From Ranitomeya imitator (Eukaryota): DNA of 64,000 nt. Under the pieces are notes generated by a model that did no database searches, was not told the DNA's origin, and saw only the letters and a list, made by a program, of their open reading frames with translations. This document shows positions 1 to 64,000 of the stretch, in pieces (within the stretch, counting starts at the first letter, position 1; the number at the start of each line of letters is the position of its first letter). Location of the stretch: assembly GCF_032444005.1 (NCBI RefSeq), contig NC_091290.1, positions 12,586,001 through 12,650,000 of the forward strand, read 5' to 3'. A program made the position numbers and the translations under genes.

Positions 1-695
1 TGTACGTAATTTGCCCACACCACACCTGAAGATGAAGCAGCACCTGAAGAGCCGGGTCGTGATAGAGACCCTGTAAAACGGCTCAAGCTGTCCGCCATAC
101 AGGTACCTGTCCCAGGACAAGGGAAGGAAGGGACCCTGTAAAACGGCTCAAGCTGCCCGCCATACAGGTACCTGTCCCAGGACAAGGGAAGGAAGGGGGT
201 ACATTGCCAGCAAGCTTCAGGCAGCAGGGACCCCACACAACAACACAAGTAGTAAAGGCTTACGGACCTCATCTGGGAGAGGGATCTACCTTTGCTTCTA
301 GGCTGGCCGGGCCATACCATCACTGTTCCTGGTAGCCTGGGCTGTGGACTGTTACTGCCAGTAAACCAGGTAAAGACTTTACAAACTCTGTGTCCTTATT
401 TAACGGTCTACACCATCATTGCCATACACCTTGGAAGCTCTGGGGACCCCACTTCACCTGTGGGAAGCGTCACCATCCAGCTACCACACCATCACCCCAA
501 AGGACCCCTTTAAGCGGCGTCGGTCCCTACTGACCGAGAACCACAGGTGGCATCATGAATATAGACTTTAAACCCTTAAAAGACCTTTCCCTTTACTTGA
601 GCGCCCAGGGCACGTACCGAGTCGCAGCCACTGTGACATCCCCTTTAACTGCGACCGGACCCGGTGCCAAGTACCCCACGGCCCTGGCGGATGAC
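1..695. mobile_element. LTR-like repeat fragment with an internal 65-bp tandem duplication
   Basis: Direct repeat 67-131 / 132-196. The composition resembles LTR-type repeats, but the ends were not resolved. Confidence 0.35.
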
Positions 696-699
696 TCAT

Positions 700-1554
700 A
701 TAGATGGTACTGGAAGCCATAGGACCTTATGAGTTGTCCCAGGCCGAGTGTATAGATTTAGAAGAGTAAGGGTCCTAGGACAGAGCCTGCCGCAGGAGTG
801 TAAATGGCCGGTGTGTGTGTTGCAGAGGAAGACACTCTGTGCTGTCAATCTGAAGTTTGGTTGGTGCTCTGGGACCTGTAGTCCCACAAGTAATTGTGTA
901 GTTCTAATGGGAGATTGGCAGGGCTAGTTATGAGAGATGGGAGGGTCAGACTAGCCACACACCCACCCAGGGGAGTGGTTACAGGTATGTAATGTGACCA
1001 GGGTGTGGGTCACATGTTCCTGTGTGGTTCCTGTGTTTGGACCTGAATGGTCCAAGTGCAAGGCCCTGGAAGCCTGTGTTGGAAATCCTGGGAATTCCTG
1101 AATAGCACATTGTTGAGCTTTGGCACTGAGTAGCCGGTGTGCTGTAGGTCCTGGACGGTCAGTGTTGGAGGCTCCTGGGAGTGGAGTTGTCCTGGAAGCA
1201 CCGAGACCATCGACCTGGACGGTCCTGTTGTGGACCTTGGACTGACGTGGAGTAAACCTGTGGAGCAAGAGCTCCTAAGAGGTAAGAACTGTGTGCGCCA
1301 ACATAGGACAGTTGCTGAACTGTGCAGTCACCCGGTGACTGGAGAGATACCAGTGTGACCACTGAAGGATTTGTAAAGCCGTATATGATGAACTAAAGGA
1401 CTATGTGAGGTCTGTGATATGTAACATGGCCTACAGTGGTTTATGCTGAGTATAATAAACCACATGGACTGTTTATCTGAAAAAACCGTGCCTGTCTGAT
1501 TATTCTGCTGCCAAGCGAGTGTCCCCCAAGACACGTAGTGGGTGAAACGCTACA
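700..1554 (+). mobile_element. Probable solo LTR
   Basis: Non-coding, polyA-like ataataaac at ~1452, ends ...gaaacgctaCA at 1554. Left boundary uncertain. Confidence 0.35.
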
Positions 1555-2805
1555 GTACACGGTGACTGCACCTGCAGAATAGTGAGTGCAGCTCTGGAGT
1601 ATAATACAGGAGGTAACTCAGGATCAGTAATGTAATGTATGTACACAGTGACTGCACCTGCAGAATAGTGAGTGCAGCTCTGGAGTATAATACAGGATGT
1701 AACTCAGGATCAGTAATATAATGTATGTACACAGTGACTGCACCAGCAGAATAGTGAGTGCAGCTCTGGGGTATAATACAGGAGGTAACTCAGGATCAGT
1801 AATATAATGTATGTACACAGTGACTGCACCAGCAGAATAGTGAGTGCAGCTCTGGGGTATAATACAGGATGTAACTCAGGATCAGTAATGTAATGTATGT
1901 ACACAGTGACTGCACCAGCAGAATAGTGAGTGCAGCTCTGGAGTATAATACAGGATGTAACTCAGGATCAGTAATGTAATGTATGTACACAGTGACTGCA
2001 CCTGCAGAATAGTGAGTGCAGCTCTGGAGTATAATACAGGAGGTAACTCAGGATCAGTAATGTAATGTATGTACACAGTGACTGCACCAGCAGAATAGTG
2101 AGTGCAGCTCTGGGGTATAATACAGGATGTAACTCAGGATCAGTAATGTAATGTATGTACACAGTGACTGCACCTGCAGAATAGTGAGTGCAGCTCTGGA
2201 GTATAATACAGGAGGTAACTCAGGATCAGTAATATAATGTATGTACACAGTGACTGCACCAGCAGAATAGTGAGTGCAGCTCTGGAGTATAATACAGGAG
2301 GTAACTCAGGATCAGTAATATAATGTATGTACACAGTGACTGCACCAGCAGAATAGTGAGTGCAGCTCTGGGGTATAATACAGGATGTAACTCAGGATCA
2401 GTAATGTAATGTATGTACACAGTGACTGCACCAGCAGAATAGTGAGTGCAGCTCTGGAGTATAATACAGGATGTAACTCAGGATCAGTAATGTAATGTAT
2501 GTACACAGTGACTGCACCAGCAGAATAGTGAGTGCAGCTCTGGAGTATAATACAGGATGTAACTTAGGATCAGTAATGTAATGTATGTACACAGTGACTG
2601 CACCAGCAGAATAGTGAGTGCAGCTCTGGAGTATAATACAGGATGTAACTCAGGATCAGTAATGTAATGTATGTACACAGTGACTGCACCAGCAGAATAG
2701 TGAGTGCAGCTCTGGAGTATAATACAGGATGTAACTTAGGATCAGTAATGTAATGTATGTACACAGTGACTACACCAGCAGAATAGTGAGTGCAGCTCTG
2801 GAGTA
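1555..2805. repeat. 86-bp tandem satellite, about 14.5 copies
   Basis: Unit gtacacagtgactgcaccagcagaatagtgagtgcagctctggagtataatacaggatgtaactcaggatcagtaatgtaatgtat; track ORFs recur every 86 bp. Confidence 0.95.
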
Positions 2806-2892
2806 ATTTTATGCAAGTACTTTGTGTTATATATCCCATTGTCATCTCTCAGAAAAGAAAAAAAAAAAAAAAAGTGAACTATGATAATACCA

Positions 2893-2898
2893 TTTATT
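2893..2898 (-). terminator. Candidate polyadenylation signal of the CD59-like gene
   Basis: AATAAA on the minus strand about 210 nt after the stop, with a U-rich tract downstream (2855-2875). Confidence 0.45.
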
Positions 2899-3105
2899 AA
2901 TAATAAATACTGGCGAACTAGCGCAAATAAAAAAACAATATGGCCGTAGTGCTCATTGCGACCAATCAGATGGCAATCGTCATATTTTAACCTACAGCAG
3001 GAAATAAATAGCCAAAATCTAAGCAGAAAACGTAATAATTTCTGAAGCGCTGACTTGATTAGCTGCGGACGCATCTATAGAGATGTGAGCGCTGCGGAGC
3101 GGAGA

Positions 3106-3302
3106 TCATGAGGACAGCAGCAGAGCCGCAGCCAGGCTCAGGAGCAGGACCGTGCTGGGGGAAGCCACGAGGCCGTCGTTACACAGGTCTTTCTGGCAAC
3201 ATTTTATTGCAAAGTTGTTGATTCCTCCGTTTTCCTGGCTGACCAATTTAGACTCGCACTTGTCGTAAATTCTGCAGCTGTATTTGCTCTCGCCAGTTGA
3301 TA
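3106..3302 (-). CDS. cd59: CD59-like coding exon 3 (LU C-half plus GPI signal)
   Basis: Acceptor ttcacccttttTAG; contains CCQKDLCN; TGA at 3106-3108; 3' part of track ORF 3106..3360. Confidence 0.92.
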
Positions 3303-6300
3303 CTAAAAAGGGTGAAATGAATAGCGTTAATGTGAGAACTGCAGCGCGACCATGATGCATTTACTCCGGGAAAACACGGATTTAAGATGTCCTAGATAAG
3401 TTTTGAGGAGATTCTGAGAAGGCATGCATGAAAGTAGTTCACCCAAGATTGTAAGTTTTTGCCTGTCCATAGTGTAGAGGAAAAGCTTACTGATCGCTGA
3501 GGGTCCGACTGCTGGGACCACCACCAAGCCCTAGATTTAATATGCGCCCCTTTGCTCCACTCATTGTCTATGGGACTGCTGCAGACAGAGTCCAGCGCTT
3601 CATTATCTCTGGCAGCCCCCCAGTGTGTCTGCTCCATGTACCATGGATAGGACATAACTTACAATCAACCGATTTAAATTTTTTTTCCTTATTGTTATAA
3701 CACACATACATTGTCTACTTTTATAGAAAAAGCCACCAACCTGGTGCCTTTAATCAACTTCATCACCCCCCAAAATATAGACTTCTAATACAGACCCCCT
3801 AAATACTAAACCAGAAGTCGGACCTCCATCGATCAGTAAGTTATCATCTCTCCATAGGATAACTTACAATATTAGTACAACTGATTGCTATATTATGATT
3901 TAATACATCTCTAGGATCATTCAGTCTCTAATAGATTGAATGATCCTATAGATATGGCTGGAAACAGAATTCACAGAAAACCAAGGTTAAAGGAACACTG
4001 GTGACACTACCCAGACATAGCAGAAAGAGGAGGTGATGGTCAAAATCCTACAAGTGACTGCAGTAAAATTTGGTGTCAGCAGGCGCTGAGGTTTCCCCTT
4101 GCATGGTAAAGCGCATACTAAACACTGAAGATCTCCATGCCTGAACTCCAAGACGTCACCTTTTCTGACCCAACAGCACAAGAAGTGTCGCCTCAACAGA
4201 AGTGGAATATTTCAGGACCTATGGATCAGCGGTATGACTAGAAAAAGAAAGCATGCGCTGAAAAAAAAAAAAAAAAAAAAACGCACAAAAAAAAAAACAC
4301 CCTGCCCACAGTGAGGCACAACAGAGGCTCCAAGGGGCCTACAGTGAGGTGCAACGAGAGCGCTGTTGGGCCCACAGTTAAAATAACAACCTGTGGGGTC
4401 CATAGTGAGGCCCACAGTGAAAAGAACACCTCTGAAAATAACACCCTGTCTACAGTGAAGATTGTTGGGGGCTCCACGTTGCTCTAGAGCTGGAAACCTG
4501 TAGCATTTGGAGGGCGAGATGAATTCAATAGTCTATCAGGAAATCCTAAGAGAAAACATCATGCCTTTCATGAGGAAGGTGAAGCTCGGTGTCACTGGAC
4601 CCTCCAATAAGACTTCAATCCCAGCACCTCAAAGTCCACAAAGACTTGGTTTCAGAAAGACCCCTGGAAGATTTTTGAGTGGCCATCTGTTGTGAATTCT
4701 GTGGCAGAGTTCACTCCTGTGGTCACAAGTGGTACTTCGGCTGATTCTCTCTGGGAGCTTCCGTTTGTGGAGGAAAGTGGTACTGCAGCTTCTGAGTTTC
4801 CTCCCTCAGGCGATCTGGTGAGGTCGTTAGCTGCTTCTCTACTTAACTCCACCTGATGCTTTGATCCATGCTTCCTGTCAATGTTCCAGTGTTGGACTTG
4901 TGTTTCTCTGGATCATTCCTGTGGCCTGCTGCTCTGCATAGCTAAGTGCGTCTTTGCTATTTTTTGCTATTTTTTCTGTCCAGCTTGTCTATTTGTTTTG
5001 CTGGAAGCTCTGGGACGCAAAGGGTGTACCTCCGTGCCGTTAGTTCGGTACGGAGGGTCTTTTTGCCCCCTTTGCGTGGTTTTCTTTAGGGTTTTGTGTA
5101 GACCGCAAAGTTATCTTTCCTATCCTCGTTCTGTCTAGAATATCGGGCCTCACTTTGCTGAATCTATTTCATCCCTACGTTTGTCTTTTCATCTTACTCA
5201 CAGTCATTATATGTGGGGGGCTGCCTTTTCCTTTGGGGTATTTCTCTGAGGCAAGGTAGGCTTATTTTTCTATCTTCAGGCTAGTTAGTTTCTCAGGCTG
5301 TGCCGAGTTGCATAGGGAGCGTTAGGCGCAATCCACGGCTGCCTCTAGTTGTGTTTGGAGAGGATCAGGAATTGCGGTCTACAGAGTTTCCATGTCTCAG
5401 AGCTCGTTCTATTATTTTGGGTTATTGTCAGATCACTGTATGTGCTCTGATCGCTATGTACATTGTGTTACTGAATTGTCTAGCATAACAGCCATCCCAC
5501 TCATCTGACTTGAATCCCATAAAAAAATAAAATCTTTAGTAGAGTGTGAATAAGGTGGCTGCAGCAAACCCGAAAATATTAATGACCTGGAGGTTATTGC
5601 CCATGAGGACTGGGCTCAGATTCCTCATGAGTTAGAATCTAGCAATGCATCTTGTCTGCGGCGGGTCGCAACAGCCAGAGGGGCACTATGACAGAGAATA
5701 ACAGACTGCAGCAGTCAATGTGCTATTTTCTTGTGAATGGAGAGAAACCACTCATTATATTACTTGTCTTGGGCCATTAAACTGTCCGTGTTTCATTGTG
5801 GACAGAAGAAAGTTTTTAATATTGCTAATAAATAAAGTTTACATTTGGAGGGGGGGGGGGGTGGAGGTAATTTTTATTGCATCCCTCTACACCACCACCT
5901 TCTAATTATATAGTATGGAGTCACCACTATTTGATGACTTTCGCATTGCAGCATTGTCCAGAGCTGTGGAGTCGGTAAGCCAAACCTCTGACTCAATTTC
6001 CATGACACTGGCTCCGACTCCAACTCCAACTCACTCATACCAGGGCTGTGGAGTCGGTAACCTAAACCTCCGACTCCAACTTCTCAATTTCCAACTCCAC
6101 CAAATGGGCTCCGACTGACTCAGACTCCACAGCCCTGGCATTGCTGCCACCTTATTGTGGCACGTCCATTCTGCCTGGCGGGTGGAGGGCAGTGCAAGAA
6201 CCGCGCAGCTTGCTTCAAAGTATCCCAGATAATAAACATTTACGGCACATGTATACATGGCTCAGATATACATACGTGTGATCCTCATGCAGGCGTTTTC

Positions 6301-7043
6301 CGAATCTGCACAGGTGGCAATGGTGACACATTTCAAAAAACTCCAATTGCTGCAGGTAAAGCATTTAATAGCCTGGCCTGAAAGAGAAAGAACAGCAAAA
6401 CAAACAATCAGAACTTATTGGAAAGTAGAAACCCCTTCTGGTTACCCTTTACTTCCCCCTTATAATGTACAATCTTTTATTCTCCTGCACTTTTTTTCTT
6501 CACCGTCATCCTTTTTCTTCATCCCGCCTATATGCGACATCTTTCCCGGTGACCACTTTGGTGTACGTAGCTATAGGACATCACCCAGACAGGAACACAA
6601 GTTTATCCTATTGGCTCATAGTTCACTGGGAACTTTTCCCTTTGTGACCCTATTTAAAGTGCCTACATGTACTAATAAACCAGAAGTCCTAAGTACACCA
6701 TACAAGGCTGTGCTGTACTGATTTCCTGAGCGCTCGTAAAACAAATCTAATTTAGGGTTCAAAAGGCATAGAAGAGAGTGGATTTCGCTTACAAATAATT
6801 GGCGCCCAAACAGGGATAAGATACCTGCAAGTTATTCGCTCACACCTGTTAAGTATTACTTTTATGCTGCTGGAAGTGTCAGCTCCACACTCCACCATAT
6901 GCCCCACATAGGATACAGGATACTTAAAAATGTCCATAATTTATGTGCCTTTTCTCCATGGAGCAAGACTTACCTGTAGAGCATAGTGAAAGGAAGACCA
7001 GTCCTAATGCAAGGAGAACACAGCCGATCCCTGGAGTCCTCAT
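3106..7043 (-). CDS. cd59: CD59-like Ly6/uPAR (three-finger) GPI-anchored glycoprotein; 3 coding exons, 122 aa
   Basis: join(complement) 7043-6974, 6377-6276, 3302-3106; GT-AG, both introns phase 1. Protein: MRTPGIGCVLLALGLVFLSLCSTGQAIKCFTCSNWSFLKCVTIATCADSENACMRITLSTGESKYSCRIYDKCESKLVSQENGGINNFAIKCCQKDLCNDGLVASPSTVLLLSLAAALLLSS. Ten-Cys LU domain with spacing 2-7-5-6-13-5-18-0-4 (human CD59 recalled as 2-6-5-6-12-5-17-0-4), CCQKDLCN motif, NWS sequon and hydrophobic GPI signal. Family is secure; the symbol is tentative because orthology was not tested. Confidence 0.9.
4470..5760 (+). pseudogene. Tc1-like transposase remnant split by a solo LTR
   Basis: ORF 4507 MEGEMNSIVYQEILRENIMP is Tc1 DDE-like. 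The remnant continues after 5490 with a degenerate SPDLNPIE-like segment. Confidence 0.6.
4688..5490 (+). mobile_element. Gypsy solo LTR (803 bp), related to the LTRs at 17016 and 21979
   Basis: TGTTGTGAATTC...CATAACA termini shared with the full-length element; flanked by gccatc on both sides (4682-4687, 5491-5496); lies in the CD59-like intron. Confidence 0.9.
5959..6137. mobile_element. hAT-like MITE with a duplicated left end
   Basis: TIR cag(a/g)gctgtggagtc ... gactccacagccctg; second left end at 6041; flanks gcattgtc / gcattgct (imperfect 8-bp TSD). Confidence 0.65.
6276..6377 (-). CDS. cd59: CD59-like coding exon 2 (LU domain N-half)
   Basis: Acceptor gttctttctctttcAG; 102 nt; QAIKCFTC...ENACMRIT; donor GTATGT. 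Confidence 0.9.
6974..7043 (-). CDS. cd59: CD59-like coding exon 1 (signal peptide)
   Basis: Acceptor ttttttcccacatacAG at 7050-7049, 5 nt of UTR, ATG at 7043, donor GTAAGT. A non-coding upstream exon is implied. Confidence 0.9.
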
Positions 7044-7448
7044 GATTCCTGTATGTGGGAAAAAAAAAAGTCAGTGACAAGGTCCTTTTTTGCTTAAACA
7101 TCTATTTTGGAGCTAGAAAAATGTTTACAATTGGTTTTTATTAAAAAATTGCACCGTTTGCCTTCTATAATCTGTGTTTTACACTGTTTATTGATGACTG
7201 CAGAATGAGTGAACGGAGGTTCCCATCAGTGAGCTCGTTCTAATTGTCTGACAGTAGAGCTTGTAACTTTTCTATCAGGTCAGGACAGCAGACTGTCAGT
7301 CATTACATCTCTCACACTGGTCACGCCCCCTTTGATTTACATAACATCTTTAGGTGGATTCTCAGGAAGATCTATGTCCGGCCCATAGATCTTAACAACT
7401 CAATAACACTTTAAGAAAAACATGGATTTATCAGGAACCATTCAAAGA

Positions 7449-10400
7449 GCAGGGAGAGAGTCACAAACCCCCTCATTACACATGGAGGGCAGGGAGTGAG
7501 TCACAGACCCCCTCATAACACATGGAGGGCAGGGAGAGAGTCACAGACCCCCTCATTACACACGGAGGGCAGGGGGGAGAGAGTCACAGACCCCTTCATT
7601 ACACACGGAGGGCATGGAGAGAGCCACAGACCCCCTCATTACACATGGAGAGCAGGGAGAGAGCCACAGACCCCCTCATTACACATGGAGGGCAGGGAGA
7701 GAGCCACAGACCCCCTCATTACACATGGAGGGCAGGGAGAGAGTCACAGACCCCTCATTACACATGGAGGGCAGGGAGAGAGTCACAGACCCCTCATTAC
7801 ACATGGAGGACAGGGAGAGAGTCACAGACCCTCTCATTACACATGGAGGGCAGGGAGAGAGTCACAGACCCCTCATTACACATGGAGGGCAGGGAGAGAG
7901 TCACAGACCCCTCATTACACATGGAGGGCAGGGAGAGAGTCACAGACCCCTCATTACACATACATGGAGGGCAGGGAGAGAGTCACAGACCCCCTCATTA
8001 CACATGGAGGGCAGGGAGAGAGTCACAGACCCCCTCATTACACATCATACATGGAGGGCAGGGAGAGAGTCACAGACCCCCTCATTACACATGGAGGGCA
8101 GGGAGAGAGTCACAGACCCCCTCATTACACATGGAGGGCAGGGAGTGAGTCACAGACCCCCTCATAACACATGGAGGGCAGGGAGAGAGTCACAGACCCC
8201 CTCATTACACACGGAGGGCAGGGGGGAGAGAGTCACAGACCCCTTCATTACACACGGAGGGCATGGAGAGAGCCACAGACCCCCTCATTACACATGGAGG
8301 GCAGGGAGAGAGCCACAGACCCCTCATTACACATGGAGGGTAGGGAGGGAGTCACAGACCACCTCATTACACATGGAGGGCAGGGAGAGAGTCACAGACC
8401 ACCTCATTACACATGGAGGGCAGGGAGAGAGTCACAGACCCCTCATAACACATGGAGGGCAGGGAGAGAGTCACAGACCCCCTCATTACACACGGAGGGC
8501 AGGGAGAGAGTCACAGACCCCTCATTACACATGGAGGGCAGGGAGAGAGTCACAGACCCCTCATTACACATACATGGAGGGCAGGGAGAGAGTCACAGAC
8601 CCCCTCATTACACATGGAGGGCAGGGAGAGAGTCACAGACCCCCTCATTACACATCATACATGGAGGGCAGGGAGAGAGTCACAGACCCCCTCATTACAC
8701 ATGGAGGGCAGGGAGAGAGTCACAGACCCCCTCATTACACATGGAGGGCAGGGAGTGAGTCACAGACCCCCTCATAACACATGGAGGGCAGGGAGAGAGT
8801 CACAGACCCCCTCATTACACACGGAGGGCAGGGGGGAGAGAGTCACAGACCCCTTCATTACACACGGAGGGCATGGAGAGAGCCACAGACCCCCTCATTA
8901 CACATGGAGGGCAGGGAGAGAGCCACAGACCCCTCATTACACATGGAGGGTAGGGAGGGAGTCACAGACCACCTCATTACACATGGAGGGCAGGGAGAGA
9001 GTCACAGACCACCTCATTACACATGGAGGGCAGGGAGAGAGTCACAGACCCCTCATAACACATGGAGGGCAGGGAGAGAGTCACAGACCCCCTCATTACA
9101 CACGGAGGGCAGGGGGGAGAGAGTCACAGACCCCTTCATTACACACGGAGGGCATGGAGAGAGCCACAGACCCCCTCATTACACATGGAGAGCAGGGAGA
9201 GAGCCACAGGCCCCCTCATTACACATGGAGGGCAGGGAGGGAGTCACAGACCACCTCATTACACATGGAGGGCAGGGAGAGAGTCACAGACCACCTCATT
9301 ACACATGGAGGGCAGGGAGAGAGTCACAGACCCCTCATTACACATGGAGGACAGGGAGAGAGTCACAGACCCTCTCATTACACATGGAGGGCAGGGAGAG
9401 ACTCATAGACCCTCTCATAACACAAGGAGGACAGGGAGAGAGTCACAGACCCCTCATTACACATCATACATGGAGGGCAGGGAGAGAGTCACAGACCCCC
9501 TCATTACACATGGAGGGCAGGGAGAGAGCCACAGACCCCTCATTACACATGGAGGGCAGGGAGAGAGTCACAGACCCCTCATTACACATGGAGGACAGGG
9601 AGAGAGTCACAGACCCCTCATTACACATGGAGGGCAGGGAGAGAGTCACAGACCCCTCATTACACATGGAGGGCAGGGAGAGAGTCACAGACCCCTCATT
9701 ACACATGGAGGACAGGGAGAGAGTCACAGACCCCTCATTACACATGGAGGGTAGGGAGGGAGTCACAGACCACCTCATTACACATGGAGGGCAGGGAGAG
9801 AGTCACAGACCACCTCATTACACATGGAGGGCAGGGAGAGAGTCACAGACCCCTCATAACACATGGAGGGCAGGGAGAGAGTCACAGACCCCCTCATTAC
9901 ACACGGAGGGCAGGGGGGAGAGAGTCACAGACCCCTTCATTACACACGGAGGGCATGGAGAGAGCCACAGACCCCCTCATTACACATGGAGAGCAGGGAG
10001 AGAGCCACAGACCCCCTCATTACACATGGAGGGCAGGGAGGGAGTCACAGACCACCTCATTACACATGGAGGGCAGGGAGAGAGTCACAGACCACCTCAT
10101 TACACATGGAGGGCAGGGAGAGAGTCACAGACCCCTCATTACACATGGAGGACAGGGAGAGAGTCACAGACCCTCTCATTACACATGGAGGGCAGGGAGA
10201 GACTCATAGACCCTCTCATAACACATGGAGGACAGGGAGAGAGTCACAGACCCCTCATTACACATCATACATGGAGGGCAGGGAGAGAGAAACAGACCCC
10301 CTCATTACACATGGAGGGCAGGGAGAGAGTTACAGACCCCTCATTACACATCATACATGGAGGGCAGGGAGAGAGAAACAGACCCCCTCATTACACATGG

Positions 10401-11088
10401 AGGGCAGGGAGAGAGTCACAGACCCCTCATTACACATGGAGGGCAGGGAGAGAGTCAGAGGCCCCTCATTACACATGGAGGGCAGGGAGAGAGTCACAGA
10501 CCCCTCATTACACATGGAGGGCAGGGAGAGTCACAGACCCCTCATTACACATGGAGGGCAGGGAGAGAGTCACAGACCCCCTCATTACACATGGAGGGCA
10601 GGGAGAGTCACATACCCTTCATTACACATGGAGGGCAGGGAGAGAGCCACAGACCCCCTCATTACACATGGAGGGCAGGGAGAGAGTCACAGACCCCTCA
10701 TAACACATGGAGGGCAGGGAGAGAGTTACAGACCCCCTCATTACACATGGAGGGCAGGGAGAGGGTCACAGACCCCTCATTACACATGGAGGGCAGGGAG
10801 AGAGTCACAGACCCCCTCATTACACATGGAGGGCAGGGAGAGAGTTACAGACCCCCTCATTACACATGGAGGGCAGGGAGAGAGTCACAGACCCCTCATT
10901 ACACATGGAGCTCAGGGAGAGAGTCACAGACCATCTCATTACACATGGAGGGCAGGGAGAGAGTCACAGACCCCTCATTACACATGGAGGGCAGGGAGAG
11001 AGTCACAGACCCCTCATTACACATGGAGGGCAGGGAGAGAGTCACAGACCCCTCATTACACATGGAGGGCAGGGAGAGTCACAGACCC
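7449..11088. repeat. 39-40 bp minisatellite, about 90 copies
   Basis: Unit atggagggcagggagagagtcacagaccc(c)tcattacac; source of the long low-complexity ORFs. Confidence 0.95.
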
Positions 11089-11860
11089 TGGTGTACAGGA
11101 ATGTTTTCTGGATGTCATTATCCTCTAACACCAGAATGGTGACACTACAGAAACCATTGTTCCCCGGCTCCTCCTGAATATGCCGGAACGTTCCCGGACT
11201 CTGTGGGCACAATGGCACAAACAGTACAGGAATATCAGGCGTCATAAGGTTTGGGGGCAAATTCTGGTATTCTTCTTGACATATATTGATGTGTAACTAA
11301 AAACACAGAAAAGGCCCAAGTTTAGAGCTAAATGAACAGGGGCGAGTGACAGTCACAGGGAATAAATGAGGAGGTGCTCGGTTTTTGGTTTGTATTAAAT
11401 ACAGACAATAATAAGCCTTTTCTTGACTTCTAACACTGCTGGGATTGAGGCAAAGTGAACGCCTGAGAAGTAAAGATTTCACAGCCCAAAACATGTTGCC
11501 CCACAGGAGCTAATAACACTCCCTACTAGGGGTGCAGTATGTGCATGACATGGTGCCAGAGCCAGGCAGCAGCTCCTCCTGATGACACCCACCCTCCTTC
11601 CAGCAACTACAGGCAGATATACAACCCTCCCCTCCCCCACAGCGTCCATGCATGCCCTGCAGGTAATGCCCATGCTGTAGGAGCGGTATATAGGGGACAC
11701 CTTACCTCCAGTGCCAGTCTATGTGCTGGAAGAAGCCAGGGCTGCAATCATCTGCTATCCTCCTCCATTCTGTAGGCGGGACTCCATGTTAACCCCATGA
11801 CTGACAGATCTACATGAGCTGATCCTATTATTCCAGCACTTCCTCCATAGAGAGCTAAAG

Positions 11861-12044
11861 CAGGGGTGTCAAACTGCATTCCTCGAGGGCCTCAGACCAT
11901 GCGTGTTTTCAAGATTTCCTTAGTATTGCACAAGGTGCTGGAATCATTCTCTGCAGGTGATTAAATTATCACCTGTGCAATGCAAGGAAATCCTGAAAAC
12001 ATGACCTGTTTGCGGCCCTCGAGGAATGCAGTTTGACACCCCTG
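11861..12044. mobile_element. hAT MITE (184 bp)
   Basis: TIR caggggtgtcaaactgcattcctcgagggcc in perfect inverted copy; 8-bp TSD agctaaag (11853-11860, 12045-12052). Confidence 0.9.
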
Positions 12045-12442
12045 AGCTAAAGCATAAAGTCAAAGCATGTTGCCCAACTATATGCAGACATATTCCCTAT
12101 AAAGCCTGTTCTTTCTTTTGAAGGTCAACTTAAAGATGGCTGTCCATTAAAATAAATGGGAAAAATCTTCCCCAAAAAGATGCATTTTTGCAACAAAATT
12201 GACAAGTTGCAGTCAGATTAAGAAAAAAAAAGTCAATTTCTTTTTTGTTTTTGTTTTGAGGTAACAAATCATTTTTGCATTTGGTTTTCTAATTTTGCAC
12301 CATTCGCCGTCTACTGCTTTTGTTGCTCTGCATAATTGGTTGCAGATTGGAACCTGTCAGATGATTATTGCAACAAGCAGCATGAATCAGAAATTGGTAG
12401 ATCTGGGAAATACTCTGGTGTGTTGGAGAAATTATAATTTAA

Positions 12443-13284
12443 GGCTATGTGCACACATCCGGAATTGCCGCGGAATTCCCTGCGGCAGGAAAAACGCATG
12501 AGGAATTGGCATGCGTTTTCCTGTAAACACTAGCGTTTTACAAGCGTAATTAGCTTGCAGAATGCCAGCGTTTTCCAAGCGATCTGGAAAAATGATTGAC
12601 AGGTTGGTCACACTTGTCAAACATAGTGTTTGACAAGTGTGACCAACTTTTTACTATTGATGCAGCCTATGCAGCACCAATAGTAAAAAGATATAATGTT
12701 AAAAATAATAAATAAATAAAAAAAACCATGATATTCTCACCTTCCGGCGGCCTTCGCAGCGTTCCCGCTCCTCGCGATGCTCCGGTCCCAGTGATGCCTC
12801 ACGGCAATAACCCCAGATGACGTAGCATCTCACAAGACCGCTACGTCATCACAGGTCATTCTCGCAATGCATCACTGGGAACGGGAGCGGGACGCCGGAA
12901 GGTGAGAATATCAAGATTTATTATTTTAATTTTTTTTTAACAATTATATGGTTCCCAGGGCCTGGAGGAGAGTCTCCTCTCCTCCACCCTGGGTACCAAC
13001 CGCACATGATCCGCTTACTTCCCGCATGGTGGGCATAGCCCCATGCGGAAAGTAAGCGGATCAATGCATTCCTATGTGTGTGGAATCCCCGCGATTCCGC
13101 ACAAAGAATGAACATGCTGCGTTTTTTTTCCGGAATGCGATTCCACCGCAGAAAAAAAAACGCAACATGTGCACAAAAAATACGGATTGCATTCTAATAA
13201 ATAGGATGCTTAATGTATGTGTTTTTATAGCGAAAAAAAAACACGAAAAAAAACGCAAAAAATCCTGAACGTGTACACGTAGCC
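12443..13284. mobile_element. PIF/Harbinger-like non-autonomous element
   Basis: TIR ggctatgtgcacac / gtgtacacgtagcc; TAA on both flanks; internal palindromic arm ~12730-12911. Confidence 0.7.
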
Positions 13285-13713
13285 TAAAGATAGGCCCGGG
13301 GACCATAGGAATAGATGAGAATGCCCGGCGCAGCTAAAGGTGATCGACAGGTATGGGAGAGACCTGTCAATCACATGTAACAGCCCTGGGAGAGACCGGG
13401 GACCCAATTAAAAAAATAATTTTTACCCTTAAATACATGCATTTAAATATTACAAAAATTCTGCAAAAGGGGAAAACACATGGGCTCAACAGAAAGCCTG
13501 CCCTCAATTTTGGAGGAATTCGGCGCTCAGCAGATTGCGTCTGCTCATGTCTAAATGATCAGTGGGCGTCTTGGCACGCAGTTTCCCGCCCAACAAACCT
13601 TCTGGCATCTCTCTGACATGTTAAAAGATTTATTTTTTTTTCTTTTAAAGGGCAGTTACTTTTTAAAGGGAAGAGTCAATTTGTAGGGCTTCCGTCCAGC
13701 AGTCATGTAAAAT

Positions 13714-13895
13714 ACTGACCGGGCTGCTGGACTGGGATCCTGCTGATTCTCTCCTCTCTACTGACCGATCCTGCTTCTTCCAAAGGCATTGACACGCCCC
13801 CATGCACTTCCCATCTGATTTGCATATGACTTCTGTGCTGGATTTCTCATAACTGGCACATCCGATCGCTACATAAAAGGTCTCATTTTCATTGG
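13714..13895 (-). promoter_or_regulatory. Candidate promoter and non-coding first exon of the CD59-like gene
   Basis: Minus-strand donor cg|GTCAGT at 13719-13714. Clustered upstream are a GC/KLF box (cacgcccc ~13793-13800), an ETS core (cacttcc 13805-13811), an octamer (atttgcat 13818-13825) and a CCAAT-like site (~13889). Inference only. Confidence 0.3.
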
Positions 13896-14069
13896 GGGAC
13901 AGGCACCTAAGCAGCATCACCACTAAAAATGTTCTGAGAGGTTCCATTTAAGACATCAAAACGTGAGCGATCAAGTGATCCCTACCCCGACATCAGAGCC
14001 GACAACTAGCTTTATTTCATGCATTTTGTCTAGTTTCTTATGACATCTGTCTGTACAAGCAGACCCCCT

Positions 14070-15350
14070 GTGACGGTCATCCGCATTCATCCCTATGAGT
14101 GTGTAAGGGGGTCACGTTCTTATCTCACGCAGAGGCAGAGCACGCTTTGTGGTTACTGTCACTTTCGCTTAAGGGTTATACTTGCGTTAGGTGGGAAAAG
14201 GGTCCTTGAACAATTGCAAAACTTCAGTATATGTATAAGATTGTTTCTTTACCGGGGTGCAGAGGACGGTGACCCCACTACTAATCCCCCGATAGGTCAA
14301 GTAGCACTGAAGATTGCTGGTGGCTCTTTACCCAAACTCACGGTGCCACTGTGTGACTCCCTCATCAGGACGGCGTACTCTGCCGCAGATTATATATCAC
14401 AAGGTTGCACCAGCCTCTTGCATAGCTACTAGTACAATATTTGCTATATTTCTCAAGAAAATTCTCCTGACCACCAAAATTAAGTGCAGTTTCCAACAAC
14501 TACGTGACCAACACAGAGCACAGACTTTTGCAAGGGGCACCACCTCTTGCTTCTGCAAGACATTGTGAAACAGGAACACATTGTACACGCTCGTTGTACA
14601 AGGAGCACTCAGACTCTTCTCGATAAGGTGTAAGTTATTCTCAAACACATATTGTTAACCGGTTACTTGGATGCAACAACGCAGACAATGAGATGGTAGT
14701 GATAGTCAACCAATATATGCCTAACACGGGCATGGGCACCTCTGGTTGTTGTACTGGCCCAAACAGGGGTCACTGGTAGTTTCCGCTAAGTCCCCAATAT
14801 GTGAGTCACTTGGTACCCAGTTTGTTCATCACACTGGCCGCCTGGGTTCCCTGAAGCACGGCGCCGGCCCACACCCTGTATCGTATGTCTGCGCTGGAAG
14901 TAACAGCTCAATTCACCCAGGACTTCTCCTTGTAACGCTAATGCCGACGTCCCTGCATGCTCCCTCCTCCCAGCAGGGACGCCGGCATACTCACCACTCC
15001 AGCAGCTCAGAGGTATCTCCATTCCCTTCACGGCTTCCTGGTTCCCCCAGACCCATGCTGGTCTCCCGGTGGCGCACTTAGTGCACCCACTTCCCGATTC
15101 TTAAAGTCACACTGCCCCCAGCCAATAGCTGGAAGGCAACAAGTATTAAAGGCACTCCCCTCTGTAGGTAGGTTCCTGTACAACATCTTTTAGGGCTAGT
15201 TTGTGTTTGCCCCTGATAGTTGTCAGGTCCCTGAACCTATTCCTGAGCCTGTTATAGATCCCGCTTATTCTGAAGCTGAACCTGTGCCACGTGTTGTCTA
15301 ACCCAGAACCTGTTCCTGTTGCCTGTGTTCACTGAACCTGAGACCGCTAT
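14070..15350. mobile_element. Degraded LTR-like sequence, possibly two fragments
   Basis: TGTGACG (14069) and TGTAACG (~14930) starts, with CCAAT/TATA-like motifs near 15122-15150. No coding support. Confidence 0.3.
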
Positions 15351-17015
15351 TAGATTAGGCGGGCTACCCAGCACTATATAAGTGCACCCCATGAGGACAG
15401 ACACTCCAGTCTACAAGGCCGACCTTAATGGGCCTGGCTGCACCCTGAATATAAATAATGTGCAAAAAATACCGTATATATAATAAATATGAGGTATTGG
15501 TCTATATTTTGGCCATGATATGTAAGCTCGCAACCCGCATCAAGGGTCCTCACACTTGTGAGCACCTACACTAAAATAAAAGCAAAGCCTCAATAAGAGG
15601 AATTAGAACCCCTCAAACAAATCACACAGCAAAAAAGGGTAGCAGTATTTGCCTCTTAATTCCTAATTCCTCCTAGTGTGGCTTTGCTTTCATCCTGGCG
15701 TTCCCGCTTCTCCGTCCTGGCCTTTTATATTTTGTAGCTGTGCCGCAGCTGCCACCTGACCTGGTGTCTCTTTCAAGCTCTTCCCTCCTGGAATACTCTT
15801 CCTATCTTTCAGTTCCTGAGTGTTCGGTTCAACCAGCAGATGGCAGCATTTGGTTGCGAATGCTGTGGAACGTTGACTAATTTCATCTTCCACTTCCTAC
15901 TCCCTTACATAGTTAGCATCAGGATTAAGGATGAGCGGACCCGTGGATGTTGAGGTTCCCTTGGTGTGACCGAACTTAAGTCCAAAGTTTGGTTCGGGTA
16001 CCCGAACTCTAGCCAAACTTGAACCTGAATCCCATAGAAGTCAATGGAGACCCGAACTTTGGTGCAGTAAAATGGTCATATTAAAGGCAAGAGGTCTCCC
16101 TCTCTCAGTTCTCCAGAAACTCCAAGCACTAAAAGCACCATGTCCGGTACGAACCCCCAACTTTACAGTTGTTATTATGATGCAGTCTCAACTGGTTTCG
16201 ATCAGTAGTAGACTCTAGTAGTAGTAGTAGTAGTAGAACCCATATGATTCCCGGATGGAAATTTCAATAACCAGCACTGCAGATTTGCATGTCAATTTAT
16301 GCAATGCAAAATTCAGAATAGCATTTTTGCAAACAAATTGACAGCGTATTTTTTTGCAGCTAGAGTTTCATTTGTGGAAATAACACAGTGGATACAGAGG
16401 ATATGCCATATAGGAACATACCCAGAATCATCCGCCCCTGACGTACAAATTAAGATCACCCTTTTTTTCTTTTAGGTTTGCTTGGGCATGGAGTTTGTTT
16501 TCCAGAATTTTGCCACCAATTCATCAAAAGTCACAAAAATGTTACACAAATGTACCCTACTGGCTCCATGGAGTGATTTTTGTATACGCTTTAAATTTTT
16601 GCACAAATTTCGTGACAAATTAATGGGACATGTAACTCTTTGCTCTAAAAAGGCACAAAAAAGGTAAGAGATAAAAAAAAAAAGAGTATTTTTATTTTCA
16701 GAAAATTCATAAAATTGCGTGTGCTATTTTGAAGAATTTAGGGTGTAAAGCGTAAATGAACAAGCAACAAAAAAAAAAAGTGACATGCTGTCATACGGTG
16801 TAAGAAAAAATACAAAGGATGAATTGGGCCCCAAGTCTTTCTTTTTAGGTTCAAAAGCTTTCTGGCTTCTTTAGTGATATATCCGAGGATCCTCACAATC
16901 CTGCTGAATACTTCCTTACTTGACAACTGTCCTAAAATTGATGGGACTGTCCCAAATTTTCAGACAGAGTTCTAACAATTTACAGTCCAAAGATTGTGTT
17001 TCCGGGAGGGTTGGG

Positions 17016-17781
17016 TGTTGTGAATTCTGTGATCAAGCTCCCTCCTGTGGTCACGAGTGGTACTGCGGCTTCTGAGTTTCCTTCCTCAGGTTATGAGGTT
17101 AAGTCGTTAGGTGCTGCTCTATTTAACTCCACCTGGTGCTTTGATCCTGGCCTCCAGTCAATGTTCTAGTATTGGTCTTGCTTCCTCCTGGATCGTTCCT
17201 GTGGCCTGTCTGCTCAGCATAAGCTACGTTCTGCTTGTGTTACTTTTTGCTATATTTTCTGTCCAGCTTGTTTTTTTGGTTTTACTTGCTTGCTGGAAGC
17301 TCTGAGACGCAGAGGGAGCACCTCCGTACCGTTAGTCGGTGCGGAGGGTCTTTTTGCCCCTCTGCGTGGTTGTTTGTAGGTTTTTGTGTTGACCGCAAAG
17401 CTATCTTTCCTATCCTCGGTCTATTCAGTAAGTCGGGCCTCACTTTGCTAAATCTATTTCATCTCTGTGTTTGCATTTTCATCTTACTCACAGTCATTAT
17501 ATGTGGGGGGCTGCCTTTTCCTTTGGGGAATTTCTCTGAGGCAAGGTAGGCTTATTTTTCTATCTTCAGGTCTAGCTAGTTTCTCAGGCTGTGCCGAGTT
17601 GCATAGGGAGCGTTAGGCGCAATCCACGGCTACCTCTAGTGTGGTTTGATAGGTTTAGGGATTGCGGTCAGCAGAGTTTCCACGTCTCAGAGCTCGTCCT
17701 ATGTTTTGTGGTTTTTGTCAGGTCACTTGTGTGCTCTGAACTTCAAGGTCCATTGTGGTTTTGAATTACCTATTCATAACA
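17016..17781 (+). repeat. 5' LTR of Gypsy element
   Basis: Direct repeat of 21979-22745. Confidence 0.95.
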
Positions 17782-17852
17782 GTACTGGAGGCCCAAAGTA
17801 CTATGCTTCTCAATAGAGGGAAAAAAGAAGTTCTGAGACCATTTTTTTTTCT

Positions 17853-20800
17853 TTGCACTGTGTTTTGCCTTTTTTTTCCCTAGAAATTTGGGTGGTTCAG
17901 GACACAAGTGTGGTGATGGACTTTAAAGGTCTGTCTTCATGTGTGGATCTTCTCACTGCAAGAGTACAAAATATTCAAGACTTTGTGGCTCAGAATTCTA
18001 TGTTAGAACCAAGAATTCCTATTCCTGATTTGTTTTCTGGAGATAGAGCTAAATTTCTGAGTTTCAAAAATAATTGCAAACTGTTTCTGGCGTTGAAACC
18101 TCGCTCCTCTGGTGACCCAGTTCAACAAGTTAAGATCATTATTTTTTTATTACGTGGCGACCCTCAAGACTGGGCATTTTCCCTTGCGCCAGGAGATCCT
18201 GCATTATGTAATATTGATGCGTTTTTTCTGGCGCTCGGATTACTGTACGATGAACCTAATTCAGTGGATCAGGCAGAGAAAAATTTGCTAGCTCTGTGTC
18301 AGGGTCAGGATGAGATAGAAATTTATTGTCAGAAGTTTAGAAAGTGGTCTGTGCTCACTCAATGGAATGAATGTGCTTTGGCAGCAATCTTCAGAAAGGG
18401 TCTCTCTGAAGCCCTTAAGGATGTCATGGTGGGATTTCCTATGCCTGCTGGTCTGAATGAGTCTATGTCTTTGGCCATTCAGATCGGTCGACGCTTACGT
18501 GAGCGTAAATCTGTGCACCATTTGGCGGTATTATCTGAGCATAAACCTGAGCCTATGCAGTGCGATAGGACTTTGACCAGAGCTGAAAGGCAAGAACACA
18601 GACGTCTGAATGGGCTGTGTTTCTACTGTGGTGATTCCACTCATGTTATCTCCGATTGTCCTAAGCGCACTAAGCGGTTCGCTAAGTCTGCCACCATTGG
18701 TACGGTACAGTCGAAATTTATTTTCTCCGTTACTTTGATCTGCTCTTTGTCTTCCTATTCTGTCATGGCATTTGTGGATTCAGGCGCTGCCCTGAATTTG
18801 ATGGACTTGGAGTTTGCTAGGCGCTGTGGGTTTGTCTTGGAGCCCTTGCAGTGTCTTATTCCATTGAGAGGAATTGATGCTACGCCTTTGGCCAAGAATA
18901 AGCCTCAGTATTGGACCCAGCTGACCATGTGCATGGCTCCTGCGCACCAGGAGGATATTCGCTTTCTGGTGTTGCAAAATCTGCATGATGTGGTCGTGTT
19001 GGGGTTGCCATGGCTACAAGCCCATAACCCAGTATTAGATTGGAAATCAATGTCTGTGTCCAGCTGGGGTTGTCAGGGGGTACATGGTGATGTTCCATTT
19101 CTGTCTATCTCATCATCCACCCCTTCTGAGGTTCCAGAGTTCTTGTCTGATTACCGGGCTGTATTCGATGAGCCCAAGTCCAATGCCCTACCTCCGCATA
19201 GGGATTGTGATTGTGCTATCGAGTTGATTCCTGGTAGTAAGTTTCCTAAGGGTCGACTGTTTAATTTATCTGTACCTGAGCATGCCGCTATGCGGAGTTA
19301 CGTAAAGGAATCCTTGGAGAAGGGTCATATTCGGCCGTCGTCGTCGCCATTGGGAGCAGGGTTCTTTTTTGTGGCCAAGAAGGATGGTTCGCTGAGACCT
19401 TGTATTGATTACCGCCTTCTAAATAAAATCACGGTCAAATTTCAGTACCCCTTGCCGCTGCTATCTGATTTGTTTGCTCGGATTAAGGGGGCTAGTTGGT
19501 TCACCAAGATAGATCTTTGTGGTGCATATAATCTTGTGCGTATTAAACGGGGCGATGAATGGAAAACTGCATTTAATACGCCCGAGGGCCATTTTGAGTA
19601 CCTAGTTATGCCATTCGGACTTGCCAATACTCCATCAGTATTTCAGTCCTTTATGCATGACATCTTCCGAGAGTACCTGGATAAATTCCTGATTGTATAC
19701 TTGGATGATATTTTGGTCTTCTCGGATGATTGGGAGTCTCATGTGAAGCAGGTCAGAATGGTGTTCCAGGTCCTGCGTGCTAATTCTTTGTTTGTGAAGG
19801 GATCAAAGTGTCTCTTTGGTGTTCAGAAGGTTTCATTTTTGGGGTTCATTTTTTCCCCTTCTACCATCGAGATGGAACCTGTTAAGGTCCAGGCCATTTA
19901 TGATTGGACTCAGCCGACATCTCTGAAGAGTCTGCAAAAGTTCCTTGGCTTTGCTAATTTTTATCGTCGCTTCATTTGTAATTTTTCCAGTATTGCTAAA
20001 CCATTGACCGATTTGACCAAGAAGGGTGCTGATGTGGTCAATTGGTCTTCTGCTGCTGTGGAAGCTTTTCAAGAGTTAAAGCGTTGTTTTTCTTCTGCCC
20101 CTGTGTTGTGTCAACCAGATGTTTCGCTTCCGTTCCAGGTTGAGGTTGATGCTTCAGAAATTGGAGCGGGGGCTGTTTTGTCGCAAAGAGGTGCTGATTG
20201 CTCGGTGATGAAGCCATGCGCCTTCTTTTCCAGGAAGTTTTTGCCTGCTGAGCGAAATTACGATGTTGGCAATCGAGAGTTGCTGGCCATGAAGTGGGCA
20301 TTCGAGGAGTGGCGTCATTGGCTTGAAGGAGCTAAGCATCGCGTGGTGGTCTTGACTGATCACGAGAACTTGACTTATCTCGAGTCTGCCAAACGGTTGA
20401 ATCCTAGACAGGCTCGTTGGTCGCTGTTTATCTCCCGTTTTGACTTTGTGGTTTCGTACCTTCCGGGCTCTAAAAATGTGAAGGCGGATGCCCTGTCTAG
20501 GAGTTTTGTGCCCGACTCTCCGGATTTGCCTGAGCCGGCGGGTATTCTCAAAGAGGGAGTAATTGTGTCTGCCATCTCCCCTGATTTGCGGCGGGTGCTG
20601 CAAAAATTTCAGGCTAATAAACCTGATCGTTGCCCAGCAGAGAAACTGTTTGTCCCTGATAGGTGGACGAATAAAGTTATCTTTGAGGTTCATTGTTCGG
20701 CGTTGGCTGGTCATCCTGGAATCTTTGGTACCAGAGATTTGGTGGCTAGATCCTTTTGGTGGCCGTCTCTGTCGCGGGATGTGCGTTCTTTTGTGCAGTC

Positions 20801-20999
20801 CTGTGGGATTTGTGCTCGGGCTAAGCCCTGCTGTTCTCATGCCAGTGGGTTGCTTTTGCCCTTGCCTATCCCGAAGAGGCCTTGGACACATATCTCTATG
20901 GATTTTATTTCGGATCTCCCCGTCTCTCAAAAAATGTCGGTCATTTGGGTAGTTTGTGATCGCTTCTCTAAGATGATCCATTTGGTACCCTTGTCTTAA
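17853..20999 (+). CDS. Gypsy gag-pol polyprotein (gag, CCHC knuckle, protease, RT, RNase H, integrase N-part)
   Basis: CFYCGDSTHVISDC, FVDSGA, YLDD, DASEIGAGAVL, H...GHPG...C..C, DFISDLP. Likely start is the ATG at 17916; ends at an in-frame TAA. Confidence 0.95.
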   Translation: MHCVLPFFSLEIWVVQDTSVVMDFKGLSSCVDLLTARVQNIQDFVAQNSMLEPRIPIPDLFSGDRAKFLSFKNNCKLFLALKPRSSGDPVQQVKIIIFLLRGDPQDWAFSLAPGDPALCNIDAFFLALGLLYDEPNSVDQAEKNLLALCQGQDEIEIYCQKFRKWSVLTQWNECALAAIFRKGLSEALKDVMVGFPMPAGLNESMSLAIQIGRRLRERKSVHHLAVLSEHKPEPMQCDRTLTRAERQEHRRLNGLCFYCGDSTHVISDCPKRTKRFAKSATIGTVQSKFIFSVTLICSLSSYSVMAFVDSGAALNLMDLEFARRCGFVLEPLQCLIPLRGIDATPLAKNKPQYWTQLTMCMAPAHQEDIRFLVLQNLHDVVVLGLPWLQAHNPVLDWKSMSVSSWGCQGVHGDVPFLSISSSTPSEVPEFLSDYRAVFDEPKSNALPPHRDCDCAIELIPGSKFPKGRLFNLSVPEHAAMRSYVKESLEKGHIRPSSSPLGAGFFFVAKKDGSLRPCIDYRLLNKITVKFQYPLPLLSDLFARIKGASWFTKIDLCGAYNLVRIKRGDEWKTAFNTPEGHFEYLVMPFGLANTPSVFQSFMHDIFREYLDKFLIVYLDDILVFSDDWESHVKQVRMVFQVLRANSLFVKGSKCLFGVQKVSFLGFIFSPSTIEMEPVKVQAIYDWTQPTSLKSLQKFLGFANFYRRFICNFSSIAKPLTDLTKKGADVVNWSSAAVEAFQELKRCFSSAPVLCQPDVSLPFQVEVDASEIGAGAVLSQRGADCSVMKPCAFFSRKFLPAERNYDVGNRELLAMKWAFEEWRHWLEGAKHRVVVLTDHENLTYLESAKRLNPRQARWSLFISRFDFVVSYLPGSKNVKADALSRSFVPDSPDLPEPAGILKEGVIVSAISPDLRRVLQKFQANKPDRCPAEKLFVPDRWTNKVIFEVHCSALAGHPGIFGTRDLVARSFWWPSLSRDVRSFVQSCGICARAKPCCSHASGLLLPLPIPKRPWTHISMDFISDLPVSQKMSVIWVVCDRFSKMIHLVPLS

Positions 21000-21986
21000 T
21001 TGCCTTCCTCCTCTGATTTGGTGCCATTGTTTTTCCAGCATGTGGTTTGTTTACATGGCATTCCAGAGAACATCGTTTCTGACAGAGGTTCCCAGTTTGT
21101 TTCGAGGTTTTGGCGAGCCTTTTGTGCTAGGATGGGCATTGATTTGTCTTTTTCCTCGGCTTTCCATCCTCAGACAAATGGCCAGACTGAACGAACCAAT
21201 CAGACCTTGGAAACATATCTGAGATGTTTTGTTTCTGCTGATCAGGATGTTTGGGTGTCCTTTTTGCCGTTGGCTGAGTTCGCTCTTAATAATCGGGCCA
21301 GCTCGGCTACCTTGGTTTCACCGTTTTTCTGCAATTCTGGGTTCCATCCTCATTTCTCTTCAGGGCAGGTTGAGTCTTCAGACTGTCCTGGTGTGGATAC
21401 TGTGGTGGACAGGTTGCAGCGGATTTGGACTCATGTAGTGGACAATTTGGCCTTGTCCCAGGAGAAGGCTCAACGTTTCGCTAATCGCAGACGCTGTGTG
21501 GGTCCCCGACTTCGTGTTGGGGATTTGGTTTGGTTGTCATCTCGTTATATTCCTATGAAGGTTTCCTCTCCTAAGTTTAAGCCTCGTTTCATTGGTCCGT
21601 ATAGGATTTCTGAGGTTCTTAATCCTGTGTCTTTTCGTTTGACCCTTTCAGATTCTTTTTCCATCCATAACGTATTCCATAGGTCATTGTTGCGGAGATA
21701 CATGGCGCCTGTGGTTCCATCTGTTGATCCTCCTGCCCCGGTTTTGGTGGAGGGGGAGTTGGAGTATATAGTGGAGAAGATTTTGGATTCTCGTGTTTCG
21801 AGACGGAAACTCCAGTATCTGGTTAAGTGGAAGGGTTATGATCAGGAAGATAATTCCTGGGTCTTTGCCTCTGATGTCCATGCTGCCGATCTTGTTCGTG
21901 CCTTCCATATGGCTCATCCTGGTCGGCCTGGGGGCTCTGGTGAGGGTTCGGTGACCCCTCCTCAAGGGGGGGGGGTACTGTTGTGA
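21000..21986 (+). CDS. Gypsy integrase core/C-terminus plus chromodomain (in-frame continuation after a nonsense codon)
   Basis: IVSDRGSQF, HPQTNGQTER, GPY/F motif (IGPY), chromodomain EYIVEKILDSR...YLVKWKGY...NSW. Confidence 0.93.
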   Translation: MPSSSDLVPLFFQHVVCLHGIPENIVSDRGSQFVSRFWRAFCARMGIDLSFSSAFHPQTNGQTERTNQTLETYLRCFVSADQDVWVSFLPLAEFALNNRASSATLVSPFFCNSGFHPHFSSGQVESSDCPGVDTVVDRLQRIWTHVVDNLALSQEKAQRFANRRRCVGPRLRVGDLVWLSSRYIPMKVSSPKFKPRFIGPYRISEVLNPVSFRLTLSDSFSIHNVFHRSLLRRYMAPVVPSVDPPAPVLVEGELEYIVEKILDSRVSRRKLQYLVKWKGYDQEDNSWVFASDVHAADLVRAFHMAHPGRPGGSGEGSVTPPQGGGVLL

Positions 21987-22745
21987 ATTCTGTGATCAAG
22001 CTCCCTCCTGTAGTCACGAGTGGTACTGCGGCTTATGAGTTTCCTTCCTCAGGTTATGAGGTTAAGTCGTTAGGTGCTGCTCTATTTAACTCCACCTAGT
22101 GCTTTGATCCTGGCCTCCAGTCAATGTTCTAGTATTGGTCTTGCTTCCTCCTGGATCGTTCCTGTGGCCTGTCTGCTCAGCATAAGCTACGTTCTGCTTG
22201 TGTTACTTTTTGCTATATTTTCTGTCCAGCTTGTTTTTTTGGTTTTACTTGCTTGCTGGAAGCTCTGAGACGCAGAGGGAGCACCTCCGTACCGTTAGTC
22301 GGTGCGGAGGGTCTTTTTGCCCCTCTGCGTGGTTGTTTGTAGGTTTTTGTGTTGACCGCAAAGCTATCTTTCCTATCCTCGGTCTATTCAGTAAGTCGGG
22401 CCTCACTTTGCTAAATCTATTTCATCTCTGTGTTTGTATTTTCATCTTACTCACAGTCATTATATGTGGGGGGGCTGCCTTTTCCTTTGGGGAATTTCTC
22501 TGAGGCAAGGTAGGCTTATTTTTCTATCTTCAGGTCTAGCTAGTTTCTCAGGCTGTGAGGAGTTGCATAGGGAGCGTTAGGCGCAATCCACAGCTACCTC
22601 TAGTGTGGTTTGATAGGTTTAGGGATTGCGGTCAGCAGAGTTTCCACGTCTCAGAGCTCGTCCTATGTTTTGTGGTTTTTGTCAGGTCACTTGTGTGCTC
22701 TGAACTTCAAGGTCCATTGTGGTTCTGAATTACCTATTCATAACA
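21979..22745 (+). repeat. 3' LTR of Gypsy element
   Basis: Direct repeat of 17016-17781, preceded by the polypurine tract. Confidence 0.95.
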
Positions 22746-22950
22746 GTTGGGGGCGTTTCATAGTGGGACTGGGGGGAGGTTTAAAGGTTTTTTCCCGGAA
22801 TACGATTTTATAGTCTATTGGCCAGTGCTACGTTAAAATAATAATGAAAGGTGTTATAAACCCTCCCAGGGGTCCAGTGCTGTTTGTGCCCTGCTGCTCT
22901 TGTCTTTTTTTATTTTCGGGCTTCAGGAGTGGTCATGAATATTGCACCTT

Positions 22951-23028
22951 TATAGGCTGAACTGGATGGACAAATGTCTTTTTTCGGCCTTACTAACTAT
23001 GTTACTATGTTACTATGTTACATGTTAC
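22951..23028 (+). mobile_element. CR1 LINE extreme 3'-end fragment
   Basis: Matches the reverse complement of 34829-34909, including the (tatgttac)n tail. Confidence 0.85.
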
Positions 23029-23689
23029 CGCTGCAGCCAATCGTTTGAACCCAAACATACCTATATATTGTAGATGTCCTTCCCATATTGCAGCCACTAT
23101 AAACCAGCCAGTTGGACATTGCGTATGGGAATTTACAGAACCGTAAAGCTACAAATGTCCCATTTCATGCGGCTGTCACCCTATTAGGGTTCAAGACTGG
23201 GATCGATCTATATTACATATGATCCAGAAATAATATATGTACTCACAGAGTTTGCAGTTCACGGGTTTCCTCTTCCAGATGTGTGGCAGAGAATATGAAG
23301 AAAGTTTATGAGCTCAGGCACACCTTATTCTTTTGGACAGACGTAGTTTAGGAGGAGGTTTGAGAACACAACCCAACCTACTAAATACGTAATCGCAGTG
23401 TTCATAAAGAGGGAGTCAATGTCAGTCTAGTGGAGGTAAAGCTCCCCTCTTTCAGCGTTACGAAATGTGTAATTTTTCATTTTCTTTTTAAAGGGTTCAT
23501 TTTATTTATTTTTTTAATTAAAAAAATATATGGAAAAGGTGGGATTCATACGTACAACCCATTTACAGTCTTGAATTTGATGGGATGTTCTGGAAAATTT
23601 GCATTGTACTGGAGCAAAAAAAAAAAAATCAAGATTTGTACAAATGCGGGCTACGGTCCCCGGGCACTGTGCTTTGGACGCACACACTT

Positions 23690-24475
<786 letters not shown>

Positions 24476-24487
24476 GGGGGACAATTA

Positions 24488-26458
24488 CCGTATATACTCG
24501 AGTATAAGCCGAGATTTTCAGCCCAAATTTTAGGGCTGAAAGTGCCCCCCTCGGCTTATACTCGAGTCACGGTAGCGGTGGGGTCGGCGGGTGAGGGGCT
24601 GAGGGCGCTGAGGTATACTTACCTAGTCCCAGCGATCCTCGCGCTGTCCCTGCCGTCCCACGGGCTTCGGCGCTGCAGCTTCTTCCTCTCTTCAGCGGTC
24701 ACGTGGGACCGCTCATTACAGAAATGAATAAGCGGCTCCACCTCCCATAGGGGCGGAGCCGCTTATTCATTTCTCTAATCAGCGGTGCCGGTGACCGCTG
24801 ATAGAGAAAGAAGCTGCAGCGCCGAAGACAGGAGGGGACAGCGCGAGGATCGCCAGGACTAGGTGAGTATAGCATATTCACCTGTCCTCGTTCCAGCCGC
24901 CGGGCGCCGCTCCATCTTCCCGGCCGGCGCCTCCATCTTCCCGGCGTCTGCGCTCTCTGACTGATCAGGCAGAGGGCGCGATGACGCATATAGTGTGCGC
25001 GGCGCCCTCTGCCTGATCAGTCAGAGCAGAGACGCCGGGAAGATGGAGGCGCCGGAACGAGACGCCGGGAGCTGCAATCAAGGGAGGTGAGTATGTGTTT
25101 TTTTTTTTTTATTGCAGCAGTAGCAGCGGCAGCACAGATTAATGTGGAGCATCTATGGGGCACAGTGAACGGTGCAGAGCACCGTATAAGGCACAGCTAG
25201 GGGGCACAGTGAACGGTGCAGAGCACTGTATATGGAGCACATCTATGGGGCACAGTGAACGGTGCAGAGCACCGTATAAGGCACAGCTAGGGGGCACAGT
25301 GAACGGTGCAGAGCACCGTATAAGGCACAGCTAGGGGGCACAATGAACGGTGCAGAGCACTGTATATGGCACAGCTAGGGGGCACAGTGAACGGTGCAGA
25401 GCACCGTATATGGCACAGCTAGGGGGCACAGTGAACGGTGCAGAGCACCGTATATGGCACATCTATGGGGCACAGTGAACGGTGCAGAGCACTGTATATG
25501 GCACAGCTATGGGGCACAGTGAACGGTGCAGAGCACCGTATATGGCACAGCTAGGGGGCACAATGAACGGTGCAGAGCACTGTATATGGCACAGCAATGG
25601 GGCACAATGAACGGTGCAGAGCACTGTATATGGCACAGCTAGGGGGCACAGTGAACGGTGCAGAGCACTGTATATGGCACAGCTAGGGGGCACAGTGAAC
25701 GGTGCAGAGCACTGTATATGGCACAGCTAGGGGGCACAATGAACGGTGCAGAGCACTGTATATGGCACAGCTAGGGGGCACAGTGAACGGTGCAGAGCAC
25801 TGTATATGGCACAGCTAGGGGGCACAATGAACGGTGCAGAGCACTGTATATGGCACAGCTAGGGGGCACAATGAACGGTGCAGAGCACTGTATATGGCAC
25901 AGCTAGGGGGCACAATGAACGGTGCAGAGCACTGTATATGGCACAGCTAGGGGGCACAGTGAACGGTGCAGAGCACCGTATAAGGCACAGCTAGGGGGCA
26001 CAGTGAACGGTGCAGAGCACTGTATATGGCACAGCTAGGGGGCACAGTGAACGGTGCAGAGCACCGTATAAGGCACAGCTAGGGGGCACAATGAACGGTG
26101 CAGAGCACTGTATATGGCACAGCTAGGGGGCACAATGAACGGTGCAGAGCACCGTATATGGCACAGCTATGGGGCACAGTGAACGGTGCAGAGCACCGTA
26201 TATGGCACAGCTAGGGGGCACAGTGAACGGTGCAGAGCACTATATGGGGCACAGCTATGGGGAAATATGAATGGTGTAGAGCACTATATGGCACAGCTAT
26301 GGGGAAATAATGATCTATTTTTATTTTTGAAATTCACCGGTAGTTGCTGCATTTCCACCCTAGGCTTATACTCGAGTCAATAAGTTTTCCCAGTTTTTTG
26401 TGGCAAAATTAGGGGGGTCGGCTTATACTCGGGTCGGCTTATACTCGAGTATATACGG
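24488..26458. mobile_element. Non-autonomous Tc1/mariner (Tigger/pogo-like) element carrying a minisatellite
   Basis: 25-bp perfect TIR ccgtatatactcgagtataagccga; TA TSD on both sides; GC-rich palindromic core ~24620-25095. Confidence 0.85.
25150..26310. repeat. 44-bp minisatellite inside the Tigger-like element
   Basis: Unit ggcacagctagggggcacagtgaacggtgcagagcactgtatat, about 26 copies. Confidence 0.93.
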
Positions 26459-28042
26459 TACTTTTTCCACACAGGACCCTGTAGGTTTGGAATTCTTTTT
26501 CCCATAATAATAAAGACGTTCGTTTATAAACTGTATTTTGTTATTACTTGTGTCTCTTTGTCTAATACTTACGGTATCTTTGTTTGGTGATTGAAAACAT
26601 TTAAGTGCGACAAACATGCAAAAGAATAGGAAATCAGGCAGGGGGCAAATATTTTTTCACAGAACTGTATATACACATACATATGCCAGAATTGCCGTTT
26701 TGTTTGCTTGCCACTCTGCGCTAAAGAAAGACCGCAATAAAAACCCTGTATGTATCCCAAAACTGTACCATTCAAAGCTTTAAAATATGCAAATTTGGTA
26801 TCGTCGCATTTAGATGGACCTGGGGAATCGTGTTGCCAGGTTATTTTTACTACATAATATTTGCTGTAACAATAACACCCCTCCACCCCCACCGCCAGAA
26901 AAGGCAGAATTGCGTTTGTTTTTGTTTTTTTATCAGTTTATCTCACTTGGGATTTTTTCCTGTTTTTCATGTAATTTATGGTAAAAATTAACGCTGCCAT
27001 TCAAAACTACAACTCATTCCGCAAAAAAAAAAAAACAAGAAGAGGAGAAAGAAAACTTTGCAAAAGCAAAAACTGGGCTTGAATTGACAGCGATAAGAAC
27101 TTGGTGACCCCCGGTGACTAAGTGATAAATGTTTTTTTTGGGGGGGGCTGGAATACTTCTTTAAAGGGGTATTCCCATCTTCAAGATCCTATCCTAATAT
27201 GCAGTAGGTGTAATAATAATAATAGGAGACAGTTAGTTAGTGGTCATAACCATGGATACCTTAGCTACTGTAATGCCCTGCATATGGGGTAAGCGACTTA
27301 GCTAATCAGAAAGACTGCTACGACCCATGACCGTTTGCTCCCATTCAGTGAACACACAACAGTTATCAGAACTTTAAAACCTTTATTGGGAAATATGCTC
27401 ACAACATTTCCATCTTTTCCTTTGGGTAAATATTTTTGGTCGCAGCTTAAACCGGCAATATCTGCCAACAAATGGGGTGTAGGGAGATTACTGCCATCCG
27501 GTCTCCCGGGCAGGTATCTTCACCACCAACAAAAACTCCACCCTTCCGCAGCTGCAACTTAACCAACCTCTAACAAAAGGGGAGGGAGGGCGGGAAACAG
27601 GTCCGGGTCCTGGGATCGGATGGCACATCGGCGCTTCCTGGCGCCAAGAGCAGGGGATAAGCCCCGCCCCCTCCGCGGGGAGTTAACCCCCATATACATC
27701 CTGGGTACACTCAAGGGGAGATCTCATACAATAAAGAGCGGGGGGAAGGCGCAGCAGTCAGGGGACAGCGGCTTAAGCCGCAGTGTCCCTAAGACTGCTA
27801 CGACCCATGACCGTTTGCTCCCATTCAGTGAACACACAACAGTTATCAGAACTTTAAAACCTTTATTGGGAAATATGCTCACAACATTTCCATCTTTTCC
27901 TTTGGGTAAATATTTTTGGTCGCAGCTTAAACCGGCAATATCTGCCAACAAATGGGGTGTAGGGAGATTACTGCCATCCGGTCTCCCGGGCAGGTATCTT
28001 CACCACCAACAAAAACTCCACCCTTCCGCCAAGGAGGAGCGA

Positions 28043-28636
28043 CTATAGAGAGCTACGACCCCCCCCCCCCCACGAATGCATCGCCTGAACTACCCCTTCT
28101 CTAATACCATCGAGGAAAATATCTAGGCCCGCCTCGTTCAAATGGACTCCGTCTGGAAGTAGAAAACCGGAATTGTCCCCTTCCAGCCGATGGTGCCGAA
28201 CAACTAAACCATTCTTAAATGTTACGAAACGTGATATCCTCTGGTTCAGCGTGCGCCTGGATCTCTCCATAGCATTCAATTCCCTGGCACCCCGCCAAAC
28301 CAGCCTTGGGATAACCTCGGACCAGACTAGGCGCATCGACTGGAAGAAACTCGGGAACTTGTCCATGTCTGATCTGATCAGCGTAAGTAGTTCAGCCAAC
28401 GGAGACGAAGCCAGGTCATTTCCTCCGGCATGGATAACCACAATGGTGGGGGATGAGGCCACCCATGCAATGTGAACCACCTCCGGAAGAACTTGGGACC
28501 ACATCATGCCTCTCAAGCCACGCCATAACACGTCGACATCATTGAAGCCCAAGGATCGCCCTCCTGGGCCCAATTCGGCGCGGCGAGCAGCCCAATAGAT
28601 GTACGAGTGACCCACTATCCAGACGCTGGGTCGCAC
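28043..28636 (-). CDS. SGNH/GDSL-type hydrolase (esterase) accessory ORF of Ngaro (197 aa)
   Basis: Blocks VGHSY (Ser), GLRG (Gly), HAGGND (Asn) and PDGVH (Asp/His). Confidence 0.88.
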   Translation of the reverse strand: MRPSVWIVGHSYIYWAARRAELGPGGRSLGFNDVDVLWRGLRGMMWSQVLPEVVHIAWVASSPTIVVIHAGGNDLASSPLAELLTLIRSDMDKFPSFFQSMRLVWSEVIPRLVWRGARELNAMERSRRTLNQRISRFVTFKNGLVVRHHRLEGDNSGFLLPDGVHLNEAGLDIFLDGIREGVVQAMHSWGGGGRSSL

Positions 28637-28751
28637 CCCATCTAGGAATAAAATATACAGTTAGCGATAAACAATAAATCAACAACCCAACGAAGTACCC
28701 CCAATGATACTGAAACTGTTTCGAATGTCATAGAACCGAAACCACTCGCAC

Positions 28752-29666
28752 TTATAACAACAAGTCAGGCCTGATGTATCTAGTAAAGCAGCGGGATCTC
28801 CATCTACCCACCCTTTGAATCTCTGATTCAAGCAAACCCGCTCTAGATGCTTCTGTCGCTGCACCTATCCGAAATGAGTGAGTCCCAAATTCTGCCGCAG
28901 GCATTCCCAATCGTGACAAAACGCGTCTCAATATAGCTAAAAATTGGCCCGACACTAGGGGAAGCCCATTCTCATGAATGAAAAGCTGGGAACCGTCCTT
29001 TCTAACCCGCATGTAATCCTTTATTAACACTAATGGTCAAATGTCCTTGTTGATGGCGAATATCGGGAACCAAGTTCCCCTACCTTCCTGATCAGTTTTG
29101 GACTTACATATTCTAATCCTGATACCATCCTCGCAAATTAGTATGTCTTCCCGCCTGAGGCCACCCGGTTTATTCAGAGCCGTAGGTACAATCTCACTGA
29201 CCCGCATGGCCCCAAAGAATGCTAGGCCAAAGGCCGCTGACATTAGCGCAGCCTCGTATTTAGAATCGCACACAGGTTCCAAAGCCTTAACCAAGCTCAC
29301 TAGCAAGTCGAAGGATATAGGACGCCTGTTATCACCATGTCTATCCGCTCGCCGCCAACCTTTCAATAACTGACTGACTAGGAAATGTTTCGTGGAATCT
29401 GGCCAACCTCGCAGCTTGAAATGGAACGCTAATGCAGACACACGGTTGCGCGCCACTGAGCCCGACACTCCCATGGCATGCATTTTGGATAGAAATGCCA
29501 TTGTCACCTGCATTCGATCCTCCTCCGAAGACCCCACTGGTTTGCCGTCTGCTAAAAGACACCACTCCTCCCACGCCTTACCATAGGCTTTCCAGGTTGA
29601 TGGAGCTATCGATGAACGTATTAATGGCATCAGGTCCCCAGGACATCCCAGATCGAATGTGGGCAA
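28752..29666 (-). pseudogene. Ngaro tyrosine recombinase with one in-frame nonsense codon
   Basis: GAMRVSE, SKTDQ, GTHSFRIGAAT, GRWRS...RYIR. Track ORFs 29037..29666 and 28752..29030 are in the same frame, separated by TGA (29037-29039) then CCA TTA. Confidence 0.9.
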
Positions 29667-31357
29667 TCCACCTCCTCCAAGGGCTCCTGAAGGCGCCGTC
29701 CCAGTAAATCCTGCGAGTAAAAGCCAGTTAAAACACCAGACACACTCTCATTGCTGACGGTTAGTGCATTTGCTTTAAGCCAAACATTAAACGTTAAACA
29801 TTTCAATACTATGAACCTAATTAGGTCTAGAACCTGCGGTGAAGGAGATGCTAGGTAGTTAATGGCATGCGCCCCGCCAATGGATTGAAGATGCAAGCGA
29901 ATGCGCTTATTGGCCAATTGAGGACCCAAGATGTCCATGGCGACTGCCACGGGGACAAGCTCGATCAAGGTAGCCTCTACGTTCCACTCCCTGGAAACCC
30001 AGAAGGCAGGCCAACTCGAAGCACACAGTTTGTTACCAAAGCGAACACGGAAACCCGTGTTGCTTGACGCTGCAAAAAACAAATCCATGTCCACGTTAGA
30101 GCATTCTGTCTCCTGAAAGCAAGTCCTACCATTGTAATCGCTGAGGAACAGCTTCCATGTGTTTAAATCAGAACGTAGGTGTGCTGTAATCCTGATTCTA
30201 TGATGACGCTGTTTCACTCCTCTCGTGGCTATCATCAATCTGCGTGAGAAGATCCTGCCCGCTGGCATGACCCTGCAGGCAAAATTTAAGGAACCAAGCA
30301 GCGACTGCATTTGAGTTAGTGTTACCTTACCAACCGAAATGCATCCGCTGATGAGATCCAGCAGCTTGTCAATTTTCTCCTTCGGTAACCTAAATTCCAT
30401 GGCGACCGAGTCGATTTCGATCCCAAGAAATGTGATCACTGGTACTGGCCCTATCGTCTTCTCAGGGGAAAGTGGGACCCCGAACTGTGCCATAGCATCT
30501 TTGAATTGGGCAAGGGCTGCGGCACATACATCTGAGCCCGCTGGCCCAACAATCAAAAAATCATCAAAATAGTGAGTGATGGCGGTTAGCCGGGTGATCT
30601 TGCGAGCGACCCATTCCAAAAACGTGCTAAATAACTCAAAATAAAAACAGGAAATTGAACACCCCATGGGAAGACATGTGTCGTAATAGTATAGGTTCTC
30701 AAATTTAGCCCCTAGTAAGTGGTGACAATCCGGATGTACCGGAAGCAGCCGAAAAGCAGATTCTATGTCCGACTTGGCCATAAGGGCCCCCGGGCCAGCA
30801 TTTCTAACGAGGTCAACCGCCTTGTCAAAGGAAATATAAGTGACGGCTGTTTCATCACTGGGGATACCATCGTTGACCGACATGCCCTTGGGGTATGAGA
30901 GATGATGAATTAATCGATATTTACCTGACTCTTTCTTGGGAACTATACCCAGGGGTGAAACCCGTAAGTTAGGGAAAGGGGGGAAATTGAAAGGACCACG
31001 AAAACGACCCAACCTGATTTCCTTCCCCAGCTTTTCTGCTAATACGTTAGGTAATTCCCTCGCTGATTGTAAATTAGGGGCTGATTGTGGCTCGGGTGAC
31101 CAATTAAACGGGATGAAAAAACCGTAGGAGAAACCGGAACGCAGTTGCCCCGCGGCCGATTTATTGGGGTATTTGTCCAGCCACGGCCCCATTCTTTCTA
31201 CGCTCACCGGCGTCGTTAACCTCGCCTGTAGGGGGGGTTTTCCCGGAGATAGCTTTTTGGGGCGGACGTGTGCATTTTGCCACTGGGTGGGGGCCTCCGC
31301 ATGATGAACACTCATGTCTATATTTGCAGAGCCCGTAGAACTTACAGTGCCCTTCAT
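29630..31357 (-). CDS. Ngaro reverse transcriptase / RNase H
   Basis: SPLGIVPKK...YRLIHHLS, KSDIESAFR, LPMGCSIS, HYFDDFL, FLGIEID, then an RNase H-like C-terminus; overlaps gag and YR. Confidence 0.92.
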   Translation of the reverse strand: MKGTVSSTGSANIDMSVHHAEAPTQWQNAHVRPKKLSPGKPPLQARLTTPVSVERMGPWLDKYPNKSAAGQLRSGFSYGFFIPFNWSPEPQSAPNLQSARELPNVLAEKLGKEIRLGRFRGPFNFPPFPNLRVSPLGIVPKKESGKYRLIHHLSYPKGMSVNDGIPSDETAVTYISFDKAVDLVRNAGPGALMAKSDIESAFRLLPVHPDCHHLLGAKFENLYYYDTCLPMGCSISCFYFELFSTFLEWVARKITRLTAITHYFDDFLIVGPAGSDVCAAALAQFKDAMAQFGVPLSPEKTIGPVPVITFLGIEIDSVAMEFRLPKEKIDKLLDLISGCISVGKVTLTQMQSLLGSLNFACRVMPAGRIFSRRLMIATRGVKQRHHRIRITAHLRSDLNTWKLFLSDYNGRTCFQETECSNVDMDLFFAASSNTGFRVRFGNKLCASSWPAFWVSREWNVEATLIELVPVAVAMDILGPQLANKRIRLHLQSIGGAHAINYLASPSPQVLDLIRFIVLKCLTFNVWLKANALTVSNESVSGVLTGFYSQDLLGRRLQEPLEEVDCPHSIWDVLGT

Positions 31358-33218
31358 TAAATAACCAGCACGAACCTGGTCTACGAATGGCTGTTGCTGC
31401 CGCGTTGTTGTTGGACCCGGCAGCGGGCCCGTGAAAGGATTGGGTTGATTTCTGGGACATCATCAGGCGAAGCCACGAATCCGTAGCTTTCATACCCCAG
31501 CCCAATTGCGGATTGGCGGCCAATCGCCGGCGGAAATCTTCATCATATTTCCACCATGCTGATCCCCCGTGGGCCTTATAGGAATTATAGATACTATCTA
31601 AGTATATGAATAGCTCGGAGCACCTTTCGGGGTGCTTTTCCCCCATAACGCATCCCAAGACCGTAAAAGCTTGCAACCAGTTATTAATGGTTTTAGCAAC
31701 TTTTGGTTTACGTTCATATGTTTTATCCCCGAACCGTCTCTCTCTGTCAACCGATTGCTGGTCCGTGGAAACCAGAGACCATATGTCAATGAAATCATTG
31801 GCCCAAATTTGTTCCTTGATGTCGCTATTCAAGTGGGCCCCTAAGGGCGGGACACCACAAAATAGGCCATCCTTGTACACATCTGGGCGGGGAGGAGGGG
31901 GCTGCCTGCACGACCCCGCTGGTTGTAGCAATTTTGGATTGACATAAATCCTGTTTCCTGTAGTTGCGTCGGCTATTGTGTCTGAAAGGTTGGTGTTTGC
32001 TCTCCCCCCTCCCCATGCCCCGATAAAGGGGTACTCACCGATCGGTGCACCGGTATCCGGACCACTTGCTTCCCGTGCCACAGGAGTCATCGGGCCTTGC
32101 CGCTCCATGCGGTGTATGGACCTACGACGAGAAGACTCCTGCCTGTGTGACCTGCCTGAAGAACTATCTGATGAAGAAAGCGAGCGCCACCGCGAGGCTC
32201 TAGACCGTCTACTACGCCGGCTGGACCTAGATCTATACGAACGCCGTTTGCTAACATGACGATCGCGCTTCCTACGCCCGCTTCTGCGATGCTCTCTGGG
32301 GGATGTCGATGATGACGACGATGATCTGCGCGCGGGGCGGATACCCGCACTCTGCCTATTGTCCAGAGCCGGGGTGCCAGCACCCTGAAACGGGGCCCGA
32401 ACGCTGGTTGCTATCAGAGATCGTGACGCTGGCGCATCCTGGTGTTCGACTACTGCCACCTGAGAGGGAGTAATTTGCCCGCCCGGTATTTGCGAATACG
32501 GGGTACTAAAAATGAGTGGGTAAGGTGGAAACTGTGATTCTCCCCCTGTAATAGCCTGGGAGTAGGCACTATGCTGACTTGTTGCTAGTATTATGTGAGG
32601 TGAAACCATATTCTGCTGTGCTATGGCTGCCGTGTCCGTGTTCCTATCAGTATTGGCAATAACATCCCCCACGTTCCTTGAAAGTGGAGGGATACCTCCC
32701 TGCGGAGCCTCAGTCTCCCTCCCTGCCGTCCCTGAATCCTGTGATGAAGCAGAAGTTCCCTGTGCTCCCCCCATGTTGTTTCCTACTAAGTGCACAGCTC
32801 CGCCTAGCAATGCTGGCACTCGCCGACCTACACTCCCTCCTGTTATGCCCGGGGCAGAAGGGGGGATGCAGCTTATACCGCTCGTTGCCGACCCCTGTGT
32901 CTCCCCCACCTGCTGTGAAGCGCTCCCTCCAGTCTTCCTGGCGCCTAGAGCAGGAGAAGCGCGCGCACGAGAGCTGCGCGCGCTCTTCCTTGAATAAACT
33001 GGCGGGCTCAGCCGTGCCGGAGGCCTGGTGGCTCTGCGAGAACGCCGACCCTCCGGCGGCGCCGCCTGCACTATGGCAGGGAAGGAGTCGCTCCCGGGCA
33101 GCAAAGCTGCTAACCATGCGCTTCCTTCCCTGCCGATCCTCTCCCTCACCGCACTCTCCAGCGGGTCCATGATGCCGGCAGCCCAAACAGGTCCGGGTCC
33201 TGGGATCGGATGGCACAT
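31161..33218 (-). CDS. Ngaro ORF1 gag-like protein (685 aa)
   Basis: Long ORF starting in repeat A1; RS-rich region; C-terminal CWLFNEGHCKFYGLCKYRHECSSCGGPHPVAKC zinc fingers. Confidence 0.88.
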   Translation of the reverse strand: MCHPIPGPGPVWAAGIMDPLESAVRERIGREGSAWLAALLPGSDSFPAIVQAAPPEGRRSRRATRPPARLSPPVYSRKSARSSRARASPALGARKTGGSASQQVGETQGSATSGISCIPPSAPGITGGSVGRRVPALLGGAVHLVGNNMGGAQGTSASSQDSGTAGRETEAPQGGIPPLSRNVGDVIANTDRNTDTAAIAQQNMVSPHIILATSQHSAYSQAITGGESQFPPYPLIFSTPYSQIPGGQITPSQVAVVEHQDAPASRSLIATSVRAPFQGAGTPALDNRQSAGIRPARRSSSSSSTSPREHRRSGRRKRDRHVSKRRSYRSRSSRRSRRSRASRWRSLSSSDSSSGRSHRQESSRRRSIHRMERQGPMTPVAREASGPDTGAPIGEYPFIGAWGGGRANTNLSDTIADATTGNRIYVNPKLLQPAGSCRQPPPPRPDVYKDGLFCGVPPLGAHLNSDIKEQIWANDFIDIWSLVSTDQQSVDRERRFGDKTYERKPKVAKTINNWLQAFTVLGCVMGEKHPERCSELFIYLDSIYNSYKAHGGSAWWKYDEDFRRRLAANPQLGWGMKATDSWLRLMMSQKSTQSFHGPAAGSNNNAAATAIRRPGSCWLFNEGHCKFYGLCKYRHECSSCGGPHPVAKCTRPPQKAISGKTPPTGEVNDAGERRKNGAVAGQIPQ

Positions 33219-34828
33219 CGGCGCTTCCTGGCGCCAAGAGCAGGGGATAAGCCCCGCCCCCTCCGCGGGGAGTTAACCCCATATACATCCTGGGTTCACT
33301 CAAGGGGAGATCTCATACAATAAAGAGCGGGGGGAAGGCGCAGCAGTCAGGGGACAGCGGCTTAAGCCGCAGTGTCCCTAAAACTATACTACTTATCTAA
33401 TTGGAGGCATTTGCTAATTTTAATATTATTACACCTACTACATATTGGGATAGGATCTTGGAAATGGGAATATCCCTTTAAGGCTACTGGGTATAATGGC
33501 ATCCCCTATGGTTGATTCTAACAACATTGGTGAATTTGTCAAGGTTTACAAGAATGCTGCATTAAATCTACATTAGTACTTTGTCTCATCGACATGAATA
33601 AAATATGTGCAGTACGCAATGATCAGCGGAGAAATCAAGAACAAATGTCGCTATCTGATCTTATTTAGGGACACGTTTTATCAGTTCACTTTCCTCTGGT
33701 CAGGTCAGACTCGGGTTGATTGTTGACACCGAGGAAACAGGAAGGGGAGCCATTGACTGTGACAACCAATCAGGTCGCTTCTACCATTCTGCAAAGGGTT
33801 TCTAAGAAACGAAAGAAGCACTCTGATTGGTTGCTATCGGCAACCACTGTGCTGTGGTGATTTCCTTGTCCTTGAAGCGTTTAAGGCAGTGTTCGCACTA
33901 TGTTTTTTTTTTTTTTCAGGTGTTTTTCTAGAGCATGTTCGCTCCACAAATCGCCTAAAAAAAGATATCAGAAAATACTTGAAAGACTCTTCCTATTCAT
34001 TTTTGTTGATAAACTACATTATTTTTCATATATTTGGATTTTTCTGTGTTTTTTAGGGTTCAGGTTTCCAAAAGCGCCAAGCGGTTAAAAGAAGTGAGCG
34101 GATTATTCTTCAGGAAGCTTCTGCACTATGCTTTACAATAGAAATCAGTAGTTAGGCCTCCCCCCACAAAAAAAAAGAGAAAAAAATCTCTGCTTTTTTT
34201 TTTTTTTAGCATTTTCTGACTGTTTTTGCATTAAAATACTCTAGTATTTTGTTCATTGCTTAAAAAACGTTGTCAAAAATTAAGAAAATCGTCCCCTCAA
34301 CAAAGAAATGGCTTACGGCAACCTAAAAATGAGTAGTGTGAACACACTCTGATCACTTCCCTGATCTTTTTAGAGATAAATTACACTAAAAATAATAATA
34401 AAATATTTAATTAAATAAAAATACAATTAGAAAGAAGGAAATGCTATTTTTTGCAGACCAGTTGCAACTAAATAAATAACAATGAAATAAAAACTAAATT
34501 AAAAAAGTACAAAGAAAAAAACAAAACGTTTCGGAGACAAATGGCCATAAAATACAAAATAAATAGGTTAGTTATACAATTAAAAATAAAAAATAAATGG
34601 AAAAAAAACAAACTACTTAAAAGGTTGCAGTACTTTGTCCCCCCCCCCCCCCATGAGAAAAAAAATGCTGATACTTGTCCTTTTGGATGAATTCAAACAA
34701 GTGTAAAAAAAATGGTCTGTTTTGCCTCCTAAAAACAACACCATTTTTTCATGTTGTATGGTACGATATATTTCCAAAAATTACATCGGTATGTGCTCTG
34801 GTTTGTCAATTGTTGCTGTAAAAAATAC

Positions 34829-36980
34829 TAGTAACATAGTAACATAGTAACATAGTAACATAGTTAGTAAGGCCGAAAAAAGACATTTGTCCATCCAGTT
34901 CAGCCTATATTCCATCATAATAAATACCCAGATCTACGTCCTTCTACAGAACCTAATAATTGTATGATACAATATTGTTCTGCTCCAGGAAGACATCCAG
35001 GCCTCTCTTGAACCCCTCGACTGAGTTCGCCATCACCACCTCCTCAGGCAAGCAATTCCAGATTCTCACTGCCCTAACAGTAAAGAATCCTCTTCTATGT
35101 TGGTGGAAAAACCTTCTCTCCTCCAGACGCAAAGAATGCCCCCTTGTGCCTGTCACCTTCCTTGGTATAAACAGATCCTCAGCAAGATATTTGTATTGTC
35201 CCCTTATATACTTATACATGGTTATTAGATCGCCCCTCAGTCGTCTTTTTTCTAGACTAAATAATCCTAATTTCGCTAATCTATCTGGGTATTGTAGTTC
35301 TCCCATCCCCTTTATTAATTTTGTTGCCCTCCTTTGTACTCTCTCTAGTTCCATTATATCCTTCCTGAGCACCGGTGCCCAAAACTGGACACAGTACTCC
35401 ATGTGCGGTCTAACTAGGGATTTGTACAGAGGCAGTATAATGCTCTCATCATGTGTATCCAGACCTCTTTTAATGCACCCCATGATCCTGTTTGCCTTGG
35501 CAGCTGCTGCCTGGCACTGGCTGCTCCAGGTAAGTTTATCATTAACTAGGATTCCCAAGTCCTTCTCCCTGTCAGATTTACCCAGTGGTTTCCCGTTCAG
35601 TGTGTAATGGTGATATTGATTCCCTCTTCCCATGTGTATAACCTTACATTTATCATTGTTAAACCTCATCTGCCACCTTTCAGCCCAAGTTTCCAACTTA
35701 TCCAGATCCATCTGTAGCAGAATACTATCTTCTCTTGTATTAACTGCTTTACATAGTTTTCTATCATCTGCAAATATCGATATTTTACTGTGTAAACCTT
35801 CTACCAGATCATTAATGAATATGTTGAAGAGAACAGGTCCCAATACTGACCCCTGCGGTACCCCACTGGTCACAGCGACCCAGTTAGAGACTATACCATT
35901 TATAACCACCCTCTGCTTTCTATCACTAAGCCAGTTACTAACCCATTTACACACATTTTCCCCCAGACCAAGCATTCTCATTTTGTGTACCAACCTATTG
36001 TGAGGCACGGTATCAAACGCTTTGGAAAAATCGAGATATACCACGTCCAATGACTCACCGTGGTCCAGCCTATAGCTTACCTCTTCATAAAAACTGATTA
36101 GATTGGTTTGACAGGAGCGATTTCTCATAAACCCATGCTGATATGGAGTTAAACAGTTATTCTCATTGAGATAATCCAGAATAACATCCCTCAGAAACCC
36201 TTCAAATATTTTACCAACAATAGAGGTTAGACTTACTGGCCTATAATTTCCAGGTTCACTTTTAGAGCCCTTTTTGAATATTGGCACCACATTTGCTATG
36301 CGCCAGTCCTGCGGAACAGACCCTGTCGCTATAGAGTCCCTAAAAATAAGAAATAATGGTTTATCTATTACATTACTTAGTTCTCTTAGTACTCGTGGGT
36401 GTATGCCATCCGGACCCGGAGATTTATCTATTTTAATCTTATTTAGCCGGTTTCGCACCTCTTCTTGGGTTAGATTGGTGACCCTTAATATAGGGTTTTC
36501 ATTGTTTCTTGGGATTTCACCTAGCATTTCATTTTCCACCGTGAATACCGTGGAGAAGAAGGTGTTTAATATGTTAGCTTTTTCCTCGTCATCTACAACC
36601 ATTCTTTCCTCACTATTTTTTAAGGGGCCTACATTTTCAGTTTTTATTCTTTTACTATTGATATAGTTGAAGAACAGTTTGGGATTAGTTTTACTCTCCT
36701 TAGCAATGTGCTTCTCTGTTTCCTTTTTGGCAGCTTTAATTAGTTTTTTAGATAAAGTATTTTTCTCCCTATAGTTTTTTAGAGCTTCAATGGTGCCATC
36801 CTGCTTTAGTAGTGCAAATGCTTTCTTTTTACTGTTAATTGCCTGTCTTACTTCTTTGTTTAGCCACATTGGGTTTTTCCTATTTCTAGTCCTTTTATTC
36901 CCACAAGGTATAAACCGCTTACACTGCCTATTTAGGATGTTCTTAAACATTTCCCATTTATTATCTGTATTCTTATTTCT
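34829..36980 (-). mobile_element. 5'-truncated CR1 (L3) LINE
   Basis: RT ORF plus 3' UTR ending in four tatgttac-type 8-mers (34829-34860). Confidence 0.93.
34953..36950 (-). CDS. CR1 ORF2 reverse transcriptase, 5'-truncated
   Basis: KSPGPDG, NYRPVSLT, LDFSKAFD, GVPQGSVLGP, FADD, and CR1-typical LVRPHMEYCVQFW and LEKRRLRGD. Confidence 0.93.
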   Translation of the reverse strand: MFKNILNRQCKRFIPCGNKRTRNRKNPMWLNKEVRQAINSKKKAFALLKQDGTIEALKNYREKNTLSKKLIKAAKKETEKHIAKESKTNPKLFFNYINSKRIKTENVGPLKNSEERMVVDDEEKANILNTFFSTVFTVENEMLGEIPRNNENPILRVTNLTQEEVRNRLNKIKIDKSPGPDGIHPRVLRELSNVIDKPLFLIFRDSIATGSVPQDWRIANVVPIFKKGSKSEPGNYRPVSLTSIVGKIFEGFLRDVILDYLNENNCLTPYQHGFMRNRSCQTNLISFYEEVSYRLDHGESLDVVYLDFSKAFDTVPHNRLVHKMRMLGLGENVCKWVSNWLSDRKQRVVINGIVSNWVAVTSGVPQGSVLGPVLFNIFINDLVEGLHSKISIFADDRKLCKAVNTREDSILLQMDLDKLETWAERWQMRFNNDKCKVIHMGRGNQYHHYTLNGKPLGKSDREKDLGILVNDKLTWSSQCQAAAAKANRIMGCIKRGLDTHDESIILPLYKSLVRPHMEYCVQFWAPVLRKDIMELERVQRRATKLIKGMGELQYPDRLAKLGLFSLEKRRLRGDLITMYKYIRGQYKYLAEDLFIPRKVTGTRGHSLRLEERRFFHQHRRGFFTVRAVRIWNCLPEEVVMANSVEGFKRGLDVFLEQNNIVSYNY

Positions 36981-37165
36981 GTATTCTTTATTACCTATGA
37001 CGGCAGCCTAAAAATGGTATTGCGAACACAGTCTGATTATTTCCCTGATATTTTTAGTGATAAATTTATATACCATATATATATACATGCATATATTAGA
37101 CTAGCTATTGAACCCGTTCTACGCCCGGGTGGCGAGCATTTATATTGGTATATTGTCTCCATCAT

Positions 37166-38775
37166 GGTATGTGCTGCTCCATCCTGCGTCCCCATCCTGT
37201 CATGCGCTGCTCCATCCTGCGTCCCCATCCTGTCATGTGCTTCTCCATCCTGCGTCCCCATCCTGTCATGCGCTGCTCCATCCTGCGTTCCCTTTCCTGT
37301 CATGCGCTGCTCCCATCCTGCGTCCCCATCCTGTCATGCGCTGCTCCCATCCTGCGTCCCCATCCTGTGATGCGCTGCTCCCATCCTGTGATGCGCTGCT
37401 CCCATCCTGCGTCCCCATCCTGTCATGCGCTGCTCCATCCTGCGTCCCCATCCTGTCATGCGCTGCTCCATCATGCGTCCCCATCCTGTCATGCGCTGCT
37501 GCATCCTGCGTCCCCATCCTTATGTGCTGCTGCATCCTGCGTCCCCATCCTGTCATGCGCTGCTGCATCCTGCGTCCCCATCCTTATGTGCTGCTGCATC
37601 CTGCGTCCCCATCCTTATGTGCTGCTGCATCCTGCGTCCCCATCCTTATGTGCTGCTGCATCCTGCGTCCCCATCCTTATGTGCTGCTCCATCCTGCGTC
37701 CCCATCCTTATGTGCTGCTCCATCCTGCGTCCCCATTCTGTTATGTGCTGCTCCATCCTGCGTCCCCATCCTTATGTGCTGCTCCATCCTGCGTCCCCAT
37801 CCTTATGTCCTGCTCCATCCTGCGTCCCCATACTGTTATGTGCTGCTCCATCCTGTGTCCCCATCCTTATGTGCTGCTCCATCCTGCGTCCCCATCCTTA
37901 TGTCCTGCTCCATCCTGCGTCCCCATACTGTTATGTGCTGCTCCATCCTGTGTCCCCATCCTTATGTGCTGCTCCATCCTGCGTCCCCATCCTTATGTGC
38001 TGCTCCATCCTGCGTCCCCATCCTTATGTCCTGCTCCATCCTGCGTCCCCATACTGTTATGTGCTGCTCCATCCTGCGTCCCCATCCTTATGTGCTGCTC
38101 CATCCTGCGTCCCCATCCTTATGTGCTGCTCCATCCTGCGTCCCCATCCTTATGTCCTGCTCCATCCTGCGTCCCCATACTGTTATGTGCTGCTCCATCC
38201 TGCGTCCCCATCCTTATGTGCTGCTGCATCCTGCGTCCCCATCCTTATGTGCTGCTCCATCCTGCGTCCCCATCCTTATGTGCTGCTCCATCCTGCGTCC
38301 CCATACTGTTATGTGCTGCTCCATCCTGCGTCCCCATCCTTATGTGCTGCTCCATCCTGCGTCCCCATCCTTATGTGCTGCTCCATCCTGCGTCCCCATC
38401 CTTATGTCCTGCTCCATCCTGCGTCCCCATCCTTATGTCCTGCTCCATCCTGCGTCCCCATCCTTATGTCCTGCTCCATCCTGCGTCCCCATCTTTATGT
38501 CCTGCTCCATCCTGCGTCCCCATCCTTATGTCCTGCTCCATCCTGCGTCCCCATCCTTATGTCCTGCTCCATCCTGCGTCCCCATACTGTTATGTGCTGC
38601 TCCATCCTGCGTCCCCATCCTTATGTGCTGCTCCATCCTGCGTCCCCATCCTTATGTGCTGCTCCATCCTGCGTCCCCATCCTTATGTGCTGCTCCATCC
38701 TGCGTCCCCATCCTTATGTGCTGCTCCATCCTGCGTCCCCATCCTTATGTGCTGCTCCATCCTGCGTCCCCATAC
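37166..38775. repeat. About 31-bp minisatellite in the Helitron
   Basis: Unit atgtgctgctccatcctgcgtccccatcctt with 33-bp variants. Confidence 0.93.
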
Positions 38776-39624
38776 TGCCTCTGACCCGCTCGGCGCCGAG
38801 TGCTGGGGGGCCTGAGCAGGCGGGGACACCGGCACGCTGTGGGGGTCAGGTGCCGGTATCGCCGCCAGCTCAGGCCCCCCAGCACTTACTATACTCACCT
38901 GTCCGGCGTTCCATCGCTGAGCGCCGCCATCTTCCCGGTCTCCTGGCTGTGACTGTTCAGTCAGAGGGCGGCGCCGGCGCGCATTAAGCGCGTCATCGCG
39001 CCCTCTGAACTGAAGGCCACAGACCGAAGACCGGGAAAATGGCGCCGCTCAGCGATGGAACGGGGACAGGTGAATATAGGCCGATACTCACCCTCCTGGC
39101 GGTCCCTGCTTCTGCGGTGGAGATCGCGGTGTGTGTTCAGTGTGAACGCACACCGCGATCTCCCGGGAGAGCGTCGCTCTGTGAGGCCCAGACTGCGCCG
39201 GCGCTTGCGCTTGCGCAGTCTATAGAGGCTTCGGACAGAGTGACGCTCCCAGCGTTATATTATAGATGGTGGCTCGATTCTAACACATCGGGTATTCTAG
39301 AATATGTATGTATGTATGTCGCGCTGCGAGTGGGGGTTAAATTCCGCACCAATAAGCGAAGCGTGGTTCAAATCTGGCGCCAATTCACGGCCGGACTGCG
39401 CCAGTTGCTGATTGGTCGCGACCGGCCGGGCACGACCAATGACCGAAGCGGTGTTTAAATACTGCGCCAATATCGCTGATTGGTCATGGCCGGCCGTGAG
39501 CTATCAATCACTGAAGCGGTGTTTAAATCCCTTGTCAATTGGCGGCTGGACTGCGTCTCTCGCTGATTGGTCGCTTGATCTCGGGAGCTCGGGGCGCTGG
39601 ATGTCGGGGGTTCGGAGTGCGGGA

Positions 39625-39970
39625 TATAGTACAGCCACGTAGTATATAACACAGCCACATAGTATATAGCACAGCCATGTAGTGTTTAGTATATAGCACA
39701 GCCGCATAGTGTATATAGCACATCCCATAGTATATAGCACAGCCACGTAGTATATATCAGCCACGTAGTATATAGCACAGCCCATAGTATATAGCACAGC
39801 CTTGTAGTATATAGCACAGCCACGTAGTATATAGCACAGCCACATAGTATATAACAACCACATAGTATATAACAGCCACATAGTATATAACACAGCCCAC
39901 GCAGTATATAACACTGCCCAAGTAGTATATATCAGTCATGCAGTATATAACACAGCCCGCGTAGTATACA
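39625..39970. repeat. About 20-bp minisatellite in the Helitron
   Basis: Unit agtatatagcacagccacgt. Confidence 0.85.
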
Positions 39971-41072
39971 GCAGTGTGGGCACCATATCTCTGTTAAAAA
40001 AAAGAATTAAAATAAAAAATAGTTATATACTCACCCTCCGGCGTCCACAGAAGTTGTCCCGATGCGTGCGAGGCTGCCGCCAGCTTCCGATCGCAATGCA
40101 TCTCTGGGAACGGAAGCTGGCGGCAGCCTCGCCGCTCGCACACAACGGCGGAAGGTGAGAATAGCACCATTTTTTTTAAATTATTTTTAACATTATATCT
40201 TTTTACTATTGATGCTGCATAGGCAACATCAATAGTAAAAAGTTTGTCACACAGTGTTAATAGCAGAGTTAACAGACTGCGTTACACCGCGTTATGCCGC
40301 GGTGTAACGCAGTCGGTTTAACGGACTGCTAAAACGCTAAGTGGGTGGCGGGCGCTGACTGGGGTGGGGGGGGGGGAGTACGGAGGGGCCACTGACTGCA
40401 GGGGAGTAGGGAGTGGCCATTTTGCGGCCGGACTATGCTCGTCACTGACCAATCAGCGACTTGGGATTTCCGTGACAGACAGACGGAAGTGCCCCTTGGA
40501 CGATTATATATATAGATATATATATAGATATATATATATATATCTCTATATATAAAATACAATTAGAAATACAATTGGGAATAAAATATATATTGTGTTT
40601 TTTTTGGTCGAACTGTTGCAATAAAATTAATTAAATAAAAACAAAAGAAAAAATACAGAGAAAATATTTGTACAGACAAATGGCGATAAAGCTTTAAATA
40701 AATAAATTAGTTAAATAAAGATACAATTGAAAATACAAATAATGCAAATAAAACAAAACAAAAAACTACCGTGCTTAAAAAGTTGCAGTGCTTTTTACCC
40801 CCATATGAGAAGAAGTGATAAAAAATTGCTGATACTTCTGTCCTTTTGTCTGAATTCAAACAAGTGTAAAAAAATGGTCTGTTTTGCCTCCTAAAAAAAC
40901 AACTACATATTTTTCATGTTTTATGCTACTGTTACATCGGTATGTGCTCTGGTTTCTCTGGTTTTACTTACAAATGGAAGATAAGTTTTATGTACTAGGA
41001 AAAAAAAAGATCAACTAGATCAACAAGATCAAAGATCAACAAGTTCAGTTAATAACCCTCTACTTCTGAGCT

Positions 41073-44000
41073 CAGGGCCGGACTGGGACTAAAATTCAGC
41101 CCTGGCATTTGCAGTCACACAGGGCCACTTGTCACATGGTGACTGTATAATATCTTTGTACACTTGTAGGTTACAAGAAGTGAGGGGAGAGTAACACGAC
41201 TATATAACATATAATCACAGCTGTATCCAGCATTACAGATCAGTCCTATTTATTGCTTTTTACCAAGAAAAGCCGCTACTTTACCTCCATAATCGGATCT
41301 CGTAGATAATGAACGGATTGTGGAACCTCATTCTGATGCTCCATACTCTTTGCCTGCAGCCACTTTTGGTTCCGCTGCGCAGCACGAGACCCGGTGACTC
41401 TGAAGAGCGGTGACATCAGTAACGTCACCGCTCTTCAGATATTCCGGGTCTTGCGCTGAGCTTGGAGACTTTGAAGAGCAGTATTGTTACTACCGTCACC
41501 GCTCTTCAGAGTCGCTGGGTCTCGCCAGGTCTGGGCTAGTAGTGGGGGTGTCTGATAGACACCTCTCCATTACTTACACCAGGGATTGATAGCAGCTGAC
41601 ATTACACAGCTGACATCAACCCTAAACATCATTACACATACCAGAATTAAATGCTCTGGCGGCTGGGAAAAGCAGCAGAGTTAGTACCCGGCGCCTGGGA
41701 ATAGCGCTAACTACAACTGTCATCATCCTTGCCTGGTCTCCCTGTGAAGTATTTCTGCTGTATTTACATGCGCTGATCTCAGGCCACTAAATGAGTGTGA
41801 TTGACAATACTGAAGTCGTTCGCTTGTTTCCCGGCCTCTTTACACCAACTGAGAAAGAATGAAGGGAACAGAACAATCACAATTAGATCAATCTGTCCCC
41901 ACACAGTATCATGTTATCAGCAGCACAACTACAGTTTACACCGGTGATGTGCTGCTGAGAACAAGGATTTCTGTTCCCACATAAACAATCCAATCACTCG
42001 ATGAATAGGCAGCATTTTGCTTGTTTAGTATAATACACCCTCATAGTCCTCCACATATTATAATGTGCACCTCAGTCCTCCATATAGTATAATACGCTCC
42101 TCATAGTCCTCCATATAGTATAATACACTCCTCTGTCCTCCATATAGTATAATACACTCCTCATAGTCCTCCATATAGTATAATACACTCCTCATAGTCC
42201 TCCATATAGTATAATACAATCCTCAGTCCTCCATATAGTATAATACACTCCTCAGTCTTCCATATAGTATAATACACTCCTCAGTTCTCCATATAGTATA
42301 ATACACTCCTCATAATCCTCCATATAGTATACTACACTCCTCATAGTCCTCCATATAGTATAATACACTCCTCATAGTCCTCCATATATTAAAATACACT
42401 GCAATTCCTCCATATAGTATAATACACTCCTCAGTCCTCCATAAAGTATAATGTACTGCCACAGTCCTCCATATAGTATAATACACTGCTCAGTCGTCCA
42501 AATAGTATAATACATTCCTCATAGTGCTCCATATAGTATAAAATAGTATAATGCCCCGCCATTGTCATCCATGTAGTACAATTCACTTCCCATAGTATAA
42601 TGCACCCCATAGTTCTTAATATAGTATAATGTATTCCCCATAGTCCTCGATACAGTATAACACAGCCCACATATAGTATAATGATGCCACCCCAGAGTAT
42701 AATGCAGCCACCACACAGAATATACTGTAGCCCCCTGAGTATAATGTAACCCCCCAGAGAATATAATGCAGCCCCTCTCATATAGTATAATGCAGCCCCT
42801 GCATATATAATATATGGTAGCCCCCTCATAGAGCATAATGCAGCCCCCCATAGAATATAATGTAGCCCCTCCATAGAATACAATGCAGCCCTCATTATAT
42901 AGTATAATGCAGCTCCCCATAGAATATAATGTAGCCCCCTCATAGAATATGATGCAATCACCCCTCATAGAATATAATACAGCCCCCCATAGAATTCAAT
43001 GTAGCCCCCAGAGAATGTGATACAGTCCCCCATAGAATATAATACAGCCCCCCATAGAATATAATACAGCCCCCCATAGAATATAATACAGCACCCCATA
43101 GAATATAATACAGCACCCCATAGAATATAATGTAGTCCCCAGAGAATGTAGCACAGCCCCCATAGAATGTAATACAGCCCTCCCCATAGAATGTAATACA
43201 GCCCGCTGCCCCCCATAGAATGTAATACAGCCCTCCCCTATAGAATGTAAGACAGCCCCCCATAGAATGTAACAGAGCACAGCCCCCATAGAATATAATA
43301 CAGCACAGCCCCCATAGAATGTAATACAGCACAGCCCCCATAGAATGTAATAAGCCCTTCCCCATAGAATGTAATACAGCCCTTCCCCATAGAATGTAAT
43401 ACAGCCAGCCCCCATAGAATGTAATGCAGCCAGCCCCATAGAATGTAATGCAGCCAGCCCAATAGAATGTAATGCAGCCAGCACCCATAGAATGTAATGC
43501 AGCCAGCCCCCATAGAATGTAATGCAGCGAGCCCTATAGAATGTAATGCAGCCAGCACCCATAGAATGTAATGCAGCCAGCACCCATAGAATGTAATGCA
43601 GCCAGCCCCCATAGAATGTAATGCAGCCAGCCCCATAGAATGAAATGCAGCAAGCCCAATAGAATGTAATACAGCCCTCCCCATAGAATGTAATGCAGCC
43701 AGCCCCCATAGAATGTAATGCAGCCAGCCCCATAGAATGTAATGCAGCCAGCCCAATAGAATGTAATGCAGCCAGTACCCATAGAATGTAATGCAGCCAG
43801 CCCCCATAGAATGTAATGCAGCCAGCCCCATAGAATGTAATGCAGCCAGCCCAATAGAATGTAATGCAGCCAGCACCCATAGAATGTAATGCAGCCAGCC
43901 CCCATAGAATATAATGCAGCCAGCCCCCATAGAATGCAATGCAGCCAGCCCCCATAGAATGTAATACAGCACAGCCCCCATAGAATGTAATACAACACAG

Positions 44001-44634
44001 CCTCCATGGAATGTAATACAGCACAGCCTCCATGGAATGTAATACAGCACAGCTCCCATAGAATATAATACAGCACAGCCCCCATAGAATGTAATACAGC
44101 CCTTCCCCACATTCCCCATAGAATGTAATGTAGGCAGCCCCCATACAATGTAATGCAGCCAGCTTCCATAGAATGTAATACAGCCCCCCAATTGCCCCAC
44201 AATCCAGTTATCACTCATTGATATATATTTAAAAAAAACAAACAAAAAACAAAAAAAAAACACTCTCCTCACCTCTCCTCGTACCCTGCACTGCTCCCGG
44301 CTCCGGTCTCAGCAGCCGCAGTCTGACCGCCTGACACACAGCAGGTGCGTGATGATATGACGTCATCGCGCACCCGCAGTGTCAGAGGCAGGCAGAGCGG
44401 GGAATGATGGGAGAGGGAGCGACAGCAGACGCTCTCTCCTCCATCATTGCATTCAACTGTACCGGCATCAATGACGCCGGTATAGTTGAATGCGGGGCGG
44501 GGAGTGTGTCGACAGCGGGGAGAGTGTGCTAACAGCAGGGGGAGTGTGCTGACAGCGGCACACTCGAGCGGCCCACTACTGCCACCGGCCCTTCTGGCAT
44601 TTGCCAGAACTGCCCGATGGCCAGTCCGGCCCTG
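41073..44634. mobile_element. Non-autonomous hAT element (3562 bp) carrying minisatellites
   Basis: TIR cagggccggactgg / ccagtccggccctg; perfect 8-bp TSD tctgagct (41065-41072, 44635-44642). Confidence 0.92.
42040..44190. repeat. Graded 24-31 bp minisatellite inside the hAT element
   Basis: Unit drifts from cctcatagtcctccatatagtataatacact to gcagccagcccccatagaatgtaat. Confidence 0.9.
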
Positions 44635-46320
44635 TCTGAGCTTCTTTCAGCTGATTTATGACCACAGATCACATAAAAGTTGAAAGTGCAGATAAACAAA
44701 GAGCCTGTAAAAGCCAAACGGTGCAAAATTTTTAATGAAACCCAATCGCAAAACAAATTAAACGGAAATTAAACGGTGGCCGACCCCTTTTGTGATCCTG
44801 TTTATTACAGTGTATTTCTAATATTATATTGATATGTTTCTATCACCAGGTTGGTCTAAATTTTCACTTTTGTGCTTCAGTGATCGATTTCATCCTTTCT
44901 ATACACAAACAATGCAATCCAATCAATGACTAATTCCAGGCTTATAATATGTAAAAAAAAAATGTAAAAAAAGGGTATAAAATGTACTATCAATCCTATA
45001 GAAATACATTTCATTAGCACATAATAATTAAATCAGACAAGAGGTCTTTAAATTGGGTTTATAGTTATCAATACTCTCCCCGATTCATGAAGTCGGACAA
45101 CCAAATGTTTAAAGGGATAGTCACATTAGGTTAGTATCTACATGGATACAGTGATAACAAGGACAATGGGTCTGATTGTAGCAAAATGAAGTCCCTTTAT
45201 TATGGCGACTGCGCCTATTAATAATCATAATAGTATAATAATATTAATACCACTAATATTTCAGTATTTATTATTGATTTGTACAGGTGAAATGTGTGGG
45301 TAGACAAAGTGCCCTTGTACTACCAATTCATACTTTGAATATAATGCCACTGTCAAAGGGGTACATTGCAGCGGAAACTTTTGCACGCCACGCATATTTA
45401 ACAATTTTTTTTCCAGTAATTATTGCAAAAATTGACACACAATTTGCAAATCACTAAATGCAAATATAAACTGAACGGCTCTCACTTAAAAAAAAAAATG
45501 TTTTATTATAGCGACGCAATTTTACCATAGAAATAGTGACACCTACAGGCCATTTTATGTACAACACAGTAAAAATATAATGATTTAGAACCTGTCCTGT
45601 TACAGTTTAATCGTCCTGATTTCATTGGATTTTACAAGTAAATATATATATAAATATATATAATATGTCGCAAAGGGGGCAATGAATGAAGCAACATGTA
45701 AAAGCAGTGTCATCACTTAAAAGGGTTTTCTCGATATCATAAATGGTTAAAATTGCAACGATCTTGTAAAACAAGCAACTATGCAATTCACGGTCTCAAA
45801 AATATAGGGATCTTTAATTTTATGGCTTACTGTCTAGGTTCCCAGTCACTGTGCACAGTTTATCAGCAGTGGTCGATTTCCTAAGCGAGGAGCACAGCGC
45901 TTACAAGCGCTTTCCAATAGAGCTTGTAAGCGCTGCTCTGAAGCTGGCAGGATCACGGCATCTGGCTGGCCTCGGTGCCCCTGTGCTCCAGAAACAAAGC
46001 TGCCTAATCTAGCAACATCAGAGCGCTCACAGCTAGGGCCTGTCGTGCCTCCATGTTATTGGGGCATAAAGACATCATAAAGGGGGCTCCTAGGGGCCAT
46101 AAATAAGCATCTCCAGGACCCTTTGGACATCCATTCATCTGAATGGTCGCTATGTAATAATACAGTTCCCCTCCAGTGGCTGTCACAAGGGACATTCCTG
46201 GCTTTCCCATTGAAGGCGCTGGGATTCGCATTTTGACTCCCACTTTAAATAGGATTTTTAATGAAAGGTCTTGAATGAATCCAGGTCCCCGACTCGTCCC
46301 CATCTTCCCATATGTTGTCC

Positions 46321-46558
46321 TCACTCTTCCCCGGTGGTGTCAAATCCCATATTACTGTAGTGCGTCTTATAGAAGCTCAGATCCGGTTGGATCACCGGGA
46401 GACGCTTAGCCGGGTTGACCATGTTGTCATAAACGATGTCCTTGCTTGCGTGACTAATACGCCGGTAAATACTGGTGGTGTTCCACGTGGGTACAGGGAC
46501 TTGTGTGGTCTCGGGTGCGTGACTCCTCTGTTCTCCCATGCAGCATATACATTTATTT
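46321..46558 (-). CDS. Link receptor exon 8 (cytoplasmic tail, terminal)
   Basis: Acceptor tttttattctccAG; encodes NKCICC followed by ORF 46321..46539; TGA at 46321-46323. Confidence 0.85.
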
Positions 46559-49500
46559 CTGGAGAATAAAAATATATACGTTACGTTGAGGACGATCAGA
46601 AAGATGCTTAGCTAAGGTTTCTAATGAGAAACAGCGCCACCCTTGTGCAGAGGTTGTATGTGGTAATGCAGCTTAGCTCGTTTTATGTGATTGCAATACC
46701 ATTCAAGACCCATCCATAAGGGTGGCGCTGTTTCAGGAAAAAAAAAAAAAGAACTGACGGTAATAAAGGAGCATTTTCTATTCTAATCCACCCTATTAAC
46801 CTAAGCAAGGAGTAGCTCCGACCACCGGATGGAGCCGTGCAGGTTGTTCCTGCTACTCACCCTCTCATGAAGGCAGCGGCTAGAAGTAATATCACAAATA
46901 TGAAGGCGATGATGCACCCGATGGCGATTTTCTTCCAGGCTGTAAATAACAAGAAGCAGAAGGGTGAGGAAGCGTCATCAATTACGCGGAAATGCAGAAT
47001 TCTGCAGGTTTCCAATTCTCAGGGAGCAATGCATTGTGGGACTCTTGAGAACAGGGCTCTGTTCACATTGCATTGGATCCTTCCATTGGAGGTATATGAA
47101 GCGATCACTTTCTTGAACGAAAGTATGTGACCTGCACCACTTTATAGGCATACGATGGCATATGTTGCCCATAGGCTCCCGTTTTACACAGGGGCAATCT
47201 GTCAGCAACGTTTTAAGCGGCAGTCAGGAAGAGTGATGCATTGGTCACTGTTTAACGATTAAAACGATATCTATATCGTCCCGATCCGTTGTGTCGTTGC
47301 AGAGAAATCAGTATTTTTATCGATATGCAAATCAGACTGCAAGTGCACAAGACGTTGATAATGCACTTGCAGTCTATGACTCCTCCTCAGTTCTCCCTGT
47401 CCAGCGTCGTTCTCATCTGCTCGATCGGCAGCTGTTGTAAATAATATTATCTACAGAAAACATCATCGGTCTCTGCAGCCAATCGAGCAGCAATGCGTTG
47501 GCCAACTGCAGAGAAGCTGTGGACTGCAAGTGCACATGAAACGCCCAGTGCACTTGGAGTCCATGACTCCTCCTCAGTTCTCCCTGTCCAGCGTCGTTCT
47601 CATCTGCTCGATCGGCAGCTGTTGTAAATAATATTATCTACAGAAAACATCATCGGTCTCTGCAGCCAATCAAGCAGCAATGCGTTGGCCAACTGCAGAG
47701 AAGCTGTGGACTGCAAGTGCACATGAAACGCCCAGTGCAATTGGAGTCCATGACTCCTCCTCAGTTCTCCCTGTCCAGCGTCGTTCTCATCTGCTCGATC
47801 GGCAGCTGTTGTAAATAATATTATCTACAGAAATCATCATCTGTCTCTGCAGCCAATCGAGCAGCAATGCGATGGCCAACTGCAGAGAAGCTGTAGACTG
47901 CAAGTGCACATGAAACGCCCAGTGCACTTGCAGTTCATGACTCCTCCCCAGTTCTCCCTGTCCAGCGTCGTTCTCATCTGCTTGATCGGCAGCTGTTGTA
48001 AATATTATTATCTACAGAAAACATCATCTGTCTCTGCAGCCAATCGAGCAGCAATGCGTTGGCCAACTGCAGGGAAGCTGTGCACTGCAAGTGCACATGA
48101 GACGCCCAGTGCACTTGCAGTCCATGACTCATCCTCAGTTCTCCCTGTCCAGCGTCGTTCTCATCTGCTCGATCGGCAGCTGTTGTAAATATTATTATCT
48201 ACAGAAAACATCATCTGTCTCTGCAGCCAATCGAGCAGCAATGCGATGGCCAACTGCAGAGAAGCTGTAGACTGCAAGTGCACATGAAACGCCCAGTGCA
48301 CTTGCAGTTCATGACTCCTCCCCAGTTCTCCCTGTCCAGCGTCGTTCTCATCTGCTCGATCGGCAGCTGTTGTAAATATTATTATCTACAGAAAACATCA
48401 TCTGTCTCTGCAGCCAATCGAGCAGCAATGCGTTGGCCAACTGCAGGGAAGCTGTGGACTGCAAGTGCACATGAAACGCCCAGTGCACTTGCAGTCAAAT
48501 TTACATATGGATAAAAGTAAGGATTTCTCTGCAATAAAACAACCGATCGGGACGATATAGGCATCATTTTAATTGTCGAACAGAGACCAATTCATCCCTA
48601 CCTTCCGTTGATGCTTCAAATACTTTATTGATACAAATAGAGAAAAGAAAAATAAAATAGATACAAATCGGTACAAAAACACCAACGTAAAATAATGAAA
48701 AAAAATAAAACTTTGAAGCTGATGTACTTGGCTGAATTATGGCGCTGGGCAGGTGGCATAGATTTAGTGCCAAGTTTAGTCCTAGATATACGGCCACACA
48801 CTTGGTGTAATGTTTAATGTGGAATTATAATAACATAAATATATAAAATCACAACAAATAATAACAGGAACTTACTCCGGTTATCTTTTATTACGAGGAC
48901 ATCAGACACTGTAAGACAACAAAATGCATTACATGATGTTCCTTGCACAGGCTGCAAAAACGTACTAAGTCCATGTTCACACGATGCGTTCACGGTTTAC
49001 TATACATTTCTGAAATTGATGCAAAAACTATTAATTTTTTTACAGCAATTTTACAAAATTGCATACAAAGCCTTATTCACATGATACTTATTTTTGTTTT
49101 ACGAGATTCTTTAGCCTGCGTTCTCACGTTGTGATCTAAAATCACATTCACACATTTTATTTTTTTTACCATTTTTTTTTTATCTGCAGCATAGCCAATT
49201 CTTTTATCATTTTTACTGAAGTTTTTCTCTATTGAGATCAAAGTGAGATAGTAAAAAAGGATCAAAATATGCATCTGCAGTTTTCTTGTCATATGCAAAA
49301 AATGTTTAAAAACCTTATGTGTGAATGAGGCATAAACAATGCAGGACAAAAATAGTGCACCCAAGAAATGCATCATGTGAACAGACCTCTAAAAGGGTAT
49401 AAATTAGCCCTAGATTGCGGGATCAGTATTACAGAACCATAACATGAGAATGATGGCTAAATACACATACATCATTTTTGGGGGGCCAGACTGAATCCTT

Positions 49501-52500
49501 AAAAGGGTAAATGGGTTTAGAAAATCTGTTTTCATATATTATGAATGGTAGATCCTGTGTTATCAGCTGTATATAGAGGTGTTATCAGTCATTGTACAGG
49601 AGGAGGAGGTGAGCTGTGACATCACCTATTGTGAATGGTGGATCCTGTGTTATCTACAGTATATAGAGGTGTTATCAGTCATTGTACAGGAGGAGGTGAG
49701 CTGTGACATCACCTATTGTGAATAGTGGATCCTGTGTTATCTACAGTATATAGAGGTGTTATCAGTCATTGTACATGAGGAGAAGGTGAGCTGTGACATC
49801 ACCTATTGTGAATGGTGGATCCTGTGTTATCTACTGTATATAGAGGTGTTATCACTCATTGTACAGGGGGAGGAGGTGAGGTGTGACATCACCTATTGTG
49901 AATGGTGGATCCTGTGTTATCTACTGTATATAGAGGAGTTATCAGTCATTGTACAGGAGGAGGAGGTGAGCTGTGATATCACCTATTGTGAATGGTGGAT
50001 CCTGTGTTATCTATTGTATATAGAGGTGTTATCACTCATTGTACAGGGGGAGGAGGTGAGCTGTGACATCACCTATTGTGAATGGTGGATCCTGTGTTAT
50101 CTATTATATATAGAGGTGTTATCAGTCATTGTACAGGAGCAGGAGGTGAGCTGTGACATCACCTATTGTGAATGGTGGATCCTGTATTATCTACTGTATA
50201 TAGAGGTGTTATCAGTCATTGTACAGGAGGAGGAGGAGGTGAGCTGTGACATCACCTATTGTGAATAGTGGATCCTGTGTTATCTATATATATGATAGGC
50301 ATTATCAGGTTATTTCCCAATGATAATTCTTGTACTTATTGATTGTCTGGTGAATACTTACAGGCCGGATTATAGCAGAAGGCTGAACCGTAACTTAACG
50401 TATCATCACAGGAATTCTGTTCAAAAATCTTGCCGCTCACCTTTCCCACTCCCCAATTATACCAGGCAAGACTGATGGAAGAAAAAGTACCGACATGGTC
50501 ACACATCGCACATCGCACGGTGTTACTATATGACACATATAACATTATGCAGGATTAGAGACACATGGCAGCTTTCTAAAAAAAAAAAAAAAGACAAAAC
50601 CACAGTGCCCCAGCTGTCTGCAGGTTGTGTGCGGTACTGCAGCTATGCTCCATTCACTTCAATGGAGACCAGACACAAACTGTGGATCGAGGTGGTGCTG
50701 TTTGTGGACGAGGGCAGCCAAGTTTTTTCCCTAATTCAAGCAAACGTGTTGCTTTTGAAAAGAATGGTTGAAAAGTTACGGCAACAGCAAAAGTTTGTTG
50801 CATTTTTAGAATAAATCCGTTTTATTAAGACATTTGGAGAGAAGATGCCAGAGTTACGTTTTTGTTGACAACAAGAAGTCCGGCCATATCAGTTCTTAGG
50901 CTCACGGCTGTGACTTGTTACTGTACATCTATCTGAGATACATCCTGAGGGTCTCAGTAGTTCTAGGAGTCATGAACCAGGAGGATCAGGATGAACAGCA
51001 CAAAATACCTCCCATTTGCACTCAATGGATCACATCTTACCTACTGTTTGCCATGAGACCTTTATTCTCCTCCATCTCCTCTTTGGTGGCTATGGTGAGT
51101 CCGCTGCCTGTGCAGGTTTTGCTGGCGTTTTCATAGGATGGGACAAGACCGGTAGGTATAGGAAGTATCTGAATCATCCCTGAATGTATGGAAAGGACCA
51201 AATTTCATCATTACGTCATACATGAACTGATTCGCTGTGCTCATACTGGTCTGCCGTGCTCATACTGGTCCGCTGTGCTCATACTGGTCTGCTGTGCTCA
51301 TACTGGTCTGCTGTGCTCAAACTGGTCCACTGCAATCAAACTGGTCTGCTGCAATCAAACTGGTCCGCTGTGCTGGTCGGCTGCACTCCAATTAGCCTGC
51401 TGTGCTCAAACTGGCCTGCTGCGCTCAAAATAGTCTGCTGTACTTAAACTGGTTTACTGCACTCAAACTGGTCCGCTGTGCTCATACTGGTTTGCTGTGC
51501 TCATACTCGTCCGCTGCACTCAAACTGGACCGCTGTGCTTAAACTGGTTTACTGCGCTCAAACTGGTCTGCTGTGCTCATACTAGTCTGCTGTGCTCATA
51601 CTGGTCTGCTGTGCTTAAACTGGTTTACTGCGCTCATATTGGTCTGCTGCGCTCATACTGACCTGCTGTGCTCATACTGGTCTGCTGTGCTTAAACTAGT
51701 TTACTGCACTCATACTGGTCTGCTGTGCTCATACTGGTCTGCTGTGCTTAAACTAGTTTACTGCGCTCATACTGACCTGCTGTGCTCATACTGGTCTGCT
51801 GTGCTTAAACTAGTTTACTGCGCTCATACTGACCTGCTGTGCTCATACTGGTCTGCTGTGCTTAAACTAGTTTACTACGCTCATACTGGTCTGCTGTGCT
51901 CATACTGGTCTGCTGTGCTCATACTGGTCTGCTGCGCTCATACTGGTCTGCTGTGCTTAAACTGGTTTACTGCACTCACATACTGACCTGCTGCGCTCAT
52001 ACTGGTCTGCTGCAGTCATACTGACCTGCTGTGCTCAACTGTTGAACTTGCCTGCATCTTACTGATCCCGATACATAAATAGAAAGTCTCGTGTACGATA
52101 TCAGCAGCACCAGGAAAGCGGACAGGTTGTCTGAGAAGATAATAGTTTTGCAGATATCTCCGTGGATGGACTCACCTGAGGAGCTATTGACACAGAATGT
52201 GGATCTGATGTTCGGACAGTCTCTGATCAGAACACCAACGTTATAATCAGCACACCCTTTAAATGGCGTCAGACGGAGCATGACAAGTCTCTTCTCCTGT
52301 GTCCAGCCCCACCTGGTTAGAATAAAAAAAAAGAAAAAAGAAAGTTAAATATCAGCTTTACTATATATTCACCCTGAAACAAAGCCTCCCACCTCTCATT
52401 GTTGCAAACGATAGAGACTTAGTGGTCCTCCGTCTCTAATAAGAGTGTCTTTTTAATCCAAAAAGTTGGATAGGACCTCCAGGGTCCCTGTGTCCGACCC

Positions 52501-55500
52501 CCTGCTCAATGCAGGACTCACTAAACCATCTGACAGGTGTCTGTCCGGCCTCTGTGTGAAGACTTCCATTGAAGGAGAACTCACCACCTCTCGAGGCCGC
52601 CTGTTCCACTCATTGATCACAGCCATGGTCATAAATATATTACAGGCTTTCCCATATTGTCGGCCATACTTACTTGCAGAGCTCGTAGCCCTTTGTAAAC
52701 GCAAAAGTGATATTCTCCAATGTCGCCAGTCTGCTGTAGTGCGCGGCACAGGCCACTTTGGCGCCATCATAATTAACTGAGATATTATTTGGCATGAACA
52801 CTCCGGAAATTACTGGTAGGAAAAAAAAAAAAAAAAATATTTACAGAATTGTTTTTTTTTTAAAATAGATGTTAATGAAAGGGTTAACAATGCAGGGGTT
52901 GAGTTAAATTTGCCTGCAGTGCCTCTGCAGGAGAAACAAAGCATTACAAGTTCCCATTGAAGTCTATGGACTCCCTGTGCAATGCGTGGACGAAACTGAA
53001 AGAAAGGAAGGTCCATGAGCGCAAGATTTATTACATTGATGGAGAGATGCTGAAATGCATATGTTAGTGTAGCGCCACACTTGGCTGTGTTTGGTATTGC
53101 AGTCTGATCTATAATGCCTGATCCAATCTATGGGCAGAAATGGAGCCGATTTATGGGGGACGACCGGCTTCCAGGACCCTGGGAATTGTACTGGCTGTCT
53201 TTTCTGTGCCGTACTCAACATTTAATCACCTCTGTGACCCCTTCGTTCTCAGGATCGTAGGGGGTTCTCTGATGTTGGACCGCCACTGATTGTAAAATGA
53301 TGGCCACTCCTAGCAATATGCTATCGCTTTATAAGATGGAAATATAAATGTTAACTACTTCTTGAAGTGTGACGAGCGTGTATGTTGGGAGTGGGAGTAT
53401 ACAGCGAGCTCAGGAGGGAAGCATACACCATTCACGGTCCATACCGGCTGTATTATACAGCCAGCACCTGCCTCTAACAGCAGCAACCGGAGCTAGCTCT
53501 GATTGCTGCTGTGTAACCACAGAGCAGAGCAATCGCGCCATGTAATTGTTACAGGGCCCATAGCATGGTCATTTCCTCCACAGGAGATTCTCACAAAATT
53601 AGAAAATCATTAAAACGTTAAATGTATTTCAGTTCTTCAATACAAAAAGTGAAACTCCTACATTATATAGCGTCATTACACACAGAGTGATCTACTTCAA
53701 GTGTTTATTTCTGTTAATGTTGAGGATTATGGCTTACAGTCAATGAAAACCCAAATGTCATTATCTCCGTAAATTAGAATAATTAACAAAAACCACCTGC
53801 AAATGCTTCCTAAGCGTTTATAAAGGTCCCTTAGTCTGTTTCAGTAGCTCCACAATCATGGGGAAGACTGCTGACCTGACAGATAGCCAGAAGGCGTCAT
53901 TGACACACATGGAATAGATCACCCTGTTTGTAACATATAATACTACTATAATATATGAGTTTCACTTTTTGTATTGAAGAACTGAAATTAAATTAATGTT
54001 ATCTTGATATTCTAATTTTGTGAGAAGCACCTGTATATACTGCAACACAGTGATATCACAGTATAGAGAATAACTAATCAAAAACAACTTCAGGTCCCAT
54101 AAGGGAACTTAAAACTGAATTAGGTTTGGGGCCTTTTTATCCCGGGGGTGGGGGAGGTCTGTGATGACCCGTGACGGGTCCCCGTTTTTGCATTTTCTAC
54201 AAAGTCTCCATTGCTTTAGGTACGGAGTATATAAACACAGAGATGCAAGGTTATTAGACAGGAACATAATATATAGACGAGAGGTAATAAGTGTATAAAA
54301 CACAGGAGCACGCCTTTAAGAAGTTACCCTTAAATGGATTGTAGCTGGCTGATGCGGAGTGGGGTTGCAGTATTGTTAGTGAGGTGGAGAAGGCGGGTTT
54401 ATTTTGTAAACCATTCTGTATATTGCAAATGCCCTTGGCTCTAATGCAAAATCTATAAAGGGGGCCGCACCCGCCATGTGCCACTTACAGCACTGGATTT
54501 TTTTATGTGCTGACATACCACTTGGACCCCAGGAAGAACCAATTATAAGGGGGCCACTAACACCCCCAAAGCAGGTAGAAATGTGCATTATGAGGAGCTA
54601 CTGGACTGCAAAGGGGCCCATGTATTGTTTTTGTACAGGGGCCTCTTCTATCCGTGTCAGCCAGTGTGTAGAGGGGCTTTTAGGCCCCCTCTGCTTGAAT
54701 TGTTAACTCTTCCCTCAATATAGCATAGCCCCCCCGGTTAAAGCCACAGTTGCCAATGTATGGTAGAAGAAAGCACAAATGTGCTAGTCAGAAGGCTACG
54801 GTAGAAGAAAGCACAGATGTGCTAGTCAGAAGGCTACGGTAGAAGAAAGCACAAATGTGCTGGTCAGAGGGCTACGGTAGAAGAAAGCACAGATGTGCCA
54901 GTCAGAGGGCTACGGTAGAAGAAAGCACAGATGTGCCAGTCAGAGGGCTACGGTAGAAGAAAGCACAAATGTGCTAGTCAGAAGGCTACGGTAGAAGAAA
55001 GCACAGATGTGCCAGTCAGAGGGCTACGGTAGAAGAAAGCACAGATGTGCCAGTCAGAGGGCTACGGTAGAAGAAAGCACAGATGTGCCAGTCAGAGGGC
55101 TACGGTAGAAGAAAGCACAGATCTGCCAGTCAGAGGGCTACGGTAGAAGAAAGCACAGATCTGCCAGTCAGAGGGCTACGGTAGAAGAAAGCACAGATCT
55201 GCCAGTCAGAGGGCTACGGTAGAAGAAAGCACAAATGTGCCAGTCAGAGGGCTACGGTAGAAGAAAGCACAAATGTGCCAGTCAGAGGGCTACGGTAGAA
55301 GAAAGCACAGATGTGCCAGTCAGAGGGCTACGGTAGAAGAAAGCACAGATCTGCCAGTCAGAGGGCTACGGTAGAAGAAAGCACAGATGTGCCAGTCAGA
55401 GGGCTACGGTAGAAGAAAGCACAGATCTGCCAGTCAGAGGGCTACGGTAGAAGAAAGCACAGATCTGCCAGTCAGAGGGCTACGGTAGAAGAAAGCACAA

Positions 55501-56194
55501 ATGTGCCAGTCAGAGGGCTACGGTAGAAGAAAGCACAGATCTGCCGGTCAGAGGGCTACGGTAGAAGAAAGCACAAATGTGTTGGTCAGAGGGCTACGGT
55601 AGAAGAAAGCACAGATGTGCCGGTCAGAGGGCTACGGTAGAAGAAAGCACAAATGTGTTGGTCAGAGGGCTACGGTAGAAGAAAGCACAGATCTGCCAGT
55701 CAGAGGGCTACGGTAGAAGAAAGCACAGATGTGCCGGTCAGAGGGCTACGGTAGAAGAAAGCACAAATGTGTTGGTCAGAGGGCTACGGTAGAAGAAAGC
55801 ACAGATGTGCCAGTCAGAGGGCTATGGTAGAAGAAAGCACAAATGTGCTAGTCAGAGGGCTACGGTAGAAGAAAGCACAGATGTGCAAGTCAGAGGGCTA
55901 CGGTAGAAGAAAGCACAGATGTGCCAGTCAGAGGGCTACGGTAGAAGAAAGCACAGATGTGCTGGTCAGAGGGCTACGGTAGAAGAAAGCACAAATGTGC
56001 CAGTCAGAGGGCTACGGTAGAAGAAAGCACAGATGTGCCAGTCAGAGGGCTACGGTAGAAGAAAGCACAGAAGTGCCAGACAGAGGGCTAAGGCCAAGAC
56101 CTGGTGGGATCGGCTCACCTTGTATGGGGTCTGCAGAAGATGAGATTCCGATGACCGAGATGAGAACGCAGAGGTGTAAGGTTTGGTGGATCAT
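46321..56194 (-). CDS. Tandem Link-module type I membrane receptor, CD44/LYVE1 family-like; 8 coding exons, 316 aa
   Basis: join(complement) 56194-56119, 52812-52674, 52312-52176, 51179-51041, 50471-50362, 48908-48876, 46939-46861, 46558-46321 = 951 nt. All introns are GT-AG, phases 1,2,1,2,1,1,2, with no internal stop. Protein: MIHQTLHLCVLISVIGISSSADPIQVISGVFMPNNISVNYDGAKVACAAHYSRLATLENITFAFTKGYELCKWGWTQEKRLVMLRLTPFKGCADYNVGVLIRDCPNIRSTFCVNSSSGMIQILPIPTGLVPSYENASKTCTGSGLTIATKEEMEENKGLMANSSLAWYNWGVGKVSGKIFEQNSCDDTLSYGSAFCYNPALSDVLVIKDNRTWKKIAIGCIIAFIFVILLLAAAFMRGNKCICCMGEQRSHAPETTQVPVPTWNTTSIYRRISHASKDIVYDNMVNPAKRLPVIQPDLSFYKTHYSNMGFDTTGEE. Confidence 0.88.
46861..46939 (-). CDS. Link receptor exon 7 (transmembrane)
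   Basis: Acceptor cttcttgttatttacAG; 79 nt; WKKIAIGCIIAFIFVILLLAAAFMR; donor GTGAGT; phase 1-2. Confidence 0.9.
47263..48568. mobile_element. TTAA-flanked Kolobok/T2-like element containing about 6 x 187-bp hairpin repeats (Link-gene intron 6)
   Basis: TTAA at 47259-47262 and 48569-48572; inverted arms ctatatcgtcccgatc / gatcgggacgatatag and tgcagagaaatc / gatttctctgca; 187-bp period 47336-48495. Confidence 0.75.
48876..48908 (-). CDS. Link receptor exon 6 (33-nt stalk micro-exon)
   Basis: Acceptor ttttgttgtcttacAG; donor GTAAGT; encodes (L)SDVLVIKDNR(T); phase 1-1. Confidence 0.75.
49540..50290. repeat. 90-bp tandem satellite, about 8 copies (intron 5)
   Basis: Unit atcctgtgttatctactgtatatagaggtgttatcagtcattgtacaggaggaggaggtgagctgtgacatcacctattgtgaatggtgg. 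Confidence 0.93.
50362..50471 (-). CDS. Link receptor exon 5 (degenerate Link module 2, C-half)
   Basis: Acceptor tttttcttccatcAG; 110 nt; LAWYNWG...NSC...AFCYNPA; donor GTAAGT, phase 1. Confidence 0.85.
51041..51179 (-). CDS. Link receptor exon 4 (degenerate Link module 2, N-half)
   Basis: Acceptor cctttccatacattcAG; 139 nt, the same length and phases as exon 2; YENASKTCTGSGLTIATKEEME, resembling LYVE1 FTEAKEACRLLGLSLAGKDQVE; donor GTAAGA. Confidence 0.85.
51233..52040. repeat. 19-bp-type minisatellite (intron 3, between the Link modules)
   Basis: Unit actggtctgctgtgctcat with aaactggtttactgc variants. Confidence 0.9.
52176..52312 (-). CDS. Link receptor exon 3 (Link module 1, C-half)
   Basis: Acceptor tttattctaaccAG; 137 nt; WGW...KGC...VGVL...TFCVNSS, resembling LYVE1 YGW...PKC...VGVL...AYCYNSS; donor GTGAGT. 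Confidence 0.9.
52674..52812 (-). CDS. Link receptor exon 2 (Link module 1, N-half)
   Basis: Long T tract then cctaccAG acceptor; 139 nt; SGVF...AKVAC...LAT...GYELC, resembling CD44 GVF...AADLC...LPT...GFETC; donor GTAAGT, phase 2. Confidence 0.9.
53580..54034. mobile_element. Internally deleted Tc1-like element
   Basis: TIR caggagattctcacaaaattagaaaatc / gatattctaattttgtgagaagcacctg. Confidence 0.8.
54762..56090. repeat. 38-bp minisatellite, about 35 copies (intron 1, ending about 30 nt from the exon 1 donor)
   Basis: Unit ggtagaagaaagcacagatgtgccagtcagagggctac. Confidence 0.95.
56119..56194 (-). CDS. Link receptor coding exon 1 (signal peptide)
   Basis: ATG at 56194 in context gtcagcATGA; encodes MIHQTLHLCVLISVIGISSSADPIQ plus 1 nt; donor GTGAGC; phase 1 joins exon 2. 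Confidence 0.8.
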
Positions 56195-57478
56195 GCTGAC
56201 GGCCTCCGCTCCTAGTCCCGGAGATCTGCTGTCTGGAGGGATCGTGCTTCTTCTGATACTACAGGGAGGATCTGGAGCCAAACTTGTGTGACACAGACCG
56301 GCCCACACCCCTGGGGCAGAACACGGGGCTGTGACGTGAGAACGCACCCGCAGCTGTGTCATCAGCGTCATTCTGTACCTAAGAAGTCACCATGTGGGAT
56401 CTGTGACTGCAGCCATCTGAGATCCTATCACTGGATTATACCCTAAACCCTTATACAGCAGCCAGACCTGGAGATCAGTTTGAAGGGGTTGTCCCATTTA
56501 GAAAACCCCCTTAAATACACACTAGTCTGACCCTAACTTCTCGAACCTCATCCATTGGACCGAGTAGTTACAAAGAATGTCTCTCACTCTGGAGGAGACA
56601 ACCTGCTGATGTGAATGGGCACTGTGCAATGCCTCATTTCTCCAGCGGGAGCGCTGTAGGGAAATCGAACACTTGCATACTGATGAATTGTTCCAAAAAA
56701 TGGTGCATGTCTCTTTAAAATGAGAAAAAAATGTAGTCTATTGCAAAAAAGAGCCACACATCCCTTCCCAGAATATCCTATCCCCAGTGATTTCAGAAAC
56801 CCCAAGATCACGTCCCTCTACGGCGCTCAGACTCTAATGCTGCCACCCGAATATTCACTCTCTCCCAATGAATATGGGAGAAAGCTCTGGGTATCGATGG
56901 ATTATTTAACACTTGTCAGGTACATCCTAAGACATTTGATTCATCAGCCGTAAAGTATTTAAGGCTCAGCCATGTTGTACCGGGTCCTTGTATGAAGCAT
57001 TCCTCCTGACGCACGCGGTGGTTAGACACCTGGGCCGAGGTCACATTCTGTACCGTGTCCCACCAACACCCAGATTCGGTGCGGCCCTGGAGGACGGACT
57101 TCCATCAGACGTCTGGAATCTGGTGGAACAAGTTCTGCAGTTTCTAGATCTAGCCTCCAGCGACATCATCACGTAAAGCCGTGCTCTTCCATCTGCGGCT
57201 GTTCAGTTACTGCAAACTACAACTCCCAGCATTTTTACAGTAGACAAGTTTCCATCACATCTTGGCGGATTCTGGCGTCTCATGATGAGAATAGTCATCA
57301 TCAGCTTTGTTCCTGCCATGATGGAAATGTAACAACACCCAATCATCCGTGGGATTTGTACTACTCTACCTTGGTCCCCTAAACCATTATAGGGCAATGT
57401 TAAATCCCCCCCGAAAAAAAACAACAACAATCCTTCATAAATTTTATTGAATTCCTGCCTCCTTTGTTAATTACCAGG

Positions 57479-58659
57479 TGTCATAGAGAAAAATTAAATC
57501 TATACAGACATCGCCGGAGAGGGAACATATCACCCTCACTTTGAACATATGAGATTAATTATAACTTGGGAAGTGAGAAAGAGCTGACACTTCAACCTCC
57601 ATTAAATTAGGGACCTCCTGCAGTGACCAGGTAATTACAACAGGGGATCTTCTCTGAGAACCAGACCAGACCAGACCAGCCCAGGATTCGTTTACACATA
57701 GGTAGAGAAGTAAAACTTCCAGTGTAAGAGCTTCCTCTGTTCAAAGCACTGGTCCCCAGACGTTTTGGAGCCAGTGGTCAGTGATGACTATTGGGGTTTG
57801 CATCTATCCAATATTTATGGGAGATATATTTTCGGCTTTATAGAGAAGGGACAAACATAATGCTTTCACTCACATCACCGTAAGGCCATTCTAACCCCTC
57901 CAGCTTAATAATGTTCTGATGAATGATGCTATCCATGCCTTGTTTCATAGAGAGGTAAAATTGCAATAGGAAAAATGACAACAATATCTACCACCTGTGA
58001 CCTCCAGGGGGTGAAGATATCCCAAAAGTTGATGATCTCATAATTTTTTAAAACACCCAGCCCCCACATGAGTTCACCAAGGGGAGTTATGTGGGTGTAA
58101 CCTTGGTCTAATAAAAAGCAGAATTTGAGTTATTGAATTTTGTTAGTCCTGGAAGGTGCAGCTTCATGTAGTTCTTTCCGTTTTCCATAGGAGTATCCCC
58201 TTCCGCTAAGCTCTGAGCCATTTCTGTGACATCAGATTTAGTACATTTTCTTTTGTTATCTCTTTTATGGTATGTAACTGTATATACCTTATTGCTTTGT
58301 CCCTATTTTGTATCATCTTTGTATATTTTTATAAACTCTGCCTACCTTTCCAGATTAAATATATAAAATGTAACAGCTCTATTCCTCTTGCTCTGTAAAC
58401 CGCACTCCTGAAGCCATACACTACATGTAACAGGTGTCTGATTGACTTGTATAAATGATATATATATATTACATGTGTTGGAATTGGAGGTGTGTATACC
58501 ATACGCTCACCGCGAGTTCCTCAATAACCGGCCTAGGATTGGAAGCAGCCTCGGCCCCGTCCATCAGTCCTGACAATTCGAGGCAGCGGAGTTGCGTCTA
58601 CAGACAAACTGGTGGCAGCGGTGGGATCTGCCTGACTCCCCCTGCTGTTATCCTTGACA
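57479..58659 (+). mobile_element. Solo-LTR-like element containing a tRNA-Leu primer-binding-site motif
   Basis: TGTCA...TGACA termini; flanks cagg / ctgg; tggtggcagcggtgggat at 58610-58627. Confidence 0.55.
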
Positions 58660-60276
58660 CTGGTTTTCCGTTAAATGGGAGGCGCTGCTATTGATCATCT
58701 ACTCAAGCCCCCTGGGAGTCTGATTGATGGGGTGAATTCTTCCCAATGTCACCACTTGTTTAGTTCACGGCACGGCATACGCAAACTTTGTACAGTGCGC
58801 AGCGTGACGTTGGGAACATTGATCAAATCCCAGTGGGCTGAATGGAGGCTCCCAAGGCCACATTTACACATTCAAAAACTGTATTTTTTTTACCGATGTC
58901 TGCACTGACATATGCAATATGCTTTGATTATTGCAATTGCAACAATTGCTGGTGGGGTTTTTTTGGTATTGAAAAGCTGGAATTCTAAGATAAAAAATGC
59001 AATTTTTTAAACTTTTTTTTGGCTTCCCATAGAAGCCACCAGAGAAAAATGTGCACCAAAAAGCGCACTTTTCAATGTCTTTAAATGCACAGAGAGCGCA
59101 AGGTTTAAATGAAATCACATCTACGATGATTGAATGGTTAGTGCTTTTTTTGCAGTTTTTTTTTTTACCAACATAAAAAAAGTGTCAGTGAAAACGCAGC
59201 ATACATTACACGGCTTTTTCATGCATTTTTTTAATGCATTCAATTGAATTAAAAGCCTCAGCAAAATAGCTGAAAGCAATGATGTGGGGGTGTCGCGGGG
59301 TGGGTTTAAAAAAGAAAAAAAAAAGCTCCATAGCTCAAAAAGCATAGTGTGTGAATGAGATTAAAGAAATCTTTTATTTTACTTTTTGTAAAAGTTTTTG
59401 TTTCCTGCAGCAAAAAATCTACATGTGAACAAGCCCTTAATTGCAGATTTGCTAACAAAAAACAAAACACTCTTTTTTACGCTGCGTCAGAACAGGGACT
59501 TCGATTGAGTCTTCAGGGATCCAGTGCCTCCCACTTGACTGAAAACCAATAAGGATAGGAGGCGAACACAACTAGCGTTTTTTTATCTAAAAGTCTGCTG
59601 CAAGTTAGATTTTCATGCAAATGCTGCACAAAGTATCCAACGCTGTGGATCTGAACTCCCCAGCAGGTTAATCTGTGATTTGCAAACCAAAAAAAGTGAA
59701 AATGTGCCACGCAACTGCTACATTTCCGCAAACAAGTCACCACGGTAAATATCATGTGTGCGCACAATGCAAGAAAACCACAGCAAAAATCAGCAGGTAA
59801 ATTTTGCTGTGGATTTGTCTGCAGAAAAGGTGCAGATATGAGTATAAAATAATGCAATGATAAAAGGCGCGTGTGAATTTAGCCTGAAGGGTGACGCTGT
59901 TACATTTTCATGACGAGCCCTTTGCCCTACAGTCACATTGTGCCCGATGCACCGGCAGAACATGTCAGAGCGGTCACATCGCACAGGACAGAGGGGTGAA
60001 GAACACTTACGGCGTGCAAACACTCAGTAACCCGGGCCTTGTACAATGCAGAAGTCATCTCACACAGGGAGTGACAATGAGGAGGCTGCAGACGATCAGC
60101 GGTGGCCGGGCTCCTAGGCAAGAAGCACATTAATTACGAGCAGTTTGCAATTACACATTTTTTTAATACACGTTTATTTCCTGTGTATATATTGGAACAA
60201 CCCACACAAAAAAAAAAAAAAAAAAACAGAAGAAAAAAGGACAAATTGGACAATTTCACACAAAAACCCAAAAATG

Positions 60277-61620
<1,344 letters not shown>

Positions 61621-62428
61621 TGTAATAAAACACAAAACTCATCTCCCAGTGGTCACGTGACAGTGTTTGTCATGTGACCGCTGCAGCCCATCAGCAGCTA
61701 TTATAAAATAAGCAATTTATTGTTATGTCACATAACCAGAGACCGCACCACATCATCACTAAAAGCGGTCCAAGAAGGGAATACTTATTTTTAGAGCATT
61801 TAAGAAGTAGCTTCCCATCCGCAGACAATCCCCTTAACTTATTTTGCTAAGTATTGTTTTCAAAACTAGACAACCCCTTTATAAAAAACAAAACAAAAAC
61901 CTATATATAGGCTGAGTAACCACGTGACGCCTGCGGTATCCTAACTAATTGGATGTATGTGGCAGCGGTGACGAGATTCACCCACGTTTGATTTCTGGCT
62001 GCGATGGATTGTGCCCAGTCACTGAGCTCACGCACTGATGCAGAACCTCTTGTATCTTCACATTTGCTGAAGGCGTTAGTCCTCACTTCCCCAGGCTGCC
62101 GCCTTCAGGGTGGAGGCTCCTGCTTGACTGACAGTTCATATCTGCAGTATTGTGCTGCCAGGGTGAAGGCGCACGATCCGGACGTGGCTGTATGAGGTTT
62201 GCAGCGGTGACCCACCAGAACGACTTTGGAGCAGGATCCTTTCTATAGACCAGAATGGAGACGGAGCGATCTGGCCATACAAGGAGACCACACATGCACG
62301 AGAAATCGGCCCCCCAAGACCCCAGCTGGACACTGTACAAGGAGCAGCTGACAGAAGCGTCCGTTACTGAACTGCAAAGATGGCGAAGACCCCAGACCAT
62401 TTACAACGTGTGGATAATGAGTTTAGAG

Positions 62429-62589
62429 CAGTGTTCCTCAACAGCTCATGTTCTCAGGATTTCCTTAGTATTGCCCAGGTGGTCATTGCATTACCTGGAA
62501 ATGCAAGAATTCCATCACCTGTGCAATACCAAGGAGATCCTGAAAGCATGACCTGTTGGCGGCTCGAGGACCCGAGTTGGGGAGCACTG
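62429..62589. mobile_element. hAT MITE (161 bp), internally related to 11861-12044
   Basis: TIR cagtgttcctcaac / gttggggagcactg; TSD gtttagag / ggttagag; shares gatttccttagtattgc and catgacctgtt with the other MITE. Confidence 0.8.
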
Positions 62590-63410
62590 GGTTAGAGCCT
62601 TTTAGGAAACCTTTTCATAGCGCGACCCCATTAGACCCAGCACGGTTCACATTGACACATTTCTTAACCCCAAAAAGTTTATTTTCATTTACCAAAAAAT
62701 TCGTATGCAGTGTGTATCATAAAAGTAAAAACCCAAAGCGTTTCTGTAAGCGGGTCTGATTTGACAGAAGCGGCGCAAACTGATCCCTTCTGACGTAATT
62801 ACCAACAATAGGCAGGAAAGTAGTCGCATGGAAGTCAGGTCTCACACACCAGCGATGGCAGCCACCGAGCGCACATGATGGGCTCACTGCAAAAGCTCAA
62901 AGATCACAAACAGCTGATAGACTGTAGAAAATTAGAAAACAACATGGCGACTTCCTTCCAGAAACAGCGCCACCCTGCCCCATTAAAGTTAATAGGGAAG
63001 GGTGCAATACCAAGAAGCAACCTTTAAAACAGGGATGGCGCTGTGTGCAGGAAAGCCGCTGTGTTTTTGATCCTATATGGGAAGAATGAGACGTACAAGG
63101 ATCGTACCGCAACGACTGGACTGGCGGGCAGCTCTCCTGACCCGAGCATGACGGCATGTTTTTCTTTGCAGCTGTCACTCTCCGGCCAGGAGGGCCGACA
63201 GCCCGTCCGAGCAATGCGCTGCGATCCTCATCCGAGTTACACAGCCGGGTGACTCTCCTTTAAGAATTACGTCCATGTGGGACGGATACACCGCAGATTC
63301 CATGAGGCAGAAAACCTGCAGATTAAATTGCAGATATTAAATGCTGCTGCATTTCTGTTGTAGATAAAAACCAGTCCTTAGATAAAGGAAATGGGGTCTC
63401 ATAAGCTTTA

Positions 63411-63889
63411 AGACCAAAAGAGAATATAGACCCCTAAAAAATATATATTTTTTTTAAAAGCATATAGGACTCATAATTCCAAAACCAACAAAAACAGAAA
63501 TCCTACAGAGTGTCTGGGAAATATGAACAGGGTTAGCCTCGCTTTACCAGGTAGCGCTACAACCGGACCCATCTAGTCCCCAGTCGTCCCTTTATCTTCT
63601 CCCTACCTGGCAGCGGAGGTTGGCACTCTACATAATGGTAAGTGTCCATAACCATACTATGTCAGATGCAATTGTTCGGATTGGGACAGGCGGGCCACAG
63701 TCACACAAAGGGACGACTGGGAACTTGATTGGTCCAGTATCTGGTGTCGCCATCTGGTCAAACGAGACTAAACCTGATCATATTCCTTTGACACCCTGTA
63801 GGATTTCTGTTTTTATATGATTGGGAGTCCAATATGCTTTAAAAAAATATATATATATTTTTAAGGGTCTATGTTGTCTCTTTGGTTTC
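63411..63889. mobile_element. Fold-back (palindromic) MITE-like element
   Basis: Nested inverted arms: atagaccc/gggtctat, aaacagaaatcctacag/ctgtaggatttctgttt, cccagtcgtcccttt/aaagggacgactggg. Confidence 0.6.
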
Positions 63890-64000
63890 TGTTTTACCAA
63901 GTTTGTAGAAAGAGTGGTGGTCACCTAACTTTCCTACAATCAGATCTAAGTAAATGGGTTGTTCAGAATAAATAAAAAAAAAAAAGAAATGATGGCATCC

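Follow-up and report, generated by a model that had tools for sequence, protein, structure and literature searches.

CD44 and LYVE1 are the textbook membrane receptors for hyaluronan with a single Link module, tandem Link modules being reserved for secreted matrix proteins. LYVE1 combines its one Link module with flanking extensions, a third disulfide and a long Ser/Thr-rich stalk. CD44 presents a single extended Link domain, also with a third disulfide, followed by a mucin-like stalk encoded by variant exons and a tail that binds ERM proteins and ankyrin. The secreted HAPLN proteins and lectican G1 regions (aggrecan, versican, neurocan and brevican) carry an Ig-V domain in front of two tandem Link modules, both canonical with four cysteines. 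The hyaluronan-contact residues of LYVE-1 are Y87, I97, K105, K108 and W116, together with the C85-C106 disulfide (PMC11926218). In the human genome, the gene order around CD44 is CD59, FBXO3, LMO2 ... PDHX, CD44 (PMC9408430).

The window analysed here is a stretch of 64,000 nucleotides of the Ranitomeya imitator genome (contig NC_091290.1, positions 12,586,001 to 12,650,000). Positions 46321-56194 of its minus strand contain an eight-exon gene in which every intron is GT-AG, producing a 951-nt coding sequence and a protein of 316 aa (Table 1). This is the model put forward in a preliminary description of the locus, and the RNA evidence led to the same one: contigs from runs X1/X2 (study P1), X5 (P2) and X6 (P3) carry 7/7 junctions, so that splicing of the seven introns is documented in three studies. 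A single 1657-nt contig from X5 contains exons 1-5 and exon 8, and also the joints 5/6, 6/7 and 7/8. Contigs from run X15 read into the introns and contain 0 of the seven joints, and no alternative exons were seen in the RNA contigs at the locus. Run X10, from a related species, contains a similar transcript in which the 4/5 and 5/6 junctions fall at roughly the same places. The encoded protein is identical over 316/316 residues (100%) to the database protein P0016, an unnamed and uncharacterised R. imitator entry with the UniRef name "Link domain-containing protein". The intron pattern that the preliminary description attributed to the gene is also present in the exon model: a phase-2 intron splits codon K72, right behind the second Link cysteine (C71), a phase-1 intron lies in codon 118, six codons past the last Link cysteine (C112), and the 79-nt transmembrane exon is flanked by a phase-1 intron on its 5′ side and a phase-2 intron on its 3′ side. 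The Spea gene has the same pattern, with a phase-2 intron behind C2, a phase-1 intron behind C4 and a transmembrane exon of 79 nt. The locus is a conserved gene that codes for a protein and is expressed in R. imitator.

Table 1. Features of the tandem-Link receptor gene (positions in the window).
Feature	Position	Strand	Evidence or remark
5′ UTR, minimum extent	56195..56250	-	X5 contig reaches 248 nt further upstream
Exon 1, coding part, ends in phase 1	56119..56194	-	RNA contigs join 56119 to 52812
Start ATG	56194-56192	-	exon 1
Exon 2, 139 nt, phases 1-2, N-terminal half of Link module 1	52674..52812	-	RNA contigs
Exon 3, 137 nt, phases 2-1, C-terminal half of Link module 1	52176..52312	-	RNA contigs
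Exon 4, 139 nt, phases 1-2, N-terminal half of Link module 2	51041..51179	-	joints 51178/52175 and 50471/51041
Exon 5, 110 nt, phases 2-1, C-terminal half of Link module 2	50362..50471	-	RNA joints
Exon 6, 33 nt, short membrane-adjacent stalk	48876..48908	-	joints 48908/50362 and 46939/48876
Exon 7, 79 nt, phases 1-2, transmembrane helix, ~residues 215-236	46861..46939	-	RNA joints
Exon 8, coding part, NKCICC cluster then cytoplasmic tail	46321..46558	-	joint 46558/46861 in X1, X5 and X6
Stop TGA	46323-46321	-	exon 8
3′ UTR, minimum extent	46000..46320	-	contig runs ~81 nt beyond 46000

The window protein/P0016 scores 51.5 bits with the Pfam Xlink profile (PF00193), whose curated cut-off is 27 bits, and its relatives score 48-128 bits, the full-length ones reaching E values of 1e-16 to 1e-37 over two to three matched stretches. 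Compared module by module, the profile of module 1 is closest to human LYVE-1 (59.3 bits), followed by CD44 (50.4), TSG-6 (36.9) and aggrecan (35.2 and 25.6). In the AF2 model, the ectodomain has a pLDDT of 77-93, and module 1 superposes on LYVE-1 with an rmsd of 2.5-2.8 Å (TM 0.59-0.61 by target, ~30% identity); it also aligns to the folds of CD44 and TSG-6. Cysteines C47, C92 and C112 are present in 25/25 anurans and C71 in 24/25 (D in Mixophyes), and the four align with those of LYVE-1 and CD44 in the C1-C4, C2-C3 disulfide pattern. Both disulfides are present in module 1, a canonical Link module. The language-model neighbours, to be taken as a lead only, are LYVE1 (0.88), LYVE1b (0.85) and CD44 (0.83).

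Module 2 is acidic, and its C2-C3 disulfide has been lost. Its cysteines are reduced to C140, C196 and C185, of which the first two are equivalent to C1 and C4, and the C2 position is occupied by Ser or Asn, which makes it a degenerate Link module. The best three PDB matches of its profile are all Link modules, as are 12/12 of the best PDB matches of module 2 folded alone (pLDDT 83; TM 0.72 to TSG-6 and 0.69-0.75 to LYVE-1). C104 and C185 co-occur in 24/25 anurans, Spea having neither, and the equivalents of both are absent from the Microcaecilia sequence, as read by eye. Across the family, the net charge of module 1 ranges from -3 to +4, which is not clearly basic, and module 2 is always acidic.

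The exon organisation suggests how the second module may have originated. Exon 2, which extends to the second base of codon K72, just after C71, matches Xlink on its own (E=5.7e-5, profile positions 10-46), and exon 3 encodes W73/W75, C92, C104 and C112. The product of exon 4, the SYENAS..C140..IATKE stretch, matches Xlink weakly, in register with exon 2, and that of exon 5 contains AWYNWGVG, C185 and FC196YNP. Exons 2/3 (139 and 137 nt) and 4/5 (139 and 110 nt) have identical phases, 1-2 then 2-1, and exons 2 and 4 end at one and the same Xlink profile position. The two modules align to each other in hhalign with 86% probability, and type-2 modules of caecilians match the frog module 2 profile (1e-7 to 1e-10). 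Module 2 would thus be the product of duplication of a two-exon Link unit, an event that probably predates the frog/caecilian split.

The modules are preceded by a signal peptide, with a hydrophobic core at residues 7-17 and an AF2 helix at residues 2-16, and followed by a stalk of 18 residues between C196 and the transmembrane helix. Most of this stalk is encoded by the 33-nt exon 6, which includes one N-glycosylation sequon (N210). Hydropathy is maximal at residues 216-234, within an AF2 helix spanning residues 210-238. The cytoplasmic tail of 80 residues contains the tyrosines Y269 (YRRI), Y281 (YDNM), Y301 and Y305 (YSNM); it is predicted to be disordered (AF2 pLDDT below 50) and is readable through its motifs alone. 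The motifs M[KR]GNxFxCC, PTWNxT..Y, YxN and Y[SDT]N[ML] are kept from caecilians to neobatrachian frogs, Y269, Y305 and N307 are conserved in every tail-bearing sequence (23/25 anuran sequences), and the second YxN, situated mid-tail, is also conserved. An ITIM-like S-x-Y-x-x-I/V motif (SIYRRI here) is found in neobatrachians only. The language-model neighbours of the transmembrane segment plus tail are the MUC1 cytoplasmic tail and SCIMP-type palmitoylated adaptors, with scores (0.71-0.78) within the chance range. They share a membrane-adjacent cysteine cluster and a disordered YxxM/YxN-type tail with the Ranitomeya protein, a functional analogy only; there is no detectable sequence homology, and the ectodomains are unrelated. 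The protein is a type I membrane glycoprotein of the Link-module superfamily.

Relatives with this tail were found in anurans and caecilians only, the caecilian members having three to five Link modules. An exhaustive phmmer search with the tail among 1.84 billion representatives retrieved four proteins, of which three are full-length members from frogs and the fourth is a 136-aa fragment whose source is unknown; CD44 was not among the matches. The family is amphibian-only so far, and its possible restriction to amphibians, already suggested in the preliminary description, rests on searches of limited reach. The Ranitomeya protein is listed as 'uncharacterized', 'unnamed' or 'Link domain-containing protein'; the Nanorana copy bears the automatic name 'LYVE1-like', and two members are called 'aggrecan core protein(-like)' by NCBI. 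Our literature search found no paper on this family. The protein is therefore undescribed yet not undiscovered, being already predicted in public databases.

Among known proteins, LYVE1 is the most similar: it too is a type I membrane protein, ~320 aa long, whose Link module is N-terminal, and it provides the best per-module profile, the lowest-rmsd folds and the nearest language-model cluster. The Ranitomeya protein differs from it by the second Link module, the 18-residue stalk and the tyrosine motifs, and the two tails are unrelated. CD44 is likewise a type I Link-module receptor with membrane-adjacent cysteines; in the Ranitomeya protein, no cysteine lies between the signal peptide and C47, and the second Link module comes directly after the first. 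HAPLN and lectican G1 proteins share the two Link modules in tandem, whereas the Ranitomeya protein has a transmembrane segment and a tail, no Ig domain detectable by Pfam and a degenerate module 2. Several proposals of the preliminary description are upheld by these comparisons: the Xlink match, the Link fold of both modules, a layout of tandem Link modules, short stalk, transmembrane segment and tail (from profile, fold, hydropathy and AF2 helix), the affinity with CD44 and LYVE1, and the lack of both a CD44-type tail and the N-terminal cysteines.

Y87 and I97, the aromatic and hydrophobic residues on the floor of the LYVE-1 groove, correspond to W73 and M83, and the C85-C106 disulfide corresponds to C71-C92. 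The ceiling lysines K105 and K108 and W116 are not conserved: the lysines correspond to variable positions, often acidic or small, and W116 to R/K102. K72-W73 parallels R78-Y79 of CD44. The R41-Y42 dyad of CD44 is absent, N35-I36 occupying its place in an alignment read by eye. The lack of conservation of several hyaluronan-contact residues and module charges that do not favour a polyanion count against glycan binding.

In Spea, the one species in which gene order was read, the tandem-Link gene is flanked by an FBXO3-like gene on one side and CD59 on the other. FBXO3 and CD59 are neighbours in human 11p13, the band that also contains CD44, such that both receptor genes belong to the same conserved chromosomal block; the FBXO3-like/CD59 slot differs from that of CD44, between PDHX and SLC1A2. 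The gene could be a paralogue of the CD44/LYVE1 clade that occupies the CD59-FBXO3 interval within the CD44-containing block.

As one explanation of these data, we lean slightly towards a conserved amphibian tandem-Link receptor, paralogous to CD44 and LYVE1, which would couple glycan binding to a phosphotyrosine relay. The ligand of module 1 would be hyaluronan, or a glycosaminoglycan or matrix glycan related to it, probably contacted via a surface formed by the conserved K72-W73, W75, M83, R/K102 and the C71-C92 disulfide. Module 2 would act as a rigid pedestal keeping module 1 near the membrane, probably tied to it by a C104-C185 disulfide. The membrane-adjacent CxCC cluster may be palmitoylated, and ligand engagement would lead to phosphorylation of the conserved YxN/YxNM tyrosines, at which SH2 domains of the Grb2 or PI3K type would dock. 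Internalisation through the YxxPhi motif may occur in addition or instead.

This last point leads to a somewhat unlikely alternative, in which the protein would be mainly an endocytic or clearance receptor whose membrane-proximal YxxPhi tyrosine recruits AP-2 to internalise bound matrix fragments. AP-2-type internalisation of matrix has been proposed for LYVE-1 and Stabilin-2. The near-invariance of Y269, with a hydrophobic +3 residue in most frogs and 3/3 caecilians (YRRI, YKQV, YQPM and YHPV variants at the membrane-proximal site), fits this role, as would a Link module on a short stalk for a scavenger, and LYVE-1 is implicated in hyaluronan uptake (PMC5122770). However, the first site is YRPR in Discoglossus, and the best-conserved tail elements, the two YxN and the C-terminal Y[SDT]N[ML], are better suited for SH2 docking than for sorting. 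A ligand of another kind, protein or non-glycosaminoglycan, is unlikely in our opinion; the Link fold would then serve an immune-type tyrosine-motif receptor resembling the C-type-lectin-like NK receptors, and no matrix sensor. Module 1 is indeed not basic and has not kept the basic contact residues of CD44/LYVE-1, Xenopus module 2 has a weak Lectin_C match, CTLD NK receptors are among the weaker fold matches, and neobatrachian tails combine ITIM-like and YxNM motifs. But every significant match, in sequence or in fold, is to a Link module of a hyaluronan binder, K72-W73 is the counterpart of R78-Y79 in CD44, and W73 and M83 mirror Y87 and I97 of LYVE-1 (PMC11926218).

Regarding origin, descent from secreted tandem-Link proteins (HAPLN/lectican G1) by gain of a transmembrane segment, outside the CD44/LYVE1 lineage, would explain why aggrecan and HAPLN are the top Foldseek matches of the whole model, over both modules, and agrees with the two NCBI 'aggrecan core protein(-like)' names. 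We nevertheless consider it quite improbable, given the per-module preference for LYVE-1 (59 bits) and CD44 (50) over aggrecan (35 and 26), the absence of an Ig domain (Pfam), a module orientation unlike that of aggrecan/HAPLN (rmsd ~18 Å), the repetition of the module 1 exon pair in module 2 and the location in the CD44-holding block; moreover, the extra caecilian module best matches human CD44 as a single module (47 bits). A straightforward frog orthologue of CD44 or LYVE1 is hardly credible. The 'LYVE1-like' name in Nanorana and the nearest language-model clusters (LYVE1 and CD44) point that way, but two Link modules, an 18-residue stalk, the missing N-terminal extension cysteine, ~30% identity to the LYVE-1 and CD44 Link modules, an exhaustive tail search yielding frog relatives only and a genomic slot that is not that of CD44 all argue against it. 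The preliminary description, too, held it to be neither CD44 nor LYVE1 itself, and the uncharacterised names and the lack of a paper in our search indicate that the protein is not an already characterised orthologue.

The tandem-Link family breaks the textbook division: its members anchor tandem Link modules, as many as five in caecilians, in the membrane and add a tail with conserved tyrosine motifs. It also illustrates the in-frame multiplication of a split two-exon Link unit. A coherent family was hidden behind automatic names ('LYVE1-like', 'aggrecan core protein-like', 'uncharacterized'), and it provides a datable paralogue for reconstructing the origin of CD44 and LYVE1. The CD44/LYVE1 paralogue that we favour is a candidate amphibian-specific matrix sensor, and a testable one. 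A bolder version, which we judge unlikely, would make it a third vertebrate lineage of membrane hyaluronan/glycosaminoglycan receptors, born beside CD44 in the block equivalent to 11p13, assembled by duplication of the two-exon Link unit, retained in amphibians alone in a CD59-FBXO3 slot that is empty in humans, and wired to Grb2/PI3K-type phosphotyrosine signalling. If true, this third lineage could bear on amphibian-specific hyaluronan biology, e.g. in skin, metamorphosis and regeneration.

The gene encoding the tandem-Link receptor, detected by six-frame translation and a subsequent splice model, lies on the minus strand and comprises eight exons with GT-AG introns throughout, a CDS of 951 nt and a product of 316 aa. 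When contigs of public RNA runs were aligned to positions 50300-56250 and 46000-51200, all seven junctions were covered by contigs from three studies (X1/X2, X5 and X6), and a single X5 contig of 1657 nt aligns piecewise to exons 1 to 5 and to exon 8 and also backs joints 5/6, 6/7 and 7/8. Both the RNA joints and the final model thus bear out the eight exons joined in frame that the preliminary description had proposed. The phases it had claimed are present as well: a phase 2 intron within codon K72, right after C71 (the second Link cysteine), a phase 1 intron within codon 118, after the last Link cysteine, and a transmembrane exon of 79 nt that is preceded by a phase 1 intron and followed by one of phase 2. 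An alternative exon model, with an exon 4 donor at 51044 and an exon 8 acceptor at 46522 (303-304 aa), was ruled out, the RNA joints being at 51041 and 46558. In the further run X15, contigs continue into introns and none of the seven joints is present. A similar transcript is found in X10, from a related species, with the exon 4/5 and 5/6 junctions roughly as in R. imitator. The gene could in principle be a processed pseudogene or an annotation artefact; we rejected both, since the genomic copy has introns, spliced transcripts are abundant, and distant frogs such as Spea, whose gene has the same eight-exon layout, retain both reading frame and exon structure. No paralogue was detected by tblastn of the model against the 64-kb window.

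Positions of the gene, its splice joints and the repeats of the window, with related loci in two other frogs
Feature	Position	Strand	Details
Tandem-Link gene	46321-56194	-	
Exon 1/2 joint	56119 / 52812	-	+ coordinates; RNA contigs
Exon 2/3 joint	52674 / 52312	-	+ coordinates; RNA contigs
Exon 3/4 joint	52176 / 51179	-	+ coordinates; RNA contigs
Exon 4/5 joint	51041 / 50471	-	+ coordinates; RNA contigs
Exon 5/6 joint	50362 / 48908	-	+ coordinates; RNA contigs
Exon 6/7 joint	48876 / 46939	-	+ coordinates; RNA contigs
Exon 7/8 joint	46861 / 46558	-	+ coordinates; RNA contigs
Intronic minisatellite	54762-56090		38 bp x 35
Intronic minisatellite	51234-52041		19 bp x 43
Intronic minisatellite	49537-50308		90 bp x 8.6
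Intronic minisatellite	47362-48496		187 bp x 6
Non-autonomous DNA-transposon remnant, intron 1	53580-54034		~455 bp; 88-nt terminal inverted repeats, 86% complementary
Satellite array, upstream (lower + coordinates) of gene	1555-2805		86 bp x 14.5
Satellite array, upstream	7449-11088		40 bp x 91
Satellite array, upstream	25153-26304		44 bp x 26
Satellite array, upstream	37380-38773		31 bp x 44
Satellite array, upstream	42026-44185		25/49 bp x ~50
Ty3/gypsy-type retrotransposon	17853-21986	+	two long open frames, 1048 and 328 aa
Retroelement ORF with reverse-transcriptase domain	29633-33218	-	575 aa, adjoining 685 aa
Retroelement ORF with reverse-transcriptase domain	34956-36950	-	665 aa
Spea bombifrons locus (L001)	10001-14647		protein P0005
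Nanorana parkeri (L002), last coding exon match	38210-38461		94%
Nanorana parkeri (L002), last coding exon match	44512-44763		94%

Of the seven introns, four contain large minisatellites. The 90-bp array reaches extremely high depth in contigs from the RNA runs (thousands to tens of thousands) and is probably part of a family of dispersed repeats. The transposon remnant of intron 1 is a high-copy, widely transcribed repeat, as its sequence reaches depths in the thousands in every RNA run examined. Elsewhere in the window, the frames of the Ty3/gypsy-type element jointly cover gag, protease, RT, RNase H, integrase zinc finger and core, an SH3 domain and a chromodomain, and the large satellite arrays (1555-44185) give rise to spurious long ORFs in the window's ORF list.

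The sequence of the receptor is not newly discovered, the protein being already predicted in public databases. Our spliced model is identical over 316/316 residues (100% identity) to P0016, an unnamed R. imitator protein, so that the model of the preliminary description corresponds to an already existing automatic annotation. Profile searches of a 5.8-billion-protein collection recovered around 30 family members, from anurans (Bombina, Discoglossus, Rhinophrynus, Xenopus tropicalis, Pelodytes, Spea, Mixophyes, Bufo, Hyla, Dendropsophus, Leptodactylus, Rhinoderma, dendrobatids, ranoids and microhylids) and caecilians (Geotrypetes, Microcaecilia and Rhinatrema). Their source names are 'uncharacterized protein', 'unnamed protein product' or 'Link domain-containing protein'; one member was automatically named 'LYVE1-like' and two 'aggrecan core protein(-like)'. 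A phmmer search of 1.84 billion representatives, with the tail (78 residues) as query, retrieved four proteins, three of them full-length members of about 320 aa, and detected no tail relative outside the family; Xlink is present in all three full-length matches tested, with two matched stretches apiece. MUC1 and SCIMP, which a language model placed nearest to the tail, scored within the chance range. A search of AFDB clusters with the whole model returned generic Link proteins only, with no clear non-amphibian member. Neither the family nor its LOC identifiers turned up in literature searches, and the database entries are uncharacterised or unnamed, in agreement with the preliminary suggestion that the receptor is undescribed. 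The suggested restriction to amphibians stands insofar as members have so far been found only in frogs and caecilians, within the searches made. The tandem-Link proteins form an undescribed and coherent family, so far amphibian only, whose architecture is unreported for Link-module receptors; the preliminary reading held up on each test that was run.

Xlink scores 51.5 bits on the full protein (cut-off 27), and both modules match Link folds, as had been anticipated. The family profile of module 1, the canonical first module, gave per-module scores of 59.3 bits for human LYVE-1, 53.0 for mouse LYVE-1 and about 50 for CD44, followed by TSG-6 (36.9 bits) and the aggrecan modules (35.2 and 25.6). 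In the AF2 model, pLDDT is 77-93 in the ectodomain and <50 in the tail, and Foldseek matched the predicted structure of module 1 to LYVE-1 (rmsd 2.5-2.8 A, identity around 30%), then to CD44 and TSG-6. Among its Link cysteines, C47, C92 and C112 are present in 25/25 anurans and C71 in 24/25, and its net charge is near neutral. The profile of module 2, the degenerate second module, has TSG-6, aggrecan and LYVE-1 as its three best PDB matches, all aligned in the correct register, the C-terminal aromatic-C-Y-N-P stretch included, and hhalign aligns the two modules with a probability of 86%. Folded in isolation (pLDDT 83, pTM 0.73), module 2 is predicted to adopt a structure for which each of the 12 top-ranking PDB matches is a Link module (TSG-6 TM 0.72, LYVE-1 0.69-0.75). 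It is acidic in all members (net charge -2 to -7) and is devoid of the C2-C3 pair; the C1 and C4 equivalents, C140 and C196, are retained, together with an extra cysteine, C185. Both C185 and C104, an extra cysteine of module 1, occur in 24/25 anurans, and this joint presence or absence is most simply read as a putative inter-module disulfide. By eye, the Microcaecilia sequence carries neither. Spea, in which both cysteines are gone, is the sole double loss among the 25 anurans and hence a natural double mutant.

Exons 2/3 (139 and 137 nt) and 4/5 (139 and 110 nt) have identical phases, 1-2 and 2-1, and the first exon of each pair (2 and 4) terminates at the same Xlink profile position. These equivalent in-phase units and their shared end position support a probable origin of module 2 by in-frame duplication of a Link exon pair. 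The duplication appears to be old, since caecilian proteins hold modules of both types, some resembling frog module 2 (profile matches of 1e-7 to 1e-10) and others module 1 (around 1e-25). The caecilian members P0028 (Microcaecilia), P0026 (Geotrypetes) and P0029 (Rhinatrema) contain three to five Link modules with the same transmembrane segment and tail, ordered type 1, B, type 2 in Microcaecilia and type 1, B, type 2, type 1, type 2 in Rhinatrema. The extra module B, whose best single-module match is human CD44 (47 bits), was either lost in anurans or gained in caecilians.

In Spea bombifrons, the tandem-Link gene lies between CD59 and a gene with F-box, SMI1_KNR4 and DUF525 domains, a set that we take to be that of FBXO3, all on the same strand. 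The amphibian gene, in this one species, therefore occupies the CD59-FBXO3 interval of a block that also holds CD44; no gene is listed in this interval in human (PMC9408430). Such a position, known from Spea, argues against orthology with CD44, in line with the view of the preliminary description that the gene is not CD44 itself, and would fit a local paralogue of the CD44/LYVE1 clade that arose long ago. The exons flanking the Spea gene have no counterpart in the R. imitator 64-kb window, and no called genes flank the Nanorana gene. The two Nanorana matches to the last coding exon, about 6.3 kb apart and both at 94% identity, suggest either that the exon was duplicated locally or that the assembly is at fault there.

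In LYVE-1 structures, the binding surface consists of Y87, W116, I97, the C85-C106 disulfide, K105 and K108 (PMC11926218). The groove residues Y87 and I97 have counterparts in the tandem-Link receptor, the invariant W73 and M83 (kept in 24/25 anurans), and the disulfide is retained as C71-C92, whereas W116 is replaced by R/K102 and K105 and K108 correspond to variable positions, often acidic or small. For CD44, with residue numbers that we take from established knowledge and counterparts read from printed sequences, the dyad R78-Y79 resembles K72-W73, whereas R41-Y42 has no such counterpart (N35-I36). Given this mixed retention of contact residues, hyaluronan is a plausible ligand but far from assured, its chances falling a little short of even; some glycosaminoglycan or matrix-glycan ligand is moderately probable.

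Tail motifs are kept from caecilians to neobatrachians, namely a juxtamembrane M[KR]GNxFxCC, a PTWNxT whose following tyrosine mostly stands in a YxxPhi context, a YxN in the middle of the tail and a C-terminal Y[SDT]N[ML]. The tyrosine motifs of R. imitator read SIYRRI, YDNM and YSNM, and the first tail tyrosine has an ITIM-like context in neobatrachians only. We propose that the binding module would be held close to the membrane, seated on a rigid second Link module, that the cysteine cluster adjoining the membrane may be palmitoylated, and that the output would be phosphorylation of the YxN/YxNM tyrosines. The main alternative is internalisation driven by the YxxPhi motif, which could replace tyrosine phosphorylation or operate besides it. 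As for the two-module ectodomain, the natural double mutant provided by Spea could be used for testing the proposed disulfide between its modules.

Follow-up and report, generated by a model that had tools for sequence, protein, structure and literature searches.

To our knowledge, the membrane receptors of the Link superfamily (CD44, LYVE-1, and stabilin-2) carry a single Link module each, and tandem pairs of Link modules are known to us solely from the lecticans and HAPLNs, which are secreted proteins of the matrix. LYVE-1 is a membrane protein of type I, with a Link module at the N terminus in which the second and third canonical cysteines (C2 and C3) are spaced by 20 residues, with extensions on the N- and C-terminal sides, and with a long O-glycosylated stalk. 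The extensions are locked by a third disulfide, Cys36-Cys139, and one unpaired cysteine of the ectodomain, Cys201, links two chains by a disulfide into a homodimer that is essential for function (PMC5122770). CD44, another type I receptor, has a single extended Link domain with the critical residues Arg41 and Tyr42 and a variably spliced mucin stalk. In both the CD44 and LYVE1 genes, which encode extended hyaluronan-binding domains of type B, an intron splits the Link module just after C2. The G1 regions of lecticans and HAPLNs (aggrecan, versican, link protein; type C) have an Ig domain followed by two contiguous Link modules, both with four cysteines. TSG-6 (“type A”) is secreted and consists of a single minimal Link module, without extensions, and a CUB domain after it; it keeps both disulfides and the hyaluronan-binding residues Lys11, Tyr12, Tyr59, Phe70, and Tyr78.

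The window analyzed here, a 64,000-nucleotide stretch of the genome of the frog Ranitomeya imitator (contig NC_091290.1, positions 12,586,001 to 12,650,000; coordinates below are those of the window), contains a gene for a protein with a third kind of architecture, in which two Link modules in tandem are placed directly on the membrane without a stalk. The family, which is transcribed, is conserved in frogs, salamanders, and caecilians, and its members are found in databases only as “uncharacterized,” “LYVE1-like,” “CD44,” or “aggrecan-like.” The frog protein shares with LYVE-1 the type I membrane topology, a Link module at the N terminus, and the 20-residue C2-C3 spacing. It differs in lacking the extension disulfide and the stalk, in carrying another Link module that is degenerate, and in its tail, which is also unrelated to that of CD44. 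It shares with the G1 regions the presence of two contiguous Link modules per chain; however, it is membrane-anchored and has no Ig domain, as exon 1 encodes the signal peptide only and module 1 begins at residue 26. The mature protein has no cysteine from the signal peptide to C1, and module 2 follows directly after module 1.

Gene structure and expression

The gene comprises eight exons that encode a 316-aa protein (P0025), labeled in databases only as “Link domain-containing” or “uncharacterized”:

Exon 1, coding part: 56119..56194, minus strand; start codon and signal peptide MIHQTLHLCVLISVIGISSSA..., ends in phase 1
Exon 2: 52674..52812, minus strand; 139 nt, phases 1-2; encodes the first, N-terminal half of module 1, including Cys47 (C1) and Cys71 (C2)
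Exon 3: 52176..52312, minus strand; 137 nt, phases 2-1; encodes the rest of module 1, its C-terminal half, including Cys92 (C3), Cys112 (C4), and between them the extra Cys104 (codon 52218-52216)
Exon 4: 51041..51179, minus strand; 139 nt, phases 1-2; encodes the first, N-terminal half of module 2, including Cys140 (C1') and Ser163 (codon 51045-51043)
Exon 5: 50362..50471, minus strand; 110 nt, phases 2-1; encodes the C-terminal half of module 2, which is shortened and includes Cys185 (C3'; codon 50410-50408) and Cys196 (C4')
Exon 6: 48876..48908, minus strand; 33 nt, phase 1 to 1; juxtamembrane segment (L)SDVLVIKDNR
Exon 7: 46861..46939, minus strand; 79 nt; transmembrane helix KKIAIGCIIAFIFVILLLAAAFMR
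Exon 8: 46321..46558, minus strand; cytoplasmic tail, in which Cys residues cluster and YxN[ML] motifs are conserved; stop codon

Exons 1, 6, and 8 correspond exactly to residues 1-25, 202-211, and 239-316 of P0025, respectively. Exon 1 has a GTGAGC donor and encodes a hydrophobic N terminus, and the splice sites of exon 6 are present as well. The phases that the first-pass annotation had assigned to exons 2 to 5, and the 139-nt length it gave for exons 2 and 4, are all found at the positions listed above, and each of these four exons is flanked by a polypyrimidine tract with an AG acceptor and by a GTAAGT, GTGAGT, or GTAAGA donor. RNA contigs from two studies of R. imitator (1657 nt and 1402 nt) cover exon 2 and join exons 2-3-4-5 precisely as predicted, skipping the three predicted introns exactly, with CT..AC ends on the plus strand. 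The joint between exons 3 and 4 (51178/52175) is present in four RNA runs, the one between exons 4 and 5 (50471/51041) is likewise seen in the contigs, and the loose contig end at 50362 continues into exon 6.

The Kyte-Doolittle hydropathy maximum (3.1) falls on residues 216-234, within exon 7. All that separates module 2 from this helix is residues 201-213 (LSDVLVIKDNRTW), without any Ser/Thr-rich, mucin-like stalk; these ~13 residues agree with the earlier suggestion that module 2 stands in place of such a stalk. In the tail, H304, Y305, and N307 are almost invariant in an alignment of 24 anuran sequences. The gene is real, expressed, and amphibian-wide, and its product is a membrane receptor related to LYVE-1 and CD44.

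Two Link modules of unequal preservation

The Pfam Xlink profile (PF00193) matches the whole of P0025 with 51.5 bits against a cutoff of 27, the signal coming from module 1 (residues 35-100); exon 2 taken separately matches profile positions 10-46 (E = 5.7e-5). Among PDB domains, LYVE-1 is the best single match to module 1 (59.7 bits), with CD44 second (49 bits) and either module of aggrecan further away (36 and 28 bits); LYVE-1 is likewise the best PDB match for exon 3. The four cysteines expected in this module (VAC, ELC, KGC, and TFC) and an extra one (RDC) are all in place, and the four canonical ones are invariant in the 24-sequence anuran alignment. Judged by its sequence, module 1 is a canonical Link module, nearest to that of LYVE-1.

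Module 2 of R. imitator alone gives no match to Pfam Xlink, and its exon 4 scores only E = 0.19, but the module 2 sequences of the basal frogs Discoglossus and Bombina reach 20.7 and 19.9 bits (E = 5e-4 and 9e-4), still below the cutoff of 27. In a search of PDB sequences, the top three matches to module 2 are all Link proteins, with TSG-6 the best (E = 8.7e-4), and a profile comparison relates module 2 to module 1 (89% probability, E = 2.2e-6) in the N-terminal halves only. The AlphaFold model of module 2 alone has a mean pLDDT of 84.5. An exhaustive structural search with this model retrieved LYVE-1 as the best match (Z of 10.7 and 10.6; rmsd of 2.4-2.6 Å over 85/86 residues), along with aggrecan G1 (Z of 10.6) and TSG-6 (Z of 9.7), whereas the other matches, with Z of 7.7 or less, were mostly C-type lectin-like domains. 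In a Foldseek search, the best match was TSG-6 (TM of 0.71). Module 2 is thus predicted to keep the alpha/beta Link fold, which consists of two helices and two antiparallel sheets and is a compact relation of the C-type lectin fold, a point on which the first-pass reading of this segment as a second Link module depended.

The cysteines proposed for module 2 (KTC, NSC, and AFC) are all present, as is the Ser of the MANS motif at the C2 position; the module retains C1', C3', and C4' and has Ser163 aligned with C2. Lacking C2, and hence the set of four cysteines, it is a degenerate member of the Link superfamily. Its C-terminal half is, as claimed, 9 residues shorter than that of module 1, with 27 nt (9 codons) missing. 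This deletion, which amounts to 11 residues in comparison with LYVE-1, lies between C3' and C4' and covers beta5, the strand that occupies this segment in canonical Link modules. Module 2 resembles TSG-6 in being a minimal Link module without extensions and differs from it in the absence of C2 and of the beta5 segment.

In Foldseek, the two modules of the frog model align to the two Link modules of aggrecan G1 over 210 columns (E = 1.3e-4). Superposition on the aggrecan G1 crystal structure 9dff places the modules in the same order but with an rmsd of 17-18 Å and a TM of 0.30-0.33; as modeled, the relative orientation of the frog modules differs from the packing in aggrecan G1.

Origin and distribution of the second module

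Each module is interrupted by an intron at an aligned codon (K72 and S164) and in the same phase. With phase 1 introns on the outside and the inner, phase 2 intron at a homologous codon, module 2 appears to be a copy of a whole exon pair. The duplication proposed in the first-pass annotation is supported by the homologous codon and phase of the intron, the Link fold, and the varying number of modules in the family. The equal length of exons 2 and 4 (139 nt), which had been taken as another sign of it, is coincidental and not conserved across frogs: the segment equivalent to exon 4 spans 45-52 residues in other frogs (73 in one annotated model, from Nanorana), and the counterpart of exon 2 spans 47-49 residues in full-length frog models.

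The family is also present in salamanders and caecilians, where the number of modules ranges from two to about five and modules of both the module 1 type and the module 2 type occur. This distribution indicates that the duplication predates crown Lissamphibia, and variation in module count is what would be expected of a phase-symmetric cassette.

The exon pair could also have been captured from another Link gene with a matching intron layout, such as a TSG-6-like or a CD44/LYVE-1-like paralogue, through shuffling of exons between phase 1 introns. A module 2 profile scores 22.5 bits with TSG-6 and 19.4 bits with LYVE-1 but 9-15 bits with module 1 of its own family, although all of these values are low and lack discriminating power; TSG-6 and LYVE-1 are at least as near to module 2 in sequence as module 1 is. 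The two exon pairs show no similarity at the DNA level, and the C-terminal halves of the modules do not align in the profile comparison. Internal duplication therefore remains unproven against the capture of a paralogue, and sequence alone does not separate the two. However, the later gains in caecilians and salamanders are clearly within-gene copies (of the module 1 type, or of module 1 plus module 2 pairs), so that internal cassette duplication does occur at this locus, and we consider capture an unlikely source of module 2.

Cysteine pattern and the proposed intermodule disulfide

The first-pass annotation counted one spare cysteine in each module and suggested that the two form an intermodule or interchain disulfide. 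This idea of remodeled disulfides can now be made more precise: as Cys185 aligns with Cys106 of LYVE-1, the “spare” cysteine of module 2 is the canonical C3, orphaned by the replacement of its partner with Ser163. Eight ectodomain cysteines are found in 22 of the 24 aligned anuran sequences. Cys104 and Cys185 are each kept in 23 of the 24, and the single exception, Spea bombifrons, has lost both, with Asp and Pro in their places. Mis-splicing in this sequence is unlikely, since the flanking regions align well and without gaps. The joint loss is one event seen in one genome; we looked for a second spadefoot sequence and found none.

Conservation in 23 of 24 anurans and the joint loss in S. bombifrons fit a disulfide between these two residues, and in frogs the orphaned Cys185 probably bonds to the extra Cys104 of module 1. 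Module 1 would then keep its C1-C4 and C2-C3 disulfides and module 2 its outer C1'-C4' disulfide, and Cys104, located where beta5 of module 1 ends, would pair with Cys185, stapling the modules together and accounting for the eight ectodomain cysteines with four disulfides. Module 2 may thereby serve as a rigid, covalently fixed second lobe that replaces the mucin stalk.

The same two cysteines could instead form interchain bonds, either in trans between Cys104 and Cys185 or as two bonds that each join like with like, producing a covalent homodimer with dimer-dependent avidity. A trans bond predicts identical conservation and coupled loss, and a precedent exists in the Cys201-linked homodimer of LYVE-1; amphibian LYVE-1 lacks this unpaired cysteine, which amniote LYVE-1 has in its stalk (PMC5122770). 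The extra cysteine of module 1 is also present in salamanders and in one caecilian module, and its partner there clearly differs: in two of these three proteins, those of axolotl and the Geotrypetes module pair, four cysteines are present in module 2 (C3' and a GWC), which leaves the module 1 cysteine in need of a different partner, whereas Pleurodeles module 2 lacks the GWC. However, the dimerizing cysteine of LYVE-1 sits in a flexible stalk and not in a folded module, and the even number of ectodomain cysteines (8), together with the compact two-module model (pLDDT of 83.4, pTM of 0.69), is most simply explained within one chain, making interchain bonding quite unlikely.

Orphan cysteines do seem to be tolerated in the amphibian tandem-Link family, as module 1 of Mixophyes lacks C2 and the ectodomain of Pelobates fuscus has 9 cysteines. 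That Cys104 and Cys185 are independent of each other (redox-sensitive thiols or residues bonded to other proteins, with the Spea loss a coincidence or a sequence error) would accord with the orphan C3 of Mixophyes, the variable cysteine patterns of the wider family, and the single double-loss lineage, but it is very unlikely given that both positions are otherwise invariant from Bombina and Discoglossus through dendrobatids and that oxidized ectodomains rarely have free cysteines.

Taken as a whole, the explanation that an exon pair was copied, that the copy retained the Link fold, that Cys104 and Cys185 staple the modules together within one chain, and that canonical hyaluronan binding is not to be expected of module 2 appears to us reasonably probable.

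Hyaluronan binding and receptor function

In LYVE-1, the Cys85-Cys106 disulfide braces the beta4/beta5 loop and touches hyaluronan (PMC11926218). With this contact in mind, it is reasonable and, by analogy with LYVE-1, plausible that module 2 no longer binds hyaluronan, as had been suggested. Cys104 and Cys185 are both on the side of the module that in LYVE-1 makes up the hyaluronan groove, so that a staple between them would pack the two groove faces together, and canonical binding by module 2 would then be unlikely.

Module 1 itself keeps only some of the groove positions. In the alignment, Tyr87 and Ile97 of LYVE-1 correspond to Trp73 and Met83, both invariant, and Arg78 and Tyr79 of CD44 correspond to Lys72 and Trp73, conservatively kept after C2. 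The positions of LYVE-1 Lys105 and Lys108 are variable, that of Trp116 is occupied by Arg102 (consensus Arg/Lys), and Arg41 and Tyr42 of CD44 are replaced by Asn and Ile.

The family offers a natural experiment on the role of a Link module in which the groove-bracing C2-C3 disulfide has been dismantled, and on how a cysteine orphaned in this way may gain another partner. It might represent a third, undescribed amphibian receptor of the CD44/LYVE-1 class, not found in amniotes, in which the modules are stapled groove to groove via an orphaned canonical cysteine, the ligand site is composite or specific for something other than hyaluronan, and the YxN[ML] tail signals in a CD28-like manner; as a complete picture, this is doubtful. 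If it were true, a Link-module receptor would signal and not merely adhere, and its module count would evolve by cassette duplication. Some members carry the names LYVE-1 or CD44, assigned by automatic pipelines, and the family therefore also bears on how lymphatic and immune markers in amphibians are to be read.

The neighboring gene upstream resembles FBXO3, which in human is presumably located in the same chromosome band as CD44 (11p13).

Gene structure and transcription

The gene encoding the two modules lies on the minus strand and has eight exons with a total coding length of 951 nt.

Exons of the two-Link receptor gene of Ranitomeya imitator (window coordinates)
56194-56119, minus strand: exon 1, signal peptide
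52812-52674, minus strand: exon 2, 139 nt, phase 1-2, module 1
52312-52176, minus strand: exon 3, 137 nt, phase 2-1, module 1
51179-51041, minus strand: exon 4, 139 nt, phase 1-2, module 2
50471-50362, minus strand: exon 5, 110 nt, phase 2-1, module 2
48908-48876, minus strand: exon 6, 33 nt, adjoins the membrane
46939-46861, minus strand: exon 7, transmembrane helix
46558-46321, minus strand: exon 8, cytoplasmic tail

Translation of the three minus-strand frames of positions 49800 to 53400 and reading of the splice sites (polypyrimidine/AG acceptors and GTAAGT, GTGAGT, or GTAAGA donors for exons 2 to 5) yielded four module exons at the coordinates given in the first-pass annotation, with the lengths and phases listed above. 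Two studies of this organism provided long RNA contigs (record 14 of contig set X5, 1657 nt, and record 19 of set X6, 1402 nt) that align in exactly four exon blocks, with joints at 50471/51041, 51178/52175, and 52310/52672 and intron ends that read CT..AC on the plus strand, i.e., GT..AG on the gene strand. Identical joints are found in a third study (X1) and in a related species (X10); none of the differences listed for the X10 contigs falls in a cysteine codon, and nine further differences are outside those listed. The two-Link gene is real and transcribed.

A search of 1.84 billion representative proteins with a 45-residue query from exon 3 retrieved frog proteins of roughly 300 to 325 aa. 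The best of these matches, used in a word search and combined with a cluster look-up, led to the R. imitator protein itself (P0025, 316 aa), annotated as "unnamed protein product / Link domain-containing protein." It agrees exactly with the reading frames of the window over all eight exons, except that junction codons 201 and 212 were read by eye, and residue numbers used here follow it. Exons of the window were used individually as queries, and P0025 served for the full-length analyses. The non-frog matches of the same query (P0002, P0004, P0014, and others) were rejected as spurious, being proteins with TPR or other repeats. Between module 2 and the membrane anchor there is a spacer of only about 13 residues, and the protein thus has no mucin stalk.

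The frame remains open upstream of the signal-peptide Met (56195-56371, minus strand), and the RefSeq model XP_069596429.1 (P0038, 375 aa) takes as its start an in-frame ATG at 56371, which adds 59 residues before the signal peptide. The majority of full-length orthologue models begin at a MIHQTL-type Met; the model from Dendrobates tinctorius (P0027, 383 aa) is similarly extended. One RNA contig continues for 382 nt or more beyond the 5' end of exon 2, which places the upstream ATG in transcribed sequence; this ATG may serve as an upstream start that would bury the signal peptide.

The introns contain four long tandem arrays.

Intronic tandem arrays
54762-56090: 38 bp x 35 copies; this array stops about 30 nt short of exon 1
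51234-52041: intron 3, 19 bp x 43 copies
49537-50308: intron 5, 90 bp x 8.6 copies
47362-48496: intron 6, 187 bp x 6 copies, 96% identical

A segment of about 170 nt in intron 2 (52475-52648) is matched by hundreds of different RNA contigs, with summed depths in the thousands, in all four runs, including that of the related species. This segment is probably a SINE- or MITE-like dispersed repeat, present in high copy number and transcribed as part of many genes.

Identity of the two modules

Module 1 (exons 2 and 3) of P0025 scores 51.5 bits against the Pfam Xlink domain (cut-off, 27), which identifies it as a bona fide Link module. With a module 1 profile built from 21 species, LYVE-1 is the best single domain (59.7 bits), followed by CD44 (49), TSG-6 (38), and the two aggrecan modules (36 and 28).

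Module 2 (exons 4 and 5) of R. imitator has no Xlink match in a Pfam search, and its counterparts in Discoglossus and Bombina have sub-threshold ones (5e-4 and 9e-4). Comparison of the module 1 and module 2 profiles gave a probability of 89% (E = 2.2e-6) over the N-terminal 39 columns only, and the three best PDB matches of the module 2 profile are all Link proteins, namely, TSG-6 (8.7e-4), LYVE-1 (7.7e-3), and aggrecan (9.8e-3). Module 2 alone, modeled by AlphaFold2 with the family alignment, had a mean pLDDT of 84.5. In an exhaustive structural comparison of this model with 48,161 chains, mouse and human LYVE-1 ranked first (Z scores of 10.7 and 10.6; rmsd of 2.4 to 2.6 Å; 85 of 86 residues aligned), followed by aggrecan G1 (10.6) and TSG-6 (9.7); other chains, mostly C-type lectin-like, scored no higher than 7.7. 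Foldseek gave a TM score of 0.71 with TSG-6. The predicted model of module 2 is thus best matched by Link modules, in line with the Link fold assumed for it in the first-pass annotation. The model of both modules together had a pLDDT of 83.4 and a pTM of 0.69.

Origin of module 2

Module 2 had been proposed to have arisen by duplication of an exon pair. A DNA-level comparison of the two exon pairs revealed no similarity, and the pairwise protein z-scores were 2.5 for exon 2 versus exon 4 and 1.5 for exon 3 versus exon 5. Because raw similarity is absent or low, duplication is argued from the profiles, the predicted fold, and the intron position instead. When module 1-type and module 2-type segments are aligned by HMM, C71-K72-W-G-W75 lies opposite S163-S164-L-A-W167, and the intron splits codons K72 and S164, respectively, each after the second base, i.e., at a homologous position and in the same phase. 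Phase-1 introns bound both pairs, which makes the exon pair a symmetric, duplicable cassette. The shared intron codon and phase, the profile matches, and the predicted fold all support an exon-pair origin. The identical lengths of exons 2 and 4 (139 nt), also adduced in the first-pass annotation, hold in R. imitator, where a one-residue offset before C1 (the first of the canonical Link cysteines, C1 to C4) is compensated later in the exon, but not as a family character: the segment equivalent to exon 4 is 45 to 52 residues long in other frogs and reaches 73 in one annotated model, from Nanorana. Exon 5 is 27 nt (9 codons) shorter than exon 3, so that the C-terminal half of module 2 is reduced.

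It is also conceivable, if unlikely, that the original module 2 exon pair was captured from a paralogous Link gene, as the scores of module 2 against TSG-6 and LYVE-1 are comparable to that against module 1 of its own family.

Duplication of the exon pair, the origin we favor, can be placed in time by the family members from other amphibian orders. The family profile retrieved caecilian proteins from Geotrypetes (P0042, 535 aa) and Microcaecilia (P0044, 423 aa), and a Spea query retrieved salamander proteins from Pleurodeles (P0045, 437 aa) and Ambystoma (P0046, 421 aa). All four have a common transmembrane helix and a YDNL tail, and they contain from two to about five modules, each clearly of module 1 or module 2 type by HMM score. 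The order of types is 1-1-2 in Microcaecilia and Pleurodeles, (partial 1)-1-2-1-2 in Geotrypetes, and 1-2 in Ambystoma. Because both types are found in caecilians and salamanders, module 2 is older than the divergence of living amphibians; the cassette went on duplicating after that divergence.

Cysteine pattern and disulfide connectivity

The exon translations contain exactly the cysteine motifs first noted, i.e., VAC, ELC, KGC, RDC, and TFC in module 1 and KTC, MANS, NSC, and AFC in module 2, where Ser163 occupies the C2 position. The extra cysteine of module 1, Cys104 (RDC), lies two residues past the equivalent of LYVE-1 Trp116, opposite Val118. When the module 2 profile is aligned with LYVE-1, Cys185 (NSC) falls opposite LYVE-1 Cys106, the canonical C3, and module 2 has an 11-residue gap over NGVGVLIWKVP (β5); the lack of this segment accounts for the shorter exon 5. 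The spare cysteine first noted in module 2 is therefore the original C3, which lost its partner when Ser163 replaced C2.

An alignment of 24 anuran sequences covers lineages from Bombina, Discoglossus, and Rhinophrynus to ranids, hylids, bufonids, and dendrobatids; none of the six canonical cysteines varies in it (24/24). Of the 24 sequences, 23 have Cys104 and 23 have Cys185; the one without is the same in both cases, Spea bombifrons (P0034), which has Asp and Pro, respectively, in an otherwise gap-free context. The same two cysteines occur in another three frog sequences, from Xenopus, Mixophyes, and a transcriptome contig. Thus, the proposed remodeling of the module 2 disulfides is supported, and the spare cysteines form a conserved, co-varying pair. 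The coupled loss represents a single event in a single genome, and the sequence collection contained no second spadefoot orthologue with which to confirm it.

Eight ectodomain cysteines and the coupled loss are what a Cys104-Cys185 disulfide would predict, and an intra-chain bond between the two is a plausible, still tentative, assignment. Coupled conservation would be equally expected if the bond formed in trans, in a dimer, which we consider improbable. Module 2 of the axolotl, like that of one module pair in Geotrypetes, has a GWC cysteine that is absent in frogs and presumably pairs with C3' (the C3 of module 2); the extra cysteine of module 1, still present in these proteins, must then pair elsewhere, and in salamanders, extra N-terminal cysteines could be its partners. 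The proposed Cys104-Cys185 pairing of frogs therefore looks like a lineage-specific re-pairing. In Mixophyes fleayi (P0041), which has seven ectodomain cysteines, C2 of module 1 is replaced by Asp, so an orphan C3 of module 1 appears to be tolerated there, and Pelobates fuscus (P0037) has nine. Together with Spea, these species offer useful natural variants for establishing disulfide connectivity.

Hyaluronan binding and module packing

In LYVE-1, the Cys85-Cys106 disulfide braces the β4/β5 loop that carries Lys105 and Lys108 and makes hydrophobic contacts with hyaluronan, while Tyr87 and Trp116 form the floor of the groove (PMC11926218). Lacking both the C2-C3 disulfide and the β5 segment, module 2 is unlikely to bind hyaluronan in the canonical manner. 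In module 1, the positions of Tyr87 and Ile97 are kept as the invariant Trp73 and Met83; those of Lys105 and Lys108 are variable, Trp116 is replaced by Arg or Lys, and CD44 Arg41 and Tyr42 by Asn and Ile. Module 1 is only partly LYVE-1-like, and hyaluronan binding by the whole receptor should therefore not be assumed. Judging by the alignment, Cys104 and Cys185 would each sit on the side of their module that carries the groove, and a bond between them would bring the two groove faces together. The arrangement of the modules in the predicted model is unlike that of the aggrecan G1 tandem pair (rmsd, 17 to 18 Å).

Relation to known Link proteins

Membership in the Link superfamily follows from the profile match of module 1. 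In contrast to the type B domain of CD44 and LYVE-1, the frog receptor has neither the extension disulfide nor a stalk; unlike the type C pair of lecticans and HAPLN proteins, it lacks an Ig domain, is anchored in the membrane, and is predicted to pack differently. A lectican-like origin was rejected in view of the greater proximity of module 1 to LYVE-1 and CD44 than to aggrecan, the absence of an Ig domain, and the predicted packing. The family is best described as a LYVE-1/CD44-related receptor of new architecture. Its members are named "uncharacterized," "LYVE1-like," "CD44 antigen," or "aggrecan core protein-like" in the databases, and full-text literature searches turned up no description of the family. 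Neither the exon 3 query nor a word search with the family profile, both limited in reach, found relatives outside amphibians.

Genomic neighborhood and cytoplasmic tail

The upstream neighbor, just past the high end of the window in the annotated R. imitator record GCA_958301615.1, encodes F-box, SMI1_KNR4, and DUF525 domains. The downstream neighbor, on the minus strand, starts about 6 kb past the 3' end of the gene, near 39 to 40 kb, and its 400-aa product has no Pfam match. We take the domain combination of the upstream neighbor to be that of FBXO3. Human FBXO3 maps to 11p13, the band that also holds CD44, and the FBXO3-like neighbor offers a lead on the origin of the gene rather than a test of it.

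The tail exon (46321-46558) encodes near-invariant C-terminal motifs, H-Y-S/T-N-M in frogs and Y-D-N-L in salamanders and caecilians, with H304, Y305, and N307 near-invariant in the anuran alignment. These motifs resemble the pYxN (Grb2) and pYxxM (PI3K) docking sites. A juxtamembrane cysteine cluster (CICC, FICC, or FKCC), common to most members in the three amphibian orders, resembles a palmitoylation site.
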